NCBI GenBank assembly: GCA_964399495.1
Contig: CAYNQX010000015.1
Coordinates: forward strand, 7,380 to 71,379
DNA length: 64,000 bases
DNA from: an uncultured bacterium
GTDB taxonomy: Bacteria > Krumholzibacteriota > Krumholzibacteriia > JACNKJ01
Reading direction: 5' to 3'
A model generated the notes under the pieces. That model saw nothing but the letters and a program-made list of their open reading frames with translations. It was not told the origin of the DNA and did no database searches. A program made the translations under genes and the position numbers. Positions 1-64,000 of this stretch are shown here, in pieces. The first letter of the stretch is position 1, and each line of letters opens with the position of its first letter.

Positions 1-2
1 TA

Positions 3-2609
3 GTGCGTGCCCTCGCGCTGAAGTCGCTCGTTGAGGTAGCGCAGCTCCAGGGCCACCTCGGGCGTGTAGCCGCGGTCGAAGGTGTCGGGCCTCACGTACA
101 CGATGTCCGTCAGGTTCTCCACGGCGCCGTTGCCCAGCACCGATTCGGAGTAGACGATCACGCGCTCGGGGTCGTCCACCCGCCTGTCGAGGTCGATCTC
201 CTCGCGCCCCACCACCATGGGCCGGATCTGCAGCACTGCGAACTCCGCCGGCCGGCCCTCCCGCGCCTTGGGCCCGGCCGCGAACTCGATCTCCACCGGC
301 GCGGCCATGCCGCGGCTGCCCAGCTCGAGGATGTCCTGCAGGAGCTCCGGCAAGGGGAACATGCTCGTCTTGAGCACGCCGGCCATGGTCACCAGACGCA
401 CGCCGGGCCGCGAGATGCCGTCGTACACCGCGTCGTTGTCGGGCATGTAGGTGGAGGCCACGGCGGCCAGGGTGCCGTCGGCCTCGGCGCGCTCGAGATC
501 CATGCAGACGAGGCCCGCGTTGCCGTCGGCCCGCGCGAACACCTCCGGACGGCTCAGGTCGAGGGCCCAGAACTCGCGCTGGGAGAAGCGCAGGTAGTCG
601 TCGGTCGTGCCGAACTGGGGCAGGTGGCGCGGGTGTTTCGGCGAGAACCACAGCGAGCGCCCGCCCTCCACCACGCTCTTGCCCAGACCCAGCACCACCG
701 AGGCGGAGCCCTCCTCGGGCTTCTCGCCGTAGACCGGATAGAAATTGTAGGACTGAGCCACGCCGGCCACGCAGGGGTAGAGGATATCCCCGTGCGCGTC
801 GCCCACCATCCGCTGGATGATCACCGCCATCTTCTCCTCCTCGATGCGGTTGGGCGTGCCGCGCAGGTAGGCCTTGGCGTTGCGGAAGTAGGTGGAGGCG
901 TAGACCAGCTTCACGGCGTGGCAGAGCTGCTCCAGGCGCACGTCGTCGTCGGGATGGTTGTTCGGCAGCATGTGGCTCGTGTAGACGCCGGCGAAGGGCT
1001 GGTGCTGGCTGTCCTCGAGCAGGCTCGAGGAGCGGACGGCCAGGGGGTAGCGCACCTCGTCGAGGAAGGCCACGAGGTCGTCCACCACGTCCAGGGGCAG
1101 ACGCGAGCGCACGAAGGCCTCGGCGATCTCCTCGTCCGGCAGGTCGCCGAGCGCCTTGCCCAGAAGGCCGTTCTCGTCCATGAACTCGTCGAAGACGCCG
1201 GTGGCCAGCACGGCGCTCTCGGGCACGAACACGCGCAGGTCGGGAAAGCGCTCCTTGAAGTCGTAGCGGGTGAGCAGGGCGTTCACGAAGGCGAGGCCGC
1301 GGCCCTTGCCCCCGAGCGATCCCTCGCCGATGCGCACGAAGCTGCTGCTCGTGTCGAAGTGGGCGCGGGAAAAGTCCGCCACCCGCCCGCGGCGCACCAG
1401 CTCGCGGTACTCCCGCAGCGTGTCGCGCAGGTAGCTGCGCAGGGCCTCGCTGTCGGCGAACTGGCTCACCTTCACCGGCCGCAGGCGCATGGCCAGCTCG
1501 AACTCCGTGCGCGCCATGAACCAGTTGGAGAAATGGTTGCGCCGCGCGTGGTAGTGGATCGAGTCGGCCGGCACCTCCTTCAGCAGGCGGCTCATGGCGG
1601 TGAGGTCGCTCGCGCGCCCCACCTCGGTGCCGTTGGGCAGCATGAAGATGAACTCGCCGAAGCCGAGGCTCGCCTTCATGAACCTGCGCAGGTCGTTGAG
1701 CAGGGTCGGCGAGCCCTTGTGCAGAAATCCCACGCCGAGGGCGTGCGCCTCGCGCGCGCGGCTCTCGTCGGACGACTGCATGAGCACCGGCAGGTCGGGG
1801 TCTTCCCGCTTCACGTGGCGAATCAGCTCCACGCCGGCCATGGGGTCGAGCTCGCCCCCGCGATTGAAGCCCGCGTCGGTGATCATACAGAGCATGTAGT
1901 CGTTGTAGGATTCGTAGAGCTGCAGCGCTTCCTCGTAGGTCTCGGCCAGCAGGATCTTCGGCCGCGCGCGCATGCGCAGCAGCTTGTCCATGACGTCGAT
2001 GCCGTCGGCCATCAGGTTCTGGGTCTGGCGCATCAGCTCGGTGTAGATGATCGGCAGGTAGGCCGAGAAGAAGCGCACCGAGTTCTCCACCAGCAGGATA
2101 CAGCGCACCGACCCCTCGAAGGTGTCGGCCGCCGCGTTCATCTGATCCTCGATGCACTTGATGATGGCCAGCAGGATCCGCGAGTCGCCGCGCCAGGCGA
2201 ACACGCGCTCGATGTCCGGCTTGAGCTCCTGCTCGCCGATCAGCGCGATCTCCCGCGTGTTGTAGACGAGACAGGCCACGGGCAGATCGGGGTGCAGCTT
2301 CTTGATCCGGCGGCCGAAGTCGCGCACTTCCATGTCGCCGAGGCGGGTCATGGTGATGACCAGGTCGAAGCGCCCGTCCTGGAGACGGGCCAGGGCCTGC
2401 TCGCCCGAGGAGACCCGCGTGACCAGCGGGGCGTAGCTCAGGTTGAGCTGGGCGTACTCGCCGAGCAGCAGTTCCGTGAGCCGCCCGTCCTGCTCGATGA
2501 CGAAGGAATCATAGAGGCTGGAGACCAGGAGGATGTCGCGAATGCGAAAGGGCATGAGCCGGTCGAAACCGGAGAAGCTGAATGCGCTGGGCAGGACATC
2601 CTTGGCCAT
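3..2609 (-). CDS. Receiver-domain / PEP-pyruvate-binding (PPDK_N, PEP-synthase-like) fusion protein, 3'-truncated by window edge
   Basis: Open minus-strand frame from ATG 2609 (MAKDVLPSAFSFSGFDRLMPFRIRDILLVSSLYDSF) to the edge, absent from the ORF track because it has no stop. Receiver-like segments (FDLVITM, MITDAGF), then GGKGRGLAF, LAVRSSSLLEDS, FAGVY, VLGLGKSVVEG and LQIRP motifs of the ATP-grasp PEP/pyruvate-binding domain. Confidence 0.88.
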   Translation of the reverse strand, partial: MAKDVLPSAFSFSGFDRLMPFRIRDILLVSSLYDSFVIEQDGRLTELLLGEYAQLNLSYAPLVTRVSSGEQALARLQDGRFDLVITMTRLGDMEVRDFGRRIKKLHPDLPVACLVYNTREIALIGEQELKPDIERVFAWRGDSRILLAIIKCIEDQMNAAADTFEGSVRCILLVENSVRFFSAYLPIIYTELMRQTQNLMADGIDVMDKLLRMRARPKILLAETYEEALQLYESYNDYMLCMITDAGFNRGGELDPMAGVELIRHVKREDPDLPVLMQSSDESRAREAHALGVGFLHKGSPTLLNDLRRFMKASLGFGEFIFMLPNGTEVGRASDLTAMSRLLKEVPADSIHYHARRNHFSNWFMARTEFELAMRLRPVKVSQFADSEALRSYLRDTLREYRELVRRGRVADFSRAHFDTSSSFVRIGEGSLGGKGRGLAFVNALLTRYDFKERFPDLRVFVPESAVLATGVFDEFMDENGLLGKALGDLPDEEIAEAFVRSRLPLDVVDDLVAFLDEVRYPLAVRSSSLLEDSQHQPFAGVYTSHMLPNNHPDDDVRLEQLCHAVKLVYASTYFRNAKAYLRGTPNRIEEEKMAVIIQRMVGDAHGDILYPCVAGVAQSYNFYPVYGEKPEEGSASVVLGLGKSVVEGGRSLWFSPKHPRHLPQFGTTDDYLRFSQREFWALDLSRPEVFARADGNAGLVCMDLERAEADGTLAAVASTYMPDNDAVYDGISRPGVRLVTMAGVLKTSMFPLPELLQDILELGSRGMAAPVEIEFAAGPKAREGRPAEFAVLQIRPMVVGREEIDLDRRVDDPERVIVYSESVLGNGAVENLTDIVYVRPDTFDRGYTPEVALELRYLNERLQREGTH

Positions 2610-2741
2610 CGGGGGCTCCCCTCACGTACCGGATACTCCCGAGATCCTAATCGCGCAGCCGGGGATGATAAAGGACGAAAGCCGCCGGACTTGCCGACTT
2701 CACGACCGCGATTAAACTCAAGGTAAGGCCAGGAGGACGCA

Positions 2742-3473
2742 ATGAAGAGCTACCGCAGTCCGAATCTCGACAAGATCGTCGGCAAGCACCTGCAAATGTG
2801 GGAGATCCGGAAGGAGGTCAACGTACGGCGGAGTCGCGAGGAGAGCGCCGGAATCGAGGAACTCGGCCCCTACCTCAGCATCAGCCGCCTGCCCTTCAGC
2901 AGGGGCGACGAGGTCGCGCAGCTCTGCGCCGAGCGCCTGGGCTGGGTGCTCTTCGATCGCGAGATCGTGGACTTCATCGCCCAGGACGCCAAGACCCTCG
3001 GCAAGTTCGTGTCCAGCCTCGACGAGCGCGTCCAGAACACCATGAACGACTGGATCCAGACCGCCCTGGACACCAGCTCCATGGGGCACATGGCCTACCT
3101 GCGCCATCTCAAGCGGGTGCTGATGACCATCGCCCTCCACGGCAACGCCGTGATCCTGGGCCGCGGGGCCAACTTCATCCTGCCGCCCGAGGCCGGGCTG
3201 CGGGTGCTGGTGAACGCCCCCAGCTCGCACCGCATCTCCAACCTGGGCGAGGCTCACGAGCTGTCGGTGAGCGAGGCCAGCCGCGAGCTGCGCCGCCTCG
3301 ACGAGCAGCGGCGCGACTTCCTGCGCACCCACTTCCTCGCCGCGGGACAGGAGATGGAGCACTACGACCTCATCGTGAACATCGAGCGGATGAAGCCCGA
3401 GCAGGCCGCCACCCTGATCGTGGACAGCTTCTACACGCTCGACCGGCGCAGCGCCGCGAACAAGACCGTCTGA
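2742..3473 (+). CDS. Cytidylate kinase-like family protein
   Basis: GGAGG RBS; LSISR...AERLGW.LFDREIV, VILGRGANFIL and YDLIVN motifs. Confidence 0.8.
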   Translation: MKSYRSPNLDKIVGKHLQMWEIRKEVNVRRSREESAGIEELGPYLSISRLPFSRGDEVAQLCAERLGWVLFDREIVDFIAQDAKTLGKFVSSLDERVQNTMNDWIQTALDTSSMGHMAYLRHLKRVLMTIALHGNAVILGRGANFILPPEAGLRVLVNAPSSHRISNLGEAHELSVSEASRELRRLDEQRRDFLRTHFLAAGQEMEHYDLIVNIERMKPEQAATLIVDSFYTLDRRSAANKTV

Positions 3474-3578
3474 AGCGCGCGGCGCGAACTGCGCGCAAAA
3501 TCCCTTGCGGCCCCCCGGGCAGCGGCTACACTGCGCCTGTCGCAGCAATCACCTCGCAATTCAGGGAACTCCGTCCGC

Positions 3579-4709
3579 ATGCCCGACTCCCGACCCAATC
3601 GCGTCCTGCACGTCATCACCCAGCTCATCGTCGGCGGGGCGGAACGGCAGCTCTTCAACCTGTGCCGACTCATGCCGCGAGATCGCTTCGAGAACGCCGT
3701 CGTCAGCCTGATCGCCGGCGGCGTGCTGATTCCGGATTTCCGGGAGATCGGCTGCACGGTGTTCGAGGTGGACCGAAGGCACACGGGCGGCGCCGCCGGC
3801 CAGCTCCTGGAGATCACGCGCCTGATCCGCGAGTGGCGTCCGGATCTCATCCAGACCTGGCTCCTCAAGGGCAACCATGTCGGCCGTCTGGCCGGCGCGC
3901 TGAGCGCGAACGCGCCGATGGTGGCGGGTTTCCGCGACATGGGTTTCGGGGCCGGCCCCGGCGATACCTTCGTCGACCGTCTGCTCTCCCCGGCCACGAC
4001 GCTGATCCTCCACAACTCCAGAGGCGGTCGGCGCGCGCACCTGGGGCGGCTGCACGAGTGCGGGGGCGCCCGCCACGGGCTACTGCCGAACGGGGTCGAC
4101 GAGAACCTGTTCGGGGCCGACGCCGAGGCCAGAGCCGAGATCCGCGCCGAGCGGGGCCTCGCGGCGGACACGCCGGTGGTGATCATGGTGGCGAGGCTGC
4201 AGCCGATCAAGAATCCCGACCTCTTCATCGATGTGGCCCGACGCGTGCGCGGACAACGGCCCGACGCGCAGTTCTGGCTGGTGGGCGGCGGCCCGGAGCA
4301 CGGCAGGCTGCGGGCCCTGCTCGAGACCGACCCCGACCCCGGCATCTGGCTCGCCGGCGAACGCTTCGACGTGCCGCGCCTGCTCGCCGCCGCGGATCTG
4401 GCCCTGCTCACGAGCCGCAGCGAGGGACTGTCGAACACCATCCTGGAGGCGATGGCCAGCGGGCTGCCGGTCATCGCCACCGACGTGGGCGGCAACGGCG
4501 AGCTGGTGACCGACGGTGAGAACGGCTACCTGGTTCCGGTGCAGGAGGCCGAGGCCATCGCGGCTCGGATCCATGAACTCTTGCAAAATCTTCCGCTTGC
4601 GGAAATGATGGGACGACGGGGCCGGGAGATCCTCGAGGCGCGCTACTCCATGAGCAGCCTCGTCGACCGCGCCGGCGATTACTACGAACGCGTGATTCGC
4701 GGAGGGTGA
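3579..4709 (+). CDS. Glycosyltransferase family 4
   Basis: LHVITQLIVGGAER N-terminus, MVARLQPIKN, SRSEGLSNTILEAMASGLPVIATDVGG signature. Confidence 0.92.
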   Translation: MPDSRPNRVLHVITQLIVGGAERQLFNLCRLMPRDRFENAVVSLIAGGVLIPDFREIGCTVFEVDRRHTGGAAGQLLEITRLIREWRPDLIQTWLLKGNHVGRLAGALSANAPMVAGFRDMGFGAGPGDTFVDRLLSPATTLILHNSRGGRRAHLGRLHECGGARHGLLPNGVDENLFGADAEARAEIRAERGLAADTPVVIMVARLQPIKNPDLFIDVARRVRGQRPDAQFWLVGGGPEHGRLRALLETDPDPGIWLAGERFDVPRLLAAADLALLTSRSEGLSNTILEAMASGLPVIATDVGGNGELVTDGENGYLVPVQEAEAIAARIHELLQNLPLAEMMGRRGREILEARYSMSSLVDRAGDYYERVIRGG

Positions 4710-5551
4710 TACGTATGCAGGCAGGAACGGCATCGGGGGGCAGGCCGCCCATCACTTTTTTCCGCAACGACGACGTGAACGAACTCACGCCCGAGCTCAT
4801 CGCGGTGAGCGAACGGCTCTGGAGCCTGGACGTGCCGGTGATCCACGCCGTGGAGCCGGGCAACCTCACCGACGAGTGCGCGTCCTGGCTGAACGAGCGC
4901 AAGGCCGAGCACGGCCGCCTGCTCGAGATCACCCAGCACGGTTACAACCACGTGCGCCACGACCGGGGCGAGTTCGGCGGCAAGCGCAGCTCCCGCGAGC
5001 AGTACGAAGATCTCGAGCGCGGCATGCGGATCATGGACGACCGCTTCGGCGACCGATGGTTCCGCTGCATCAGCTTTCCCTACGAGCACTACAACCGCGG
5101 CACCCTGCGGGCCATCGAGGATCTGGGCTACCTGGTCATCAGCTGTCGACGGGACACCGACTTCTCCGCGGCGATGCTCCAGCACCTCGGACGCATGACG
5201 AAGCGAGGCCAGATCGGCTCCCGACACGTGAGCCATCACCTGGCCATCCACCCCGGCACGAACACCTTCGCGGTGGACTGGGCGATCGACTTCACCGAAA
5301 ACCACGGCGACACGAGCGGCGAGATCCGCACCCTGAGCCGGCTCATGAACCGCTACGAGAAGACGAGCAGCCGACAGGACGTTTTCGGCTGGCGGCTCCA
5401 CCACCGCTATCTCAGGTCGGAGGCGAACCTCGACCTCCTGTGCGAAGTCGTGGAGGAGCTGCGCAATCGCCGTCCTGAGATCGAGTTCCGCACCTACAAG
5501 GAGATCTTCGCGGCCTTCGGACCGCGGAAGCTCTCCCTGGCCACGCGGTAA
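4706..5551 (+). CDS. Polysaccharide deacetylase / DUF2334-like protein
   Basis: FFRNDD and ITQHGYNH metal-binding motifs; GTGA overlap with the GT4 stop. Confidence 0.7.
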   Translation: MIRMQAGTASGGRPPITFFRNDDVNELTPELIAVSERLWSLDVPVIHAVEPGNLTDECASWLNERKAEHGRLLEITQHGYNHVRHDRGEFGGKRSSREQYEDLERGMRIMDDRFGDRWFRCISFPYEHYNRGTLRAIEDLGYLVISCRRDTDFSAAMLQHLGRMTKRGQIGSRHVSHHLAIHPGTNTFAVDWAIDFTENHGDTSGEIRTLSRLMNRYEKTSSRQDVFGWRLHHRYLRSEANLDLLCEVVEELRNRRPEIEFRTYKEIFAAFGPRKLSLATR

Positions 5552-5720
5552 GCGACCGTTTACCGTGCGCTACTCCATCTGACGTATTCTGCGGCCCACA
5601 CGACATCATGACTTGCTTCGTCGCCGGGCTTGGCCGAAGCTTGGTGCGTTCAGAACCTGCAACCCCCAAGATTCCGTTCCGTCACATCACGGCTCGGATC
5701 TAATATCAGGAGGATCTCGA

Positions 5721-6485
5721 ATGAAGATGACCACCTTCTTGCGCTCGCTCTTCGCGGTCGCACTCATCGGAGTTATGGCCTTCGGCAGTGTCGGCTGTCT
5801 CGGCGGCGATGACGACGACGGCGACGGCGACTCCGGTACCGCCTTCAGTGCCGAGACCGCCGTGACCATCGGTGTCCCCACCGCGACGCTGCAGAGCGAG
5901 TTCGTCATCAACTCCGCGATCGCGGCGGCCGGCGGGTTCGGCCCGGCGCGGGACGACGACTACTTCTGGGATGAGGACGAGCAGGCCTACTACCGTGATC
6001 TCGACGATGTCGACGGCGACACAACCTGGGAGGGGTTCATCCGCGCCCAGTTCTTCGACGACGGCACGCCCGTCGAGGACACCGATCTCGCGGACATGGC
6101 CAACATCATTCTCGACCTGAACATGCTCAGGAACGATAGCGGAGCAACCGTCGAGGCGGACTACGACTTCGACGTCGACGTCACGGGCATGGGCGGCGGC
6201 ACCCTCACGATCGAGGGCGGCGGCGGCTTCTCCTACGAAGCCACCCTCGCGGGCCTGTCCGCAGCCACGTACATGTCCACCTGGGAGACCGTGGCGCCCG
6301 ACCACGTCACCATGCCCGAGGGCGGCGGCTGCCCGACGGGTGAGATCCTGTACACGATGACTCCCTACACGATGAGCATTGTGTATGATGGCACACCCTC
6401 GGCGGACTACACCGTCTTCGACGGTTCCGGTGATCCGATCGCCAACGGCACCGGCACGATCTCGGTGGGGTGCAGCACGAACTAA
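5721..6485 (+). CDS. Acidic hypothetical lipoprotein (254 aa)
   Basis: AGGAGG RBS before ATG 5721; hydrophobic signal ending GSVGC followed by an Asp-rich linker. Confidence 0.75.
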   Translation: MKMTTFLRSLFAVALIGVMAFGSVGCLGGDDDDGDGDSGTAFSAETAVTIGVPTATLQSEFVINSAIAAAGGFGPARDDDYFWDEDEQAYYRDLDDVDGDTTWEGFIRAQFFDDGTPVEDTDLADMANIILDLNMLRNDSGATVEADYDFDVDVTGMGGGTLTIEGGGGFSYEATLAGLSAATYMSTWETVAPDHVTMPEGGGCPTGEILYTMTPYTMSIVYDGTPSADYTVFDGSGDPIANGTGTISVGCSTN

Positions 6486-6487
6486 AG

Positions 6488-6552
6488 GCTCCGCGAAGTT
6501 CCCCGCACGCTTCGCACGGACGAGAGGCGCTTTGCGGGGAACTTCGCTCCGC
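6488..6552 (+). repeat. REP-like hairpin unit, copy A
   Basis: GCTCCGC end, perfect 15-bp stem GCGAAGTTCCCCGCA/TGCGGGGAACTTCGC, loop CGCTTCGCACGGACGAGAGGCGCTT. Confidence 0.85.
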
Positions 6553-6590
6553 CGACAAACCGTCCCCCCGGGGGGACTCATAAAAACCAA

Positions 6591-6620
6591 AGACCCCCCG
6601 CCGAATCCGGCGGGGGGTCT
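6591..6620. terminator. Intrinsic terminator hairpin between convergent genes
   Basis: AGACCCCCCGCCG-AATC-CGGCGGGGGGTCT, with an A-rich tract to the left (U-tract on the minus strand). Confidence 0.75.
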
Positions 6621-6623
6621 TCT

Positions 6624-6700
6624 GCGAGGGAAGGGTTCTAAGGAGCGCCTCTGAGCCGAGTCTTCGAGGCGAAGTGAAGCGACGTGAACCCTGACCGAGC
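6624..6700 (-). repeat. REP-like unit, long-loop variant, copy B
   Basis: Minus strand GCTCGG..AGGGTTC..CGCTTC..CTCGAAGACTCG..GAGGCGCT..GAACCCT; shares the CGCTTC/GAGGCGCT core with copy A and CTCGAAGACTCG with copy F. Confidence 0.65.
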
Positions 6701-9060
6701 TATTTCAGGAGCAGCATCTTCCCACAAACATTCCCCGCCGCGCCGCTCACGCGCACCAGATAGACGCCGCTGCCCAGGGACTCGCCGCGGTCGTCACGAC
6801 CGTCCCACTGCAGCTCGTGGCGACCGGCCGGCCACTCCTCGTTCAGCAGCACGCGCTGCAGACGTCCCTCGACGTCGTAGATCGACACGTTCCAGCGGCC
6901 CGGCTCGGGCAGATCGAAGCGGATCATGGTCGATGGGTTGAACGGGTTGGGCGCGTTGCCCACAAGGCGCAGCAGCGCCGGCGCCTCAGCGTCCCCGGCC
7001 GGCGTGGGATCGTAGACGACGTACATCGAATCGCCGCTGCTCGTGACGAAGCCGAGCGGGGTGTCGTTCACGTCCAGTACCGAGTTGCCGGTGAAGGGCA
7101 GGGCCATGGCGCCGTCCGCGGTACCGACGCCGGTGAAGTGGCAGTAGGCCACGGTGCCGGGATCGGCCACGACGCCGTCGGTGAAGCTCAGGTCGAAGTG
7201 GGCCACGGTGTCGTCGGTGGGCGTGTGGTCCGTGAAGATAAAGGTCAGGCCCGAGGTGGTGGCCCACTCGCCGGCCGTTATCGAGTCGAGGCGCACGTAG
7301 GTCTCGTCGAAGTCGAAGGTGAGATCCACGCTCTTCACGCCGCCCTGGGCGGGTGTGATGTCGACGGCCAGCACCAGTTGATCGTCGGTATTCACGGAGC
7401 TGACGGGGGGATCGATCGCCACCTGCCCCACGAGTTCCTCGGTGTCGCCCGTGCTCGCCTGCCAGACGCGCCAGCTCGTCTCGTCCTGGAGGAAGGCGGT
7501 CACGTTGAGATTGGCCTCGGTCCAGTAGGCCGGAATCGTCACCGGCACCTCGAAGCTCTGGGGGCCGACGGTCGGACTCACGACCAGGCCGGCCTCGGTG
7601 GGCAGCATGCGGCGCAGGGCCTGATGGTGCGTGTTGTGGCCATTGCCGCCGGCGAAGTAGTAGTCGTCCTCGGTGATGCAGACCTTCAGACGGTAGTCGC
7701 CCGCCGGGTTCAGCGGCTCCTTCACGTTCACGCAGGCCACGGCGGTGCTGTCGCCCGGACGCCAGGTGAGGTCGATGCAGCCGGGGCTCAGTATGCTCTT
7801 CCGCTGCTCGAACAGCGTCGTGTACTGGGCCGAGGTGGAGCCGCAGTCCTGGACGCCGTCCAGCCAGAAGTGCGGCGTGTAGTCGTAGCCCCACTGCGGC
7901 ACCAGCGTCTGGTTCTGTGCGGCGTTGTGCAGGTAGAGGATGTCGCCGCCGTTGGGCCACCAGGTATGAACCCGGATCATTGCGACATCATCACCCTGCC
8001 CGGGTAGCCAAGCGTCGAAGTAGTCCTCAGCGGGCGCACAGTAGCTACATCCAGCGTTGGTGTGCATCCAGCCCAGGGGCACGTGGACCTGCGTGTAGCT
8101 GTCGCAGGTACTCTGCGCGGTGTCGTTGCTGGTGTCCATGTCCGTGGCCAGGATGGAGGTGGCCTCGAACTCGTAGTAGTTGCCGGCGGTGACGAAGAAG
8201 CCGGGCATGGCCACGGTCTGCTGCTCGCCGACGTCGAGCTGCATGTTCACTCCCTCGTTGTACACCTCGACGCCGGACTCGTGAATCGTCAGCACCAGGC
8301 CGATGTCCTCGAGGTTGGCGCCCTTGTTCTCCACGACCACCTCGGGGCCGATGAGCTGGCCGTCGACGCACTGCTCGTCGTCGGGGCTGATCGACAGCAC
8401 GGCGATGTCGTGGGCGAAGGGCTCATAGATACGCACGTCGTCGATGTACCAGTCGTCGGCGTAGGAGCCGGTGTAGCGGAAGGCGACGTACACCACCGAC
8501 TCCCCCACGTAGTCCAGCAGGCTCACGGTGACGGGATCCCCCGCGAAGCCCTCGTCGATGCTGTGATTGGCGGGCGTCCAGTCCACGAGTGTCGTGAAGG
8601 AGGCCGTGTCGGTCTGGCTGGTGGTGCTGACCGCGATGTAGTGATGCTCGCCGTAGCCGGGCCAGTAGGCCTGATCCTCGTAGAACTCGAGGTAGGCCGC
8701 GCCGACGGTTGAGAGGTCGATCGCCGGCAGGACGAGCCACTCGTCCTGGCTCGTGCCCTGGACTCCGTAGTTCACCCACGCGCTGTAGGTGCCGCTGTGG
8801 GCCTTGGAGCTGGTCTGCGCCCAGGTGTGGGTGTTGCCCAGATTGATCACTTCCCAGCCCGCGGGCGGAAAGCTGCCCTCGAAACCCTCGTTGAACAGGT
8901 CGGTGCGATCGGAGTCGGAGGCCGGCGCCATGGATGTTCCCAGGACGGGCGCCGGTGTGGAGCCGTTCGACTCGTGGGCGAGGACGCCGCCCGCGACCAC
9001 CGTCATCAATGCGATCAGCACGAGCAGAGAAAGGATCTCCCGGATTCTCCCCTTCAGCAT
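6700..9060 (-). CDS. Secreted multidomain protein: choice-of-anchor J / cleaved-adhesin-like, Ig-like, Omp28-like thioredoxin fold (CSYC), cohesin-like, FlgD-Ig/T9SS-type C-terminal domain
   Basis: GGAGG RBS before ATG 9060; signal peptide; FNEGFEGSFPPAGW, DEWLVLPAIDL and DDWYIDDV motifs; HTNAGCSYC; tail PNPFNPST...IYDVEGR...WDGRDDRG...SGVY...KMLLLK. Confidence 0.85.
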   Translation of the reverse strand: MLKGRIREILSLLVLIALMTVVAGGVLAHESNGSTPAPVLGTSMAPASDSDRTDLFNEGFEGSFPPAGWEVINLGNTHTWAQTSSKAHSGTYSAWVNYGVQGTSQDEWLVLPAIDLSTVGAAYLEFYEDQAYWPGYGEHHYIAVSTTSQTDTASFTTLVDWTPANHSIDEGFAGDPVTVSLLDYVGESVVYVAFRYTGSYADDWYIDDVRIYEPFAHDIAVLSISPDDEQCVDGQLIGPEVVVENKGANLEDIGLVLTIHESGVEVYNEGVNMQLDVGEQQTVAMPGFFVTAGNYYEFEATSILATDMDTSNDTAQSTCDSYTQVHVPLGWMHTNAGCSYCAPAEDYFDAWLPGQGDDVAMIRVHTWWPNGGDILYLHNAAQNQTLVPQWGYDYTPHFWLDGVQDCGSTSAQYTTLFEQRKSILSPGCIDLTWRPGDSTAVACVNVKEPLNPAGDYRLKVCITEDDYYFAGGNGHNTHHQALRRMLPTEAGLVVSPTVGPQSFEVPVTIPAYWTEANLNVTAFLQDETSWRVWQASTGDTEELVGQVAIDPPVSSVNTDDQLVLAVDITPAQGGVKSVDLTFDFDETYVRLDSITAGEWATTSGLTFIFTDHTPTDDTVAHFDLSFTDGVVADPGTVAYCHFTGVGTADGAMALPFTGNSVLDVNDTPLGFVTSSGDSMYVVYDPTPAGDAEAPALLRLVGNAPNPFNPSTMIRFDLPEPGRWNVSIYDVEGRLQRVLLNEEWPAGRHELQWDGRDDRGESLGSGVYLVRVSGAAGNVCGKMLLLK

Positions 9061-9191
9061 GTCTGCCTCCCGTTGCGAATCAAGCATTTCCGGAATTCTC
9101 ACAGAATAGGGGTCCAATTATAGTATAGCAGATCATCCCTGCCATATCAGGAACTGATCAGAATTCTGTCAAAAATCGAGGGGAAGACGGC

Positions 9192-11324
9192 TCAGAAGCC
9201 CAGCAAAGATCCCAACTGGAATACGGCCAGCGCGAGCAGATAGGCCATGCCGGTCAGGCCCGCCCACTGCAGCAGGGCGTAGCCCCAGCGCCCCGACTCC
9301 CTGCGCGTGATCGCGAAGGTGGCCATGCAGGGCGTGGCCAGAAGCGCGAAAATCAACACGGATAACCCCTGCAGCGGCGTGTAGGCGCGTTTCAGTTCGT
9401 CGCGCAGGCCCGTGGAGTGCTCGTCGACCTCGCCCAGGGAGAAGATGATCCCGAGCTGCGCGACGAACACCTCCTTCGCCGCGAAGGCGCCCAGGAAGGC
9501 GGTGTTGATGCGCCAGTCGAAGCCCAGGGGGGCCATCACCGGCTGGAGGGCGCGACCGAGACGACCGGCGATCGAGTACTCGAGGGCTTCGCCCGCGCGG
9601 GCCGCCTCGAGTTCCTCGGCGCTCAGGCTCTGCCCGGCGGCGGCGGCTTCGCGATCCACCCGGTACTCCGCCGGCCGCGGAAAGCTCATGAGCCCCCACA
9701 GCAGCACGGAGATCACGAGAATGATCGTGCCCGCCTTGCGCAGGTACATCCAGGAGCGCTGCCACATGTGGATGCCCACGCTGCGCCCGGTGGGACGGCG
9801 ATAGGGCGGCAGCTCCATGACGAAAGGCGTCTCCTGGCCGGCCAGCATGCTCGCGCTCAGGATCCGCGCCATCACGAGGCCGAGCAGGATCCCCAGCATG
9901 TAGAGCCCGAACAGCACCGGCGTATGCCAGCTCCGCGGGAAGAAGGCGGGAATCAGCAGCAGGTAGATCGGCAGCCGCGCCCCGCAGGAGATGAAGGGCA
10001 GAATCAACATGGTCACGATGCGGTCGCGGCGGCTGGGCAGCGCGCGCGTGGCCATGATGGCCGGCACGGTGCAGCCGAAGCCGATCAGCATCGGGATGAA
10101 GCTCTTGCCGTGCAGGCCGAAGCGGTGCATCACGCGGTCCATGATGAACGCGGCCCTGGCCATGTAGCCCGTGTCCTCGAGAATGCTGATGCCGAGGAAC
10201 AGCAGGACGATGTTGGGCAGGAACACCAGCACGCCGCCGACGCCGCCGATGATGCCGTCCACGATGAGCGAGCGCAACCACTCGGCGCGGCCCGCGGGCC
10301 AGCCGGCGTTGGCGCCGTCGGCGAGCATGCCGAAGAGGGCGTCGATGCCGTCCATGAGGGGCGTGCCCAGGGTGAAGGTGAGCCAGAAGAGACCGTACAT
10401 GAACAGCAGGAAGATCGGCAGGCCGAGAAAGCGGTGGGTGAGGACGGCGTCCACCTTCTCGCTCTCGGTGATGCGGTCGGTGCGGGGCGGCCGGCGCGTG
10501 ACCTCGCGCGCGATGCCGGCGGCGAAGCCGTAGCGGCGGTCGGCGATGAGCACCGCGGGCGCATCGTTGTACTTGCGGGTGATCCGCTCGATCACATGGC
10601 TCAGGTGAGCCTGGAGCTCCTGACGATCGGCGTGCAGGCCCTCGACGGCCGCGGTCACCTCGAGATCGCCCTCCAGGAGCTTGATCGCCGCGTAGCGCGG
10701 CGAGAAGCGCAGGCCCTCGAGATCCGCGAACATCTCGGCGAGCGTGGTGATTTCCCCCTCGAGGTCGTCGCCGTAGTCCACCCGGCGGGGCTCCGAGCTG
10801 CCGGCGGCCGCCGCGCGCAGGGCCTGTTTCAGCTCGTCCACGCCGCCGCCCTTGTGCCCGACGGTCTCCACCACCGGCGCGCCGGTGAGTTCGCTCAGGC
10901 GCTGGAGGTCGAGCACCTGCCCCTGCTCCCGCGCCATGTCGGCCATGTTGAGCACGAGGGCCAGGTTGACGTCGAGCTCCATGAGCTGCACGGCCAGGTG
11001 GAGGTTGCGCTCCAGGTTGGAGCTGTCGATCACGTCCACCACCACGTCCGGCTTCTCGTCGAGCAGGAAACGGCGGGCGACGCGCTCCTCGTCGCTGAGC
11101 GCGTTCAGGCTGTAGGTGCCGGGCAGGTCGACGAGCTGCATGGGGCCGCCCGCGCCGCGCAGCTTGCCCCACTTCTTCTCCACCGTGACGCCGGGGTAGT
11201 TGCCCACGTGCTGGTGGCCGCCGGTGAGGCGGTTGAAGATGCTGGTCTTGCCGGAGTTGGGGTTGCCCGCCAGGGCCACGGTGATCTCGCGGTTGCGCAG
11301 CAGTTCGCCGGGAATGTTCGCCAT
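9192..11324 (-). CDS. feoB: Ferrous iron transporter B
   Basis: GNPNSGKT, GNYPGVTVE, DLPGTYSL GTPase motifs; GFGCTVPA, PFISCGARLP, FVMELPPY and TPC gate/core motifs. Confidence 0.97.
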   Translation of the reverse strand: MANIPGELLRNREITVALAGNPNSGKTSIFNRLTGGHQHVGNYPGVTVEKKWGKLRGAGGPMQLVDLPGTYSLNALSDEERVARRFLLDEKPDVVVDVIDSSNLERNLHLAVQLMELDVNLALVLNMADMAREQGQVLDLQRLSELTGAPVVETVGHKGGGVDELKQALRAAAAGSSEPRRVDYGDDLEGEITTLAEMFADLEGLRFSPRYAAIKLLEGDLEVTAAVEGLHADRQELQAHLSHVIERITRKYNDAPAVLIADRRYGFAAGIAREVTRRPPRTDRITESEKVDAVLTHRFLGLPIFLLFMYGLFWLTFTLGTPLMDGIDALFGMLADGANAGWPAGRAEWLRSLIVDGIIGGVGGVLVFLPNIVLLFLGISILEDTGYMARAAFIMDRVMHRFGLHGKSFIPMLIGFGCTVPAIMATRALPSRRDRIVTMLILPFISCGARLPIYLLLIPAFFPRSWHTPVLFGLYMLGILLGLVMARILSASMLAGQETPFVMELPPYRRPTGRSVGIHMWQRSWMYLRKAGTIILVISVLLWGLMSFPRPAEYRVDREAAAAGQSLSAEELEAARAGEALEYSIAGRLGRALQPVMAPLGFDWRINTAFLGAFAAKEVFVAQLGIIFSLGEVDEHSTGLRDELKRAYTPLQGLSVLIFALLATPCMATFAITRRESGRWGYALLQWAGLTGMAYLLALAVFQLGSLLGF

Positions 11325-11339
11325 GGGTCGGGGGCCTTC

Positions 11340-12110
11340 CTAGAGACGTTCCACGCCGATGGTGGCGGCCTCGGACTTCCTCAGGGAGAGGTGGAAGCCC
11401 TTCAGCTTGATGTCGATGGGGTCGCCCAGGGGCGCCACGCGCTGCATGATGAGCTCGACGCCGGGCAAGAGGCCCAGGTCGAGCAGGCGCTGGCGGATCT
11501 CCGACGCCGCTCGCACGCTCACCACGCGGCCGCGCTGCCCGGGCTCGAGCCTGTCCAGGGTCACGACGCCCTGGCCGCGGCTGAACATGGCGATGTTCTC
11601 GCTGGCGAAGCCCTCGGAGCAGGCGTCGGTGCGGCAGCTCAGGGTCGCGCGGTCCCCGTCGCCGTTCTGGCCTGCGGTGTAGCACTCGTGGAAACGCTGC
11701 ACGATATCGCCGCCCGCTTTGGGGCAGCCCTTGAGGAACTCGACGAAGCCGGCCAGGCGATCGAGCGTCTCCAGGCTGATCACGTGCTCCACCGAGCAGG
11801 CGTCCTGCTCGGCCGTGGTGTGCGTGACGCCGAGGATCTCGGTGAAGAAGCGCGTGATGAACTCGTGGCGCTGCAGCACGCGGTTGGCGAGCTCGTGCCC
11901 CTCGGGGGTGAGGCTCACGGTCTCCCGCGCCTTGTAGTCGATCAGCTTCTCCGCGGCCAGGCGCTTCAGCGCGCCGGTGACGCTGGCCATGCGCACGGAC
12001 TTGCGCTGGGCGATGTCCTTCGCCCGCGCCACGCCCTTCTCCTGGACGAGCTGGAGGATGATCTCCAGGTAGTCCTCGAGGCTCTCGCTGAGGTTGCTGA
12101 TATGCGCCAT
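11340..12110 (-). CDS. DtxR/MntR-family metal-dependent repressor with C-terminal FeoA domain
   Basis: SLEDYLEII, SVTGALKRL, RHEFITRFF and ACSVEH motifs; C-terminal RQRLLDLGLLPG...APLGDPI FeoA motif. Confidence 0.92.
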   Translation of the reverse strand: MAHISNLSESLEDYLEIILQLVQEKGVARAKDIAQRKSVRMASVTGALKRLAAEKLIDYKARETVSLTPEGHELANRVLQRHEFITRFFTEILGVTHTTAEQDACSVEHVISLETLDRLAGFVEFLKGCPKAGGDIVQRFHECYTAGQNGDGDRATLSCRTDACSEGFASENIAMFSRGQGVVTLDRLEPGQRGRVVSVRAASEIRQRLLDLGLLPGVELIMQRVAPLGDPIDIKLKGFHLSLRKSEAATIGVERL

Positions 12111-12137
12111 AGCTGCTGCCTTTCACCGGATCGAGTG

Positions 12138-12156
12138 AGAAGTTAGCCCAACCTAA
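12138..12156. promoter_or_regulatory. DtxR/IdeR-type operator overlapping a sigma70-like promoter of the dtxR-feoB operon
   Basis: AGAAGTTAGCCCAACCTAA matches 15/19 of TWAGGTWAGSCTWACCTWA; minus strand TTGAAC (12168-12163)-N17-TAACTT (12145-12140). Confidence 0.75.
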
Positions 12157-12202
12157 GTCATCGTTCAAGGGGGGAATCCGCTGAAGTCGGATTTCCGGGC
12201 GA

Positions 12203-13387
12203 TCAGTCCAGCTGGAGGGCGAGCGCGCCGAGGTAGCGGGTCTCGGGCATGCCGGGAAGCACGGGATGGTCGGCGCCCTGTCCGCCGCGGTGGAGGATGC
12301 GCGCGCGGCGCCCCGCCTTGCGCAGGGCGCGGAGCACCGTGCCCTGCCATACATGCTCCTCCACCGGGTAGGTGCAGGAGCAGCTGATCAGGATGCCGCC
12401 CGGCGCCACGCGGCCGGCGGCCTTGCGGTTTAGGTGCAGGTAGGCGTCCAGCGCCGCCTTCGCGTCGCCGCGGCCCTTCGCGAGCGCCGGCGGATCCAGC
12501 ACGACGATCTCCCAGTCGCCATGGGGCCAGCCGGGCGCGCCCTTGTCGCCGCGCATGAGGTCGAGCGCCTTGAAGCGGCAACGCTCCGCGAGGCCGTTCG
12601 CCGCGGCGCTCTCGCGGGCGAGGGCCAGGGCGGGCTCGGAGCGGTCGAGGCCCAGCACCTCGGCGGCGCCCCCGGCCGCCGCCTGCAGCGCGAAGCCGCC
12701 GGTGTGGCAGAACAGGTCGAGCACGCGCGCGCCCGCGGCCGCGCGGCGCAGCCAGGCGCGGTTGTCGCGCTGGTCCCAGAACCAGCCGCCCTTCATGCCG
12801 CCCACCGGATCCAGGGCGAAGCGCAGGCCGTTCTCCTCGGCCCATGCTTCAATTGGGGCGCTACCGCGCGTTTCCGGTTCGGCGAGGGGTAGGCCTTCCT
12901 TGCGGCGCACGGCGCCGTCGCGGCGGATGACCAGAGCTTCCATGCCCGGCAGGTCCAGGAGAAGGTCGGCGATCGGGGCGGCGTGCGCCTCGGCCACCTG
13001 GGAGTTGAGCTGGAGCACGGCGAAGGAACCGTAGCGGTCGGCGGTGAGGCCGGGCAGGCCGTCGGACTCGCCGTAGAGCAGGCGGTAATGTCCCCCCGGG
13101 TGGATTCGCTCGCGCAGGGCGTGGGCGGCGGCGATCGCCCGCGGCAGGTGCTCGGAGTAGTGGACGGGGCGCCGCGCGTAGATGCGGGCGCGGATGCGCG
13201 AGTCGGGGCTCCAGAGCGCCGCGCCCAGGAAGGCGCCGCGGGAGTCGATGAGGGCCACGCTGTCGCCGGCGGCGAGGCCGTCCGGAGCTTCGGCGATCTC
13301 GCCGTCGTAGGCCCAGCAGTGCCCGCGACGCAGGCGCCGCTCCTCGCGGGGCTTCAGGATGACGTCCGGCAGCTTGGCTTTGCTCAT
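12203..13387 (-). CDS. rlmI: RlmI-like class I SAM-dependent rRNA methyltransferase
   Basis: PUA-like GHCWAY N-terminus, GESDGLPGLTADRY, GMKGGWFWDQRDNR, VLDLFCHTGGF and VVLDPP motifs; ATG 13387 preferred. Confidence 0.8.
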   Translation of the reverse strand: MSKAKLPDVILKPREERRLRRGHCWAYDGEIAEAPDGLAAGDSVALIDSRGAFLGAALWSPDSRIRARIYARRPVHYSEHLPRAIAAAHALRERIHPGGHYRLLYGESDGLPGLTADRYGSFAVLQLNSQVAEAHAAPIADLLLDLPGMEALVIRRDGAVRRKEGLPLAEPETRGSAPIEAWAEENGLRFALDPVGGMKGGWFWDQRDNRAWLRRAAAGARVLDLFCHTGGFALQAAAGGAAEVLGLDRSEPALALARESAAANGLAERCRFKALDLMRGDKGAPGWPHGDWEIVVLDPPALAKGRGDAKAALDAYLHLNRKAAGRVAPGGILISCSCTYPVEEHVWQGTVLRALRKAGRRARILHRGGQGADHPVLPGMPETRYLGALALQLD

Positions 13388-13521
13388 GGCATTCCTCGGC
13401 ACGACAGGGAAGATCGGGGACAGCATAGCCCCGCCGGGATGCGCCGGGGCAGTGAAATCTGCTATAATCCACGACGAAGCAGGATAGGTCGTCCCCTGGA
13501 ACGACTCCGGACAACTCGGCA

Positions 13522-14067
13522 TTGCATCGACTCGCCACGCTCCTCTTGGCTCTGTTTCTCGTCGCCGACGCGCGGGCAGCCACCCTTCGCGTGCCCGGTG
13601 ACTTCCGCACGATTCAACCCGCCATAAACGCCGCCGCCGGCGGCGACACCGTGCGTGTGGCCCCCGGCATCTACCAGGGGCCCGGCAATCGCGATCTCCT
13701 GCTCGAAGGCAAGTCCATCGTCCTGGTCGGCGCCGGCCCCGGGGCGACCCTGATCGACTGCGAGGGGGCCGGCCGCGGCTTCTTCCTGGTCGACGCGGAC
13801 GCTGGCACCCTGCTGCGGGGCTTCACCGTGCTGAACGGACTCGCTCCCGAGGGCGATCTGCCGGGGAAGGGCGGCGGCGCGCTCGTTATCGGCGGGGCGC
13901 CGCGGTTCGAGCGCTGCCTGTTCCTGGGCGGGCGTGCGGATTTCGGAGGCGGATTGGCCGCCGAATGGGGCGCGCGGCTCGCGGTGCGGGACTGCTCGTT
14001 CCGCGACAACCGGGCCGGGATCGACGGCGACGACCTCCACCTGTTCGACGCCGAGCTCGTCCGATGA
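13522..14067 (+). CDS. Short secreted pectin-lyase-like (parallel beta-helix) protein
   Basis: Signal peptide; LRVPGDFRTIQPAINAAAGGDTVRVAPGIY and GFTVLNG motifs; TATAAT at about 13464; TTG start. Confidence 0.7.
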   Translation: MHRLATLLLALFLVADARAATLRVPGDFRTIQPAINAAAGGDTVRVAPGIYQGPGNRDLLLEGKSIVLVGAGPGATLIDCEGAGRGFFLVDADAGTLLRGFTVLNGLAPEGDLPGKGGGALVIGGAPRFERCLFLGGRADFGGGLAAEWGARLAVRDCSFRDNRAGIDGDDLHLFDAELVR

Positions 14068-14126
14068 GCCGGTCGACCCCTGTCCTTCGCCAGGGCGCTC
14101 TGCTACAATTCCGGCGGGAGGACACC

Positions 14127-14999
14127 ATGCGCCACACATCGAAACTCGTCGGATTGCTACTGCTGCTGATCCTGGCCGGCCCCGCCTGGGCCTGCTTTCC
14201 CGTGATGCTGTCGCTCGACACGGCCGGCGACTGCGCCGTGACCACGACGCCCTACGTGTCGAACACCCTTCAGCTCCGGGCCACCGTGCTCGCCGACCTG
14301 GACGGCGTGAGCAGCATCACCCTGAAGGCCGCCGACTGGCCCGGCAGCCCGGGATATCCCGAGGGTGAGATCTTCGAGGCCTGGTACGCGGACGATGTCG
14401 TGGGCGACATCGAGACCGCGCTCACCCTGAGCTGGGATCCCCCGCTCGCCATAGCGGCCGGCGAGGACCTGCTGCTGGGAGAGATGGAGGTGCTGTCCAT
14501 GGCCGAGAGCTGGCCGGGAACGGATGCGCCGCTGTCGTTCGACGGCAGCCTCGTCGACGCCAACGCCCAGGAGTTCGACGCCCTGCGCGCGAACTTCACC
14601 TTCAACTGCACGGGCGGCGACTGCGACTGCCACCCCACCGGCGGCCCGCTGAGCTGGCTGCTGCTGCGCGACCTCACGCCGCCGGCCGGCGATTCCGTGT
14701 CGGACACCTTCCCGCTGGCCTTCACCGTCGAGAGCCACGGCTGCCTGCCCGAGGAGCCGATGGAGTTCACGGGCCTGGTGCAGGTGGAGGGCGGCCCGCA
14801 GTTCGTGATCGGCGGCACCGGCGAGACGCCGCTGCAGTTCGGCATCCATGCGGGGCACGTGTCTCCCGGCGGCGAACTGGCGGTGGATATCCTGCTGGAG
14901 AACGGGGAGATCGTGCGGGAGGCGCGGGTGGTCTATGTGGTGGAGGGTAGCGTGGGTGTGGAGGGGTCGAGCTTTTCGGTGATCAAGTCGCTGTACTGA
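14127..14999 (+). CDS. Secreted Cys-containing hypothetical protein, paralog 1
   Basis: GGAGG RBS, signal peptide, C-terminus GVEGSSFSVIKSLY; similar to the proteins at 15890 and 16808. Confidence 0.78.
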   Translation: MRHTSKLVGLLLLLILAGPAWACFPVMLSLDTAGDCAVTTTPYVSNTLQLRATVLADLDGVSSITLKAADWPGSPGYPEGEIFEAWYADDVVGDIETALTLSWDPPLAIAAGEDLLLGEMEVLSMAESWPGTDAPLSFDGSLVDANAQEFDALRANFTFNCTGGDCDCHPTGGPLSWLLLRDLTPPAGDSVSDTFPLAFTVESHGCLPEEPMEFTGLVQVEGGPQFVIGGTGETPLQFGIHAGHVSPGGELAVDILLENGEIVREARVVYVVEGSVGVEGSSFSVIKSLY

Positions 15000-15005
15000 G
15001 CCACG

Positions 15006-15036
15006 AAAAAGGGAAGGCTCCTCGCGGAACCTCCCC
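15006..15036 (-). terminator. Intrinsic terminator of sodA
   Basis: Minus strand GGGAGGTTCC-GCGA-GGAGCCTTCCC followed by TTTTT. Confidence 0.6.
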
Positions 15037-15057
15037 AGCCCGAAAACCGATGCGAAT

Positions 15058-15663
<606 letters not shown>

Positions 15664-15889
15664 TTGACTCTCCTTGTCGCTTGCGGTGAGTGTGGCGATT
15701 TATGTGGACCAATATAGTCCCATATTGAGACAGCGCAAGGTATTTCGTTGCAAGCAAACCGGTTGCGGATTTCGGGGTTTCGAGGGTTCTAGACCTGCTG
15801 GACCGGAGAGCGGTGAGTCCAATCCGCGCTCGCGTCGGATTTATAGAATGGTGTGTACTTGAGCGACCCCCCGACTCTATACTATCAAT

Positions 15890-16753
15890 ATGTCATTCCG
15901 ACTTCTCGTGATCCTTCCCATCCTGGCACTGATCGCTCCGAGTTCGGCACGGAGCGATTGGATCCACATCTTCGGCGACATCAATGCTGCGCAGTGCGCA
16001 TCATCAGTGATTTCGTTCGAACCCGACACGATCTACTTCCATGCGGATCTCCCCTCTTGCCCCGATGGAATCCGAGGTCTCTCGTTTCGACTGCTGAACT
16101 CCCCGTTCGACGACACCCCAGGCGTTGTCATCACGAGCACCTGGAATTGCGATTCCGTGGTCGGGAGCCTCGCGGATCGCATCACGATGGTCTGGGATGA
16201 ACCCCTGCAGCCGGGTCTCTGGTCTTACTACCAGGCTCTCGGCACCGTCGAGATCATGTCCTACCTATCGAATTGGCCAGGGGTGAATCACAGCCTCAGC
16301 ATCGGCGAGATCGAGATCATCTGTGCGGATGATTCCGTCGTGCTCGGCTGGGATCCCATACCGTTCGCTTTCAATCGCACGGATGGAGTCGATTGCTGGG
16401 ACTGCGATCGATACGGACCCTTCAGTGCGATCTCCGAGCATTCGCCCGTACCGGGTTCGGAAGTATCGACGCCCTCCCAAGCAACGGTCCTCGCGAAGGG
16501 CTATCACGGGTGCGGACGACCTTTGCCCTTCACTTGCGAAATCCGGTGCAACGGCACGCTCGTGGCGATCACGGAGGGCTGGGGCGAGGAACTCGTCGAG
16601 TACGAGATCCCATCGGGTGAACCCGGGGAGCTGATTGCCGTCGAGAGCATGGTACAGATCGGCTGGAGGGAGTTCACGACCGAGTGGAGCTATGAGGTCG
16701 AGGCCACGGCTGCGCGTAAGCAATCGATCTCCGAATTCAGGTCCTTCTACTAG
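15890..16753 (+). CDS. Secreted Cys-containing hypothetical protein, paralog 2
   Basis: Signal peptide; CPDGIRGLSFRL, WNCDSVVG..ITMVWD; C-terminus QSISEFRSFY; lower GC than the flanks. Confidence 0.75.
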   Translation: MSFRLLVILPILALIAPSSARSDWIHIFGDINAAQCASSVISFEPDTIYFHADLPSCPDGIRGLSFRLLNSPFDDTPGVVITSTWNCDSVVGSLADRITMVWDEPLQPGLWSYYQALGTVEIMSYLSNWPGVNHSLSIGEIEIICADDSVVLGWDPIPFAFNRTDGVDCWDCDRYGPFSAISEHSPVPGSEVSTPSQATVLAKGYHGCGRPLPFTCEIRCNGTLVAITEGWGEELVEYEIPSGEPGELIAVESMVQIGWREFTTEWSYEVEATAARKQSISEFRSFY

Positions 16754-16807
16754 TCGCGTGATCGGCTGTGTTCTCGACAAACCTCGAGGCAGTAAGGAGA
16801 TTTCGTC

Positions 16808-17758
16808 ATGCGATCCGCCATCTTTCTCGCGCTTCTTCTGCTCACCCTTCCATCGATTCTGTCGGCGCAAACTTCCGATGGTTTGCGGATGTTCCACCGG
16901 CGGGATTGCTATCTCGATCGTCTGCCCACCTTCACCACTGCCGAACTCGAGTTTTTGGCCGAGATCCCCGAATGCCCCAATGGAATCCTCTCGCTCTCCT
17001 TCCGAATCGCCGACTGGCCCTCGGCCTACCAGGTTCTGATCGTCGGTCAGACTTGGGATGCCGACGTCGTCGAGGGCGACCCGTTCTCAGGCCTGACGCT
17101 TCGATGGGACACCGCCAGGATGCCCGAAGTCCACTCCTGGCACGATCTCGGCGAGGTTCAGGCCATGGTAATGAACGTGGATCCGTTCTTCGATCCTCAC
17201 GTCGTGTACTGCGCCGAGGTCGTCGCGGAAGGCGCGGACGGCAGCCTACATTCCATCGATGGCCCACCCTTCATCCTGCTCTACGACGATAACTCGGGCG
17301 GCTATGGTTGCTGCATGGGTGACCAGTTTAACGGTCGGATTCTGAACATCGACCCGCCCGTGGAGAGCGCAATCGCCCTGCCGGACACCTGCGCCTTCGA
17401 TATTAGCTACCTGCAGTGCGATGAATGGCCGGCGGATTTCAGCTTTATGGTGTATCGGGATGGCGTCCTCGTGGACCAAGGAACGGACTTCGGAGAGAAG
17501 GGGATCCGTTTCCCGATCCTGGACACGAATCAGGACGGAATGGTCGAAGTGAGTGTCGGAATCACCAACGGTTTGGGACAGATTTGGACCTGGCAGTACT
17601 TCGTGGACGGCGTACCCGTCGAGAGCTCATCCGTATCGAAGGTCAAATCGCTCTACGAGACCCGCTACTCGAGTCCCCCCGGGGGAACACCCTCGCGAAC
17701 TAGCTTTCCGACTCCTGCCGCCGCTGAAAAAACAGCCGCAGGCTCAAAGAAAGACTAG
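16808..17758 (+). CDS. Secreted Cys-containing hypothetical protein, paralog 3 (probably extended by stop loss)
   Basis: Signal peptide; CPNGILSLSFRI, WDADVVEG..LTLRWD; the VESSSVSKVKSLY motif ends at 17656 but the frame runs 33 more codons into the convergent gene. Confidence 0.75.
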   Translation: MRSAIFLALLLLTLPSILSAQTSDGLRMFHRRDCYLDRLPTFTTAELEFLAEIPECPNGILSLSFRIADWPSAYQVLIVGQTWDADVVEGDPFSGLTLRWDTARMPEVHSWHDLGEVQAMVMNVDPFFDPHVVYCAEVVAEGADGSLHSIDGPPFILLYDDNSGGYGCCMGDQFNGRILNIDPPVESAIALPDTCAFDISYLQCDEWPADFSFMVYRDGVLVDQGTDFGEKGIRFPILDTNQDGMVEVSVGITNGLGQIWTWQYFVDGVPVESSSVSKVKSLYETRYSSPPGGTPSRTSFPTPAAAEKTAAGSKKD

Positions 17759-19898
17759 CCAGCTTCGTCAGCGCCGAATCGCCCCGGCTCGTCAGCACCA
17801 CCGGAATCCCGCAGCCGACGATGGCGCCGGCCGCGCTCAGCCCGCTCGAAACCGTGAGCGACTTGTAGACGCTGTTGCCCGAGTCGATGCCGGGCATTAT
17901 CAGGACGTCGGCGTTGCCCTGGATCTCCCCCCCAAAGCCCTTCTCCTCGGCGATGGCCGGGTCGACGGCCACGTCGAAACTCAAAGGCCCTTCCACCAGA
18001 CAGTCCGTGCGCTCCTCGTAGAGGGCCGCGATCTCGGCGGCCTCCACCGAGCTCTCGATGCGGGGGTTCACCTTTTCGATGGCGCTGATCACGGCCACCT
18101 TCGGCCGCGGCAGGTTGAGGCTGCGCGCCACGAAGAGCGCGTTCTCGAGGATGCGCTGCTTCGCGCGCTTGTCGGGCTCGATGTTGATGCCCGCGTCGCT
18201 GAGCAGCAGCAGCTTGCCGTCCTCGGGGCGATGGAACACCGCCACGTGGCTGAACAGCGCGCCCGGCTCCAGCCGGTCGTTGGCCTTGAGCCAGCGGAAG
18301 GTGGGCGCGAGGATCTCCTCGGTCTTCACCGAGCCCTTCATCAGCACCTGGCAGCGGCCCTGCTCGTACAGATCGAGGCAGTCGGCCACGGGATCTTCGG
18401 AGGGCACGAGCTCGAAGTCCTCGTCGGGCAGGCGCAGGCCGACTTCGGCCGCCAGCTTGCGGGTGCGCGCTTCGTCCCCCACCAGCAGGAAGCGGGCGAT
18501 CTTGTACTCGCCCTCCTCGGTGGCGCGGCGGGCGGCCTCGAGCGCGTCGTCGTTGTCGGAGCCCGCGATGGCGATGGTCGGACGGAAGAAGCGGTTCACC
18601 TGGCTCCGCGTCGCCTGGATCAGCTCCTCCAGGTTGCGGATCGGGCTGCCCGAGCGACGGCGCAGGATCGGCTTCTTGAAGACCGGCTGGTCGATGCGCA
18701 GGTCCTCGTGGCGCCGGTAGGCGTGGAGCATGTCGCGCTCCTCTTCATACTGACGAAGGCACGAGGGATCGAGCAGCGCGCGGGCCATGCCGGCCGCCAG
18801 GCTCTCCTGCTCGGCGCTGCCCGGCACGCGCACGATCGGCAGCAACCCGCCCACCTTGCGCTCGATCAGTTCCACCAGCTCCTCGCTGCGCGACAGGCCG
18901 CCTGTGAGCACGACGTAGTCCGGCCGGCCCCAGCCGGCGGCGCAGGAGAGCACGCCCTCGGCGATCTTCTGCGCGAAGAAGCGCAGCAGCAGGTCGATCT
19001 TGGCCGCCTGCTCCTGGGTGGCGCCGTGCTCGCGGAAGTCGAGCAGGGTCTTGAAGTCGTTGGTGCCGGCCAGCGCCAGCAGGCCGCCGTCCTTGAACAC
19101 GCCGCGGTGCAGCTCGTCGAGGCCGACGCGGTGGTCCTGGAGGGAGAGGATGAGGTCGTGCACCGGCAGCGCGCCGCTGCGGTTCATCGAGGGCAGGCCG
19201 CTGAAGGCGTTGATGACCCGCACGGCCTTGCCGCGGTGGTGGCGCAGCAGCGAGATGCCGCCGCCCAGGTGGGCGCTGACCACGCTGGCCTCGTCCGGGT
19301 CGATGCCGAACTCCCAGGCGCTCAGGCGCACGACGGCGCGGTGGTTGAGGTAGTGCGCGCTGCTGCCGTCGGTCTTGAAGGCGGGCAGGCCGGTCATGCG
19401 GCTCTCGATCTCGACCTCGTCGATGACCGGCGGATCCGTGATGGTGATGGGGATGTCCCTGTCCCCCATGTCGCCGAGGTCCTTGAGGGCCTGGGCGATC
19501 GGCACGGCCATGTTGGAGGCGTGGCGCAGGCGCGGATTGGCGAGATCCTCGAGCAGGGCCTCGCTGATGGGATAGGTGCCGCCGGGCACCGGGCGCAGCA
19601 GGCCGCCGCGGGCCGCGATGCCGTCGAGGGCGTGCAGGTCGATGCCCTCGTCGGCCAGCCAGCGCAGGATCAGCCCCGCGCGCTCCTCGGCGGTGTCCTC
19701 CGCGGCCGGGTCGAGATGCACCTCGAAGTCCGAGTGCTTCTCCAGGCCCTCGAAGTAGGAGACCTTCGTGGTGGTGGAGCCCGGATTGATCACCAGGATG
19801 CGATAGCCCTCCTCGGCCAGACGCGGGGCCAGTTCGTTGCCGAGGAGGCGCCGGAACAGCTCCAGGGGGGGCATCTTGCGCAGGTGGAGGGTCTTCAT
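17700..19898 (-). CDS. buk: Butyrate kinase - phosphate butyryltransferase fusion (732 aa)
   Basis: Buk motifs ILVINPGSTTTK, DPPVIDE, AHLGGGIS, GTND, LTGGL; then Ptb/Pta motifs LMKG, SDAGINIEP, EKVNP, EGPLSFD, GNSVYK, VVLTSR in one frame. Confidence 0.9.
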   Translation of the reverse strand: MKTLHLRKMPPLELFRRLLGNELAPRLAEEGYRILVINPGSTTTKVSYFEGLEKHSDFEVHLDPAAEDTAEERAGLILRWLADEGIDLHALDGIAARGGLLRPVPGGTYPISEALLEDLANPRLRHASNMAVPIAQALKDLGDMGDRDIPITITDPPVIDEVEIESRMTGLPAFKTDGSSAHYLNHRAVVRLSAWEFGIDPDEASVVSAHLGGGISLLRHHRGKAVRVINAFSGLPSMNRSGALPVHDLILSLQDHRVGLDELHRGVFKDGGLLALAGTNDFKTLLDFREHGATQEQAAKIDLLLRFFAQKIAEGVLSCAAGWGRPDYVVLTGGLSRSEELVELIERKVGGLLPIVRVPGSAEQESLAAGMARALLDPSCLRQYEEERDMLHAYRRHEDLRIDQPVFKKPILRRRSGSPIRNLEELIQATRSQVNRFFRPTIAIAGSDNDDALEAARRATEEGEYKIARFLLVGDEARTRKLAAEVGLRLPDEDFELVPSEDPVADCLDLYEQGRCQVLMKGSVKTEEILAPTFRWLKANDRLEPGALFSHVAVFHRPEDGKLLLLSDAGINIEPDKRAKQRILENALFVARSLNLPRPKVAVISAIEKVNPRIESSVEAAEIAALYEERTDCLVEGPLSFDVAVDPAIAEEKGFGGEIQGNADVLIMPGIDSGNSVYKSLTVSSGLSAAGAIVGCGIPVVLTSRGDSALTKLASLSLSLRLFFQRRQESES

Positions 19899-19940
19899 GC
19901 CGACAAGGTACTCAGCCCGGTTCAGCAGGCAAGCCCAAAG

Positions 19941-20005
19941 GCTCCGCGAATGCCCCCGGACGCTTCGCACGGACGTGAGGCGCTATCCGGGGGCATTCGC
20001 TCCGC
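19941..20005 (+). repeat. REP-like hairpin unit, copy C
   Basis: Perfect 15-bp stem GCGAATGCCCCCGGA/TCCGGGGGCATTCGC; loop CGCTTCGCACGGACGTGAGGCGCTA. Confidence 0.85.
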
Positions 20006-20049
20006 CGGATTGGCGAGGCCGTCCCGTCGAGTCCCCCCGGGAGGACATG

Positions 20050-20076
20050 AAAAACCCCCGCCAGATCGGCGGGGGC
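20050..20076 (-). terminator. Intrinsic terminator downstream of C25 protease 1
   Basis: AAAAACCCCCGCC-AGATC-GGCGGGGG hairpin with a U-tract on the minus strand. Confidence 0.65.
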
Positions 20077-20092
20077 TTCGTTCTTCGAGCCC

Positions 20093-20157
20093 GCGGAGCA
20101 AACTCTCTCGGAAAGCGCCTCACGTCCGTGCGAAGCGTCCGAGAGAGTTTGCGGAGC
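20093..20157 (-). repeat. REP-like hairpin unit, copy D (inverted relative to C)
   Basis: Minus strand GCTCCGC, stem GCAAACTCTCTCGGA/TCCGAGAGAGTTTGC, same conserved loop. Confidence 0.85.
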
Positions 20158-20158
20158 A

Positions 20159-23100
20159 CTATTTCAGGAGCACGGCCTTGCCGGCCAGTCTCGTGTCGTC
20201 GGTGACCAACCGGTAGAAGTACACACCGGAACCGACCTGCGAACCGCGGTCGTCGCGGCCGTCCCAGTCGACGGCGCTGGCGCCGGCGGGCATCGTCGCG
20301 CCGCTCAGCAGCGTGCGGACCCTGCGGCCCTGCGTGTCGTAGACCGTCAGCTCCACCATCGCCGCCGCGGGCAGCTCGAAGCGGAGCGTGGTCTTGGGGT
20401 TGAAGGGGTTGGGCGAGGCCGCCAGCAGGCGCGCCCGCGTGGGCAGGGCCTCGGGCAGTTCGGTCATGGTGGGGTCGGCGAAGCCGGCGAGTATGAACTC
20501 GTCGACGCCGGCCTCCACCACCGAGCCGCTGCCCTCGTCCGCCGCGATGAAGCGGAACTGCACGGTGCTGGTGAGCTCGATGTAGTCGTCGAGCAGGAAG
20601 CTCACGAGCTGCCAGCTACGTTCGCTCGCGCTCGTGTTCTCCAGGTCCACCCAGTTCACGCCGTCGCCCGTCACCTGCACCTGCCAGATGTCGCTGCCCG
20701 GGTTGTTGCCGGTGTCGTTGGTGTACCAGCGACGGTAGCTCGCCGTCACCGCCAGCGAGGTCGACAGGTCGAAGACCGGGCTCATCAGCGTGGTCTTGCC
20801 GCCGTCCACGTCGTCGGCGCCCTGGGCGCCCGTCTCGGCGTTGCCGGTGATGAAGCAGAGCGTGCCGTCGGTGGACGCGTCGTCCTCGGGCTGCACCTGC
20901 TCGGCACCCTCAATTACACCCACCGGGTCCACCCGCACCCAGAGGCCGGTGGTGGCGTCGTCACCCGTGTCCCCCACCGTCCAGCCGGCGGCGACTTCCA
21001 TGTCCTCGTCCTCCACCGTCACGGCCATGAGCACCCAGAAGCTGTAGTACTCGTTCATGAGCATGGGGTCGCGGCTCGCGTTGCCGGCGATATCCTCGGA
21101 CTCGATCCAGTAGCGCACCATCGTGTTGACCCCCTGGCCGGGAATCTCCGCGCGGCAGAGGCCGGTGAGCGAGTTCACGAGGATCAGGGGAATCTCGACG
21201 CCCGGGCCGCCGTCCAGCGCGTAGTAGCAGCGCGAGCTGGTGATGGTGGAGAAGTCGTTGATGAAGGTCTCGACCACGTAGGGTCCCATGGCGTCGTCCG
21301 TGTGGGGCAGCACCGTCGTGCTCTCGATGTAGGGGCCGAGGATGTCGTCGAGCGCGAAGTTTTGCGTGGTCGTGATGTCCTCGATCACCGAGACGCCCGG
21401 GATCGACACCGGCGCGAAGCTCTCGTGCTCGGCCGTCACCGTGTAGACGCCCTCCTGCACGGGACCGGTGTAGTTGCCGGCGCCGTCGCTGAGGAAGGTC
21501 TGACCGGTCTCCACGATACGGACGCTCACGCCCGCCACCGGCGTGCCGCCGTTGCTCACGTTGCTCACGTATCCCTGAAGGGTGCCGGCCTGGAGCACGG
21601 TCACCAGCACGTCCTCCACGTGGGTGAGACGGTTGAAGCCGCTCACCGTGAGTGTGGCGTACTGACCGGGATCGGGCAGGTCGCCTTCGATGGCGATCTC
21701 CGCCAGGCCCGTGCCGTCCGCGAAGGCGGAACCGACGAACTGGCCGCCGTTGCTCAGCGCCACGAGGTTGCCCGGCTCCGTGTTCACCGAGAAGGTGGGC
21801 AGCAACGGATCGATGAGGCCGATATGGCTGGCGCTCACCGTCGCCGGCGAGTCCGTGCGCACGCGCAGACTCGGATCGCCGAAGATGGTCCAGAACTTCA
21901 TCTCGTTCTCGCCGCTGGAGCCGTACTCGTCGACCATCTGGCAGGCGCCGTTCACGCTGAGGCCGCCGAAGGTACGCTTCGCACCCGACACGAGCAGGTC
22001 GATGGTCTCGTCCTGCGCGCACATGGGCGGCGCCCAGCTCATGCTGATGGTCGAACCGTAGAATCCGATGGCGCCCGTGGGCTCGCCGCCGTTGGTCGCG
22101 CGCATCCAGGCCTCGCCGAAGCAGGTGCCGCTCTGGAACTCGCCCGTGTTGCAGGCCACGCTCGAGATGAAGGGGAGCATGTTGTCGTTGCTGAGCGCGT
22201 TCACGTGGGTGTTACTGTAGCCCGTGGAGCCCCAGCTCGTCAGCGAGCCGTGACCGCAGTAGTTGATGATGCTGCGGCCGTCGTTCAGGGCGTTCGTCAC
22301 CATGGCGGCCGTGCCGCCGTTGGTGTCGTAGATCTGGTCGACCAGCGTGTAGGTGAAGGCCAGGAGCTTGCCGCGGATCACGTCCATGTGCTCCCAGTCC
22401 GCCTCGCCGTCGTCGCCGATGCCCGAGCCCTCGGCCGAGGCGATGCCGACGCCCTGGTGATACCAGGCCGCGCCGGACTGCGGATCGCGCTCGTACTCCA
22501 CGCTGCGTTCGACCTGGGTCACCACCTGGGCGGCCGTCTCGGCGGAGAAGCGGCCCACGAACACTTCGGGGTAGGAATCGGCGCCGGCCAGGAAGCCGTA
22601 GCTCGGGTCCGACGCGCCGCCGTTGTTGTAGTAGGGAATCTGCGCGACGTCGCCCACCAGCACCACGAAGCACAGGCCCTCGGTGTCGTAGAGGTTCTGG
22701 ATGTAGGCCTTGATCTGTGTCGCCGTGGCGCCGACCTCGCTCACGTTCACGTGAGTGGTCGGAATGCCCATCTGATTCTTCCAGTCCACGAAGGGCTGGG
22801 CCGCCGAGTAGAAGGCGTCGTAGCTGATCACCAGCATCGACCCGACCTCGGGAATGCTCACGTAGCGGTCGCCCATCGCGCCCGCGCTGTTCAGGTAATG
22901 GGTCGAGTAGATCGACTCGAACTCCTGCACCGGCGCGGCCGGCTTGTGTGTGAGCACGTTCACGCGGCCGGGACCGTCGGCGAACACCTCCACCGTGAGG
23001 CTCGTCGTCACCTCGAGGGTGCTCGTGGCCGGGTGGTAGCGGAAGGGGTTCATCGCCAGGACGACGCCGCGCGTATCGCGCATGATGTAGGGCGTGTCCA

Positions 23101-23566
23101 GGTTCGCCGTGCGCTCGGGATACCACGCGTCGCCGGAGTAGAACGGATCGAAGGCGTAGCTCACCATCTCCGGGTCGACGTTGCGCAAAATGTTGCCCTT
23201 GCTGGGCGCCACGTCGAGCCCTGCGAAGGAGCGGGTCTCACTGTCGATGACGCGCAGGGTCATGGCCGCGTCGTCGGGGATGCGCAGCGATTCGCGGATC
23301 GTCGGCAGGGCCGGCAGGCCGCGCTCCATGTGCAGGGCGCGGGAGCCGAGCGTCACGGCCTGGTAGCCGCGGCCGTCGATCTCGACGTCGTTCAGATCGA
23401 AGTGGTGGATCTCCAGGCGCAGCAGGGTGCGTTCGGGAGTCGACTGGAGCACTTGAATGTCGAAAGCATCCGCGTTCGCGCTCAGCTCGATCCTCTGTCC
23501 GGCGAAGGCCGGCGAAGTGGAGAGCAGGAGCAGCGCCGCGAGGAGGAGCAGCGGCAGTCTCTTCAT
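20159..23566 (-). CDS. C25 (gingipain-like) cysteine peptidase 1 with propeptide, C25_C, carboxypeptidase-regulatory-like and further Ig/jelly-roll domains and FlgD-Ig/T9SS-type C-terminal domain (1135 aa)
   Basis: Signal peptide; propeptide GLPALPTIRESL..PSKG; FVDWKNQMG, VFVGRFS; catalytic His in NYCGHGS and Cys in SVACNTG; tail PNPFNPKT...WDGRDDRG...SGVYFY...LLK. Confidence 0.92.
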   Translation of the reverse strand: MKRLPLLLLAALLLLSTSPAFAGQRIELSANADAFDIQVLQSTPERTLLRLEIHHFDLNDVEIDGRGYQAVTLGSRALHMERGLPALPTIRESLRIPDDAAMTLRVIDSETRSFAGLDVAPSKGNILRNVDPEMVSYAFDPFYSGDAWYPERTANLDTPYIMRDTRGVVLAMNPFRYHPATSTLEVTTSLTVEVFADGPGRVNVLTHKPAAPVQEFESIYSTHYLNSAGAMGDRYVSIPEVGSMLVISYDAFYSAAQPFVDWKNQMGIPTTHVNVSEVGATATQIKAYIQNLYDTEGLCFVVLVGDVAQIPYYNNGGASDPSYGFLAGADSYPEVFVGRFSAETAAQVVTQVERSVEYERDPQSGAAWYHQGVGIASAEGSGIGDDGEADWEHMDVIRGKLLAFTYTLVDQIYDTNGGTAAMVTNALNDGRSIINYCGHGSLTSWGSTGYSNTHVNALSNDNMLPFISSVACNTGEFQSGTCFGEAWMRATNGGEPTGAIGFYGSTISMSWAPPMCAQDETIDLLVSGAKRTFGGLSVNGACQMVDEYGSSGENEMKFWTIFGDPSLRVRTDSPATVSASHIGLIDPLLPTFSVNTEPGNLVALSNGGQFVGSAFADGTGLAEIAIEGDLPDPGQYATLTVSGFNRLTHVEDVLVTVLQAGTLQGYVSNVSNGGTPVAGVSVRIVETGQTFLSDGAGNYTGPVQEGVYTVTAEHESFAPVSIPGVSVIEDITTTQNFALDDILGPYIESTTVLPHTDDAMGPYVVETFINDFSTITSSRCYYALDGGPGVEIPLILVNSLTGLCRAEIPGQGVNTMVRYWIESEDIAGNASRDPMLMNEYYSFWVLMAVTVEDEDMEVAAGWTVGDTGDDATTGLWVRVDPVGVIEGAEQVQPEDDASTDGTLCFITGNAETGAQGADDVDGGKTTLMSPVFDLSTSLAVTASYRRWYTNDTGNNPGSDIWQVQVTGDGVNWVDLENTSASERSWQLVSFLLDDYIELTSTVQFRFIAADEGSGSVVEAGVDEFILAGFADPTMTELPEALPTRARLLAASPNPFNPKTTLRFELPAAAMVELTVYDTQGRRVRTLLSGATMPAGASAVDWDGRDDRGSQVGSGVYFYRLVTDDTRLAGKAVLLK

Positions 23567-23668
23567 GGGTAGTCTCCCTCGTGTCGGCGCCGCGCATTCG
23601 GCACCGAAGCCCAATTCCAGACAATTCTATCAGAAAAGGCGCTCCACACACCACTCCTCTGCGCGCAA

Positions 23669-23735
23669 GCTCCGCAAACTCTCCCGAACGCTTCACACGC
23701 AGACGTGAGGCGCTTTTCGGGAGAGTTTGCTCCGC
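23669..23735 (+). repeat. REP-like hairpin unit, copy E
   Basis: Perfect 15-bp stem GCAAACTCTCCCGAA/TTCGGGAGAGTTTGC; loop CGCTTCACACGCAGACGTGAGGCGCTT. Confidence 0.85.
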
Positions 23736-23763
23736 CGGGTGCGAATCCACCCGGGGGGACACA

Positions 23764-23792
23764 AAAAACCCCCACCGGAATCGGCGGGGGTT
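23764..23792 (-). terminator. Intrinsic terminator downstream of C25 protease 2
   Basis: AAAAAACCCCCACCG-GAAT-CGGCGGGGGTT hairpin with a U-tract on the minus strand. Confidence 0.65.
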
Positions 23793-23805
23793 CAATTTCG
23801 AGCTA

Positions 23806-23880
23806 GCGGAGGTGAGGGTCACTCGGGCGCCTCGGAGCGAGTCTTCGAGCGAGGCGAAGCCCGATGGCCCTCACCGGAGC
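23806..23880 (-). repeat. REP-like unit, long-loop variant, copy F
   Basis: Minus strand GCTCCG-GTGAGGGCCATCGG-GCTTCG..CTCGAAGACTCG..GAGGCGC-CCGAGTGACCCTCAC-CTCCGC. Confidence 0.7.
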
Positions 23881-23881
23881 G

Positions 23882-26158
23882 CTACTTCAGGAGCATCATC
23901 TTCTTAGTCTCGCTGAGCTCGTCGCTCTGGAGCTTGTAGAAGTAGATGCCGCTGCCGACGCTGTGGCCGGCGTCATCCTTGCCGTTCCAGACCACGCTGT
24001 GCTGGCCGGCGGCCATGTCGCCCGACTGCAGCGTGCGGACGTGCTGGCCGGTGGCGCTGAATACGTCCAGGGCAACCTCACCCGCGTTCGGCAGGGCGAA
24101 GTTGATCGTGGTCTTGGGGTTGAAGGGGTTCGGGAAGTTCTGACCCAGCGCGAAGGCGCTCGGAGCGAACTCGTCCACCGGCGTCAGGTCGGCGATCACC
24201 TCGACCGAGGCCAGGTAGGTGACCCGGTTGAAGTTGCTCACGACCACGTCGAGGTCGGCCTCGACGAGGCTGCGGGAGAAGGTCACCACGGCCGTGCCGC
24301 TGCCGTTCGCCACCGCGGAGCCGACGAACTCGCCGTCCTGGCTCAGGCCCACCAGGGCGCCGGCCTCGGACTGCACGGTGAAGCTGCTCGCGTCGAGCTG
24401 GATCGAGGCGTCGTGGCTCACGGCCATGGAGCCGGGCGCCGCGGTGCGGACGCGCATGCTCGGGTCGCCGAAGATCGTCCAGTTCTTGAACTCGGTGCGG
24501 CCGTTGCCGCCGTACTCGTCCATCATCTGGCAGGAGCCGTTGAAGAAGAGACCGCCGATGGTGCGCTTCTCCTCGGCCACGAGCAGGTCGGTGATCTCGT
24601 CCTGGCCGCACATGGGCGGCGCCCACTGCTGGTTCACGGTGGAGGCGTACATGGCGACGGCGCCCGAGGGCTCGCCGCCGTTGCTGGCGCGCAGCCAGGC
24701 CTCGGCGAAGCAGGTCGCGCTCGGGAAGTTGCCGTTCACGCAGGCCACCGACACGATGAAGGGCAGCATGTTGTCGTTGGTGAGCTGGTTCACGTTGGTG
24801 TTGTTGAAGCCGCTCGTCGACCAGGCCTGGGTGCTGCCGTGGCCGGTGTAGTTCATGAAGCCGCGACCCTCGTTCACCGCGTTGCGCACGGCAGTGGCGG
24901 AAACGCCGGTGTTCGGGTAGAAGCGATCCACCTCGGTGTAGGTGAAGCCGAGCAGATCCAGACGGATGTTGTCCTGGTGCTGCCAGTCGGCCTCGCCGTC
25001 GTCCCCGTAACCGGCGCCCTCGCTGGAGCCGATGCCGGAGCCCTTGGCGAACCAGTCGGAGCCGGCGACCGCGTCGCGCTCGTACTCGATCGCCTTGGTC
25101 ACCTGGTTGGTGACCTCGCTCGTGTTGGTGGCGCTCATGCGGCCCACGAAGGCCTCGGGGTAGTCGTCGCTGCCGGCCAGGAGGCCCAGCATCGGATCGG
25201 ACGCGCCGCCGTCGTTCATGTTGTAGGGAACCTGGGGGCCGTCGCCGATGAGCAGTACGTAGCAGACGCCCTCGGTGTCGTAGGCGTTCTGCACGTAGCT
25301 CTTGAGCTGGCCGCCGGTGGAGCCGGCGGTGCTCACGGGAACCATGGTCGTGGGCACGCCCATCTGGTTCTTCCAGTCCACCAGGGGCTGCGTGGCGCCC
25401 ATGAAGGCGTCGTAGCAGATCACCAGCATGCTGCCGCCCTCGGGAACGCTCGCGTAGCGGTCGCCGGCCGCGGACGCGGCGCCGTAGTTCAGATAGTGAC
25501 GGTCGAAGATGCGCTCGAACTCGTCCACGCGCTTGGCGGGACGCTGCGTGAGCACGTTCACCTGGCCGGCGCCCGCATCGAACACCTCGACGGTGATCGA
25601 GGTGTAGACGCGCAGGGTCCGGCTGGCCGGGTTGTAGCGGAAGGGATTCACCTCGACCACCATGCCGCGGGTATCGCGCATGATGTAGGGCGCGTCCAGG
25701 GCGGCCACGTCGGCCGGGTACCACTGGTCGCCGCCGTAGAAGGCGTCGAAGCTGTGGCGCACCAGCGCGGGATCCACGTTGCGGGTGAGGCTGCCCTTGG
25801 AGGGCGCCACGTCGATGCCCGAGAGCTCGACGTAATCCGCGTCGACGATCCTCACGCCCATGGCGCGGTCGTCGGGAATCACGATGGATTCGCGCAGGGT
25901 GGGCAGCGCCGGCAGGCCGAGCTCCATGCTCTTGGCGCGGCGGCCCAGGGTGACCGTGCTGTACTGGGCGCCGTCGATGAAGACGGACTCCAGCATGAAG
26001 TCGTTCACCTGATAGTGGATAACGGTGTTGTGCAGGTCGGACTGCAGGACACGGATGTCGTACTGGCTGTCGCTCTTCTGGAGTACCACTTGCTGACCGG
26101 CAAAGGCCGAACCGGCAACAAGAGACAGCATAGCCAGGAGCAGAAACAGTTTTCTCAT
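23882..26158 (-). CDS. C25 (gingipain-like) cysteine peptidase 2 with propeptide, C25_C and FlgD-Ig/T9SS-type C-terminal domain (758 aa)
   Basis: Signal peptide; GLPALPTLRES, LVDWKNQMG, AFVGRMS; NYTGHGS and SVACVNG catalytic motifs; tail QNFPNPFNPKT...SGIYFYKL...KKMMLLK. Confidence 0.92.
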   Translation of the reverse strand: MRKLFLLLAMLSLVAGSAFAGQQVVLQKSDSQYDIRVLQSDLHNTVIHYQVNDFMLESVFIDGAQYSTVTLGRRAKSMELGLPALPTLRESIVIPDDRAMGVRIVDADYVELSGIDVAPSKGSLTRNVDPALVRHSFDAFYGGDQWYPADVAALDAPYIMRDTRGMVVEVNPFRYNPASRTLRVYTSITVEVFDAGAGQVNVLTQRPAKRVDEFERIFDRHYLNYGAASAAGDRYASVPEGGSMLVICYDAFMGATQPLVDWKNQMGVPTTMVPVSTAGSTGGQLKSYVQNAYDTEGVCYVLLIGDGPQVPYNMNDGGASDPMLGLLAGSDDYPEAFVGRMSATNTSEVTNQVTKAIEYERDAVAGSDWFAKGSGIGSSEGAGYGDDGEADWQHQDNIRLDLLGFTYTEVDRFYPNTGVSATAVRNAVNEGRGFMNYTGHGSTQAWSTSGFNNTNVNQLTNDNMLPFIVSVACVNGNFPSATCFAEAWLRASNGGEPSGAVAMYASTVNQQWAPPMCGQDEITDLLVAEEKRTIGGLFFNGSCQMMDEYGGNGRTEFKNWTIFGDPSMRVRTAAPGSMAVSHDASIQLDASSFTVQSEAGALVGLSQDGEFVGSAVANGSGTAVVTFSRSLVEADLDVVVSNFNRVTYLASVEVIADLTPVDEFAPSAFALGQNFPNPFNPKTTINFALPNAGEVALDVFSATGQHVRTLQSGDMAAGQHSVVWNGKDDAGHSVGSGIYFYKLQSDELSETKKMMLLK

Positions 26159-26295
26159 TCCATCCCCCTTCCAAAGGGCTGAGAAAGAGTAGGTCGACCG
26201 AAATTCTGTAAGTGGAAACAGACAGAGATCAGCGGGTCTATGGGGAAAGCTCAATTATACCAGATCGCGCGCGATGGAACAACGGCATTACGAGG

Positions 26296-26330
26296 AAGCC
26301 AACTCCCTCATAAGGAAGGAGTTGGCTTCT
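26296..26330. terminator. Hairpin terminator downstream of the 26371 gene
   Basis: GAAGCCAACTCC-N11-GGAGTTGGCTTC perfect 12-bp stem. Confidence 0.6.
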
Positions 26331-26370
26331 ATTTCTGGTGATTGTGAAAGGAATCTCTTGCGAGGCGACC

Positions 26371-27077
26371 TTAGCAGCCGAGGTAGAGGGCGAGGATCGA
26401 GCCCAGGTAGCTGTCCTCAGTCCCCCGCAACAAGGAGATGATGTCCCGCATCTTCCAGATGCGATACTCGGTGCCGCCGGCGGTCTGCACCGGGATCATG
26501 TGGATCCTAACTCGATCCTGCACCAGCCAGGCGTTGATGTTCGAATCGCCGATGTTGGACTGCAGCGAAAAGTTCATGTACGTCTGGTAGAAGCGTACCT
26601 GGGTGCCCTCGGGGTAGGGATCGCCCTCGACGTGCTGCTCGTCCGCGGGGACCGCCCAGGTTCCCTCCGCCGTGAGATCCAACGAGACGGATTGCACGCC
26701 CGGCACCTCGGAAGCGTCGATGGGATTCGCTCCAGGTTGCCCGGTGAGGAAGTTCTGCATCGTGCCCACCATGCAATCGTAATCGATGGACAACGGGAAG
26801 GTCTGCCCCGGTTCGGCGCCCGACTGATCGAAGTAGAACTTGAAAGGCTCGTAGGTCATCCGGTCATCCGACTCCAGCACGCCGTCGTAGAGGATCTCGT
26901 CGCGCAGGGCGATCCAGTCCTGGGCTTCCATCGCAAGAGGAAGTTCGCCACCACGTTGTCGGGAGTGTCGGCGGAGAGATACTCCACGCCGGGGTCGGTG
27001 ATGCCGTTCTTCTTGTCTTCGAGACAGCCCGTGCTCAGCAGCGAAACCAGAAGCAACGAGACGATCAACCACCGCAT
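26371..27077 (-). pseudogene. Lipoprotein split by an apparent 1-nt deletion (or sequencing error) at about 26939
   Basis: RBS and lipobox MRWLIVSLLLVSLLSTGC...TPDNVVANF in one frame; protein-like continuation LAMEAQDWIALRDEILYDG...TEDSYLGSILALY in the other; one extra base in AACTTCCTCTTGCG joins them into about 235 aa. Confidence 0.75.
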
Positions 27078-27153
27078 GCGTGTATCCTTCCGTTCCGATG
27101 AGAGCCTGGACCCGGAGGGCCCAGGGCTGGGAGTTCTCTGATTGGCGGGCAGC

Positions 27154-27243
27154 CTAACACGGTGTGATGCCGACATCAACAAAGATCACACAACCCGACA
27201 TCAGCAGCATCCCCAGAGCCAGCAAAGCCGTCGGCCGCCACAT
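27154..27243 (-). CDS. Putative 29-aa small lipopeptide
   Basis: GAGGAAGG RBS-like motif; MWRPTALLALGMLLMSGCVIFVDVGITPC with lipobox-like MSGC; below the ORF-track size cutoff. Confidence 0.4.
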   Translation of the reverse strand: MWRPTALLALGMLLMSGCVIFVDVGITPC

Positions 27244-27375
27244 TCGAACCACCTTCCTCGATCGACAGGGAGTGCATGACCCGGAAAACGGCCATGCTTT
27301 GAATTCTCACATCGAACCAGGCCTGCGAGCACCGGTTCCAGACGATCAACAGGGTGTTCGAATCGAACGGACGGC

Positions 27376-28437
27376 CTACCGAAGCAGCACCAGCTTCTCC
27401 GAACTCGAAACGCCCCCACTCACCAGACGCAGCAGGTAGAGCCCGCTCGGCAGGGTGTGCCCCGCTTCGTCCGTACCGTCCCATGTGAACTCGTGCCGAC
27501 CCTCCCCCAGTAGCCCCGACTGGAACACTCGCAGCAAGCGACCGTCGACGCCATGCACACTCAGGCGCGCTCGGCCCGCGGCCGGCATGGTCACGGGGAT
27601 CACGGTGTGCGGATTGAAGGGGTTCGGATGGGCGGCGAGCAGCCGCGGCTCCGCGATCGGCAGCTCTCCTGCCGCCACGGCGCCGAGTTCCGTCACGCCG
27701 ACCCCCGCGCACTGCAGCGCCAGGTGATCGTCGGGCGTGTCCGGGGCGTCGAGCTGCAGCCAGGCGATTACGCGGCAGTGATCCGGATCGAAGTTGAAGG
27801 GTCCCTCCGGGTCTGGCAGCACCGCGGACAGCAGGACCGAAGCTGTCTGGGGCGGCGCTCCGGCGAGATCCACCACGGTCCCCGCCCCGTCGGGCAGCAT
27901 GTCGAAGAGCTGGTGGTCGTGCCAGTCGACGCCGTTGATCGGGTAGTAGATCTCCGACTCGGTGAGGGCCACGTAGAGCCTGACGAGTCCGGGCGGCGGC
28001 TCCGTATCGGTGACCGCGGTCACCTGCAGTGTCAGCTCGCGCGACGAGGGATCCCAGGTGCCCCGGATCGACAGCGTGGCCGGCGAGGGCCAGCCCTTGT
28101 GCTGGTCGTATCGCCAGGCGAGGGTGGAATGATCCCCCATCCACAGGCCATCCATGCGGAAGGTCGGCGTGGCCAGGACGTCGTAGAACTCCTGGCGCAG
28201 CAGCACGTCTTCCGGGTCGATCAGGTTGAAGGGATCGAGGGGATAGGTCCAGCCGACGTGGTACTCCACGGCCTCCACGTCCGCATGGGCGGCAGCGAAC
28301 TCCGCCAGCGCCGTCTCCGACGACGGGCAGGTGTGTCAGGCGGTATGGGAGAACAGCTCCACGAACACGTTGCGCTCCGCCGCCTTCGCGGAGATCGACG
28401 CGGCGAGCAGGGCCGCGACGATCAGGACACGACGCAT
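27376..28437 (-). CDS. Candidate secreted selenoprotein: Omp28-like thioredoxin fold with UxxC and FlgD-Ig/T9SS-type C-terminal domain (353 aa)
   Basis: ORFs 28336-28533 and 27376-28278 are in the same frame, separated only by TGA at 28338-28336: signal peptide-AERNVFVELFSHTA-U-HTCPSSETAL...EYHVGW; tail HPNPFNPHT...WDGTDEAG..PSGLY...KLVLLR. Confidence 0.8.
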
Positions 28438-28584
28438 GATGAGCCCCTTTCGTCCCCCACAGTCTAGACGGCGACGGCGGGCAGGTCTAGCGATGGCCCC
28501 GATCCCGGCTCGAGCCCGGGCAGGCGCCGTCACCCGATGGGCGGGAAAAACGCGCCATCAGGTCGATTTCGACCACGATTGCCG

Positions 28585-28613
28585 TTGTCCAAACCCCCGG
28601 AAAGGAGTATCTT
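28585..28613 (+). promoter_or_regulatory. Sigma70-like promoter of the gap operon
   Basis: TTGTCC-N17-TATCTT, 70 nt upstream of ATG 28684. Confidence 0.55.
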
Positions 28614-28683
28614 CGCCGCAGCAAGGCAACATTGTTCGGTCGCCGAACAATCGTCCCTTTCCACTCAGCCAGAGAGGACAACC

Positions 28684-30701
<2,018 letters not shown>

Positions 30702-30729
30702 GGTAACATCGTTGACACGAATCACTTAG

Positions 30730-30756
30730 AACCCGCCGCATCCGCGGCGGGTTTTT
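30730..30756 (+). terminator. Intrinsic terminator of the gap operon
   Basis: AACCCGCCGC-ATCC-GCGGCGGGTT followed by TTT. Confidence 0.85.
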
Positions 30757-30893
30757 CATTTCCCCCTCAAGACGGGTCCCGATTCGTCCGATACGAACTT
30801 TGCAGGCACCCCGGCCTCATCGGGGCGGCGCACCCCTGGATAGGGCGACGCCGTTCGATGCAGGGATCCGGGGCCCGAGGAGGAGTTCACTTC

Positions 30894-31265
30894 ATGGCTA
30901 ACAGCATTCTGATCACCGACGATTCCCGCACCATGCGCACCATCATCCGCCGCGCGCTGCGTCAGGCCGGCTTCGAGCCCGAGAACGTCTTCGAGGCCGA
31001 GCACGGCAAAGCCGCCCTGGACACCCTGGAGAAGGAGTCCGTGGACATCATCTTCACCGACATCAACATGCCGGAGATGAACGGTCTCGACCTGATCAAG
31101 GCCGTCCGCGCCAGCGACAAGTGGGAGGGGATTCCCATCATCGTCATCAGCACCGAGTCCGCGGACGATTTCGTCCAGCAGGCCATGGCCGAGGGCGCCA
31201 ATGAGTTCCTCAGCAAGCCGTTCACGCCGGATCAGGTGAAAGAAAAACTCGCGGGGATCATCTAG
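30894..31265 (+). CDS. CheY-like single-domain response regulator
   Basis: ILITDD, IFTDINMPEMNG, IVISTE and FLSKPF motifs; AGGAGG RBS. Confidence 0.92.
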   Translation: MANSILITDDSRTMRTIIRRALRQAGFEPENVFEAEHGKAALDTLEKESVDIIFTDINMPEMNGLDLIKAVRASDKWEGIPIIVISTESADDFVQQAMAEGANEFLSKPFTPDQVKEKLAGII

Positions 31266-31278
31266 CCGGGAGCGCGTC

Positions 31279-31851
31279 ATGGAAACCACGCTGGAGCCGC
31301 TCGTCCGCGGCAAGGTGAACGATTTCGCGGTACGCACCTTCAAGCGACTCGCGGAAGACTTCCGCGTGCTGCTGCCCCATCCGATCGCCTTCATGGAGGG
31401 CGCCATGGTGAAGGCGGGCTGGAGCGCGCTGGTGAAGCACTACGGCCCCCTGGGCGTGCGCATTCAGGGCGAGGCGCCCAGCTTCGAGGGCGAGAAGTTC
31501 ACCTACTATCTCGACCAGCGGATGTCCTACCTCATGCCCGGCACCTTGCTGATGTTCCCGGATCCGATCCTGGTCGAGCTGGTGAAGAAGGGCGAATACA
31601 ACGAGGACCTGCAGGACGCCATCGGCGAGATCGGGAACAACCTGATCGGATCCCTCAAGCGCAGCATCGAGCCCTACGGCCTCGGCGACGATCTCGTGCA
31701 GGGCGAGACCGTCTGGGAGCCCGGCCTCATGGAGTCCGCCGATCCCGAGGCGGTGCACATCCGCGGCCTGTTCCGCTACCGCAAGGCGAAGATGATGATC
31801 GTGCTCACCCTGCCGCCCCTCCTCCTGTCCAAGTTCAAGGGCGCAGAGTAG
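31279..31851 (+). CDS. CheX/CheC-like phosphatase domain protein
   Basis: DAIGEIGNNLIG resembles the D-x2-GE-x2-N CheC/CheX motif; adjacent to the CheY-like gene. Confidence 0.55.
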   Translation: METTLEPLVRGKVNDFAVRTFKRLAEDFRVLLPHPIAFMEGAMVKAGWSALVKHYGPLGVRIQGEAPSFEGEKFTYYLDQRMSYLMPGTLLMFPDPILVELVKKGEYNEDLQDAIGEIGNNLIGSLKRSIEPYGLGDDLVQGETVWEPGLMESADPEAVHIRGLFRYRKAKMMIVLTLPPLLLSKFKGAE

Positions 31852-31876
31852 ACCGCTCCGAACGAGAGAAAAATAG

Positions 31877-31904
31877 GAAGAGCCGGGCCCGTGCCCGGCT
31901 CTTC
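31877..31904. terminator. Terminator hairpin between convergent operons
   Basis: GAAGAGCCGGGC-CCGT-GCCCGGCTCTTC perfect 12-bp stem; U-tract on the minus strand. Confidence 0.8.
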
Positions 31905-31957
31905 TCGTTTCGGGTCCGCCTTTGCTCCCCGCGCGGGTCGGACCCAATGTCGTGAGC

Positions 31958-33766
31958 CTAGGGATCGAGAAAGCTCCCCCGCCGCTTGGGCGTGAGCTCG
32001 GCCCTCTCGAAACTGCGCGCCGCCCAACGCCAGGCGGCGGCCGCAACCAGAACCAGGATCAACCCGAAGTAGATCCGCGCCCCGGGAATCGTCGAATCCA
32101 GGTGCCGCGCGAGCAGCTCCACGCCGCCCGAGAGCAGGTAGTCCTGGATGACCCCCGCCATCAGCAGCGCATAGACGCCGAGGTGAACCACCATCACCAG
32201 CACCAGGATCACGCCGAAGGCGACGTTGCGACGCGTATCCGAGTGCGCCGCGCGGAAGCCGCTGAAGTAGGGCGGCAGCAGAACCAGTGACAGCAAGGTG
32301 GCCAGGCCGAGCAGGATCAGGAACCAGGGCGCGCTGCGCTTCGAGCGCAGATCCGGATAGTGCTCGCGGATCGCGATGCGGTTTTCGCCCAGCACCATCT
32401 CGCTCCGCACGCGCAGCGCGCCGGCCCCGTCGACCCGCAGGTAACGTCGCTGCAGCTCCTCGTCCGGAAGCGCCACACCGTAGACGGCCTCGACCGCCCG
32501 GGCGAGCTGCCACGCGAAGAACTCGGGGCTGCAGCCGCTCGGCGCGCTGAAGGGCGAGTAGATCCGGGCGTCCAGGCCCTTCGCCAGCGGCGCGCTCCAG
32601 ACCTGATGGCTCTCGCCCCAGGGCGCGACGGCCGGCGGCGGCGCGCCGTCTCGAGCGATCTCGCAGACGAAGGTGGGCACCACGAGCATGTCCGCCTCTT
32701 CCGCCTGGAGCACGCGGAGACGCTCCTGGCGGAAACCGCCCAGGCGATGCGTCGTCTCGCCGATGACGTAGCCCACCGACAGCAGCAGGACGCAGGGCAG
32801 CATCAGAATGGCGAGGAGCCTCTGCCGCGACACGGGCAGCGCATCGAAGGGCGCGAGCAGCTGCAGGGGCTTGCCCACCATCGCGAAGATCATGTAGACG
32901 GTGATGGGCAGGAAGGTGAGCCGGATGGGCAGCAGGTCGGGAAACAGGCCGCCCAGCACCGCGCCGAAGAACAGCAGGAACAGATAGCCGAACAGCAGGG
33001 CGGCGAAGTGCTTGGCGGTGCCCGTGAGCACTGTGACGGCCAGCAGCAGGCCGCCGTGAACGCCGCCCTCCGTGTCGAAGGAGGCCGGCCGCGCGAGGGG
33101 CTGTCGCATCCCGGCCGTGGCGCCCGGAGCCTCCAGGGTGATCACCGCGGGCAGGCCGCGCCAGGTCCGCGCCAGCAGGATCAGCGCGGGAGCCAGGAGC
33201 AGCAGCGCCGACGCGGGCGGCCGTTGCGACAGCAGAAGAACCAGGGCGAGAACCACCAGCACCTGAAGCAAGCTGCCGGGCCAGTACCGCTTGCCGACCT
33301 CATCCCCCGCGCGATCCCGCCACGACGACTCCCGCCAGGCCACGAGCAGCAGCAGGCCGGCGGGCAACTGCAGCAGGCCGGAGACGCCGAGGACGGAATC
33401 GACGAGCCCCGCGTCGATTCTGTCCAGAAGCCGCAGCGCCCCGGAGATGATCCCCACGATGATCGCCAGGCTCACCATCCCCGCGATCGTCACGGCCGTC
33501 ACATGCGCCAGCCAGATCCTGCGCGCCGGAATCGGCAGGGTCAGGTCGAAGGCGGCGCAGCGGCGTCGATCGCGGTCGGTCAGGAAGAACAAGGTCACGA
33601 AGAACCAGGCCAGCGCGATGAGGATCTCCGGCGCGAGCTCCTGCCGCCTCGCCGCCGCGTAGGTGATGAGCCCCAGGCTCGCCGTGGCGGCGGCGATCAT
33701 CATCACGAGCCAGCGCGGCAGGCCGCGGAGGGCGTCGTGACGTCGGATCAGGGCGATAATCGACAT
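31958..33766 (-). CDS. Multi-pass membrane protein, probable ABC permease (paralog B)
   Basis: Many hydrophobic segments; extracytoplasmic APWGESH...AWQLARAVEAVYG segment shared with the 33774 gene; last gene of the ABC operon. Confidence 0.7.
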   Translation of the reverse strand: MSIIALIRRHDALRGLPRWLVMMIAAATASLGLITYAAARRQELAPEILIALAWFFVTLFFLTDRDRRRCAAFDLTLPIPARRIWLAHVTAVTIAGMVSLAIIVGIISGALRLLDRIDAGLVDSVLGVSGLLQLPAGLLLLVAWRESSWRDRAGDEVGKRYWPGSLLQVLVVLALVLLLSQRPPASALLLLAPALILLARTWRGLPAVITLEAPGATAGMRQPLARPASFDTEGGVHGGLLLAVTVLTGTAKHFAALLFGYLFLLFFGAVLGGLFPDLLPIRLTFLPITVYMIFAMVGKPLQLLAPFDALPVSRQRLLAILMLPCVLLLSVGYVIGETTHRLGGFRQERLRVLQAEEADMLVVPTFVCEIARDGAPPPAVAPWGESHQVWSAPLAKGLDARIYSPFSAPSGCSPEFFAWQLARAVEAVYGVALPDEELQRRYLRVDGAGALRVRSEMVLGENRIAIREHYPDLRSKRSAPWFLILLGLATLLSLVLLPPYFSGFRAAHSDTRRNVAFGVILVLVMVVHLGVYALLMAGVIQDYLLSGGVELLARHLDSTIPGARIYFGLILVLVAAAAWRWAARSFERAELTPKRRGSFLDP

Positions 33767-33773
33767 GGGGCTC

Positions 33774-35576
33774 CTAACTCTCGTACTCCACCAGGAAGAT
33801 GCGTTTGGGCATGGGCAGCTCGATGGCGTGGAAGATGCGCAGGATCAGGGCGTAACAACCCGCGGTCAGCAGGGCGTTCATCGCCCAGAGCCAGGGTGTC
33901 GTGAGGGCCGCCGGCAGGGCCTCGACCCAGCCCCGCAGGACCGTGGGCAGGAACACCTCCATGAACTCGAGTTCAGCCCAGCCAAGGATGTCGCCCAGCA
34001 GGACGAGGGTGGCCGCAAGCACCAGCAGCACGGTCGTGGCCGGCACGAACACCATGAACAGGCGTCGCGGACCGCGCGCCCGGTTCGCGGGGAGGGACAT
34101 CGCCACGAAGAAGGTGCCGAAGAGAATCATGAAGCTCGAGCCCAGGGCCAGGCAACGCGAGCGCAGCGGAGAGTCGAGTCCCCGTCCGGAGCTCCATCGT
34201 TTGCAATCCAGGCAGTCGACTACCTTGGCGTCGGGCTGCCAGGCCGATGCAAGCTCGGCGGGATCCGGCTCGCCGTAAACGGCCGCGCGCGCGCGCGCCA
34301 CCTGCCAGGCCGCGAATCGGTCGCTGCTCTTCTCGCCCCACGTGTAGGGGTTGTACACCGCCATCGACCAGCCCGCCACGAGTCGCTTCACCTCGGGTCG
34401 ATGACTCTCGCCCCAAGGGGCCGTCACGAGCTCGGCCTCACCGTTCGGCGCCCGCTCCCAGAACTCGGGCGGAACGTGCAGCTCCTCGTCGTAGAAGCGG
34501 ATCTGCGCGCCGCCAGGATTGATCGCCTGGGTGGCTCCCCATAGCATCGCCCCGACGCCGATGAGCAGCAGGAAGGGCACGATGCCGAAGGGCAGCAGCG
34601 CGCGACGCGGAATCGGCAGATGGTCGAAGCGCTGGACACGCGGAAGGCTGTAGGCCAGCAGCGCCCAGCACCAGACGAGGATGAACAGCAGGTAGGGCAT
34701 CACCGTGCGGCCCTCGTGGTAGGCCTCAATTACGGCCCAGCTGTAGAAGAGGACCGTGGGGAAGATGAGCCAATGGAGCGGGTTGTTCGTCACCATGCGG
34801 GTGATCACCCGGAATCGCAGCCAGCGCGCCGCGGCGGGCGTGTCCCTCGGAAGCTCTCCCAGGTTGCCGTGGTCGGCGGCACGGTGTGCGTCGCCGGTGA
34901 GCGGTTCGGGATCGGCCCCGTCCTCGAGCCGGGCCGAGACCAGGATGAAGCGGTTCGGCAGACGCAGGAAGAGCCAGGCATACAGAAGCATCGCCGCGCC
35001 GAAGACCGAGACGATGAGGGCCGTCCACGGTCGGGTGAAAAGGATCGCCATCAGCACCGCCGCCGCGAGCACGCTCGAGTAGACCACGTACCATGAATCG
35101 ATCTTCTGCTGCTGAAGACGCGGGCTGGGCAGCTGCAGGCAGACGGTGAGCAGCAGGAGCCAGGCCGCCTGGTGACTGCCCCAGGTCAAGGTGCCGATGT
35201 CCAGGAACGGTCGCCCGGCCGCGGGGAAGCGTAGGGCGAGGATCATCGTGAAGATCGCCAGGGGTAGCAGCCATCCCGCCACCACCATGACGGACCGTGA
35301 GAGCCACAGACGACGCGGGCTGAGCGGCAGCGAGAGATCGAGGCGGCGGCAACGCATCCAGTAGCCGCTCGCCACGAGCAGGAACAGCCAGAGCAGGATC
35401 GCGCAGATCGAGAGGATCATCGCTCCGACGTCGAGCCGGGCCGGAGCGTCGAGGCCCAGCTCCTGCGGCATCTGAGACAGGATGAAGCGCAGAAGCAACC
35501 CCATGAAGATGGGGAGCAGGATCGTAATCCTGAAGGTGGTCAGCACCGGGTCCTGTCTCAGCAGCGTGAGGTTCAC
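33774..35576 (-). CDS. Multi-pass membrane protein, probable ABC permease (paralog A)
   Basis: Hydrophobic segments, DLSLPLSPRRLWL, APWGESH...AWQVARARAAVYG; coupled to the ATPase gene. Confidence 0.7.
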   Translation of the reverse strand: MNLTLLRQDPVLTTFRITILLPIFMGLLLRFILSQMPQELGLDAPARLDVGAMILSICAILLWLFLLVASGYWMRCRRLDLSLPLSPRRLWLSRSVMVVAGWLLPLAIFTMILALRFPAAGRPFLDIGTLTWGSHQAAWLLLLTVCLQLPSPRLQQQKIDSWYVVYSSVLAAAVLMAILFTRPWTALIVSVFGAAMLLYAWLFLRLPNRFILVSARLEDGADPEPLTGDAHRAADHGNLGELPRDTPAAARWLRFRVITRMVTNNPLHWLIFPTVLFYSWAVIEAYHEGRTVMPYLLFILVWCWALLAYSLPRVQRFDHLPIPRRALLPFGIVPFLLLIGVGAMLWGATQAINPGGAQIRFYDEELHVPPEFWERAPNGEAELVTAPWGESHRPEVKRLVAGWSMAVYNPYTWGEKSSDRFAAWQVARARAAVYGEPDPAELASAWQPDAKVVDCLDCKRWSSGRGLDSPLRSRCLALGSSFMILFGTFFVAMSLPANRARGPRRLFMVFVPATTVLLVLAATLVLLGDILGWAELEFMEVFLPTVLRGWVEALPAALTTPWLWAMNALLTAGCYALILRIFHAIELPMPKRIFLVEYES

Positions 35577-36472
35577 GCCCGTCCTCCCACCAGTTCCACG
35601 AACATCTCCTCCAGGGGAATGCTCTGGCTGCGCACGGCCGTCACGCCCAGCTCCCGCTCCACGAGCGAGCGGCTATCGTCGGGGCCGAGCTGGAAGATGG
35701 CGTGCAGGCTCTCGCCGCGGTCGCGCAGGGCGAAGCAGTGCGGCAATGCGCGCACGCGGTCGCGGTCGATCTCGCCGTTCCCCGGCAACAGCACCAGGGA
35801 GAAGCTCTCGCGCAGCTCGTCGAGGGAGTGGTTCAGAAGCACCTTCGCCTCGTGCAACATCACCACGCGGCCGGCCATGCGCTCCACGTCGGCCATGTGG
35901 TGGGACGAGAAGAGAATCGTGGTGCCCGACTCGTCGTTGAGCAGCTGGATCGCCGTTTCCAGGAACTCGCGGCGCACGGAAGGGTCGAGGCCGCCGGCGG
36001 GCTCGTCGAGCACGAGCAGCTCCGGCCGGTGGGCCACGGCGCAGAGCAGGGCCACCTGCCGCGCCTGGCCTTTGCTCAGCGTCTTGATCTTGGCGCCGGG
36101 ATCGATGTTGAAGCGTTCGCCCAGACCGCGCGCGAGCTCCTCGTCCCAGCCGGGGAAGAGGCCGCGGTGCAGGCGCACGACGTCGCGCACGCGCAGGAAC
36201 TCGGGCAGGATCTGGTCCTCCGACACGTAGCCGATGCGCTTCTTCACCTCCACCGGCTTCTCGCGCGGGTCCATGCCGAACACGTTCACGCAGCCGGCCT
36301 GGGGCTCGAGCATGCCCATGGCGATGCGCAGCAGCGTCGTCTTGCCCGCGCCGTTGGCGCCGAGCAGCCCCACCACCTCGCCGCGCGCAACGCCGAAGCT
36401 CACGCCGTCGAGCACCTTGACGCCCTTGCGGTAGGCGCGGTCGATTCCTTCGAAGTTCACGATCTGCATCAC
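35573..36472 (-). CDS. ABC transporter ATP-binding protein
   Basis: Walker A GANGAGKTT, signature LSKGQ, Walker B LLVLDEP, H-loop SSH. Confidence 0.95.
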   Translation of the reverse strand: MMQIVNFEGIDRAYRKGVKVLDGVSFGVARGEVVGLLGANGAGKTTLLRIAMGMLEPQAGCVNVFGMDPREKPVEVKKRIGYVSEDQILPEFLRVRDVVRLHRGLFPGWDEELARGLGERFNIDPGAKIKTLSKGQARQVALLCAVAHRPELLVLDEPAGGLDPSVRREFLETAIQLLNDESGTTILFSSHHMADVERMAGRVVMLHEAKVLLNHSLDELRESFSLVLLPGNGEIDRDRVRALPHCFALRDRGESLHAIFQLGPDDSRSLVERELGVTAVRSQSIPLEEMFVELVGGRA

Positions 36473-36867
36473 TCGCTCTCACTTTCTTCGGATCCGTCGA
36501 GCATGGCCCGGAAGGTTTCCAGGGCCCGCTCGGGATCGATGCCGAGCTGCCGCACCATGGTGACGGTGCCCGCGAGGCTCTCGGTAAGCTGCTCGACCTT
36601 GCGGTCCTCGCTCTCGGTCTCGGCCACGGCCTTCACGACGAGGGGGCGGCCGGGCCTGCGCTCGACCACGCCCTCCTTCTCCAGATAGCTGTAGGCCTTG
36701 CTGATGGTCATCGGGTTCACGCCGAGTTCGGCGGACAGCGCGCGGGTGGAGGGAAGCTCGTCGCCGGGCGCCAGCAGCCCGCTGGTCACGTGGAACTTCA
36801 CCTGGTCCATGAGCTGCCGGTAAACCGGCACTCCGCTGCCCGGATCGACGACGATCAGCACGCCCAC
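36469..36867 (-). CDS. GntR-family regulator, YtrA subfamily
   Basis: PVYRQLMDQ, LAPGDELPSTRALS..LGVNPMTISKAY; short C-terminus; upstream of ABC genes. Confidence 0.92.
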   Translation of the reverse strand: MGVLIVVDPGSGVPVYRQLMDQVKFHVTSGLLAPGDELPSTRALSAELGVNPMTISKAYSYLEKEGVVERRPGRPLVVKAVAETESEDRKVEQLTESLAGTVTMVRQLGIDPERALETFRAMLDGSEESESE

Positions 36868-36871
36868 GCGA

Positions 36872-37240
36872 TCACGCTCCCTGCCGCCAGGCGGCGGCGT
36901 GGCCGGCGCGGTCGTTCTCGCCGACGATACCGTTCTCGATCAGGGTCAGGAGCACGTCCACCACGATGCGCAGCACGCGCACGCGACGGCTCAGCTTGTC
37001 GCGGATACCCAGCAGGTCCTGACGCTCCGGCGCCTGCTCGCTGCTGTCCGCCTCGCTGATGCGCGGAGCGGCGGGCTCGTCGTCCCGCGGGGGATCGACC
37101 TCGTCGGCGGCCTGCAGCAGGAGCAGGGTGTCCACCTCGGTGGCCAGGTCATCCTGGCCGCCGAAGGCGGGAAGGAGCAGGAAGGCCAGGCAGGCCGTCA
37201 GGATCATTGCGCCGAGGATCGTCTTGCCGTTCATGTTCAA
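36872..37240 (-). CDS. Small secreted hypothetical protein
   Basis: Signal-peptide-like N-terminus, GAGGA RBS, first gene of the operon. Confidence 0.6.
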   Translation of the reverse strand: MNMNGKTILGAMILTACLAFLLLPAFGGQDDLATEVDTLLLLQAADEVDPPRDDEPAAPRISEADSSEQAPERQDLLGIRDKLSRRVRVLRIVVDVLLTLIENGIVGENDRAGHAAAWRQGA

Positions 37241-37275
37241 GTCCTCTTGCTGGTCCGGTGGGCCCGGACATCCAC

Positions 37276-37334
37276 GTGCATTATCACTCTAATACACTCG
37301 GCACAAACTTACACTGCCTTAGTGTATATGTCAA
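37276..37334 (-). promoter_or_regulatory. Sigma70 promoter with two GntR/YtrA-type inverted repeats
   Basis: Minus strand TTGACA (37334-37329)-N17-TAAGTT (37311-37306); inverted repeats GTGCATTA-N6-TAATACAC (37276-37297) and TACACT-N5-AGTGTA (37310-37326). Confidence 0.75.
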
Positions 37335-37408
37335 GTAATGCACCTGATTTTTCTTAAACGCTTGAAAACAAGTGCCTTGGAGTGGAGAGTATTGGGCGGA
37401 GGTGCATC

Positions 37409-37915
37409 ATGGCGGAGCTCGACACACGCATCACGCGCATCCTGGAGGCCGCCGAGGTGCCCTTTCGGGTGCTGCCCCACACTTGTGAAGTCTTCACCGT
37501 CGCGGACGCCGCCGCCGAGCGCGGGGTGGATCCGGCCGCCATGGTGAAGTCGATCCTGCTCGTGGACGAGAAGGGCCGCCTCGTCATGGCCTGCCTGCCC
37601 GGAACCGCCCGGCTGGACTATCGCCGGGTGCAGGAACTCATGGGACCGGGCTGGCGTCGGCTCCACTTCGTCGGCGCGGAGAAGGTGGAGGCCGTCACCG
37701 GCTGCCGCGTCGGCGCCGTGACGCCCCTCGGCCTGCCCGACGGGATCCCGATCCTGATCGACGAGACCCTCGTCGCGCTCGAGCGCGTGAACATCAGCAG
37801 CGGAGATCCGATGGCGGGGCTGGAACTCGACCCGGCCGACCTGCTGCGCCTGTCCGGCGCGCGCGTCGTGGACCTATCGAATCCTGGTCAAGACACGGCA
37901 ACCGATCTAGGCTAA
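37409..37915 (+). CDS. YbaK/EbsC aminoacyl-tRNA editing-domain protein
   Basis: AMVKSILL, TGCRVGAVTPLG, ILIDE and NISSG motifs. Confidence 0.85.
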   Translation: MAELDTRITRILEAAEVPFRVLPHTCEVFTVADAAAERGVDPAAMVKSILLVDEKGRLVMACLPGTARLDYRRVQELMGPGWRRLHFVGAEKVEAVTGCRVGAVTPLGLPDGIPILIDETLVALERVNISSGDPMAGLELDPADLLRLSGARVVDLSNPGQDTATDLG

Positions 37916-37936
37916 CGGTAGCCCGGAGGTGGAAGG

Positions 37937-39721
37937 ATGAGACTGCCCTCACTGAACCAGTTCCTCAGCGATGCGGCGCGCACCGCGCTGCGCTTCCCCT
38001 TCGTGCTTCTGGCGGCCCTCGTCGCCACCGTCTGCGCCGTGAGTCTGATCGAGCACGAGCAGTCCGGCACCTTGATCCGACTGCTGATGAGCGCGCAGCT
38101 CGGAATCCCGCTGCTGCTCGCGCTGGCCCTGTTCGCCGAACGCAACGGACGCTGGAGCCTGCCGTTCGGCCTCGCGGGTCTCTCGCTGCTCGCGGTCTAC
38201 TTCTTCACGCTGCCCGAGCCGGTTCGCGAAGCGGACTGGGTTCGTTTCATCCAGTTCAACGTGGCGGCTCATCTCGCGGCGACCTTCCTCCCCTGGCTCG
38301 GCCGCGGCGAGGAGAACCCCTTCTGGCAGATGGGCAAGAGCCTCTTCCTGCGCCTGCTGAACGCGCTGATCTTCACCGGTGTTTTGATCGCCGGCCTGAA
38401 CGTGGCCCTGCTCGCGCTCGACAAGCTCTTCGGGCTTCCGGTGCCGGACGAGACCTACGGCAAGGTTTCCCTGACCCTGATCTTCCTGTTCAACACCTGG
38501 TTCTTCCTGGGCGGCGTACCCCACGACCGTGAGAAGCTCGCCGCCGGCCGCGACTATCCGCGCGGACTCAAGGTGTTCGCGCAGTTCATCCTGGCGCCGC
38601 TCGTGGCCGTGTACCTGGCCCTGCTCACCGCCTACCTGGTGAAGGTGATCACGACGACCCAGTGGCCCAGCGGCTGGATCGGATGGCTCGTGAGCTCCGT
38701 GGCGGCCGCCGGTCTCATCTCCCTGGCGATGCTCCACCCGCTCGTGAAGCTGAAGGAGAACCGCTGGATCTCCACCTACGCCCGCGGCTACTTCATCCTG
38801 ATGCTGCCGGCCGTCGGGATGCAGCTCATGGCCATCGGCAAGCGGATCGGCCAGTACGGCGTCACCGAGAACCGCTACTTCATTCTCGTGCTGGCGCTGT
38901 GGTTGCTGGTCGTCTCGATCTTCGGCGCTCTGAATCGCCTGAAGAGCCTGCGGCCGCTGCCGCTCACGCTCTGCATCGTGGCCCTGCTCAGCAGCTTCGG
39001 GCCCTGGGGCGCCTACTCCGTGTCCCGCGGCAGTCAGGTGGGACGTCTCGAGGCGCTGCTCGGCGAGGCGCGCCTGCTCGAGACGGGCACCCTCGCCCCG
39101 GCCACAGAACCACCGGGCCACGAGACGCGCCGCGAGATCAGCGCCGTGCTCGACTACCTCATGATCCACCACGGCCCCGAGGCCATCGAGCCCCTGCTCG
39201 CGCCGGAACAGGCGGCGGAGGTGAACGCCCTCTCCGACTCCCTGGCCTACGGCCTCCAGCAGCGCGAGGTGAGCGAGCTGGTGATGTCCTACGCGGAGCT
39301 GGAGCACGTGGCGGGGTGGCGGCGGGGAGCCGGGCAGCGCTGGTTCAACCTGCGACGGGAGCGGGGCGGCGGAGGCGTCGCGCTGGCCGGGTACGATCGG
39401 CTATGGCCCCTGGCCCTGCCCGACGACTGCGGACAGGTCTACCGATTCGACGGCGGCGACGCGAAGCTCGAACTCGATGGGACCGATCTCGTCTTCGGCC
39501 ACGAGGAGAAGTCCCTGTTCGTTTTCGAGCTCGATCCCCTGCTCGAGGGATTGCGCAATCACCGTCGCCGCGCGGGAAGCGAGTTCGCCCCGGAGAGCTT
39601 GCTTGTGCTGGACGCGACGGGCCCGCGCGAGGCACGGCTCCACGTGAACTCCATCACCTGGCTCGATCGAGACGAGGGACCGCGCATTGACCGGCTGACG
39701 GGTTACCTGCTCCTGAAATAG
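37937..39721 (+). CDS. DUF4153-like multi-pass membrane protein
   Basis: About ten hydrophobic segments; YPRGLKVFAQFILAPLVAVY and RIGQYGVTENRY motifs. Confidence 0.75.
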   Translation: MRLPSLNQFLSDAARTALRFPFVLLAALVATVCAVSLIEHEQSGTLIRLLMSAQLGIPLLLALALFAERNGRWSLPFGLAGLSLLAVYFFTLPEPVREADWVRFIQFNVAAHLAATFLPWLGRGEENPFWQMGKSLFLRLLNALIFTGVLIAGLNVALLALDKLFGLPVPDETYGKVSLTLIFLFNTWFFLGGVPHDREKLAAGRDYPRGLKVFAQFILAPLVAVYLALLTAYLVKVITTTQWPSGWIGWLVSSVAAAGLISLAMLHPLVKLKENRWISTYARGYFILMLPAVGMQLMAIGKRIGQYGVTENRYFILVLALWLLVVSIFGALNRLKSLRPLPLTLCIVALLSSFGPWGAYSVSRGSQVGRLEALLGEARLLETGTLAPATEPPGHETRREISAVLDYLMIHHGPEAIEPLLAPEQAAEVNALSDSLAYGLQQREVSELVMSYAELEHVAGWRRGAGQRWFNLRRERGGGGVALAGYDRLWPLALPDDCGQVYRFDGGDAKLELDGTDLVFGHEEKSLFVFELDPLLEGLRNHRRRAGSEFAPESLLVLDATGPREARLHVNSITWLDRDEGPRIDRLTGYLLLK

Positions 39722-42632
39722 GCCCCCGCCCCGACAATTCATGCGCGATTCACCTTCTTTTCTTGTCTGCCGCGGCGCGGAACCCCCATACTCGGAGCCG
39801 AGGGGGTGCGCATGCATCCATCGTATCGGACCTTGATATCGAAACGATTGCGCCATACGCCGGCGACTCTCGCCTGGTGCGTCCAGGATCAAGCCGGAAC
39901 CTTCAGATCGATGGGCCCATCCAAGGCCTACAGACTTCCCCCCTCTCGAATCCATTTCCGACACGCCAGAACGATCCCATTCGCGGAGACCCGCGGTTCA
40001 CCCAAGAGATGGAGTGAGCGGCGATGAAGAGAACCCGACGCAATCTTCCGGACAGCACCTACAACTGGACGACGATGATCGGAGCGGTGATCGCCGTCGT
40101 CACCTTCAGCATCATCCTGCTGCTCATGCTCATCGAGGCCTTCGTCAAGCACAGCACCATCTACATGGGGCTCATCACCACCGTCGTGCTGCCGATTTTC
40201 CTCCTGCTCGGGCTGATCCTGATTCCGATCGGAATGCTGAGGGAGAAACGACGACTGGCCAGAGACCTGGGCGGCCGCTTCCCTCGCGAGTTCAAGCTGG
40301 ACCTGAACAAGCCGGCCTACCGCAACGCTCTCCTGATCTTCATCGTCGGCACGGCCGCCTTTCTCATGTTCTCGACGATCGGCATGTTCTGGGCCTATCA
40401 CGAGACCGAGTCGGTCGAGTTCTGCGGCACGATGTGCCACACGGTGATGAAGCCCGAGTACACCGCCTACACCCGGTCGCCCCACGCCCGGGTGTCCTGC
40501 GTGGAGTGCCACATCGGCGCGGGGACAAGCTGGTACGTCAAGTCGAAGCTGTCGGGTGCATACCAGCTCTACGCCACCCTGACCGAGAAGTACCCGCGGC
40601 CGATTCACACGCCCATCAAGAACCTGCGCCCGGCGCAGGACACCTGCGAGCAGTGCCACTGGCCGGACAAGTTCTCCGGGACCCGGCAGCAGGTCAACCA
40701 CCACTACTTCAGCGATCGCGAGAACACTCCCTACCCCATCACGCTTCAGCTCAAGATCGGCGGAGGCAGCGACGACCTGAATCGGAGCGAGGGAATCCAC
40801 TGGCATGTGGCCGCCAGCAATCAGATCCGGTACATCGCCAGGGACGAGAAGCGGCTCGAGATCAACAGGGTCTGGCTGACCGATGAAGAGGGCAACGAGG
40901 TGGAGTATCGGGATGTCGAGCACCCGTTGAGCCCGGAGGAACTGGCCGAGGCCGAGATCCGGACGATGGACTGCCTCGACTGCCACAACCGCCCGAGCCA
41001 CAAGTACCTGTCGCCGAACCGGACGATCAACGCCGCCATGGCCCTGGGACGGATCGACCCCGATCTCCCGTTCATCAAGCGACAGGCAATGGAGGTGCTC
41101 GAGGCCGAATACACGAGCGAGCCCGAGGCCCTTCAGAGCATCGAGGATCGTCTGATCGACTTCTATCGAAGCGAGTTCCCCGAAGTCCTCACGCAGCAAC
41201 GGGACGCGCTCGACGCGGCGGTGGCCACGCTCCGGCAGCTGTATTCGGAGAACTTCTTCCCCGAGATGAAGGTGGACTGGACGGTCTACCCCGATCACAT
41301 CGGCCATTCGGAGTTCATCGGCTGTTTCCGGTGCCACGGAAGCACTCTGGAGACGGCCGACGGGAAGCGGATTTCCCAGGATTGCGACCTGTGCCACACG
41401 ATCCAGACGCCGGAGGCCGTGGACGTCTTCGCCGAACTCAGCAACCACAACATGGAACTCGGCGCCGATTGCCTCAAGTGTCACAGCTACGGCACCTGGT
41501 CACGCGCCGAGAAGTTCCGGCATGAAGACGCTCGGTATCCGCTGCTCGGCCTTCACGAGAAGGTCGACTGCGACAAGTGCCACCCCCAGGTGGCCCCCAC
41601 GGAAATGGGGATCCTCCGGTACCGAGGTCTCGACTACGACAACTGCATGCCCTGTCACCCCGATCCCCACGAGGACAAGTTCGGCCCGAACTGCAAGGAG
41701 TGTCACAACGAAAGCGATTGGAAGCAGGTGCCCGAGGACAAGCTCGACCACACCAAGACGGGCTACTCCCTGATCGGGATGCACGCCGCGGTCGAATGCG
41801 CGAAGTGCCACAAGACCGAACGCTGGGTCGACCCCATCGACCACGCCGAATGCACCGGCTGCCATGCGGACGAACACGTGGGCCAGTTCGCCGACCGGCC
41901 CGATCGGGGAAAGTGCGACGGCTGCCACACCGTCGACGGATTCATGCCCGCTCGCTACGATCTCGTCGAGCATCAGGAGAGCCGCTATCCGCTGGAGCTG
42001 GCCCACGCCGCCGTCCCCTGCAACGGCTGCCACGTGAAGACGATGATCGAGGGCACGGAAACCGCGAAGTTCGATTTCGACGAGCGGGGCTGCCAGGATT
42101 GCCACCTGGACTCCCCCAAGGCCCACACCGCGGACGTGCGGGAAACGATGACCTGCCAGGACTGCCACAGCCCCTTGAAGTGGAAGGAAGTGATCTACGA
42201 TCACGTGCGGACCGAGTATCCGCTCACGGACCGCCACCTGACCGTGTCCTGTCTAGGATGCCACACCACCGCCGATGCGGGCACACCGAACGAGCGGGTC
42301 GTCTACCGGGAGTTGTCCACCCAGTGCTACTCCTGCCACAGCGATACCCACGCCGGTCAGTTCCCCTCGGACTCCTGCGAGAAGTGCCATACGACCCAGG
42401 GCTGGCAGGAGACCCTGTTCGACCACAACCGCGACTCCGTGTTCAAGCTGGAGGGGAAGCACCTCGACGTGGCCTGCGTGAACTGCCACATCGACGAGTT
42501 GACCGAGGACGGACGGATCGTCCGTCTCTTCAAGCCCATCGGCGTCGAGTGCCGGACCTGTCATGCCGGCGACGGATCGGTCCTGAGCGACTACGCCCTC
42601 ACCGTATCCCAGATGTGGACCCCCTCGCGGGA

Positions 42633-46379
<3,747 letters not shown>

Positions 46380-46380
46380 G

Positions 46381-48330
46381 CTACTTCTCCTCGCTCAGGT
46401 TGCGCTGCAGGGTGCCGCACTTGAACATGGCGGAGCCGAAGTAGGGATTCTCGGTGCCCTCCTTTTCCTGCAGCCAGTCGGCGCCCTCGAAGTCGAAGGC
46501 CATGGAGCAATAGTACACGAACAGCGGCTTCCCCTTTTCGCGGCCGAAGCGCGCACCGAGGGCGGCGACGGCGGCCGAGAGCGGCTCGAAGTCGCGGCGG
46601 GCGGACTCGATGCCGGCGCTGTTCCCGATGGAGGCGGAGGCGTCCTTCAGGGCCGGCTGCAGCTCCATCCAGAGCATGTGAGCCGGTTCGTCCAGATCCG
46701 CCATCTCAATCTTGCCCAGGGCTTTGCCGAGCGCCTTCGCCCGCTTGCTCGCCTTGCCGTGCTTGTCGTGGGCGAGGGCGTCCTTCATGTCGAAGTAGGC
46801 ATCGTAGACCTTCTCGATCTGCTTCAGGAAAGACGCCGGCGCGGCGAGGCGATCGCCCTCGGCCAGAGTCTTCAGGGCCGCCACGGGATCGGCGGCCGGA
46901 GTCGCGTCGGCATGACCGTGACCCTCGTGGGCGACGGGCTCCGCCGAGGCCACCGCGACGGGATTCATCATGCTCGGCTTGGCCAGGATCTGCAGGGCCG
47001 AGTCGATCTTGAAGTTGCCCCGGGTCACGACGCGTTCGCCCTCGGCCAGGCCCTCGGCGACCAGATAGTGTTCGCCGGCGCGCGGGCCGAGTTCGACCTC
47101 GCGGCCTTCGTAGCGGCCGGGCTCGCCCGGGTCCTCCACGTACACCACCGCGCGCTTGCCGGTGATGAGCGGCGCCGTGGCGGGAATCACCAGGGGCGCG
47201 CCCTCCATACCGCCGACGAAGCCGAGGTCTTCCGCGGGCACCAGGTCCATGCCGCAGACGTCGCAGCTGCCGGGGCCGTCCTTCACCACCTCGGGATGCA
47301 TCGGGCTGATCCACTTGCCGGCCAGGTCGGCATCGGCCACGCGGCCGCCCTCCCCCAGCCGCGCCGTCACCGACGCGCGCACGAACATGCCGGGCTTGAG
47401 CCGCCCGTCGGCGTTGTCGACGTTCACGCGCACCTTCACCGTGCGCGTGGTCTCGTCCACCACCGGATCGATGTAGGCCACGCGGCCGGCGAAGCGGTCG
47501 CCCGGGTGGGCGATCGACTCGAACTCCACGTTCTGGCCGTAGTGCAGCAGGGGCAGGTCGCTCTCGTAGGCGTCCAGCTTCACCCACACACCGCTCAGGT
47601 CGGCGATGCTCACCAGCGGTGCGCCCACCTTCACGTAGGCACCCTCGACGGCGTGGCGCTCGAGCACGATGCCGCCCATGGGCGCGGTCACCGTCACGTG
47701 GTCGGCGGCCTCGCCGCCCGAGCTCAGCGCGTCGATCTGGGCGTCGCTGAAGCCCAGCAGTCGCAGCTTCTCCTCGCTCGCGCGCCGCGTACTCTCCGCG
47801 AAGCTCCCCGTTGCGCGCTTCGCCTGCAGGAACTCCTCCTGCGCGGCGATCAGTTCGGGGCTGTAGAGCTCGGCCAGATGATCGCCGGCGGCCACGCGGA
47901 TACCGGTGTAGTCCACGAAGAGCCGGTCGAGGCGTCCCGCCGCCCAGGCGCTGATGCGCCGCACGCGGGTCTCGTCGGCGGTCACCTTGCCCAGTAGCTG
48001 CAGGCCGCTCTCCACGAAGCGGCGCTCCACCGGGGCGGTGGCCACCTGCGCGAGGGCCCGCGCCTGCGGCGTCAGCGTGAGCACCGGCGCGGCGGTGTCC
48101 TCGCCGGAGTCCGCGGCGACGGGAATCAGGTCCATGCCGCAAAGCGGGCAGGGCGCGTCGGGATCGGCGAGCCGCACGCTCGGGTGCATCGAGCACGTGT
48201 ACTCGGAAGCCGCATCGGCGTGGGCGTGGCTGGCCTCCGGACGGGAGGTCGGCCGGTGGCTCAGCCAGCCCAGGCCGAATGCGATCAGGATGGAGAGCGC
48301 GATGAGCACGAAGCGGAGGCGGTTATTCAT
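46381..48330 (-). CDS. cusB: CusB-type RND periplasmic adaptor with heavy-metal-binding domains and DUF3347-like C-terminus
   Basis: YTCSMHP...CPLCGMDL, LYSPELIAAQEEFL, LKPGMF, SPMHP...CDVCGMDL and YYCSMAF...NPYFGSAMFKCG. Confidence 0.9.
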   Translation of the reverse strand: MNNRLRFVLIALSILIAFGLGWLSHRPTSRPEASHAHADAASEYTCSMHPSVRLADPDAPCPLCGMDLIPVAADSGEDTAAPVLTLTPQARALAQVATAPVERRFVESGLQLLGKVTADETRVRRISAWAAGRLDRLFVDYTGIRVAAGDHLAELYSPELIAAQEEFLQAKRATGSFAESTRRASEEKLRLLGFSDAQIDALSSGGEAADHVTVTAPMGGIVLERHAVEGAYVKVGAPLVSIADLSGVWVKLDAYESDLPLLHYGQNVEFESIAHPGDRFAGRVAYIDPVVDETTRTVKVRVNVDNADGRLKPGMFVRASVTARLGEGGRVADADLAGKWISPMHPEVVKDGPGSCDVCGMDLVPAEDLGFVGGMEGAPLVIPATAPLITGKRAVVYVEDPGEPGRYEGREVELGPRAGEHYLVAEGLAEGERVVTRGNFKIDSALQILAKPSMMNPVAVASAEPVAHEGHGHADATPAADPVAALKTLAEGDRLAAPASFLKQIEKVYDAYFDMKDALAHDKHGKASKRAKALGKALGKIEMADLDEPAHMLWMELQPALKDASASIGNSAGIESARRDFEPLSAAVAALGARFGREKGKPLFVYYCSMAFDFEGADWLQEKEGTENPYFGSAMFKCGTLQRNLSEEK

Positions 48331-49600
48331 GGGTGGCTCCTTCGGGACTGAACTTGCCGGGTCCGAGGCCGGCAAGGGCCTCGGCGGCGGCGTGGTGGCG
48401 ATAGCGGTCGGCCTCGCTGCGCGCGAGCGTCAGCTCGAGCTCGAGCAGAAGGCGGTGCGTTTCGATGAGGTCTTCGAAGCCCGCGCGCCCGGCGCGATAG
48501 GCTTCGCGGCTCACGGCCGCGGTCTCTCTGGCCGCGGGCAGGAGCTCTTCGCGGTGCAGTTCGGCGCGACGCAGAGCGCCGCGGTAGTCGAAGAGGGCGC
48601 GCTCCAGTCGCGCCTCGAGATCGAGCGTCTCGGAATACAGAGCGGCCTCGCCGGCGCGGGCTCGGGCGGCGGCCTCGGTCACGGCCGCGCCGTGGTCGCG
48701 CCAGAGGGGAACGCTGAAGCCGACGCTGAGGACGAGAGGATCCTTGCCGCTGCCGGCCACGCCCTCCATGCGGGCGGGATCCGTGGCGATGTAGTCCAGG
48801 CCCAGGATGAAGTCGGGCGCGCCGCCCTTGCGGGCCAGCTCGACGCCGCGCTCCGCGCGCTCCTGCCTGGCCGCCAGTCCGCGCAGCGATGGGCTGCCGG
48901 CGAGAGCGGCGAACGCATCGGCCTGGAATGTCTCGGCGTCCGGCGTCGTGGGCAGCCGCTCGGGCGCTTCGTGGCCCTCGCTCCGCTTCAGGCCGCGGGC
49001 GGCGGCCAGGCGCCGCTCGGCCGGACGCATCGCGTCGCGCAGCTCGTCCCGGCGCTCGGCGACCCGGCTGCGCTCCACCTGGACGCGCAGCAACTGGGCG
49101 TGGCTCGCCTCGCCGCTGCGGTAGCGGCTCTGCGTCACCCGCTCGACCTGATCGAGCAGCGCGAGCTGCTCGTCGACGATTTCGCCCCCTTGCTCCAGAA
49201 ACCAGATCTCGGCCAGCGCGGACTTCAGTTCGCGCACCACCGTGAGACGGGCCGCGGCGTACTCGTCGCGCGCCGCTCCTCCCGCGAGGCTCGCCATCTC
49301 CCTGGCGACGCCCAGCTCCCCGAACCAGGGAATGCGCTGTCGAACACCCACCCGCGCGCGCTGGGGGCCGACGCGCGTCTCGACTTCCTCGACGAAGTAA
49401 CCGGCGTTGATCTGGAGATCGGGAAGACGCCCGGCGCCCCGGGCTCCCGCCTCGGCCGAACGCCACCTCGCCTCGGCGGCGGCGATGGCGGGATGGTGCT
49501 CGAGGGACGCCGCGATGAGCGCGTCGAGGTCGACGGCGGAATCGACGCGCGCATGGGTCGCGGCGAGTATCAGGGCGGTGGCGGCGAGAATGCGGGTCAT
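48323..49600 (-). CDS. TolC-family outer membrane efflux protein
   Basis: Signal peptide; LPDLQ...VETRVGPQR..VRQRIPWFG, VGFSVPLW; helical repeats; first gene of the efflux operon. Confidence 0.88.
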   Translation of the reverse strand: MTRILAATALILAATHARVDSAVDLDALIAASLEHHPAIAAAEARWRSAEAGARGAGRLPDLQINAGYFVEEVETRVGPQRARVGVRQRIPWFGELGVAREMASLAGGAARDEYAAARLTVVRELKSALAEIWFLEQGGEIVDEQLALLDQVERVTQSRYRSGEASHAQLLRVQVERSRVAERRDELRDAMRPAERRLAAARGLKRSEGHEAPERLPTTPDAETFQADAFAALAGSPSLRGLAARQERAERGVELARKGGAPDFILGLDYIATDPARMEGVAGSGKDPLVLSVGFSVPLWRDHGAAVTEAAARARAGEAALYSETLDLEARLERALFDYRGALRRAELHREELLPAARETAAVSREAYRAGRAGFEDLIETHRLLLELELTLARSEADRYRHHAAAEALAGLGPGKFSPEGATHE

Positions 49601-49637
49601 GGTCGCTCCCGGGAAGAGTGTGGCCGACCTCGGGAGC

Positions 49638-49652
49638 GCAACGAGCATGCCT
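49638..49652 (-). promoter_or_regulatory. Sigma54 (-24/-12) promoter of the efflux operon
   Basis: Minus strand AGGCAT-GCTCG-TTGC, GG-N10-GC spacing, 38 nt upstream of ATG 49600. Confidence 0.75.
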
Positions 49653-49724
49653 ACTACGCGAAATGCGTAATGCACTTATTTGCAATGGGTTAAGATTCGG
49701 CGTGGAGCCTGGGGCGAGCCCATG

Positions 49725-49760
49725 ATTGAAAGGATCTTTCAATCGTCGAAAGGAGCTTTC
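49725..49760. promoter_or_regulatory. Tandem upstream activator sites for the sigma54 activator
   Basis: ATTGAAAG-GAT-CTTTCAAT (49725-49743) and GAAAG-GAG-CTTTC (49748-49760), about 75-110 nt upstream of the sigma54 promoter. Confidence 0.7.
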
Positions 49761-49784
49761 AGCGAAACGTGCGGGGTGGAGAGC

Positions 49785-51119
<1,335 letters not shown>

Positions 51120-51121
51120 GC

Positions 51122-52924
51122 TCACTCCTTTTCCATTGGTGCGCGGGGCAGGCGCAGCGTGAGGGTGCTGCCCTCGTCCTCGCGGCTCTCCACCCGGACC
51201 TCGCCGCCGTGCGCCTCCACGCACTTGCGCACGGTGGCCATGCCCAGGCCCACCCCCTCCTCGCGCGTCGTGAAGAAGGGATCGAACAGGCGCTCGGCCA
51301 CGGACTCGCTCATGCCGCGACCGCGGTCGCGCACGACGAGGTCGATCCAGGACGACGCGGACCCGGCGGACAGCGAGATCTCGGCGCCCTCGCCGGAGGC
51401 CTGGGCCGCGTTGTCCAGCAGGTTCACCAGGGCCCGCAGGAGCATCTCGCGATCGGCCCGGAACGACAAGTCCGGATCGGGGCCGGCGAGCGCGAGATGC
51501 TGGGCGCGCTCGTCGCGCTCGGCGGCGCTGAGACGTCCGGCCTCGGCCAGCAGCTCCCGCAATCCCACCGGCCGGAGCACCGGATCGACGGGACGGCTGT
51601 AGTCCAGCAGCTCGCCCAGCATCCGCTCCAGACGTTCGCTCTGCTCCCTGGCGATGCCCAGCTGCTCGGTCTCCACCTCGCTCAGCGCCCGACTGCGGGC
51701 CAGGCTGGACAGGTTCATCTTCACGGCGGCGAGCGGATTGCGCATCTCGTGGACGAGGCCGGCCGCCAGCACGCCCAGTTCGGCCTGCCGCTCCGCGCGC
51801 GCGAGTTCGCGACCCGAGCGCTGGAGCTCCTCGCGGCCCTGGGCGATGGCCGCCACCATCTCCCGGAAGCGTTCGCCCAGTCGCCCGATCTCGCCGGGAC
51901 CGGGAATCAGCTCGGGCCGGGCGAGATCGCCGGCGGCCACCTTGTCGCTGGCCGCGGCGAGCGCGCCGATCGGCGCCGAGAGACGGCGGGACAGGCTCAC
52001 GGCGAGCAGCAGCGCCAGCAGCACGGCCGTGAGCCCCAGCAGCGCGATCTGGCGGGCGAGCTTGCGCAGAGGGGCGAAGGCCTCCTCGGTCTTGATCTCC
52101 GCCAGCAGCGCCCAGCGCTGCGTGGGGAGCCACTCGTAGGCGCCCAGCACCTCGTCGCCCAGGTAGCCGCGGTAGACGCTGCTTCCGCTCACCCCGGTGA
52201 GGGCCGCGTGGACGCCCGGCGTGGGCATCTTGTGCGTGAGGGCGGGCGGGTGGTTCATGTGGCGGGAAGGGGTGAGCATGAGCGTGTCCGCGCCCACCAG
52301 GTAGGTCTCGCCGGACTCCCCGAGTCCGGTGCTGTCGGCGAGGATGGGCTGGATCGTGCTGCCCGGCCGCATCTCCGCCAGCAGCGCTCCGCGGCGCTCG
52401 CCGTGCACGTCCAGCGGCACGGCCAGGTGCATCACCGGATCGCCCGCGGGGTCGAGGGCCACGGAGCCCAGCACCGGGCCGCCGCTCTTCATGGCCTCCT
52501 GCAGCTCGGGCAGCCCGGGCAGCGCGCTGCGCTTCGGACCGGTGGCGCCCGCCTGCGCGAGGATGGAGCCCTCGGGGGTCACGAGCAGGCAGCGTCGATA
52601 GGCGAACTGACGGTCGAGGAGCAGCCCCAGCTGATCGCGCAGCTCGAGGCGGTCGGGCCGCGCCTTGCCCAGTTCCCGCTCCACCTGGGCGGCCAGCAGG
52701 GTCATGTCGGCCAGGCGCTCTTCGAACCAGCTCTCCAGGCGGGCGCGACGCTCGCGGGCCACGCCGCGCATGTGCGCCGTGGCCTCGCCCTGCAGGGCGA
52801 CGCGGGCGCGGTGATAGGCCAGTGCGCCCACCGCCGCGGCCACCAGCAAGCTGAGGAGCGCGAGGGAGAGAAAGAGCCGGCGCCCGTAGGCGCCCAGGAA
52901 AGGCGTGCCCGGGCGGCGCGCCAC
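51122..52924 (-). CDS. Membrane sensor histidine kinase (Cache-like, HAMP, HisKA, HATPase)
   Basis: Two TM segments; H-box GLVHEMRNPL; NLLDNA, DRGRG, FFTT and GVGLG boxes. Confidence 0.93.
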   Translation of the reverse strand: MARRPGTPFLGAYGRRLFLSLALLSLLVAAAVGALAYHRARVALQGEATAHMRGVARERRARLESWFEERLADMTLLAAQVERELGKARPDRLELRDQLGLLLDRQFAYRRCLLVTPEGSILAQAGATGPKRSALPGLPELQEAMKSGGPVLGSVALDPAGDPVMHLAVPLDVHGERRGALLAEMRPGSTIQPILADSTGLGESGETYLVGADTLMLTPSRHMNHPPALTHKMPTPGVHAALTGVSGSSVYRGYLGDEVLGAYEWLPTQRWALLAEIKTEEAFAPLRKLARQIALLGLTAVLLALLLAVSLSRRLSAPIGALAAASDKVAAGDLARPELIPGPGEIGRLGERFREMVAAIAQGREELQRSGRELARAERQAELGVLAAGLVHEMRNPLAAVKMNLSSLARSRALSEVETEQLGIAREQSERLERMLGELLDYSRPVDPVLRPVGLRELLAEAGRLSAAERDERAQHLALAGPDPDLSFRADREMLLRALVNLLDNAAQASGEGAEISLSAGSASSWIDLVVRDRGRGMSESVAERLFDPFFTTREEGVGLGMATVRKCVEAHGGEVRVESREDEGSTLTLRLPRAPMEKE

Positions 52925-52925
52925 G

Positions 52926-53339
52926 CTAGGCTCCGTCGTCCAGAGCGCTCAGGAAGCGCTCGAAGCGGGCGGAGACCTCGTCGCCGATCGGCGGAAGGTC
53001 GGCATTGCCGACCATGCCCATCATTCCGTTCACGTCCATCACGCCCACGCGGGTGAGGCCGCCCTCGAGTTCGCGCAGCGTGATGTTGCAGGGCAGGAGC
53101 AGGCCGATGTCCGGCTCGGCCGTCATGGCCGCGTGGGCCAGAGGCGGGTTGCATGCGCCGAGGATGAACTGGGCGGGAACGTCCTCGCCGAGTTTCTCCT
53201 TGAGGGTGGCCTTGACGTCGATCTCCGTGAGGACGCCGAAACCGTGCTCCTTGAGAATGGCCTCGACCTTCGGCCGCCAGTCGGCGACGGCACCGGGCAG
53301 GTCGATGAAGCGACCGTAGTTGTTGCTCGTGCGGGTCAT
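52926..53339 (-). CDS. DUF302 domain protein
   Basis: GFGVLTEID, ILGACNP and GLLLPCNI motifs. Confidence 0.88.
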   Translation of the reverse strand: MTRTSNNYGRFIDLPGAVADWRPKVEAILKEHGFGVLTEIDVKATLKEKLGEDVPAQFILGACNPPLAHAAMTAEPDIGLLLPCNITLRELEGGLTRVGVMDVNGMMGMVGNADLPPIGDEVSARFERFLSALDDGA

Positions 53340-53397
53340 CTTTCGGGATCTCCTTTTCACGCCGCCGGCGTTACTTGCGGTAATCGATCTTGCTGCA

Positions 53398-53679
53398 TCA
53401 GCCGTCCCACTGGCGCTCGTAGTCCTCGAGCCGCCTCTTCACGAAGGCCTCGGCCTCCTCGCGACTCGGATAGACGCGCAGCAGGATGGCGCCCTTGTCG
53501 TCGACTTCCTGGAACACGTGCCGCTCGGCGGCGAGGAATATCCGGAGGGACTGCCCGCCGAATACCGTCTCCTCGCGCAGGAGTTCCCCGTCGGCGAAGA
53601 GTCGCGCGAGGGCCGCCTCGTCGACCTTGCGGGGCGGCAGAGGGCCGAGGCCGGCCAGGATGTCGTCGAGTTCCGGCAT
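53398..53679 (-). CDS. Small hypothetical protein
   Basis: Protein-like frame (MPELDDILAGL...EDYERQWDG) filling the gap after the MCP; start uncertain. Confidence 0.55.
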   Translation of the reverse strand: MPELDDILAGLGPLPPRKVDEAALARLFADGELLREETVFGGQSLRIFLAAERHVFQEVDDKGAILLRVYPSREEAEAFVKRRLEDYERQWDG

Positions 53680-53774
53680 GGCGACAGGGTAACGAATCGG
53701 GAAAGGATCGTCCACGTGAACGAAAGCCCGCCCCGCCGGAGGGCGGGACGGGCTCCATTTCAACATCGACGATC

Positions 53775-56438
53775 TCAGTCGCTCATCATGCTGGCGAGTT
53801 CGTCGCTCAGGGACTGGCTATCCACCGGCTTGCTATCCATGACGCCGTGATCGTTCGCGCCCAGTTCGAAGCTCTCCACGAGCTTGCGGAGCTGACCGGC
53901 CTGGCTGGCCATCTCCTGGGACGAGCTGGCCGACTCCTCGGAGTTCGCGGCGTTCTGCTGGGTGACCTGGTTGATCTGCTCGAGCGCCAGGTTCACCTGC
54001 CGGGTGCCCTCCTCCTGGCTCTGGGAGAGCTCGGTGATCTTGGCCATCTCGTCGCCCACCTGGTCCACCTGCTGGTGGATCTCCTGCAGGTCGGAGAGTA
54101 CGGCCTCGTTCAGCCGGATGCCGTTCTCGGCGTTGCGCACGGCGTCGTCGATCATGCCGGCGGTATCCTTGGCCGCCTCCGCGCTGCGGATCGCCAGGTT
54201 GCGCACCTCCTCGGCCACCACCGCGAATCCCTTGCCCGCGTCGCCCGCGCTGGCCGCCTCGACGGCCGCGTTCAGGGCAAGCAGGTTCGTCTGGAAGGCG
54301 ATCTCGTCGATGGTGCTCACGATGCTGGAGATCTCGCCGGCGGAGCGCTGGATCTTCTCCATGGCGCTCGTGAGCTCGCCCATGTTGCCCAGGCCCTTCC
54401 GCGCCACGTTCTGCGCCTGCTCGGTGACGGTCTGAACCTCGCCCGCCAGGGATGCCGAGTCGCGGCTCTGGGAGGTGATCTCGTTCACCGTGGCGGAGAT
54501 CTCCTGCAGGCTGCTGGCCTGGGTGGAGTTGCTGTTGGCCAGCTCCTGGCTGCCCGTCCCGATCTGCTGCGCCGCGAAGGTGAGATGGCTCGAGGCGTCG
54601 GACACCTGACGCATGCCCGACTCGAGATTGCCCACCGCGCTGTTCAACGACTGCTGCAGCTTCGTGAAGTCGCCGGCGTAGTGACCGGTCATCCGTGCGC
54701 CGAGGTTGCGCGCGGCAACGCGCTCGAGGGTGCCGAGAGCGGCGCCCAGGGGATTGGCGAAGGCGTCCAGGGTGTCGTTGAGCATCGAGACGATCCTCGA
54801 GTAATCGCCCTGGTAGCTCGCCGCGTCGGCCCTCTCGTTGAAGCGGCCCTGCACGGCGTTGCCCGCGAGATTGCCCACGTCGCCGATGAGGCGCCGCAGC
54901 GTGTCGATGCAGCCGGTCACCGCCTCGTCGATGGCCATGAAGTTCTCGCGGATCTCGGCGGTGTCGGCGTCGCCATCGGAAACCGAGTAGTCCAGGTCGA
55001 GCTTGCCGGCGGCGAGATGGTTGAGGCTGTCGGTGAGACGCTCCACCTCGGCGGTCTGGTAGCGCGAGCGTTTCTCGCCGAGCTTCGCGGCTCGCTTCAC
55101 CTCGGTGAGGTCGGCGATCACCGCGAGGGCTCCCACCACCTTGCCCCCGTCGTCGGTCACGGGCACGCCGCTGTAGTCGATGTCGTGATCGTGGCCGCCC
55201 GCGCGCACGGCGGTCTCGATGCTATGGCTGTTGCCGTCGGCGATGGCCCGATTCACGGGGCAGTGGTTCTCGCCTTCGATGAGAGAGAGGAACTCGCTCC
55301 AGCTCTTGCCGGTCATCGTTTCGGATTCACTACCCACGAAACGAGTGGCGGCGCTGTTCGCGTAGAGAACCCGACTCTTGCGATCCAGCAACACGGCCGG
55401 CGCGGGAACGGAGTCGAGATGGCCGACGAGAGCGTCGAGCAGTTCGTTCACGCCGGTGATGATCTCACGGAAGCCGCCCTCGAATCGAGACGCGTCGCTG
55501 CGGGCGCCCACCTCTCCGCGGATCGCGCTCGCGCTGAGTCCCCGCAGATCCTCGATGAGGGTGCTCACCGTGCCGCGAAGCTCCTCGTAGGAGCTCGCGA
55601 GGACGTCCTCCTCGCTGCGGCTCGCCACCTCGGTGTCGAGGCGGCCATGGCTGAGGGCCTCGAGGCCCGAGGACACCGTGCGGAAGTAGTCCAGCACGCC
55701 GCGGAAGGAGTCGGCCAGCACGCCGAGCTCGTCGCCCGAATGATGGCGCACCTCGAGGGACGCATCGCCCACCGCAACGCCGGACGCCACCTGGGTGAGC
55801 TCACCCAGGGGCTTGAGCACGGCGCGGTGAAGGAAGAAGAAGATGCCGGCGAAGGCGAGGACGGCCGCTCCGAGAAGGGCGAGCATCAGCGTCTTCACGG
55901 TGGCCAGCTTGCCGCGGGAGACCTGCTCGTACATGCCCACGGCCTTGTTCATCGTCTTGAGCAGGGGGATCGACTTGGCCTCGATGAGGGCCAGGGCCTC
56001 GCCGAACTGCGGAGTGCCGGGATCCCCGGACGCCACCGCGCGAACGGCCTCGTGGAACGGCGACCAGATGGTCTGCACCTCGGCGAGTTGAGCGCGGATC
56101 TGCTCCTCGGTGGTGGGCGGCAATGTTACCGGATCGCCGCCTCCGCCCACGGTCTCACCACCGTCGAGAAGGGCGCTGAGGGTCTTGTCGAAGAGGCCGG
56201 CGGTGCCGGAGAGGGCCTTGCGGTAGGCCTCCTGGTCCTCGGCGTCCTTGGCGACTCCCAGGGCTTCCTTGGTCATCTTCTGAGACAGCATGCGCTGGCG
56301 GCCCGCCAGGTTCACGACGGCCGCGTCGTTGTTCTGTGCCTCGAGCACCTTGAACACGCCGACCACTCCGCCGCAGAACAGAACCGCCGCCATCGACAGC
56401 ACCAGGGCGAGCTTCGCGCGAATACTCCAGGAGTTCAT
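53775..56438 (-). CDS. Methyl-accepting chemotaxis protein (PilJ/NarX-like sensor, HAMP, PAS, MCP signal)
   Basis: [17 protein letters not shown] sensor motif; [33 protein letters not shown] signalling hairpin. Confidence 0.95.
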
Positions 56439-56507
56439 CGATCCCTCCCAATATGGGAATCAGGCTTGGTGACGTCGACCCTGATCGGATCGACCTATCA
56501 GTAGGAG

Positions 56508-56534
56508 AGATCGGCAGAATGGAGAGTGGGCTTA
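56508..56534 (-). promoter_or_regulatory. Sigma28 (FliA)-type promoter of the MCP gene
   Basis: Minus strand TAAG-N15-GCCGATCT versus consensus TAAA-N15-GCCGATAA; 70 nt upstream of the ATG. Confidence 0.7.
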
Positions 56535-56692
56535 ATCTGAATCTTTCAGATCCGAAAATTAGGTGTGGCGCGCAACCGGTTGTCATTGCATGAGATAGGG
56601 GTGAGTCATCCAGCGAGACAGCCTGACATGTTGCCGGGAAATCGACATTTATCTCGTTAATGCAATTTAAAGGAGCCGAATTCCGGAAGATC

Positions 56693-57061
56693 TCACTCCG
56701 TGTCGCGCTCGATCAGCCCGATCATATGGCCCTCCGGATCGCGGAAGAACGCGAGCCGACCCACGCCATCGAGCGCGAAGGGTCCCTGCAGGATCTCCTG
56801 TCCTGCATCGGCGGCGCGCCCGCAGACGACATCGATATCCTCCACCTGCACGTAGATGCAGCGGTGCGTGGGCAGCCGACCCTGCCCGGTGAAGATGCCG
56901 CCGCCGATGTTGCCCGGCGCGTCCGACCGTTTCACTTCCCAGATGCCGCTCTTCTCGTCCAGGGGCATCTCCCACTCGAAGACCTCGCGGTAGAAGGCGC
57001 TGAGCTTCTCGCCGTCCTTCGCGTTGATCTCCCACCACACCACGGGGTTCTTCATCGTCAC
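56693..57061 (-). CDS. VOC (glyoxalase/bleomycin-resistance) family protein
   Basis: NPVVWWEINAKD...FYREVFEW, IYVQVEDID and FRDPEGHMIGL. Confidence 0.9.
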   Translation of the reverse strand: MTMKNPVVWWEINAKDGEKLSAFYREVFEWEMPLDEKSGIWEVKRSDAPGNIGGGIFTGQGRLPTHRCIYVQVEDIDVVCGRAADAGQEILQGPFALDGVGRLAFFRDPEGHMIGLIERDTE

Positions 57062-57062
57062 C

Positions 57063-60000
57063 TCACTCGGCGGGGTCGTAGGCCAGGCGCGAGGTCAGCC
57101 AGCGCTCGACCTCCTCCACGTTCACTCCGCGTCGCGCGGCGTAGTCCGTCGCCTGGTCGCGGCCGATGCGGCCGACGTCGAAGTAGCGGGACTCCGGATG
57201 ACCGAAGACCAGGCCGCTCACGCTGGCCGCGGGCGTCATCGCGGCGTTCTCCGTGAGATCCATGCCCAGATCTCTCGCACCCAGCAGATCGAAGAGCTCG
57301 AACTTGAGCGAGTGATCGGGACAGGCCGGATAGCCGACCGCGGGACGCACGCCGCGATAATCCTCTCGAATCAGCGCCTCCAGCTTCGCCGGCGGATCCT
57401 CGCCGATGCTCCACTCCCCGCGCATCCGCGCGTGCAGCCATTCGGCGAAGGCCTCCGCCAGGCGGTCGGCGATGGCCTTCACGAGCAGCGCGCGGTAGTC
57501 GTCGCCCGCGCGCTCGTAGGCCGTGGCCAGGGGCTCGGCGCCCAGGCCCGCCGTCAGGGCGAAGAGCCCCAGGTGGTCATCCGATGGCGCCAGGAAGTCG
57601 GAAAGGCAGACCTGTGGCGCGTCGCCCTTCTTCTCGCCCTGCTGGCGAAGCATGGGCAGCCGGGGTCCGCCTTCGAGCACGATGTCGTCGCCGTCCGCTC
57701 TCGCTGGCCAGAACCCGTAGACGCCGGCCGCGGCGAGCCGTTCGTCGACCACGATCTGTTCCAGCATGGCCCTGCCGTCGGCGTAGAGATCGCGGGCGGC
57801 GGCGCCGCGCGCGGGGTGATCGAGCAGCTTGGGGAAACGGCCCCGCAGGTCCCAGGCGTGGAAGAAGGGCGTCCAGTCGATGAATTCCAGCAGCTCCGCC
57901 AGGGGCGGCTCGATCCGACGCGCCCCGAGGAAGTCGGGACGCGGCCGGTCGGCCGTCATCGTGAACCGTCGCGCCCGCGCCTCGTCCAGCGAGAGCAGCG
58001 GTCGCGCCTTCTCGAAATGCCCTGCCCTGAGCTCGTCCTGCGCCTCCGCCGCCTCCGCCAAAGTCTCCGCGGCGCCATCATCCAGTAATGATGCCACCAC
58101 CGGCGCCGCCCGACTGGCGTCGGACACGTGCAGCACGCCGCCGGAATATTCGGGGGCGATCCTGAGCGCCGTGTGCAGGGGGCTCGTCGTCGCGCCGCCG
58201 ATGAGCAGGGGCTGCGAGAGGCCGCAGCGCTCCATTTCGCGGGCGACGGCCGTCATCTCGTCGAGGCTCGGCGTGATCAGGCCGCTCAGCCCGACGATCT
58301 GCGCCCCCTCCTCGCGGGCCCTGGCGACGATGGTGTCGCCCGGCACCATCACGCCGAGATCCACCACCTCGTAGCCGTTGCAGCCCAACACCACCGACAC
58401 GATGTTCTTGCCGATGTCGTGCACGTCCCCCTTCACCGTGGCCAGCAGCACCTTGCCGCGGCTCGGACCTTCGGCGCTCTCCGCCTCGAGGCGCGGCTGG
58501 AGAATCGTCACCGCGCGCTTCATCACGCGGGCGCTCTTCACGACCTGGGGCAGGAACATCTTCCCCGCGCCGAAGAGCTCGCCCACCTTCGCCATGCCCG
58601 CCATGAGCGGGCCCTCGATCACCGCCAGCGCGCTGGGGTAGGCGCCCAGGGCCTCGCCGACGTCGAGTTCGAGATGCTCCAGAACTCCCAGGCGAAGGGC
58701 ATGGGCAAGCCGCTCCTCGACGTCGCCCGCGCGCCAGGCCTCGTCCTTCGCCTCGGCCTTGCGCCCGCCCCTGACGCCCTCGGCGAAGGCGATCAACCGT
58801 TCGGTGGCGTCGTCCTTGCGGCGGAACAGCACGTCCTCCACCCGCTCGAGCAGCTCCGGCTCGATCTCCTCGTAGAGGCCGAGCTGCCCGGCGTTCACGA
58901 TGCCCATGTCGAGTCCGGCCTCGATGGCGTGGAACAGGAAGGCGGCGTGCATCGCCTCGCGCACCGTGTCGTTGCCGCGGAAGGCGAAGGACAGGTTGCT
59001 CACGCCGCCGCTGATCCGCGCGCCGGGGCAGCGCTCCTTCAGGCGCGGCAGGGCCTCGAGGAACTCCAGCGCGTAGCGCTCGTGCTCGGGCAGGCCCGTG
59101 GCCACGGCGAGAATGCCGGGGTCGAGGATCAGATCCTCCGGCTCGAAACCGGCCCGGTCGAGCAGCAGGTCGTAGGCGCGGCCGAGTATCTCCACCTTGC
59201 GATCGGCCGTGTCGGCCTGGCCCGTCTCGTCGAAGGCCATCACCACCAGCGCCGCGCCGTGGCGACGCACGACCCGCGCCCGTTCGACGAACTCCGCCTC
59301 GCCCTCCTTGAGGCTCAGCGAGTTCACGGCGCCCTTGCCCTGGAGGCAGCGCAGGCCGGCCTCCACCACTTCCCAGCGCGAGCTGTCGATCATGATCGGC
59401 AGCGCGGCGATTTCCGGCTCGGTGGCGAGCAGTTTGAGAAAGCGATCCATGGCGGCCGGTCCGTCGATGAGCGCCTCGTCCATGTTGACGTCCAGCATGT
59501 TCGCGCCGCCGCGCACCTGCTGCCGGGCGACCTCGAGAGCCTCCTCGTAGTTCTCCTCGCGAATCAGACGCGCGAAGCGGCGGCTGCCGGCCACGTTCGC
59601 GCGTTCCCCCACCATGAAGAAGTTGCTCTCGGGGCGGATCTCCTGCAGCTCGATGCCGCTGTAACGGCTGCTTCGCTGGCCGGCGGGGATCGCGCGCGGC
59701 GGCAGCCCCGCCACGGCCTTCGCGATGGCCGCGACGCTCTCGGGCGTGGTGCCGCAACAGCCGCCCACCAGGTTCACGAGACCGCTGGCGGCGAACTCCC
59801 GCACCAGGGCGGCCATCTCCTCGGGCGTCTCGTCGTAACCGCCCATGGCGTTGGGCAGGCCGGCGTTGGGATAGACGCTCACCGGCAGGGGCGCGATGCG
59901 CGCCAGTTCGGCCAGCGCCGGGCGGATCTCCCGCGCGCCGAAGCTGCAGTTGAGGCCCACGCTCACCGGGCGCGCATGCTCCACGGCCGCCCAGAAGGCG

Positions 60001-60689
60001 GGAATCGTCATGCCGGTGAGGGTGCGCAGGGAGCGGTCGGTGACCGTGACCGAAATCATGACGGGCAAGCGCGCGGAGCGCTCGAGAAAAACATCCTCGA
60101 TCGCCACCAGCGCGGCCTTGGCCATGAGGGGGTCGAAGATCGTCTCCACCAGCAGCGTGTCGGCGCCGCCGTCGACGAGTCCGGCGGCCGCGTCGAAGTA
60201 GGCCTGCCTCACCTGCTCCCAGGTGACGGCGCGGAAGCCGGGGTCGTCGACGTCGGGCGAGAGCGAGAGGGTCTTGTTCGTGGGGCCCAGGCTGCCCGTG
60301 ACGAAGCGCGGGCGCGAGGGGTCGGCGGCCTCGGCCTCGTCGCAGGCGGTGCGCGCGAGCTCGGCCGACGCCCGGTTCATGGCGTAGCTGTCCGCCTCGA
60401 CGCCGTAGTCGGCCTGGCTGATCGCCGTCGCGTTGAAGGTGTTGGTGCCGATCAGGTCCGCTCCGGCCGCCAGGTAGGCGCGGTGGATCTCCCCAATCGC
60501 CTCGGGCTGGGTCAGCGAGAGGATGTCGTTGTCGCCCTTCAACTCCTCCGCGTGGTCGGCGTAGCGCCGGCCGCGGAAGTCGGCCTCGGTGAAGCCCTTG
60601 GCCTGGATCAGGCTGCCCATGGCTCCGTCGAGCACCAGGATCCGCTCGGCGAGCAGCTCGCGTAGGCGCTCGGTGGCGTCCGGCCTCAC
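57063..60689 (-). CDS. metH: Cobalamin-dependent methionine synthase
   Basis: [36 protein letters not shown]12-binding motif and [12 protein letters not shown] activation domain. Confidence 0.97.
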
Positions 60690-62581
60690 TTACGGGCCTC
60701 CTCGCGAGCGGCGATATCGGGCTTCAGCGCTTCGAGCATGCTCCTGGCCACCTCGCCTCGGTTGAAGGGCGCGCTGATCTGCAGGCCCTCCACGCTCCCC
60801 ATCACCGCCCGACTCATCTCGAGGGCGATGGCCAGCCCCTCGGCGCGCTCCGCCTCGGGGTCGCCGGCCACGTCGCGCATGCGGGACATGAGCCCTTCGG
60901 GAATCGAGACGCCCGGCACCTCGTTGTCGAGGAACTCCGCGTTGCGCAGCGACTGCAGGGGCCAGATGCCCGCCAACACGGGGATGCGGTCGGCCTTCAC
61001 CGCCTCGAGGAAGGAGAGCAGCGCTTCGATATCGAAGACGGGCTGCGTGACCGCGTACTCGGCGCCGGCCTCCACCTTCCAGTGGAAGCGGTCGATCTCC
61101 CGCTCCATGTTGATGGCGGTGGGGTTGGCGCCCACGCCGATCATGAAGCCGGTGGGGTCGCCGATGCTGCGGCCGCCCACGTCGTGCCCGTGGTTGAGGC
61201 GATGGACCAGGTTGGTGAGGCCGATGGCGTCCACGTCGAAGACCGGGGTGGCCTGCGGATAGTCGCCCTTCACGGGCGGATCGCCGGTGATGAGCAGCAG
61301 GTTGCGCAGGCCGAGGGCGTAGGCGCCGAGCAGGTCGGCCTGCATGCCGAGCAGGTTGCGGTCGCGGCAGACGTAGTGGAGCACCGGCTCGATCGTGCCG
61401 AAGGCCTCGGCGATCGATACCGCGGTGGCCAGCGGGCTCAGGCGCGCCGTGGCGCGCGGGCCGTCGGGAATGTTCACGACGTCGAAGCCCGTCGTCTCCA
61501 TCTCCTTGGTGAGAGCGAGGATCTTGGACAGGTCCCAGCCCCGCGGCGGCAGCAGCTCCACGCTGGCGATGAACTCGCCGCCAGCGATCTTCTCGGCGAA
61601 GCGGCTCTTGGCCGCCTGGGGTATGGGCTCGACCACGCGCGAAGGCGCGCTGGTGTCCGGCAGCGCGGAGCTGGCCCGGGAGACCGGCGCCACCGCCTTC
61701 AGGGAGCGGGCGAGCGCCGCGATGTGGTCGGGCGTGGTGCCGCAGCAGCCGCCGATGATGTTCGCCCCGGACTCCAGGAAGAGCTTGCCGTAGCGGGCGA
61801 AGTAGTCGGGGCTCGACAGATAGAAGGTGCGCTCCTCCATCTGCTTCGGGAAGCCGGCGTTCGGCTGTATCGAGATCGGCAGCTCGGTGACGCCGCGTAT
61901 CGACTCGAGGGCCTCGAGCATCACCTCGGGCCCCACGGTGCAGTTGAGGCCGATGGCGTCCGGATCGGCCTCGACCACGAAGGGCAGCACGTCGATGAGC
62001 GGGGAGCCGAAGAGGGTCTCGCCGCCCTCGTCCATGGTGAGCTGCGCGACGATGGGCCTGTCCGGCGCCGTCTCGCGCACGCCGCGCACCGCCTCGACGA
62101 GCGCGTTCGGATCGGCGAAGGTCTCGAGGACGATCAGATCCACGCCGCCGGCCAGCAGGGATTCGGCCTGGCGACGGAAACAGGCGCGCGCCTCCGCCAT
62201 TGATGTGGGCCCCCAGGGCTCGAGCTTCACGCCGAGCGGTCCCATGGCGCCGGCCACCCAGACGTCCGAACCCTCACCCGCCACCTCGCGGGCCAGCTCG
62301 GCGCCGCGGCGGTTGATCTCGTCGGCCTTCTCCTCCAGATGATGGCTGCGCAGCTTGAAGCAGTTGGCGCCGAAGGTGTTGGTCTGGATCACCTGCGCGC
62401 CCGCGCGGCGGTATTCCGCGTGGATGCTGCGCACGAGATCGGGATCGTCCAGGTTGAGCGCGTCGAAGCAGCGCCCCAGGTGCACACCGTGGTCGTAGAG
62501 GCTGGTGCCCATGGCGCCGTCGAAGATCAGGACGCCCCGGGTCACTCGTTCGCGGAACTCCTCGCGCGTCACCCTGGCCAT
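60686..62581 (-). CDS. yitJ: Bifunctional homocysteine S-methyltransferase / methylenetetrahydrofolate reductase
   Basis: FDGAMGT, LNCTVGP and IGGCCGTTP, then VELLPP, NIPDGPRA, CRDRNLLGMQ and ITGDPP of the MTHFR fold. Confidence 0.9.
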   Translation of the reverse strand: MARVTREEFRERVTRGVLIFDGAMGTSLYDHGVHLGRCFDALNLDDPDLVRSIHAEYRRAGAQVIQTNTFGANCFKLRSHHLEEKADEINRRGAELAREVAGEGSDVWVAGAMGPLGVKLEPWGPTSMAEARACFRRQAESLLAGGVDLIVLETFADPNALVEAVRGVRETAPDRPIVAQLTMDEGGETLFGSPLIDVLPFVVEADPDAIGLNCTVGPEVMLEALESIRGVTELPISIQPNAGFPKQMEERTFYLSSPDYFARYGKLFLESGANIIGGCCGTTPDHIAALARSLKAVAPVSRASSALPDTSAPSRVVEPIPQAAKSRFAEKIAGGEFIASVELLPPRGWDLSKILALTKEMETTGFDVVNIPDGPRATARLSPLATAVSIAEAFGTIEPVLHYVCRDRNLLGMQADLLGAYALGLRNLLLITGDPPVKGDYPQATPVFDVDAIGLTNLVHRLNHGHDVGGRSIGDPTGFMIGVGANPTAINMEREIDRFHWKVEAGAEYAVTQPVFDIEALLSFLEAVKADRIPVLAGIWPLQSLRNAEFLDNEVPGVSIPEGLMSRMRDVAGDPEAERAEGLAIALEMSRAVMGSVEGLQISAPFNRGEVARSMLEALKPDIAAREEARK

Positions 62582-62583
62582 GA

Positions 62584-63369
62584 TCACTTACCCTTGGCGC
62601 CGGGGCCGAGGCCCGAGACGACGAAGGTGCCGCCGGCCGCCTTGTCGCGGGTCACCTCGATGAGTCCCTGCTTGGCGGCGTCCTCGAGCAGATCGCCGAA
62701 GGTGGAGTAGCCGAAGCTCTGCTCGTGGAAGCTCGGCTGCTTGCGCTTCATGGTGTCCTTCACCAGCGAGGAGTAGAGCGTGCCGCGGCCCTCGCGCATG
62801 AGCGCGGTGACGGTGGAGAGCAGCAGCCCAAACACCTTCTGCTTGCCCTGGGGCAGCTTCGAGAGCTTGTCCTTGGCCGCCTTGGGCTCGGCGCCCTTGC
62901 CGAGATCCTCCACGAAGATGAACTCGTCGCAGGCCTCCACGAGCAGGTCGCTCGTGGCCTCCTTGAGCGCCATGCCCACCACGAAGCGGCGGTTCTCCCG
63001 CAGCTTGTTCACGAGCGGGGTGATGTCGCTGTCCCCCGAGATGATGACGAAGCTGTCGATGTGATCCTTGGCGTAGCAGAGCTCCATGGCGTCCACCACC
63101 AGGCGGATGTCGGCGCTGTTCTTGCCCGAGATGCGCGGCTTGGGGATTTCGATGAGCTCGATGCCGGCGCTGTGCAGGGCGTCCTTGTCCTTGGGATAGC
63201 GGGACCAGTCGGCGTAGGCCTTCTTCACCACGATCTTGCCCTTTTCGAGCAGACGGTCCAGCACGGGTTTAATGTCGAACTTCTTGGCGCGCCCGCGGCC
63301 CGCCCGGCCGAGAGCGACGTTGTCGAAGTCGATGAAGAGAGCGAGATGGCTCTCGTTGTTGGTATTCAA
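62584..63369 (-). CDS. NYN (LabA/DUF88, PIN-like) domain protein with C-terminal OST-HTH/LOTUS
   Basis: LFIDFDN, KKAYADW, GKNSADIRLVVDAM, ISGDSD; FHEQSFGYSTFGDLLE; TTG start with GGAG RBS. Confidence 0.9.
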   Translation of the reverse strand: MNTNNESHLALFIDFDNVALGRAGRGRAKKFDIKPVLDRLLEKGKIVVKKAYADWSRYPKDKDALHSAGIELIEIPKPRISGKNSADIRLVVDAMELCYAKDHIDSFVIISGDSDITPLVNKLRENRRFVVGMALKEATSDLLVEACDEFIFVEDLGKGAEPKAAKDKLSKLPQGKQKVFGLLLSTVTALMREGRGTLYSSLVKDTMKRKQPSFHEQSFGYSTFGDLLEDAAKQGLIEVTRDKAAGGTFVVSGLGPGAKGK

Positions 63370-63469
63370 CGGGGTCTCCAATTCGGAGGAGTAGGGACGC
63401 GCGCCGATCCTCGGCCCGCGTTCGCAAGGAATCTGGCACGGGATCGGCAAACGGTCAATGGTGGGTAGG

Positions 63470-64000
63470 TTAGAAGCGGGTGTTCACCACGTTGTTGTAG
63501 ATGCTCCCGAAGCTGTAGCTGAGCCCCATGGACAGCGAATAGTTGTACTGGGTCTCCAGTTCGCGGCGCTGCAGGAGAATATCCTCGTCGGTGGCGTCGT
63601 AGCCCGCCAGGCTGATCTGATCGTGGATGGCCGAGTAGCCGCCGTGCAGGTTGAGGGAGAGGCCCTTCACGAGCTTCAGGTTCAGGTTGGCGTGGGCGTC
63701 GAGCCGGTTCAGGTCGAAGTCGTGCAGGTAGTGCCGCCCTTCGAGTCTGAATCCCACCGAACCCCAGTCACGGATCAGGTCCAGGTCGAGCTCCAGACCG
63801 TGGCGCCCGAGCCGCTCCTCCAGCTTCTCGTAGATGGTCTCCTGGTCGTAGTCGTAGTGGACGAAGCCGATGCTGTACTTGGCCGTGAGAGAGCGGCGCG
63901 CCGACTCCGAGTAGGGAAACACGTTGAACTCGACGGCCGGGCCAAGATACAGGCCCAGGTCGATGTTGTCGTAGAGCGAGCTGCTGGCCCAGGCCGAGGC
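63470..64000 (-). CDS. Hypothetical probable outer-membrane beta-barrel protein, 5'-truncated
   Basis: Frame open to the window edge (GPAVEFNVFPYSES...SYSFGSIYNNVVNTRF); alternating beta-strand pattern and terminal Phe. Confidence 0.6.
   Translation of the reverse strand, partial: ASAWASSSLYDNIDLGLYLGPAVEFNVFPYSESARRSLTAKYSIGFVHYDYDQETIYEKLEERLGRHGLELDLDLIRDWGSVGFRLEGRHYLHDFDLNRLDAHANLNLKLVKGLSLNLHGGYSAIHDQISLAGYDATDEDILLQRRELETQYNYSLSMGLSYSFGSIYNNVVNTRF

Follow-up and report, generated by a model that had tools for sequence, protein, structure and literature searches.

The window, by which we mean the whole 64-kb stretch of DNA analysed here, belongs, to judge from the names given to homologues and to a syntenic contig, to an uncultured Krumholzibacteria genome, has a G+C content of 67% and carries ordinary chromosomal genes, including feoAB, a sodA-like gene, two GAPDH genes, metH, and genes for efflux pumps and two-component systems. 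Three loci within it, at 6488-6699, 19941-20157 and 23669-23880, have one layout, which on the + strand runs from a forward hairpin unit through a GC palindrome containing CCCGGG(G/A)GGAC and a terminator hairpin to an inverted unit. The first-pass annotation had described three loci of about 215 bp with a common layout, and the sequence at all three is as it described. Independent JGI and ENA assemblies of one population give all three without a single base difference, and they are therefore real sequence rather than an assembly artefact.

Layout of the three loci

At locus 1, unit 1a (S-type; 6488-6554, + strand; 95 bits) consists of a GCTCCGC foot, a perfect 15-bp stem GC+GAAGTTCCCCGCA, the core CGCTTCGCACGGACGAGAGGCGCT and a GCTCCGCC foot. 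A perfect 16-bp GC palindrome, GTCCCCCCGGGGGGAC (6562-6577), lies between it and the intrinsic terminator that serves gene 6700-9060 (6579-6622, minus strand; stem GAAGACCCCCCGCCG/CGGCGGGGGGTCTT, then a minus-strand T-run), which is followed by unit 1b (L-type; 6624-6699, minus strand), with the long core CGCTTCACTTCGCCTCGAAGACTCGGCTCAGAGGCGCT and a degenerate 7-bp stem. Locus 2 begins with unit 2a (S-type; 19941-20006, + strand; stem GC+GAATGCCCCCGGA; 99.9 bits; -46.4 kcal/mol, z -6.3) and continues with a near-palindrome, GTCCCCCCGGGAGGAC (20031-20046), the intrinsic terminator of C25 peptidase gene b (20050-20078, minus strand; CCCCCGCC-AGATC-GGCGGGGG, with TTTTT on the minus strand) and unit 2b (S-type; 20093-20157, minus strand; stem GC+AAACTCTCTCGGA; 96.5 bits). 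Locus 3 comprises unit 3a (S-type; 23669-23736, + strand; stem GC+AAACTCTCCCGAA), whose core is altered by an inserted CA and a G>A substitution, a small hairpin (23734-23760; CCGGGTG-CGAATC-CACCCGG) ending in the common motif CCCGGGGGGAC, the intrinsic terminator of C25 peptidase gene a (23760-23793; GAACCCCCGCCGATTCCGGTGGGGGTTTTTT on the minus strand) and unit 3b (L-type; 23807-23880, minus strand; stem GTGAGGGCCATCGGG/CCCGAGTGACCCTCAC). The linker between the inverted units measures 69-86 nt at all three window loci. Inverted ends occur at locus 2 only, where the two arms of 68 nt are 82% complementary, and no target-site duplication is present at any boundary of the three loci, as the first-pass annotation had also noted.

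A scan of the 64 kb for perfect hairpins returned perfect 15-bp stems at 6493-6547, 19946-20000, 20098-20152 and 23674-23730; besides these, the 64 kb contain no more than six perfect hairpins with a stem of at least 11 bp, the locus-1 terminator among them. The pattern CGCTTC-N(10-26)-GAGGCGC occurs 5 times against 0.34 expected, a number that none of 100 shuffles reached, and CCGGGRGGAC occurs 7 times against 0.9 expected, with this palindrome also standing alone at a further convergent gene end (17665-17682). Such repetition beyond chance, combined with the identity across assemblies, supports reading the units as a repeat.

Anatomy and folding of the hairpin unit

Each unit is about 65 nt long (range 65-76 nt for S and L units together). 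The S unit reads, in order, GCTCC, [GC+N13], the core CGCTTC(G/A)CACG(CA)GACG(T/A)GAGGCGCT, 1-3 unpaired bases, [N13'+GC] and TCCGC(C/G)G. Two core subtypes, S (24-26 nt) and L (about 38 nt), have the frame CGCTTC...GAGGCGCT in common. In the L units, 1b and 3b, the CGCTTC...GAGGCGC frame is kept round a longer centre, ACTTCGCCTCGAAGACTCGGCTCA, and the stems are imperfect; both contain CTCGAAGACTCG, which bears out the earlier description of two long-loop variants with a common sequence. The 7-nt GCTCCGC feet of one unit are direct rather than inverted repeats, and a short motif, GCTC(C)GC / TCGCTC, recurs at the feet and within the cores. While core and feet are nearly invariant among copies, the stems differ at 7 of 13 variable positions; the feet themselves are invariant and the stem is constantly 15 bp in all five S units known, four in the window and a fifth outside it.

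The units form stem-loops of -40 to -46 kcal/mol with z-scores of -4.3 to -6.3. S units fold 4-6 kcal/mol better on the sense strand because two G·U pairs lie in the invariant inner helix, a preference that would suit a function as RNA; against such a function, the antisense strand gives the better fold in the case of L unit 3b. Moreover, all pairs in the variable stems are of Watson-Crick type, G·U being confined to the invariant inner helix, and the mismatches, which are few, read A·C in the sense strand. Stems of this kind fit a palindrome maintained at the DNA level.

Position relative to stop codons and terminators

All seven units identified are extragenic, lying between called genes, and five of the seven begin 0-2 nt past a stop codon in sense orientation with a terminator downstream. 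Unit 1a starts 2 nt past the TAA of a + strand lipoprotein-like gene (5721-6485). The inverted units are sense to minus-strand genes and begin 0-1 nt past their stop codons: unit 1b directly follows the TAG of a gene for a 786-aa secreted protein (6700-9060) whose relatives are named 'choice-of-anchor J domain-containing', and units 2b and 3b each start 1 nt past the TAG of a C25 (gingipain-family) peptidase gene, b (20159-23566) and a (23882-26158), respectively. The terminator T-run is on the minus strand at all three loci, which indicates that the terminators serve the minus-strand genes ending at 6700, 20159 and 23882.

The fifth S unit lies in the right flank of the window (L152:827-891, at about window coordinate 71,700, 7.7 kb outside the window). 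It stands alone, in sense orientation and 1 nt past the TAA that ends an aldehyde dehydrogenase gene, and the terminator that comes after it is unrelated in sequence. Its stem, AAATGCCCCCGGA, is one compensated pair away from that of 2a and bridges the 2a and 2b stem types. The occurrence of an S unit at an unrelated gene with a different terminator supports the repeat reading; that the seven units, found in about 80 kb of the source genome, all fall in two clusters counts against a dispersed repeat.

For the five units placed between a stop codon and a terminator, this position would imply transcription. Relative to the genes on either side, units 2a and 3a are antisense, and they appear to lie between a terminator and promoter-like sequence of the next gene, as judged by eye and from conservation with relatives: 2a is upstream of promoter-like sequence (by eye) for buk-ptb, and 3a is upstream of a conserved promoter-like box, CTGATAGAAT, of C25 gene b. 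Since both are antisense and outside the likely transcripts, they are unexplained by a 3'UTR role. A unit-internal promoter for the downstream gene was rejected for C25 gene b, whose promoter-like box is situated outside unit 3a, on the side of the gene, and is found even in relatives without the unit. A + strand sRNA gene made up of the forward unit, palindrome and terminator was likewise discarded, as there is no promoter-like site upstream and the + strand T-run is weak.

All three genes preceding the inverted units encode a FlgD_ig / T9SS-type C-terminal domain: the 786-aa protein and C25 peptidase b carry FlgD_ig, and C25 peptidase a carries FlgD_ig/Por_Secre_tail. Across the roughly 80 kb, a unit is present behind 3 of 4 FlgD_ig genes and behind 2 of about 55 other genes (p=0.001, the gene count being approximate). 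This association raises the question of whether the unit is a dedicated cis-regulatory 3'-UTR RNA hairpin, bound by a protein or an sRNA, that marks the mRNAs of T9SS-type secreted proteases and is not mobile. The apical core would then be the recognition site and the stem a spacer, and the 2a, 3a and aldehyde dehydrogenase copies would be recent by-products. Besides the gene association, the sense-strand folding of the S units favors such a role, but the window also contains a FlgD_ig gene without a unit (27376-28278), and among the five S units 2a and 3a are antisense and outside transcripts and another follows a gene for a cytoplasmic enzyme. We regard a dedicated cis-regulatory hairpin, the main rival to the repeat reading, as unlikely, and the evidence from stems and relatives given below bears on it further. 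Two specific forms of RNA function were set aside. For the stems as guides or antisense to local targets, the 80 kb contain no second match even when up to 2 mismatches are allowed. The similarity of the apical CAC-GGAC-GTG to a CsrA site suggested a GGA loop of the CsrA type, an idea given up since unit 3a reads CAGA at this point.

Covariation of the stems

In the five S units the outer helix is 100% paired, with no unpaired cell and no G·U cell. Seven of the 15 stem pairs are changed on both sides (13 cells), and one-sided changes number zero. None of 500 shuffles reached the covariation score, and shifted registers drop to 33-57% paired; the sample is five related sequences, so that these values are indicative and give no formal probability. 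The covarying stems reported by the first-pass annotation are thus borne out, as is the perfection of the four 15-bp stems in the window, but its impression that these four are all different needs qualification. Rather than being unrelated, they form a graded series in which 1a resembles 2a and 2b resembles 3a. Every stem difference among units 1a, 2a, 2b and 3a is compensated, with 3a differing from 2b by two compensated changes. Between 2a and 2b, 10 of 26 arm positions differ compared with 0 of 24 core positions (p=0.0007), and this far greater divergence of the arms than of the cores supports the repeat reading.

What keeps the stems perfect? The first-pass annotation proposed that structure rather than sequence is selected. 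The covariation on which it relied is strong and is patterned like that of a structured RNA, which would suit a cis-regulatory hairpin, but selection is only one reading of it. Template switching during replication within a hairpin yields perfect compensated stems with no need for selection (PMC8794818), and perfect compensated stems that lack G·U intermediates match this unselected, intra-hairpin process. A deletion of the template-switch type is present at locus 2. Pairing that is exclusively Watson-Crick in the variable stems argues against sense-strand RNA.

Hairpins in related genomes

Syntenic loci were obtained through orthologues of the C25 peptidases, with amino acid identities of 89% (L140), 72% (L142 and L155), 70% (L151), 63% (L149) and 60% (L156). 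Sampling through these orthologues biases the set towards the same genes. The genes around the loci are syntenic in the relatives.

In the closest relative, L140, an L unit and a terminator directly follow the stop codon at both loci, and neither the palindrome nor a second, forward unit is present at either. The first-pass annotation had treated the 215-bp composite as one element. Since L140 holds only the gene-proximal unit and terminator at both orthologous loci, the composite is not the unit of inheritance. Furthermore, the L140 module behind C25b is almost that found in the window behind C25a, the two having the stem GT(A/G)AGGGCCATCGGG and the CTCCGCTAGC tail in common and a similar terminator, whereas in the window C25b is followed by an S unit and in L140 C25a is followed by a different L stem. 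The coding 3' ends themselves are orthologous (85-89% identity versus 67-70% across paralogues). A near-identical module at a non-orthologous site, despite orthologous coding 3' ends, indicates that the modules move independently of the genes. At locus 1, the L142/L155 lineage has no unit. That units are dispensable and exchangeable between relatives (L140, L142/L155) supports the repeat reading.

Four further lineages in the range of 60-89% identity have a long sense hairpin 0-8 nt past the stop codon of orthologous or paralogous C25 and M14 peptidase genes. In L142/L155 the stem has 11-14 paired positions, with one mismatch allowed, and the core is TCGYTCCGGGGGGACCAAGTCKCTCG; in L149, where the hairpin occurs behind four protease genes, the stem is a perfect 18-21 bp and the core CTCACTAGAGCTTCGCAAATCGTTC; in L156 the stem is a perfect 17 bp and the core TGCGCTCACGCTTCGCAGTTCGCTC; and in L151 the stem is 9+9 bp. 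A T-run follows the homologous hairpin in L149 and L156. The 8-mer GCTTCGCA is common to the S core, the L149 hairpins (3 of 3) and the L156 hairpins (2 of 2), and occurs nowhere else in those two loci. The recurrence of hairpins at the same sites down to 60% amino acid identity, with GCTTCGCA shared by L149 and L156, is suggestive of a conserved cis-element rather than of a selfish repeat. This pattern counts against the repeat reading and is an argument for the cis-regulatory alternative introduced above. It is offset by the biased sample of relatives, by the replacement of the core with different sequence in L142/L155 and L151, and by two FlgD_ig genes in L156 that have no unit.

The comparison also bears on whether the units are simply double-stranded DNA sites with neither an RNA role nor mobility of their own. 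They could be cruciforms or sites at which a nucleoid or topology protein binds, in the way that IHF and gyrase bind BIMEs, or they could be duplicates of terminator regions produced by gene conversion between paralogous 3' flanks. In favor of such readings are the recurrence of the GCTC(C)GC / TCGCTC motif at feet and in cores, the enrichment of the CCGGGRGGAC palindrome and its solitary occurrence at a convergent gene end, and the near-identical inverted units 2b and 3a on either side of C25 gene b, in a pair of tandem paralogues. However, at 65-70% identity the paralogous coding 3' ends are a poor substrate for gene conversion, unit 1a and the aldehyde dehydrogenase copy are 7-50 kb away from the C25 pair and follow unrelated genes, and the strict spacing of 0-2 nt from the stop codon has no obvious rationale at the level of double-stranded DNA. 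An origin of this sort strikes us as improbable.

Instability, database searches and candidate enzymes

In L112 and L114, which are independent assemblies, locus 2 has lost 152 bp that include the terminator, and the 5' arm and core of 2a are fused to TTCCGAGAGAGTTT-GCGGAGC with an extra T. The junction would be the product expected of two successive template switches across the inverted units, a class of mechanism that has been described previously (PMC7202029, PMC8794818). A De Bruijn artefact is unlikely, as one of the required overlaps is only 15 nt and the junction is present in both JGI and ENA assemblies; chimeric reads may be its source. The deletion is the sole structural polymorphism seen. 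In several assemblies contig ends fall inside units, as expected of repeated or hairpin-forming sequence.

A covariance model of the S unit detected no additional copy in 196 kb (window, flanks and relatives). Genome contigs searched with the loose pattern GCTCCGC-N-CGCTTC-N-GAGGCGCT gave chance matches in high-GC genomes, none with paired arms among the matches listed, and a core-specific pattern had 0 matches in a viral collection and 20 in a metagenome collection (without the source genome), all 20 lacking paired flanking arms and apparently due to chance. A protein search with the FlgD_ig C-terminal domain for paralogues in the same genome returned short fragments of other organisms only. 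Rfam gave 0 matches at the gathering score for the window and five loci, with sub-threshold chance matches appearing only at E<=1. The first-pass annotation had let its proposal stand or fall with further copies, with covariation and with the Rfam comparison; on these points a copy was found outside the window, the stems covary, and no family matched the window or the five loci.

Could the hairpin be the single-stranded DNA substrate of a hairpin-specific enzyme, such as an HUH/Y1 transposase (for example RAYT) or another recombinase, and the whole a REPIN-like non-autonomous element? For recognition it would rely on the apical core and the GCTCC/GGAG feet, and the 15-bp stem would set the fixed distance at which it cuts. 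Invariant feet and a constant stem length in all five S units would be expected of such a substrate, and the same is suggested by the GGAG that the opposite strand carries at the foot, by the locus-2 doublet, REPIN-like with its arms of 68 nt, by Watson-Crick-only pairing, and by modules that are present or absent and non-orthologously placed among close relatives. Across the 30 proteins of the window and the Pfam-annotated gene tables for flanks and relatives, about 165 kb in all or about 2% of a genome, there is no Y1_Tnp/RAYT, transposase or integrase, and the RAYT/TnpA(Y1) gene flanked by units for which the first-pass annotation had suggested looking was not seen in that sequence. Nor is there a GTAG, a target-site duplication or a recurring cleavage dinucleotide at the units. 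In addition, simple copy-out/paste-in would not give stems that differ between copies, and the junction of the 152-bp deletion is of the template-switch type rather than a precise excision. Taken together, these observations make a dedicated hairpin-cutting enzyme quite unlikely. The lack of a transposase or RAYT gene in the window, flanks and relatives examined, like the lack of target-site duplications, also counts against the more general repeat reading.

Discussion

The anatomy, positions and covariation of the units, together with their presence, absence and exchange between relatives, are best read as those of a new relative of the E. coli REP/BIME repeats, by analogy, and not as a new kind of system. 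More specifically, we judge it about an even call that the hairpin is a lineage-specific, REP/BIME-like extragenic palindromic repeat that acts as a 3'UTR hairpin. To judge from gene context, its home position would be the first element of the 3'UTR, with enrichment behind secreted-protease genes.

REPs are extragenic, palindromic, repeated and paired into BIMEs (PMC3479197, PMC12306157), and those of E. coli are 14-40 nt long, have a consensus motif, occur in many copies and are usually transcribed (PMC12306157). Like the REP/BIME repeats of E. coli and other Proteobacteria, the unit described here is a short extragenic 3'UTR hairpin near a stop codon, occurs singly or in inverted pairs with a motif-bearing linker, varies in presence between related genomes and has a purine-rich tetranucleotide at its foot, here GGAG and on the opposite strand. 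It is, however, about twice as long (65-76 nt), has 7-nt direct-repeat feet in place of a single 5' GTAG, is accompanied by no RAYT gene in the sequence examined, and in its paired form holds the gene's own terminator in the linker. The E. coli TnpA-REP enzyme requires specific stem bases and a mismatch (PMC3479197).

In classical REPs the stem is conserved, with mismatches, and the loop varies. Here the stem is perfect and variable and the loop is conserved, and this reversal counts against the repeat reading. The label of REP/REPIN-like repeat given by the first-pass annotation is accordingly apt for the BIME-like layout, the extragenic position and the hairpin, and inapt where the defining features of REP/RAYT systems are concerned (GTAG, stem bases and, in the sequence examined, a Y1 transposase). 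Of the two tetramers that it invoked, GGAG is found at the foot on the opposite strand and GTAG is absent from the units, whose feet read GCTCCGC in sense and GCGGAGC in antisense.

Other known repeats and hairpins share individual features. As in Pseudomonas REPINs, the inverted doublet at locus 2 can fold into one long hairpin, but loci 1 and 3 pair an S with an L unit and L140 has single units only, so that the doublet is not the replicating entity here. Correia elements of Neisseria, ERIC, RUP and BOX are likewise intergenic repeats of 100-200 bp near gene ends with inverted ends, and Correia elements and other MITE-like repeats can serve as terminators or RNA-processing sites; unlike these, the present loci lack target-site duplications, have inverted ends at locus 2 alone, and are mosaics whose parts occur independently. 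Integron attC sites are hairpins placed right after a gene end, with conserved structure and much variable sequence, but attC conserves the stem base (R''/R' boxes) and varies the tip, the reverse of what is seen here, and there are no RYYYAAC/GTTRRRY boxes, no extrahelical bases, no integrase gene in the window and no cassettes, the genes being syntenic and chromosomal. Intrinsic terminators are also GC-rich hairpins past a stop codon; the window unit differs in having no T-run, in being followed by a separate canonical terminator, and in its far larger loop of 24-38 nt.

How would such a repeat act and spread? The unit would be transcribed as the first 3'UTR element, upstream of the gene's intrinsic terminator, and a hairpin as stable as this one would block 3'->5' decay of the upstream message. 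Placed so near the stop codon, it could also interfere with the terminating ribosome, by analogy with E. coli REPs no more than 15 nt from a stop codon, for which lowered translation is reported in the passage of PMC12306157 that cites Liang et al. 2015. The core and feet, rather than the stem, would be read by a recognising or copying protein. Units and unit-terminator modules would be copied or exchanged between sites at the DNA level, composites arising where a second module (S unit and GC palindrome) sits inverted beyond the terminator, and the stems may stay perfect through intra-hairpin template switching, through selection for pairing, or through the two combined.

The evidence on whether RNA or DNA is the functional form points both ways. 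Position, orientation and the folding of the S units speak for sense RNA; Watson-Crick-only stems, A·C mismatches, the folding of 3b and the antisense placement of 2a and 3a speak against it. Were the RNA side to prevail, the hairpin could be a previously undescribed 3'-end signal of Krumholzibacteria, a post-stop tag on the mRNAs of T9SS-type secreted proteases whose GCUUCGCA-containing core is read by a dedicated RNA-binding factor, with the dispersed S copies being recent spill-over. That factor would co-ordinate the stability, translation termination or localisation of protease mRNAs. We consider a signal of this kind rather doubtful, and retain the REP/BIME-like repeat as the working interpretation.

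To our knowledge, research on extragenic palindromic repeats has dealt almost solely with Proteobacteria, where the stem is conserved and a RAYT transposase is the reader, and the Krumholzibacteria are a candidate phylum without cultured members. The logic of the element described here is inverted relative to a classical REP in that tip and feet are fixed, the stem is perfect and constant in length but free in sequence, and the unit all but abuts the stop codon. If the element is abundant genome-wide, it would provide a natural experiment on whether hairpin perfection reflects selection or template switching, a candidate for a new mode of recognition by a hairpin-binding enzyme or RNA-binding protein, and a practical explanation for the recurrent contig breaks in these metagenome-assembled genomes. 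If instead it is confined to secreted-protease genes, it would be a candidate for a new class of cis-regulatory RNA.

Deletion at locus 2 and contig ends

Independent assemblies L112 and L114 carry a 152-bp deletion haplotype of locus 2, the composite of hairpin unit, GC palindrome, terminator and inverted unit, in which the equivalent of window 19984-20136 is missing: both units are cut to half, and nothing remains of the palindrome or the terminator. The junction fits a double template switch. Contigs from several assemblers (L113-L116, L118, L153, L154 and the 3′ end of L140) end inside or right beside units or their terminators; ahead of another gene, the L140 3′ end falls within what looks like one more unit with a GCGGAGC foot.

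Palindrome and hairpins outside the composites

The motif CCGGGRGGAC is enriched in the window, with 7 occurrences versus 0.9 expected. A GC palindrome of the composite type, GTCCCCCCGGGGGAAC, stands solitary and without hairpin units at 17665-17682, where the end of gene 16808-17758 converges with that of buk-ptb (17700-19898), a fusion of a butyrate/acetate-kinase-like and a phosphotransacylase (PTA_PTB) gene. Gene 16808-17758 is the third of three paralogous hypothetical proteins (with 13965-14999 and 15890-16753), none of which has a Pfam match. The second and third have a signal-peptide-like N-terminus; the first ends in ...KSLY and the second in ...RSFY, while the third has no stop after SLY and extends ~33 codons further, and this read-on overlaps the buk-ptb 3′ end. 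At the other end of buk-ptb, a TACCTT box lies merely 6 nt ahead of the ATG, a distance that would suit a leaderless transcript. Two tandem GAPDH paralogues (28537-29706 and about 29700-30701) are kept together in every relative fetched.

Upstream of the start of the C25 peptidase gene C25a, a 12-bp perfect hairpin, GAAGCCAACTCC...GGAGTTGGCTTC (26295-26329), is followed by a conserved CCCCATTAT.CCGTTGTTTCTTC. The hairpin is kept in relatives, with equivalents near L140:1975-2015 and L142:9800-9840, the latter with a compensated change (GCCAAGTC/GACTTGGC), and may serve C25a as a leader or operator element. Other relatives contain perfect 17-21-bp hairpins (L149:9716-9795, L149:12594-12672 and L156:4800-4866) that enclose a conserved ~25-nt loop, with a T-run directly behind them; should these hairpins be the terminators, a loop of this size would be unusually large.

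Leader of short-core units and the upstream stop codon

In units of the short-core subtype, GCTCCGC is preceded by a common short 5′ leader, (T/C)AAA(G) (window 6483-6494 and 19934-19947; L152:889-897, minus strand). In two of them, 1a at locus 1 and u4 behind an aldehyde dehydrogenase gene on L152, the leader overlaps the TAA stop of the upstream gene, and for this reason the hairpin unit might supply its own stop codon.

Follow-up and report, generated by a model that had tools for sequence, protein, structure and literature searches.

Two adjacent open reading frames on the minus strand of the window (the whole 64-kb stretch of DNA that was analysed) very probably form a single gene for an exported thioredoxin-like selenoprotein, in which selenocysteine (Sec) would replace the active-site Cys. 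Read through its UGA, the gene occupies positions 27376..28437 of the minus strand and its translation comprises 353 codons, from an ATG at 28437-28435 to a TAG stop at 27378-27376. The TGA at codon 34 (28336..28338, minus strand) is the sole internal stop of this frame and would encode the proposed Sec, the first residue of a U-H-T-C redox motif. The earlier note, made from the sequence of this DNA, had claimed that the only stop after the signal peptide was a TGA at codon 34 in the context ELFSHTA-U-HT-C-P, and translation of 28437..27376 (minus strand) confirmed this, the longer local context being VFVELFSHTA-U-HT-C-P.

The N-terminus reads MRRVLIVAALLAASISAKA/AERNVFVELFSHTA-U-HT-C-PSSE, in which a hydrophobic strand links a typical signal peptide to the UxxC motif. 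The predicted signal peptide covers codons 1-19 (MRRVLIVAALLAASISAKA; 28381..28437, minus strand) and, as read from the translation, has a likely A-K-A cleavage site and is without a lipobox Cys. The TGC codon for Cys37 (28327..28329, minus strand), the putative resolving Cys of UxxC, is conserved without exception in family alignment A2. A purine-rich AAAGGGG lies 6 nt 5′ of the ATG (28444..28450, minus strand) and may serve as a ribosome-binding site. Searches of the flanking DNA gave neither a sigma-70-type promoter nor an intrinsic terminator. Public gene calls and ORF lists present the locus as a 33-aa ORF plus a 297-300-aa ORF. The 251 nt surrounding the TGA are identical in 7 contigs that were independently assembled from different samples and runs, which excludes a sequencing or assembly error; the codon is TGA, and never TGC or TGT, in all 7 of these assemblies.

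Pairing of Sec and Cys among relatives

An exhaustive phmmer search with residues 35-270 as the query (E <= 1e-3) retrieved 220 relatives, which fall into two classes: full-length proteins, and gene calls that start just past the active-site motif. Members of the full-length class are single continuous ORFs in which a signal peptide precedes the motif (D/E)RxVLxExFTNTxCxxC, so that N-terminal signal peptides stand ahead of the (D/E)RxV strand in these relatives too. At the alignment column of the window TGA, 39 of 39 full-length relatives have a Cys, as part of a CxxC motif, while in the DNA of all 12 N-truncated sequences that were examined, an in-frame TGA takes the first place of UxxC and follows a signal peptide. 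These 12 TGA sites are the window gene and 11 others, and 3 of the 12 are tandem paralogs on one contig. The Cys/TGA pairing at codon 34 that would be expected under the earlier note's reading was therefore found in both classes, and no other residue occurs at that position in the sequences compared.

The sole close relative of the window protein (70% identity) comes from JGI metagenome 3300072015, where the 300-aa gene call is preceded, 162 nt upstream and in the same frame, by an ORF of 34 aa; judged by these ORF positions, the split is the same as in the window gene. The pairing extends to a sister subfamily, recognised by the motif IRYHxWWP..DPFY, for which a metagenome scan gave 80 loci. 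Their first CxxC codon is TGA in 49 cases and TGY in 22, the remaining 9 loci being unclassifiable. The other TGA-split Omp28-like genes for which the earlier note had proposed a search thus exist, in 11 other relatives and in 49 of the 71 classified loci of the sister subfamily.

Relatives of P0021, an abundant Cys-form protein that is about 28% identical to the window protein, number 2,368 in a search at E <= 1e-10, and N-terminal truncation is seen in about half of the best 120 of these 2,368. Source names among them include 'Omp28-related outer membrane protein' and 'T9SS type A sorting domain-containing protein', from Zixibacteria. Sec forms seem to outnumber the others in some lineages (Zixibacteria-like). 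The window was also scanned naively for further redox-motif frames broken by a TGA, and the result was discarded: the 697 matches are uninformative because long frames free of TAA and TAG occur in every frame of a 67% GC sequence.

The window also holds a Cys counterpart of the gene. The protein encoded at 6700..9117 (minus strand) has a choice-of-anchor J domain, then an Omp28-like domain with CSYC, and then a FlgD-Ig tail; the CSYC is at residue 357, which corresponds to window positions 8049..8038. Residues 351-513 of this protein align with the window protein with 29% identity over 170 aa (E 1e-8), and the first Cys of CSYC aligns with the TGA. The earlier note's identification of a Cys version in the Omp28-like domain of this gene was thus correct, and the two are true paralogs.

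A SECIS-like hairpin past the UGA

A SECIS-like hairpin lies at 28308..28326 (minus strand), separated from the UGA by a 9-nt spacer. Its stem has 8 columns, of which 7 are paired in the window sequence, and its GGA loop is at 28316-28318. The layout is common to all 12 Sec-form sites, each of which has the 9-nt spacer, a stem of at most 8 bp and an invariant GGA loop 17 nt past the UGA. In the alignment of the 12 sequences, 87.5% of the stem cells are paired as opposed to 61.9% in column shuffles (0 of 500 shuffles reached as high a value), compensatory double changes are found in 7 of the 8 stem pairs, and registers slid by 1-3 columns give a pairing of 57% at most.

Given that the hairpin sits in coding sequence, a control was used in which synonymous codons were resampled while each peptide was held fixed. 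The native sequences have 7.0 of 8 pairs on average as opposed to 4.6 under resampling (combined Fisher p 6e-9), and the window sequence taken alone has 7 pairs as opposed to 3.4 (p 0.01), with an MFE z of -2.6. The pairing in the hairpin thus exceeds what the protein sequence imposes. When the window hairpin was folded alone and compared with dinucleotide shuffles, no extra stability was found (z -0.49); single-sequence stability says little in GC-rich DNA, which is why comparative tests were used and why the case for the hairpin is a comparative one. No Rfam family matched in the window.

A leave-one-out covariance model, trained on the 11 sites outside the window, was used to search both strands of the 64 kb. 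It matched at 28294-28347 (minus strand) with 39.8 bits (E 3e-11); the next match in the 64 kb was a bare hairpin with 16 bits, and no second site was found on either strand by this search. The Cys paralog is without a hairpin in the SECIS register, with only 2 of 8 pairs and an RNA model score of 10 bits.

The Sec forms of the sister subfamily have a different hairpin, CUGAUCUG-GUCU-UAGAUCAG, which the Cys forms do not have, and the mean MFE is -15.6 kcal/mol for Sec forms versus -11.8 kcal/mol for Cys forms at equal GC (p 8e-4). The GGUC-type loop of this subfamily presumably resembles that of the E. coli fdhF SECIS element. At least two SECIS types seem to exist in the family, and either would shape the peptide encoded just past the active site. 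Bacterial SECIS elements are described as stem-loops immediately 3′ of the UGA whose small apical loop contains a conserved G (PMC1088965, PMC2398784), and the hairpin of the window group agrees with this description in both its position and its loop.

Domains, fold and comparison with known families

Residues 20-265 (27643..28380, minus strand) make up an Omp28/DUF1223-like N-domain, in which a thioredoxin-like subdomain is followed by a beta-sandwich. Its landmarks are the UxxC motif, a YH motif (H60), D68 and a candidate cis-Pro (P91), and the columns that are invariant in alignment A2 are U/C34, C37, H60, D68, P91, G97, G186 and Q228. Residues 286-353 (27379..27582, minus strand) form a FlgD-Ig / T9SS type A-like C-terminal sorting domain: on the window protein, Pfam FlgD_ig scores 37.3 bits against a GA of 27, and TIGR04183 (Por_Secre_tail), with 21.9 bits, falls slightly short of its cut-off of 23. 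The family profile matches FlgD structures and, marginally, the tails of PorU and PG93. The N-terminus of the window protein gave weak matches to DUF1223, NF045500 and NF033782 ('Omp28 family lipoprotein'). Among the 22 aligned relatives, PF11551 (Pfam Omp28; E <= 0.001, best E 2.4e-20) and NF045500 match 20, and DUF1223 matches 8. Searched against structures, the family profile retrieved 2AXO (DUF1223; 4e-6) and thioredoxin 1FO5 (1e-5).

The fold was modelled with AF2 on P0021, from a 49-sequence alignment that includes the window sequence. The model has a pLDDT of 87.9 and shows the order beta-alpha-beta-alpha-beta-beta-alpha, with strands at 29-35, 60-66 and 98-101, helices at 42-55, 75-91 and 110-121, and the CxxC (39-42) between beta1 and alpha1. 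The conserved Pro that precedes beta3 in thioredoxin folds would correspond to P91. The thioredoxin-like part is followed by a beta-sandwich, a linker and a C-terminal beta-sandwich. An AF2 run on a shallow, 8-sequence alignment including the window sequence reached a pLDDT of 53 and its model was set aside. A thioredoxin-like fold of the window protein is thus supported by the alignment, by the profile and by the model of a relative about 28% identical to it. The best full-length PDB match of the P0021 model is HBP35 (5Y1A; E 5e-15, TM 0.57/0.63), and the next matches are 2AXO and the Omp28 domain 2R2C, with FlgD for the tail.

In regards to whether the family is already described, which the earlier note had left open, the answer is divided: the family itself is known, and any novelty lies with the divergent clade to which the window protein belongs. 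GOS_C was predicted as a Trx-like UxxC selenoprotein of unknown function with SECIS-like elements, on the basis of 74 sequences with Sec and 312 homologs with Cys (Zhang and Gladyshev 2008, PMC2398784), and this hypothetical protein has since been equated with NCBIfam NF045500, 'Omp28-related selenoprotein', an accepted selenoprotein family (Table 1 of PMC13188914). GOS_C/NF045500 and the window protein share a UxxC motif with Sec first, a Trx-like fold, Cys homologs and a SECIS-like hairpin past the UGA, and for both a thiol redox role may be presumed by analogy. The NF045500 model matches the window protein at E 1e-4, and its matches to the relatives span most of the domain, the best of them at 1.4e-19. 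The model's cut-off is 200 bits, however, and the window protein reaches only 20.8-21.7 bits (Sec-bearing relatives score 30-70 bits); at 21.7 bits it was filed as a divergent new member, that is, as a homolog outside the curated equivalog. Unlike curated NF045500, the window clade has a hairpin type of its own, with the GGA loop 17 nt past the UGA, and the window gene comes from an unplaced 67% GC lineage in SUTE22-1 metagenome samples, whereas GOS_C comes from GOS surface seawater. The novelty would thus be limited to the divergent clade, and the predicted exported selenoprotein is a solid but unsurprising find, since the selenoprotein family to which it adds a divergent and unannotated member was first predicted in 2008.

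The relationship to Omp28 proper is more remote. In contrast to its relatives, the window protein itself gave no match to PF11551 at E up to 1, so that the relationship is transitive and at the level of the superfamily. The Omp28 structure 2R2C aligns with part of the P0021 model over 124 columns, with a TM to target of 0.72-0.79. The window protein differs from the Omp28 outer membrane lipoproteins (NF033782) in having a standard signal peptide, with no lipobox, and in its additional FlgD-Ig/T9SS tail. DUF1223 proteins (PF06764; 2AXO, Atu2684) likewise have a thioredoxin-like N-terminal region with CxxC and then a conserved (Y)H motif; the match to the window protein has E 4e-4, under the Pfam gathering score, and Foldseek places the P0021 model on 2AXO at 5e-8. 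2AXO has Cys at the motif (CASC), and no T9SS tail is seen in the 2AXO match.

By analogy only, the closest characterised analogue of the window protein would be HBP35 of P. gingivalis, a T9SS-exported surface thioredoxin. The thioredoxin activity of HBP35 depends on its two active-site cysteines; the protein also binds hemin, and its C-terminal domain takes it to the surface by the Por/T9SS route (PMC2907840, PMC3120885). Its architecture is like that predicted for the window protein, with a signal peptide, a thioredoxin-like domain that carries a dithiol motif, a middle part rich in beta-strands and a T9SS-type C-terminal domain. HBP35 uses Cys and not Sec, however, and the sequence profile does not reach it (insignificant match, E 0.27), so that the link is a structural one; the likeness rests on the model of the relative about 28% identical to the window protein, and hemin binding and A-LPS attachment are traits of HBP35. 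No paper connecting the GOS_C family with HBP35 or with the T9SS was found in a literature search.

The earlier note had also proposed an exported Sec protein with a T9SS-like domain, and this is supported by the Sec/Cys pairing, the covarying hairpin, the thioredoxin-like fold and an architecture like that of T9SS cargo. DsbA-like, DsbG-like, thiol:disulfide interchange and TonB-dependent receptor families are extracytoplasmic. Selenoprotein forms of DsbA-like, DsbG-like and thiol:disulfide interchange proteins, as well as of a TonB-dependent receptor, already appear in a 2026 review (PMC13188914), and the remark that this would be an unusual location for Sec chemistry was therefore overstated.

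As for the surroundings of the gene, a neighbouring C25 peptidase passes PF18962, and no T9SS machinery (PorK/L/M/N, Sov, PorU/V) was seen among the window genes scanned. A coupling to the two neighbouring C25 (gingipain-like) peptidases was considered and found to be unsupported, the closest relative and other members having different neighbours; as gene context is not conserved across the relatives, the neighbourhood gives no clue to function. A CusABC-type efflux system and FeoAB are present in the window, not adjacent to the gene. Elsewhere in the family, the Sec-form relative L014 adjoins MerR, MerT-HMA, thioredoxin_3 and a CopZ-type gene.

Proposed function and alternative readings

During translation, the hairpin 9 nt past UGA34, with its 7-bp stem and GGA apical loop, would recruit SelB with Sec-tRNA(Sec), and the UGA would be read as Sec. 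Sequence features further suggest that the 19-residue signal peptide would direct export across the inner membrane and that the FlgD-Ig/T9SS-type C-terminal domain would then probably allow passage to the cell surface. Judging from the alignment and the family model, U34-H-T-C37 would be placed between beta1 and alpha1 of the thioredoxin-like fold, followed by the Omp28-type beta-sandwich. By analogy, thiol/selenol-disulfide exchange on extracytoplasmic substrates would begin with an attack by Sec as the nucleophile and be resolved by Cys37; heme or metal binding may be an alternative or additional role of U34/C37.

The last point leads to the alternative that survives best, although we consider it unlikely as the main function: a selenoprotein made for binding rather than for redox chemistry, in which U/C-x-x-C together with His60 and Asp68 would hold heme or a soft metal (Hg, Cu) at the surface. 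HBP35, the best structural match, binds hemin, and His60 and Asp68 are invariant near the motif. The MerR, MerT-HMA, thioredoxin_3 and CopZ-type neighbours of the L014 Sec form, and the non-adjacent CusABC-type efflux and FeoAB genes of the window, would also be in line with such a role. However, gene context varies among the relatives, and HBP35 also has its Cys-dependent thioredoxin activity; as this one protein combines thioredoxin activity with hemin binding, the redox and binding roles do not exclude each other.

Another alternative would be that the UGA is read through without selenium, by near-cognate insertion of Cys or Trp or by some other recoding, in an organism without a Sec pathway. 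A hairpin past a stop codon could in principle stimulate other kinds of recoding, and neither selA, selB, selD nor tRNA-Sec was found in the 64-kb window by ARAGORN, Rfam and Pfam searches. Taxonomy gives no prior for Sec decoding either, since no close relative of the window protein was found in GTDB species genomes and the best matches of the window MetH, in genomes of mixed phyla, do not exceed 61% identity. Against this, TGA is the terminator of 18 of the 38 well-supported window genes, so that the window uses the standard code with no global reassignment of UGA, and the position concerned is that of the catalytic Cys of CxxC, the classic site for Sec. The GGUC-type loop of the sister subfamily, which we take to be fdhF-like, argues in the same direction. 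So do the published bacterial SECIS features of the window hairpin (PMC1088965, PMC2398784) and the acceptance of the related GOS_C as a selenoprotein family, and we regard selenium-free read-through as quite improbable.

It is still harder to see the locus as a pseudogene, a Cys-form Omp28-like gene decaying after a nonsense mutation from TGC or TGT to TGA. That mutation would be a one-base change, public gene callers do give two ORFs, and Sec machinery is not visible within the 64-kb window. However, the split is kept in the 70%-identical relative, and the same codon is TGA in the 11 other relatives, which belong to several clades, as well as in the 49 of 71 classified sister loci. GC3 is 0.91 for codons 1-33 and 0.87 for the rest of the gene, so the coding signature is the same and a chance open frame is ruled out for codons 1-33; with the full coding signature on both sides of the codon-34 TGA there are no further stops or frameshifts on either. 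The covarying hairpin after the TGA, moreover, is found in TGA forms only. The pseudogene reading is thus strongly disfavoured, and we give it very little weight. Equally little is left for two separate products, a 33-residue exported peptide and an independent protein of about 300 aa without signal peptide starting at the GTG at 28278 or nearby: that GTG is present and automatic annotations do read the locus in this way, but the downstream protein would start inside the thioredoxin-like domain, without beta1, the active-site motif and the signal peptide, while keeping a sorting domain that can act only after export. Moreover, the TGA and the GTG are separated by 20 codons of conserved family sequence, Cys37 among them, and the Cys-form homologs are all single ORFs.

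Under the selenoprotein reading, the annotation of the locus would change from two 'hypothetical' ORFs of 33 aa and about 300 aa to one predicted exported selenoprotein of 353 residues, and the same mis-call affects many relatives of the window gene. The NF045500 cut-off was reached by no Sec-bearing clade tested, so annotation based on that cut-off is likely to miss such genes. Bacterial SECIS models have been called incomplete (PMC12013277), and the matched Sec and Cys forms of this family, together with its two hairpin types, make up a natural data set for better ones.

For a family of unknown function, the comparison also provides a testable idea, namely that its members are surface thioredoxins or heme-binding proteins of the HBP35 kind that leave the cell through the T9SS. 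We put forward tentatively, as a proposal slightly more apt to fail than to hold, that the Omp28/GOS_C-like selenoproteins are surface-displayed T9SS cargo and structural counterparts of HBP35, with a selenol redox site or a heme/metal site outside the cell. If this is true, selenol-based redox chemistry or the handling of heme or metals would be placed outside the cell in anoxic-sediment bacteria.

Genes flanking the selenoprotein gene

A short way downstream of the selenoprotein gene (27376-28437 (-)) are two genes for large gingipain-like cysteine peptidases, at 20159-23614 (-) and 23882-26254 (-). Both encode Propeptide_C25 and Peptidase_C25 domains followed by FlgD_ig/Por_Secre_tail tails. 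The peptidases and the selenoprotein are likely the cargo of one common secretion route. This adjacency is not kept in the closest relative, a 70%-identical protein from JGI metagenome 3300072015. Between the selenoprotein gene and the peptidase genes is a 233-aa gene (26371-27072 (-), GC3 > 0.85), and divergent to the selenoprotein gene are two tandem glyceraldehyde-3-phosphate dehydrogenase genes (28537-29706 (+) and about 29700-30701 (+)), a pair also present in the matching public contigs (L001).

The covariance model built from 11 other Sec-form sites had its second-best match in the window at 25311-25336 (+) (16.3 bits, E 0.0016). This match covers the stem-loop part only, lacks a UGA and is antisense to a C25 peptidase gene; most probably it is a GC-rich hairpin that arose by chance.

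Other genes and composition of the window

An 805-aa multidomain protein is encoded at 6700-9117 (-). Its choice-of-anchor J domain spans residues 74-230 and its Cys-form Omp28-like thioredoxin domain about 340-560; next comes an unassigned region, followed by a FlgD-Ig tail. This layout is common to its relatives P0152, P0153 and P0155. An 882-aa multihaem c-type cytochrome with Cytochrome_C7, CIII and c3 repeats is encoded at 40024-42672 (+) and adjoins a CusABC-like RND efflux system (42633-49675 (-)), whose membrane-fusion protein bears heavy-metal-binding (HMBD) repeats. The GC content dips to 0.60 at 15900-17800, compared with about 0.67 elsewhere; this stretch, which covers two ORFs (15890-16753 and 16808-17758 (+)), may be foreign DNA. 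No Pfam or NCBIfam match was obtained for several well-supported genes (GC3 > 0.85), at 26371-27072 (-), 31958-35576 (-) and 13965-14999 (+), and the unmatched set includes two genes of about 600 aa placed after an ABC-transporter ATPase gene.

Sec-form genes in relatives

Sec-form Omp28-like genes occur in tandem arrays of three in L008 (3824-7181) and two in L016 (2872-4933). These loci and L015 (2127-3206) share a conserved gene order, in which GatD-like (Asparaginase/GatD_N) and GatB_N-domain genes are followed by one to three Sec genes and then by dUTPase_2 and DUF456 genes. A GatD/GatE-type amidotransferase pair is an archaeal hallmark, and it is therefore odd to find one adjoining T9SS-tailed genes. 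In L014 (862-3660), the Sec-form gene directly adjoins MerR, MerT-HMA, Thioredoxin_3/glutaredoxin-like, zf_CopZ and cation-efflux genes, so this lineage may have the gene in a metal (Hg/Cu) context.

A second SECIS type

A second SECIS type, CUGAUCUG-GUCU-UAGAUCAG, with a loop of the GGUC type, is highly conserved in the sister subfamily of metagenome loci (L019-L097); in L027, for example, it is located about 18-41 nt after the UGA. Still other hairpins are found in further members (e.g. L054, L071 and L083). Since the peptide motif ADLVLDQL occurs only in the Sec forms of this subfamily and coincides with the CUGAUCUG-GUCU-UAGAUCAG hairpin, the amino acids that follow the active site appear to be dictated by the needs of the RNA.
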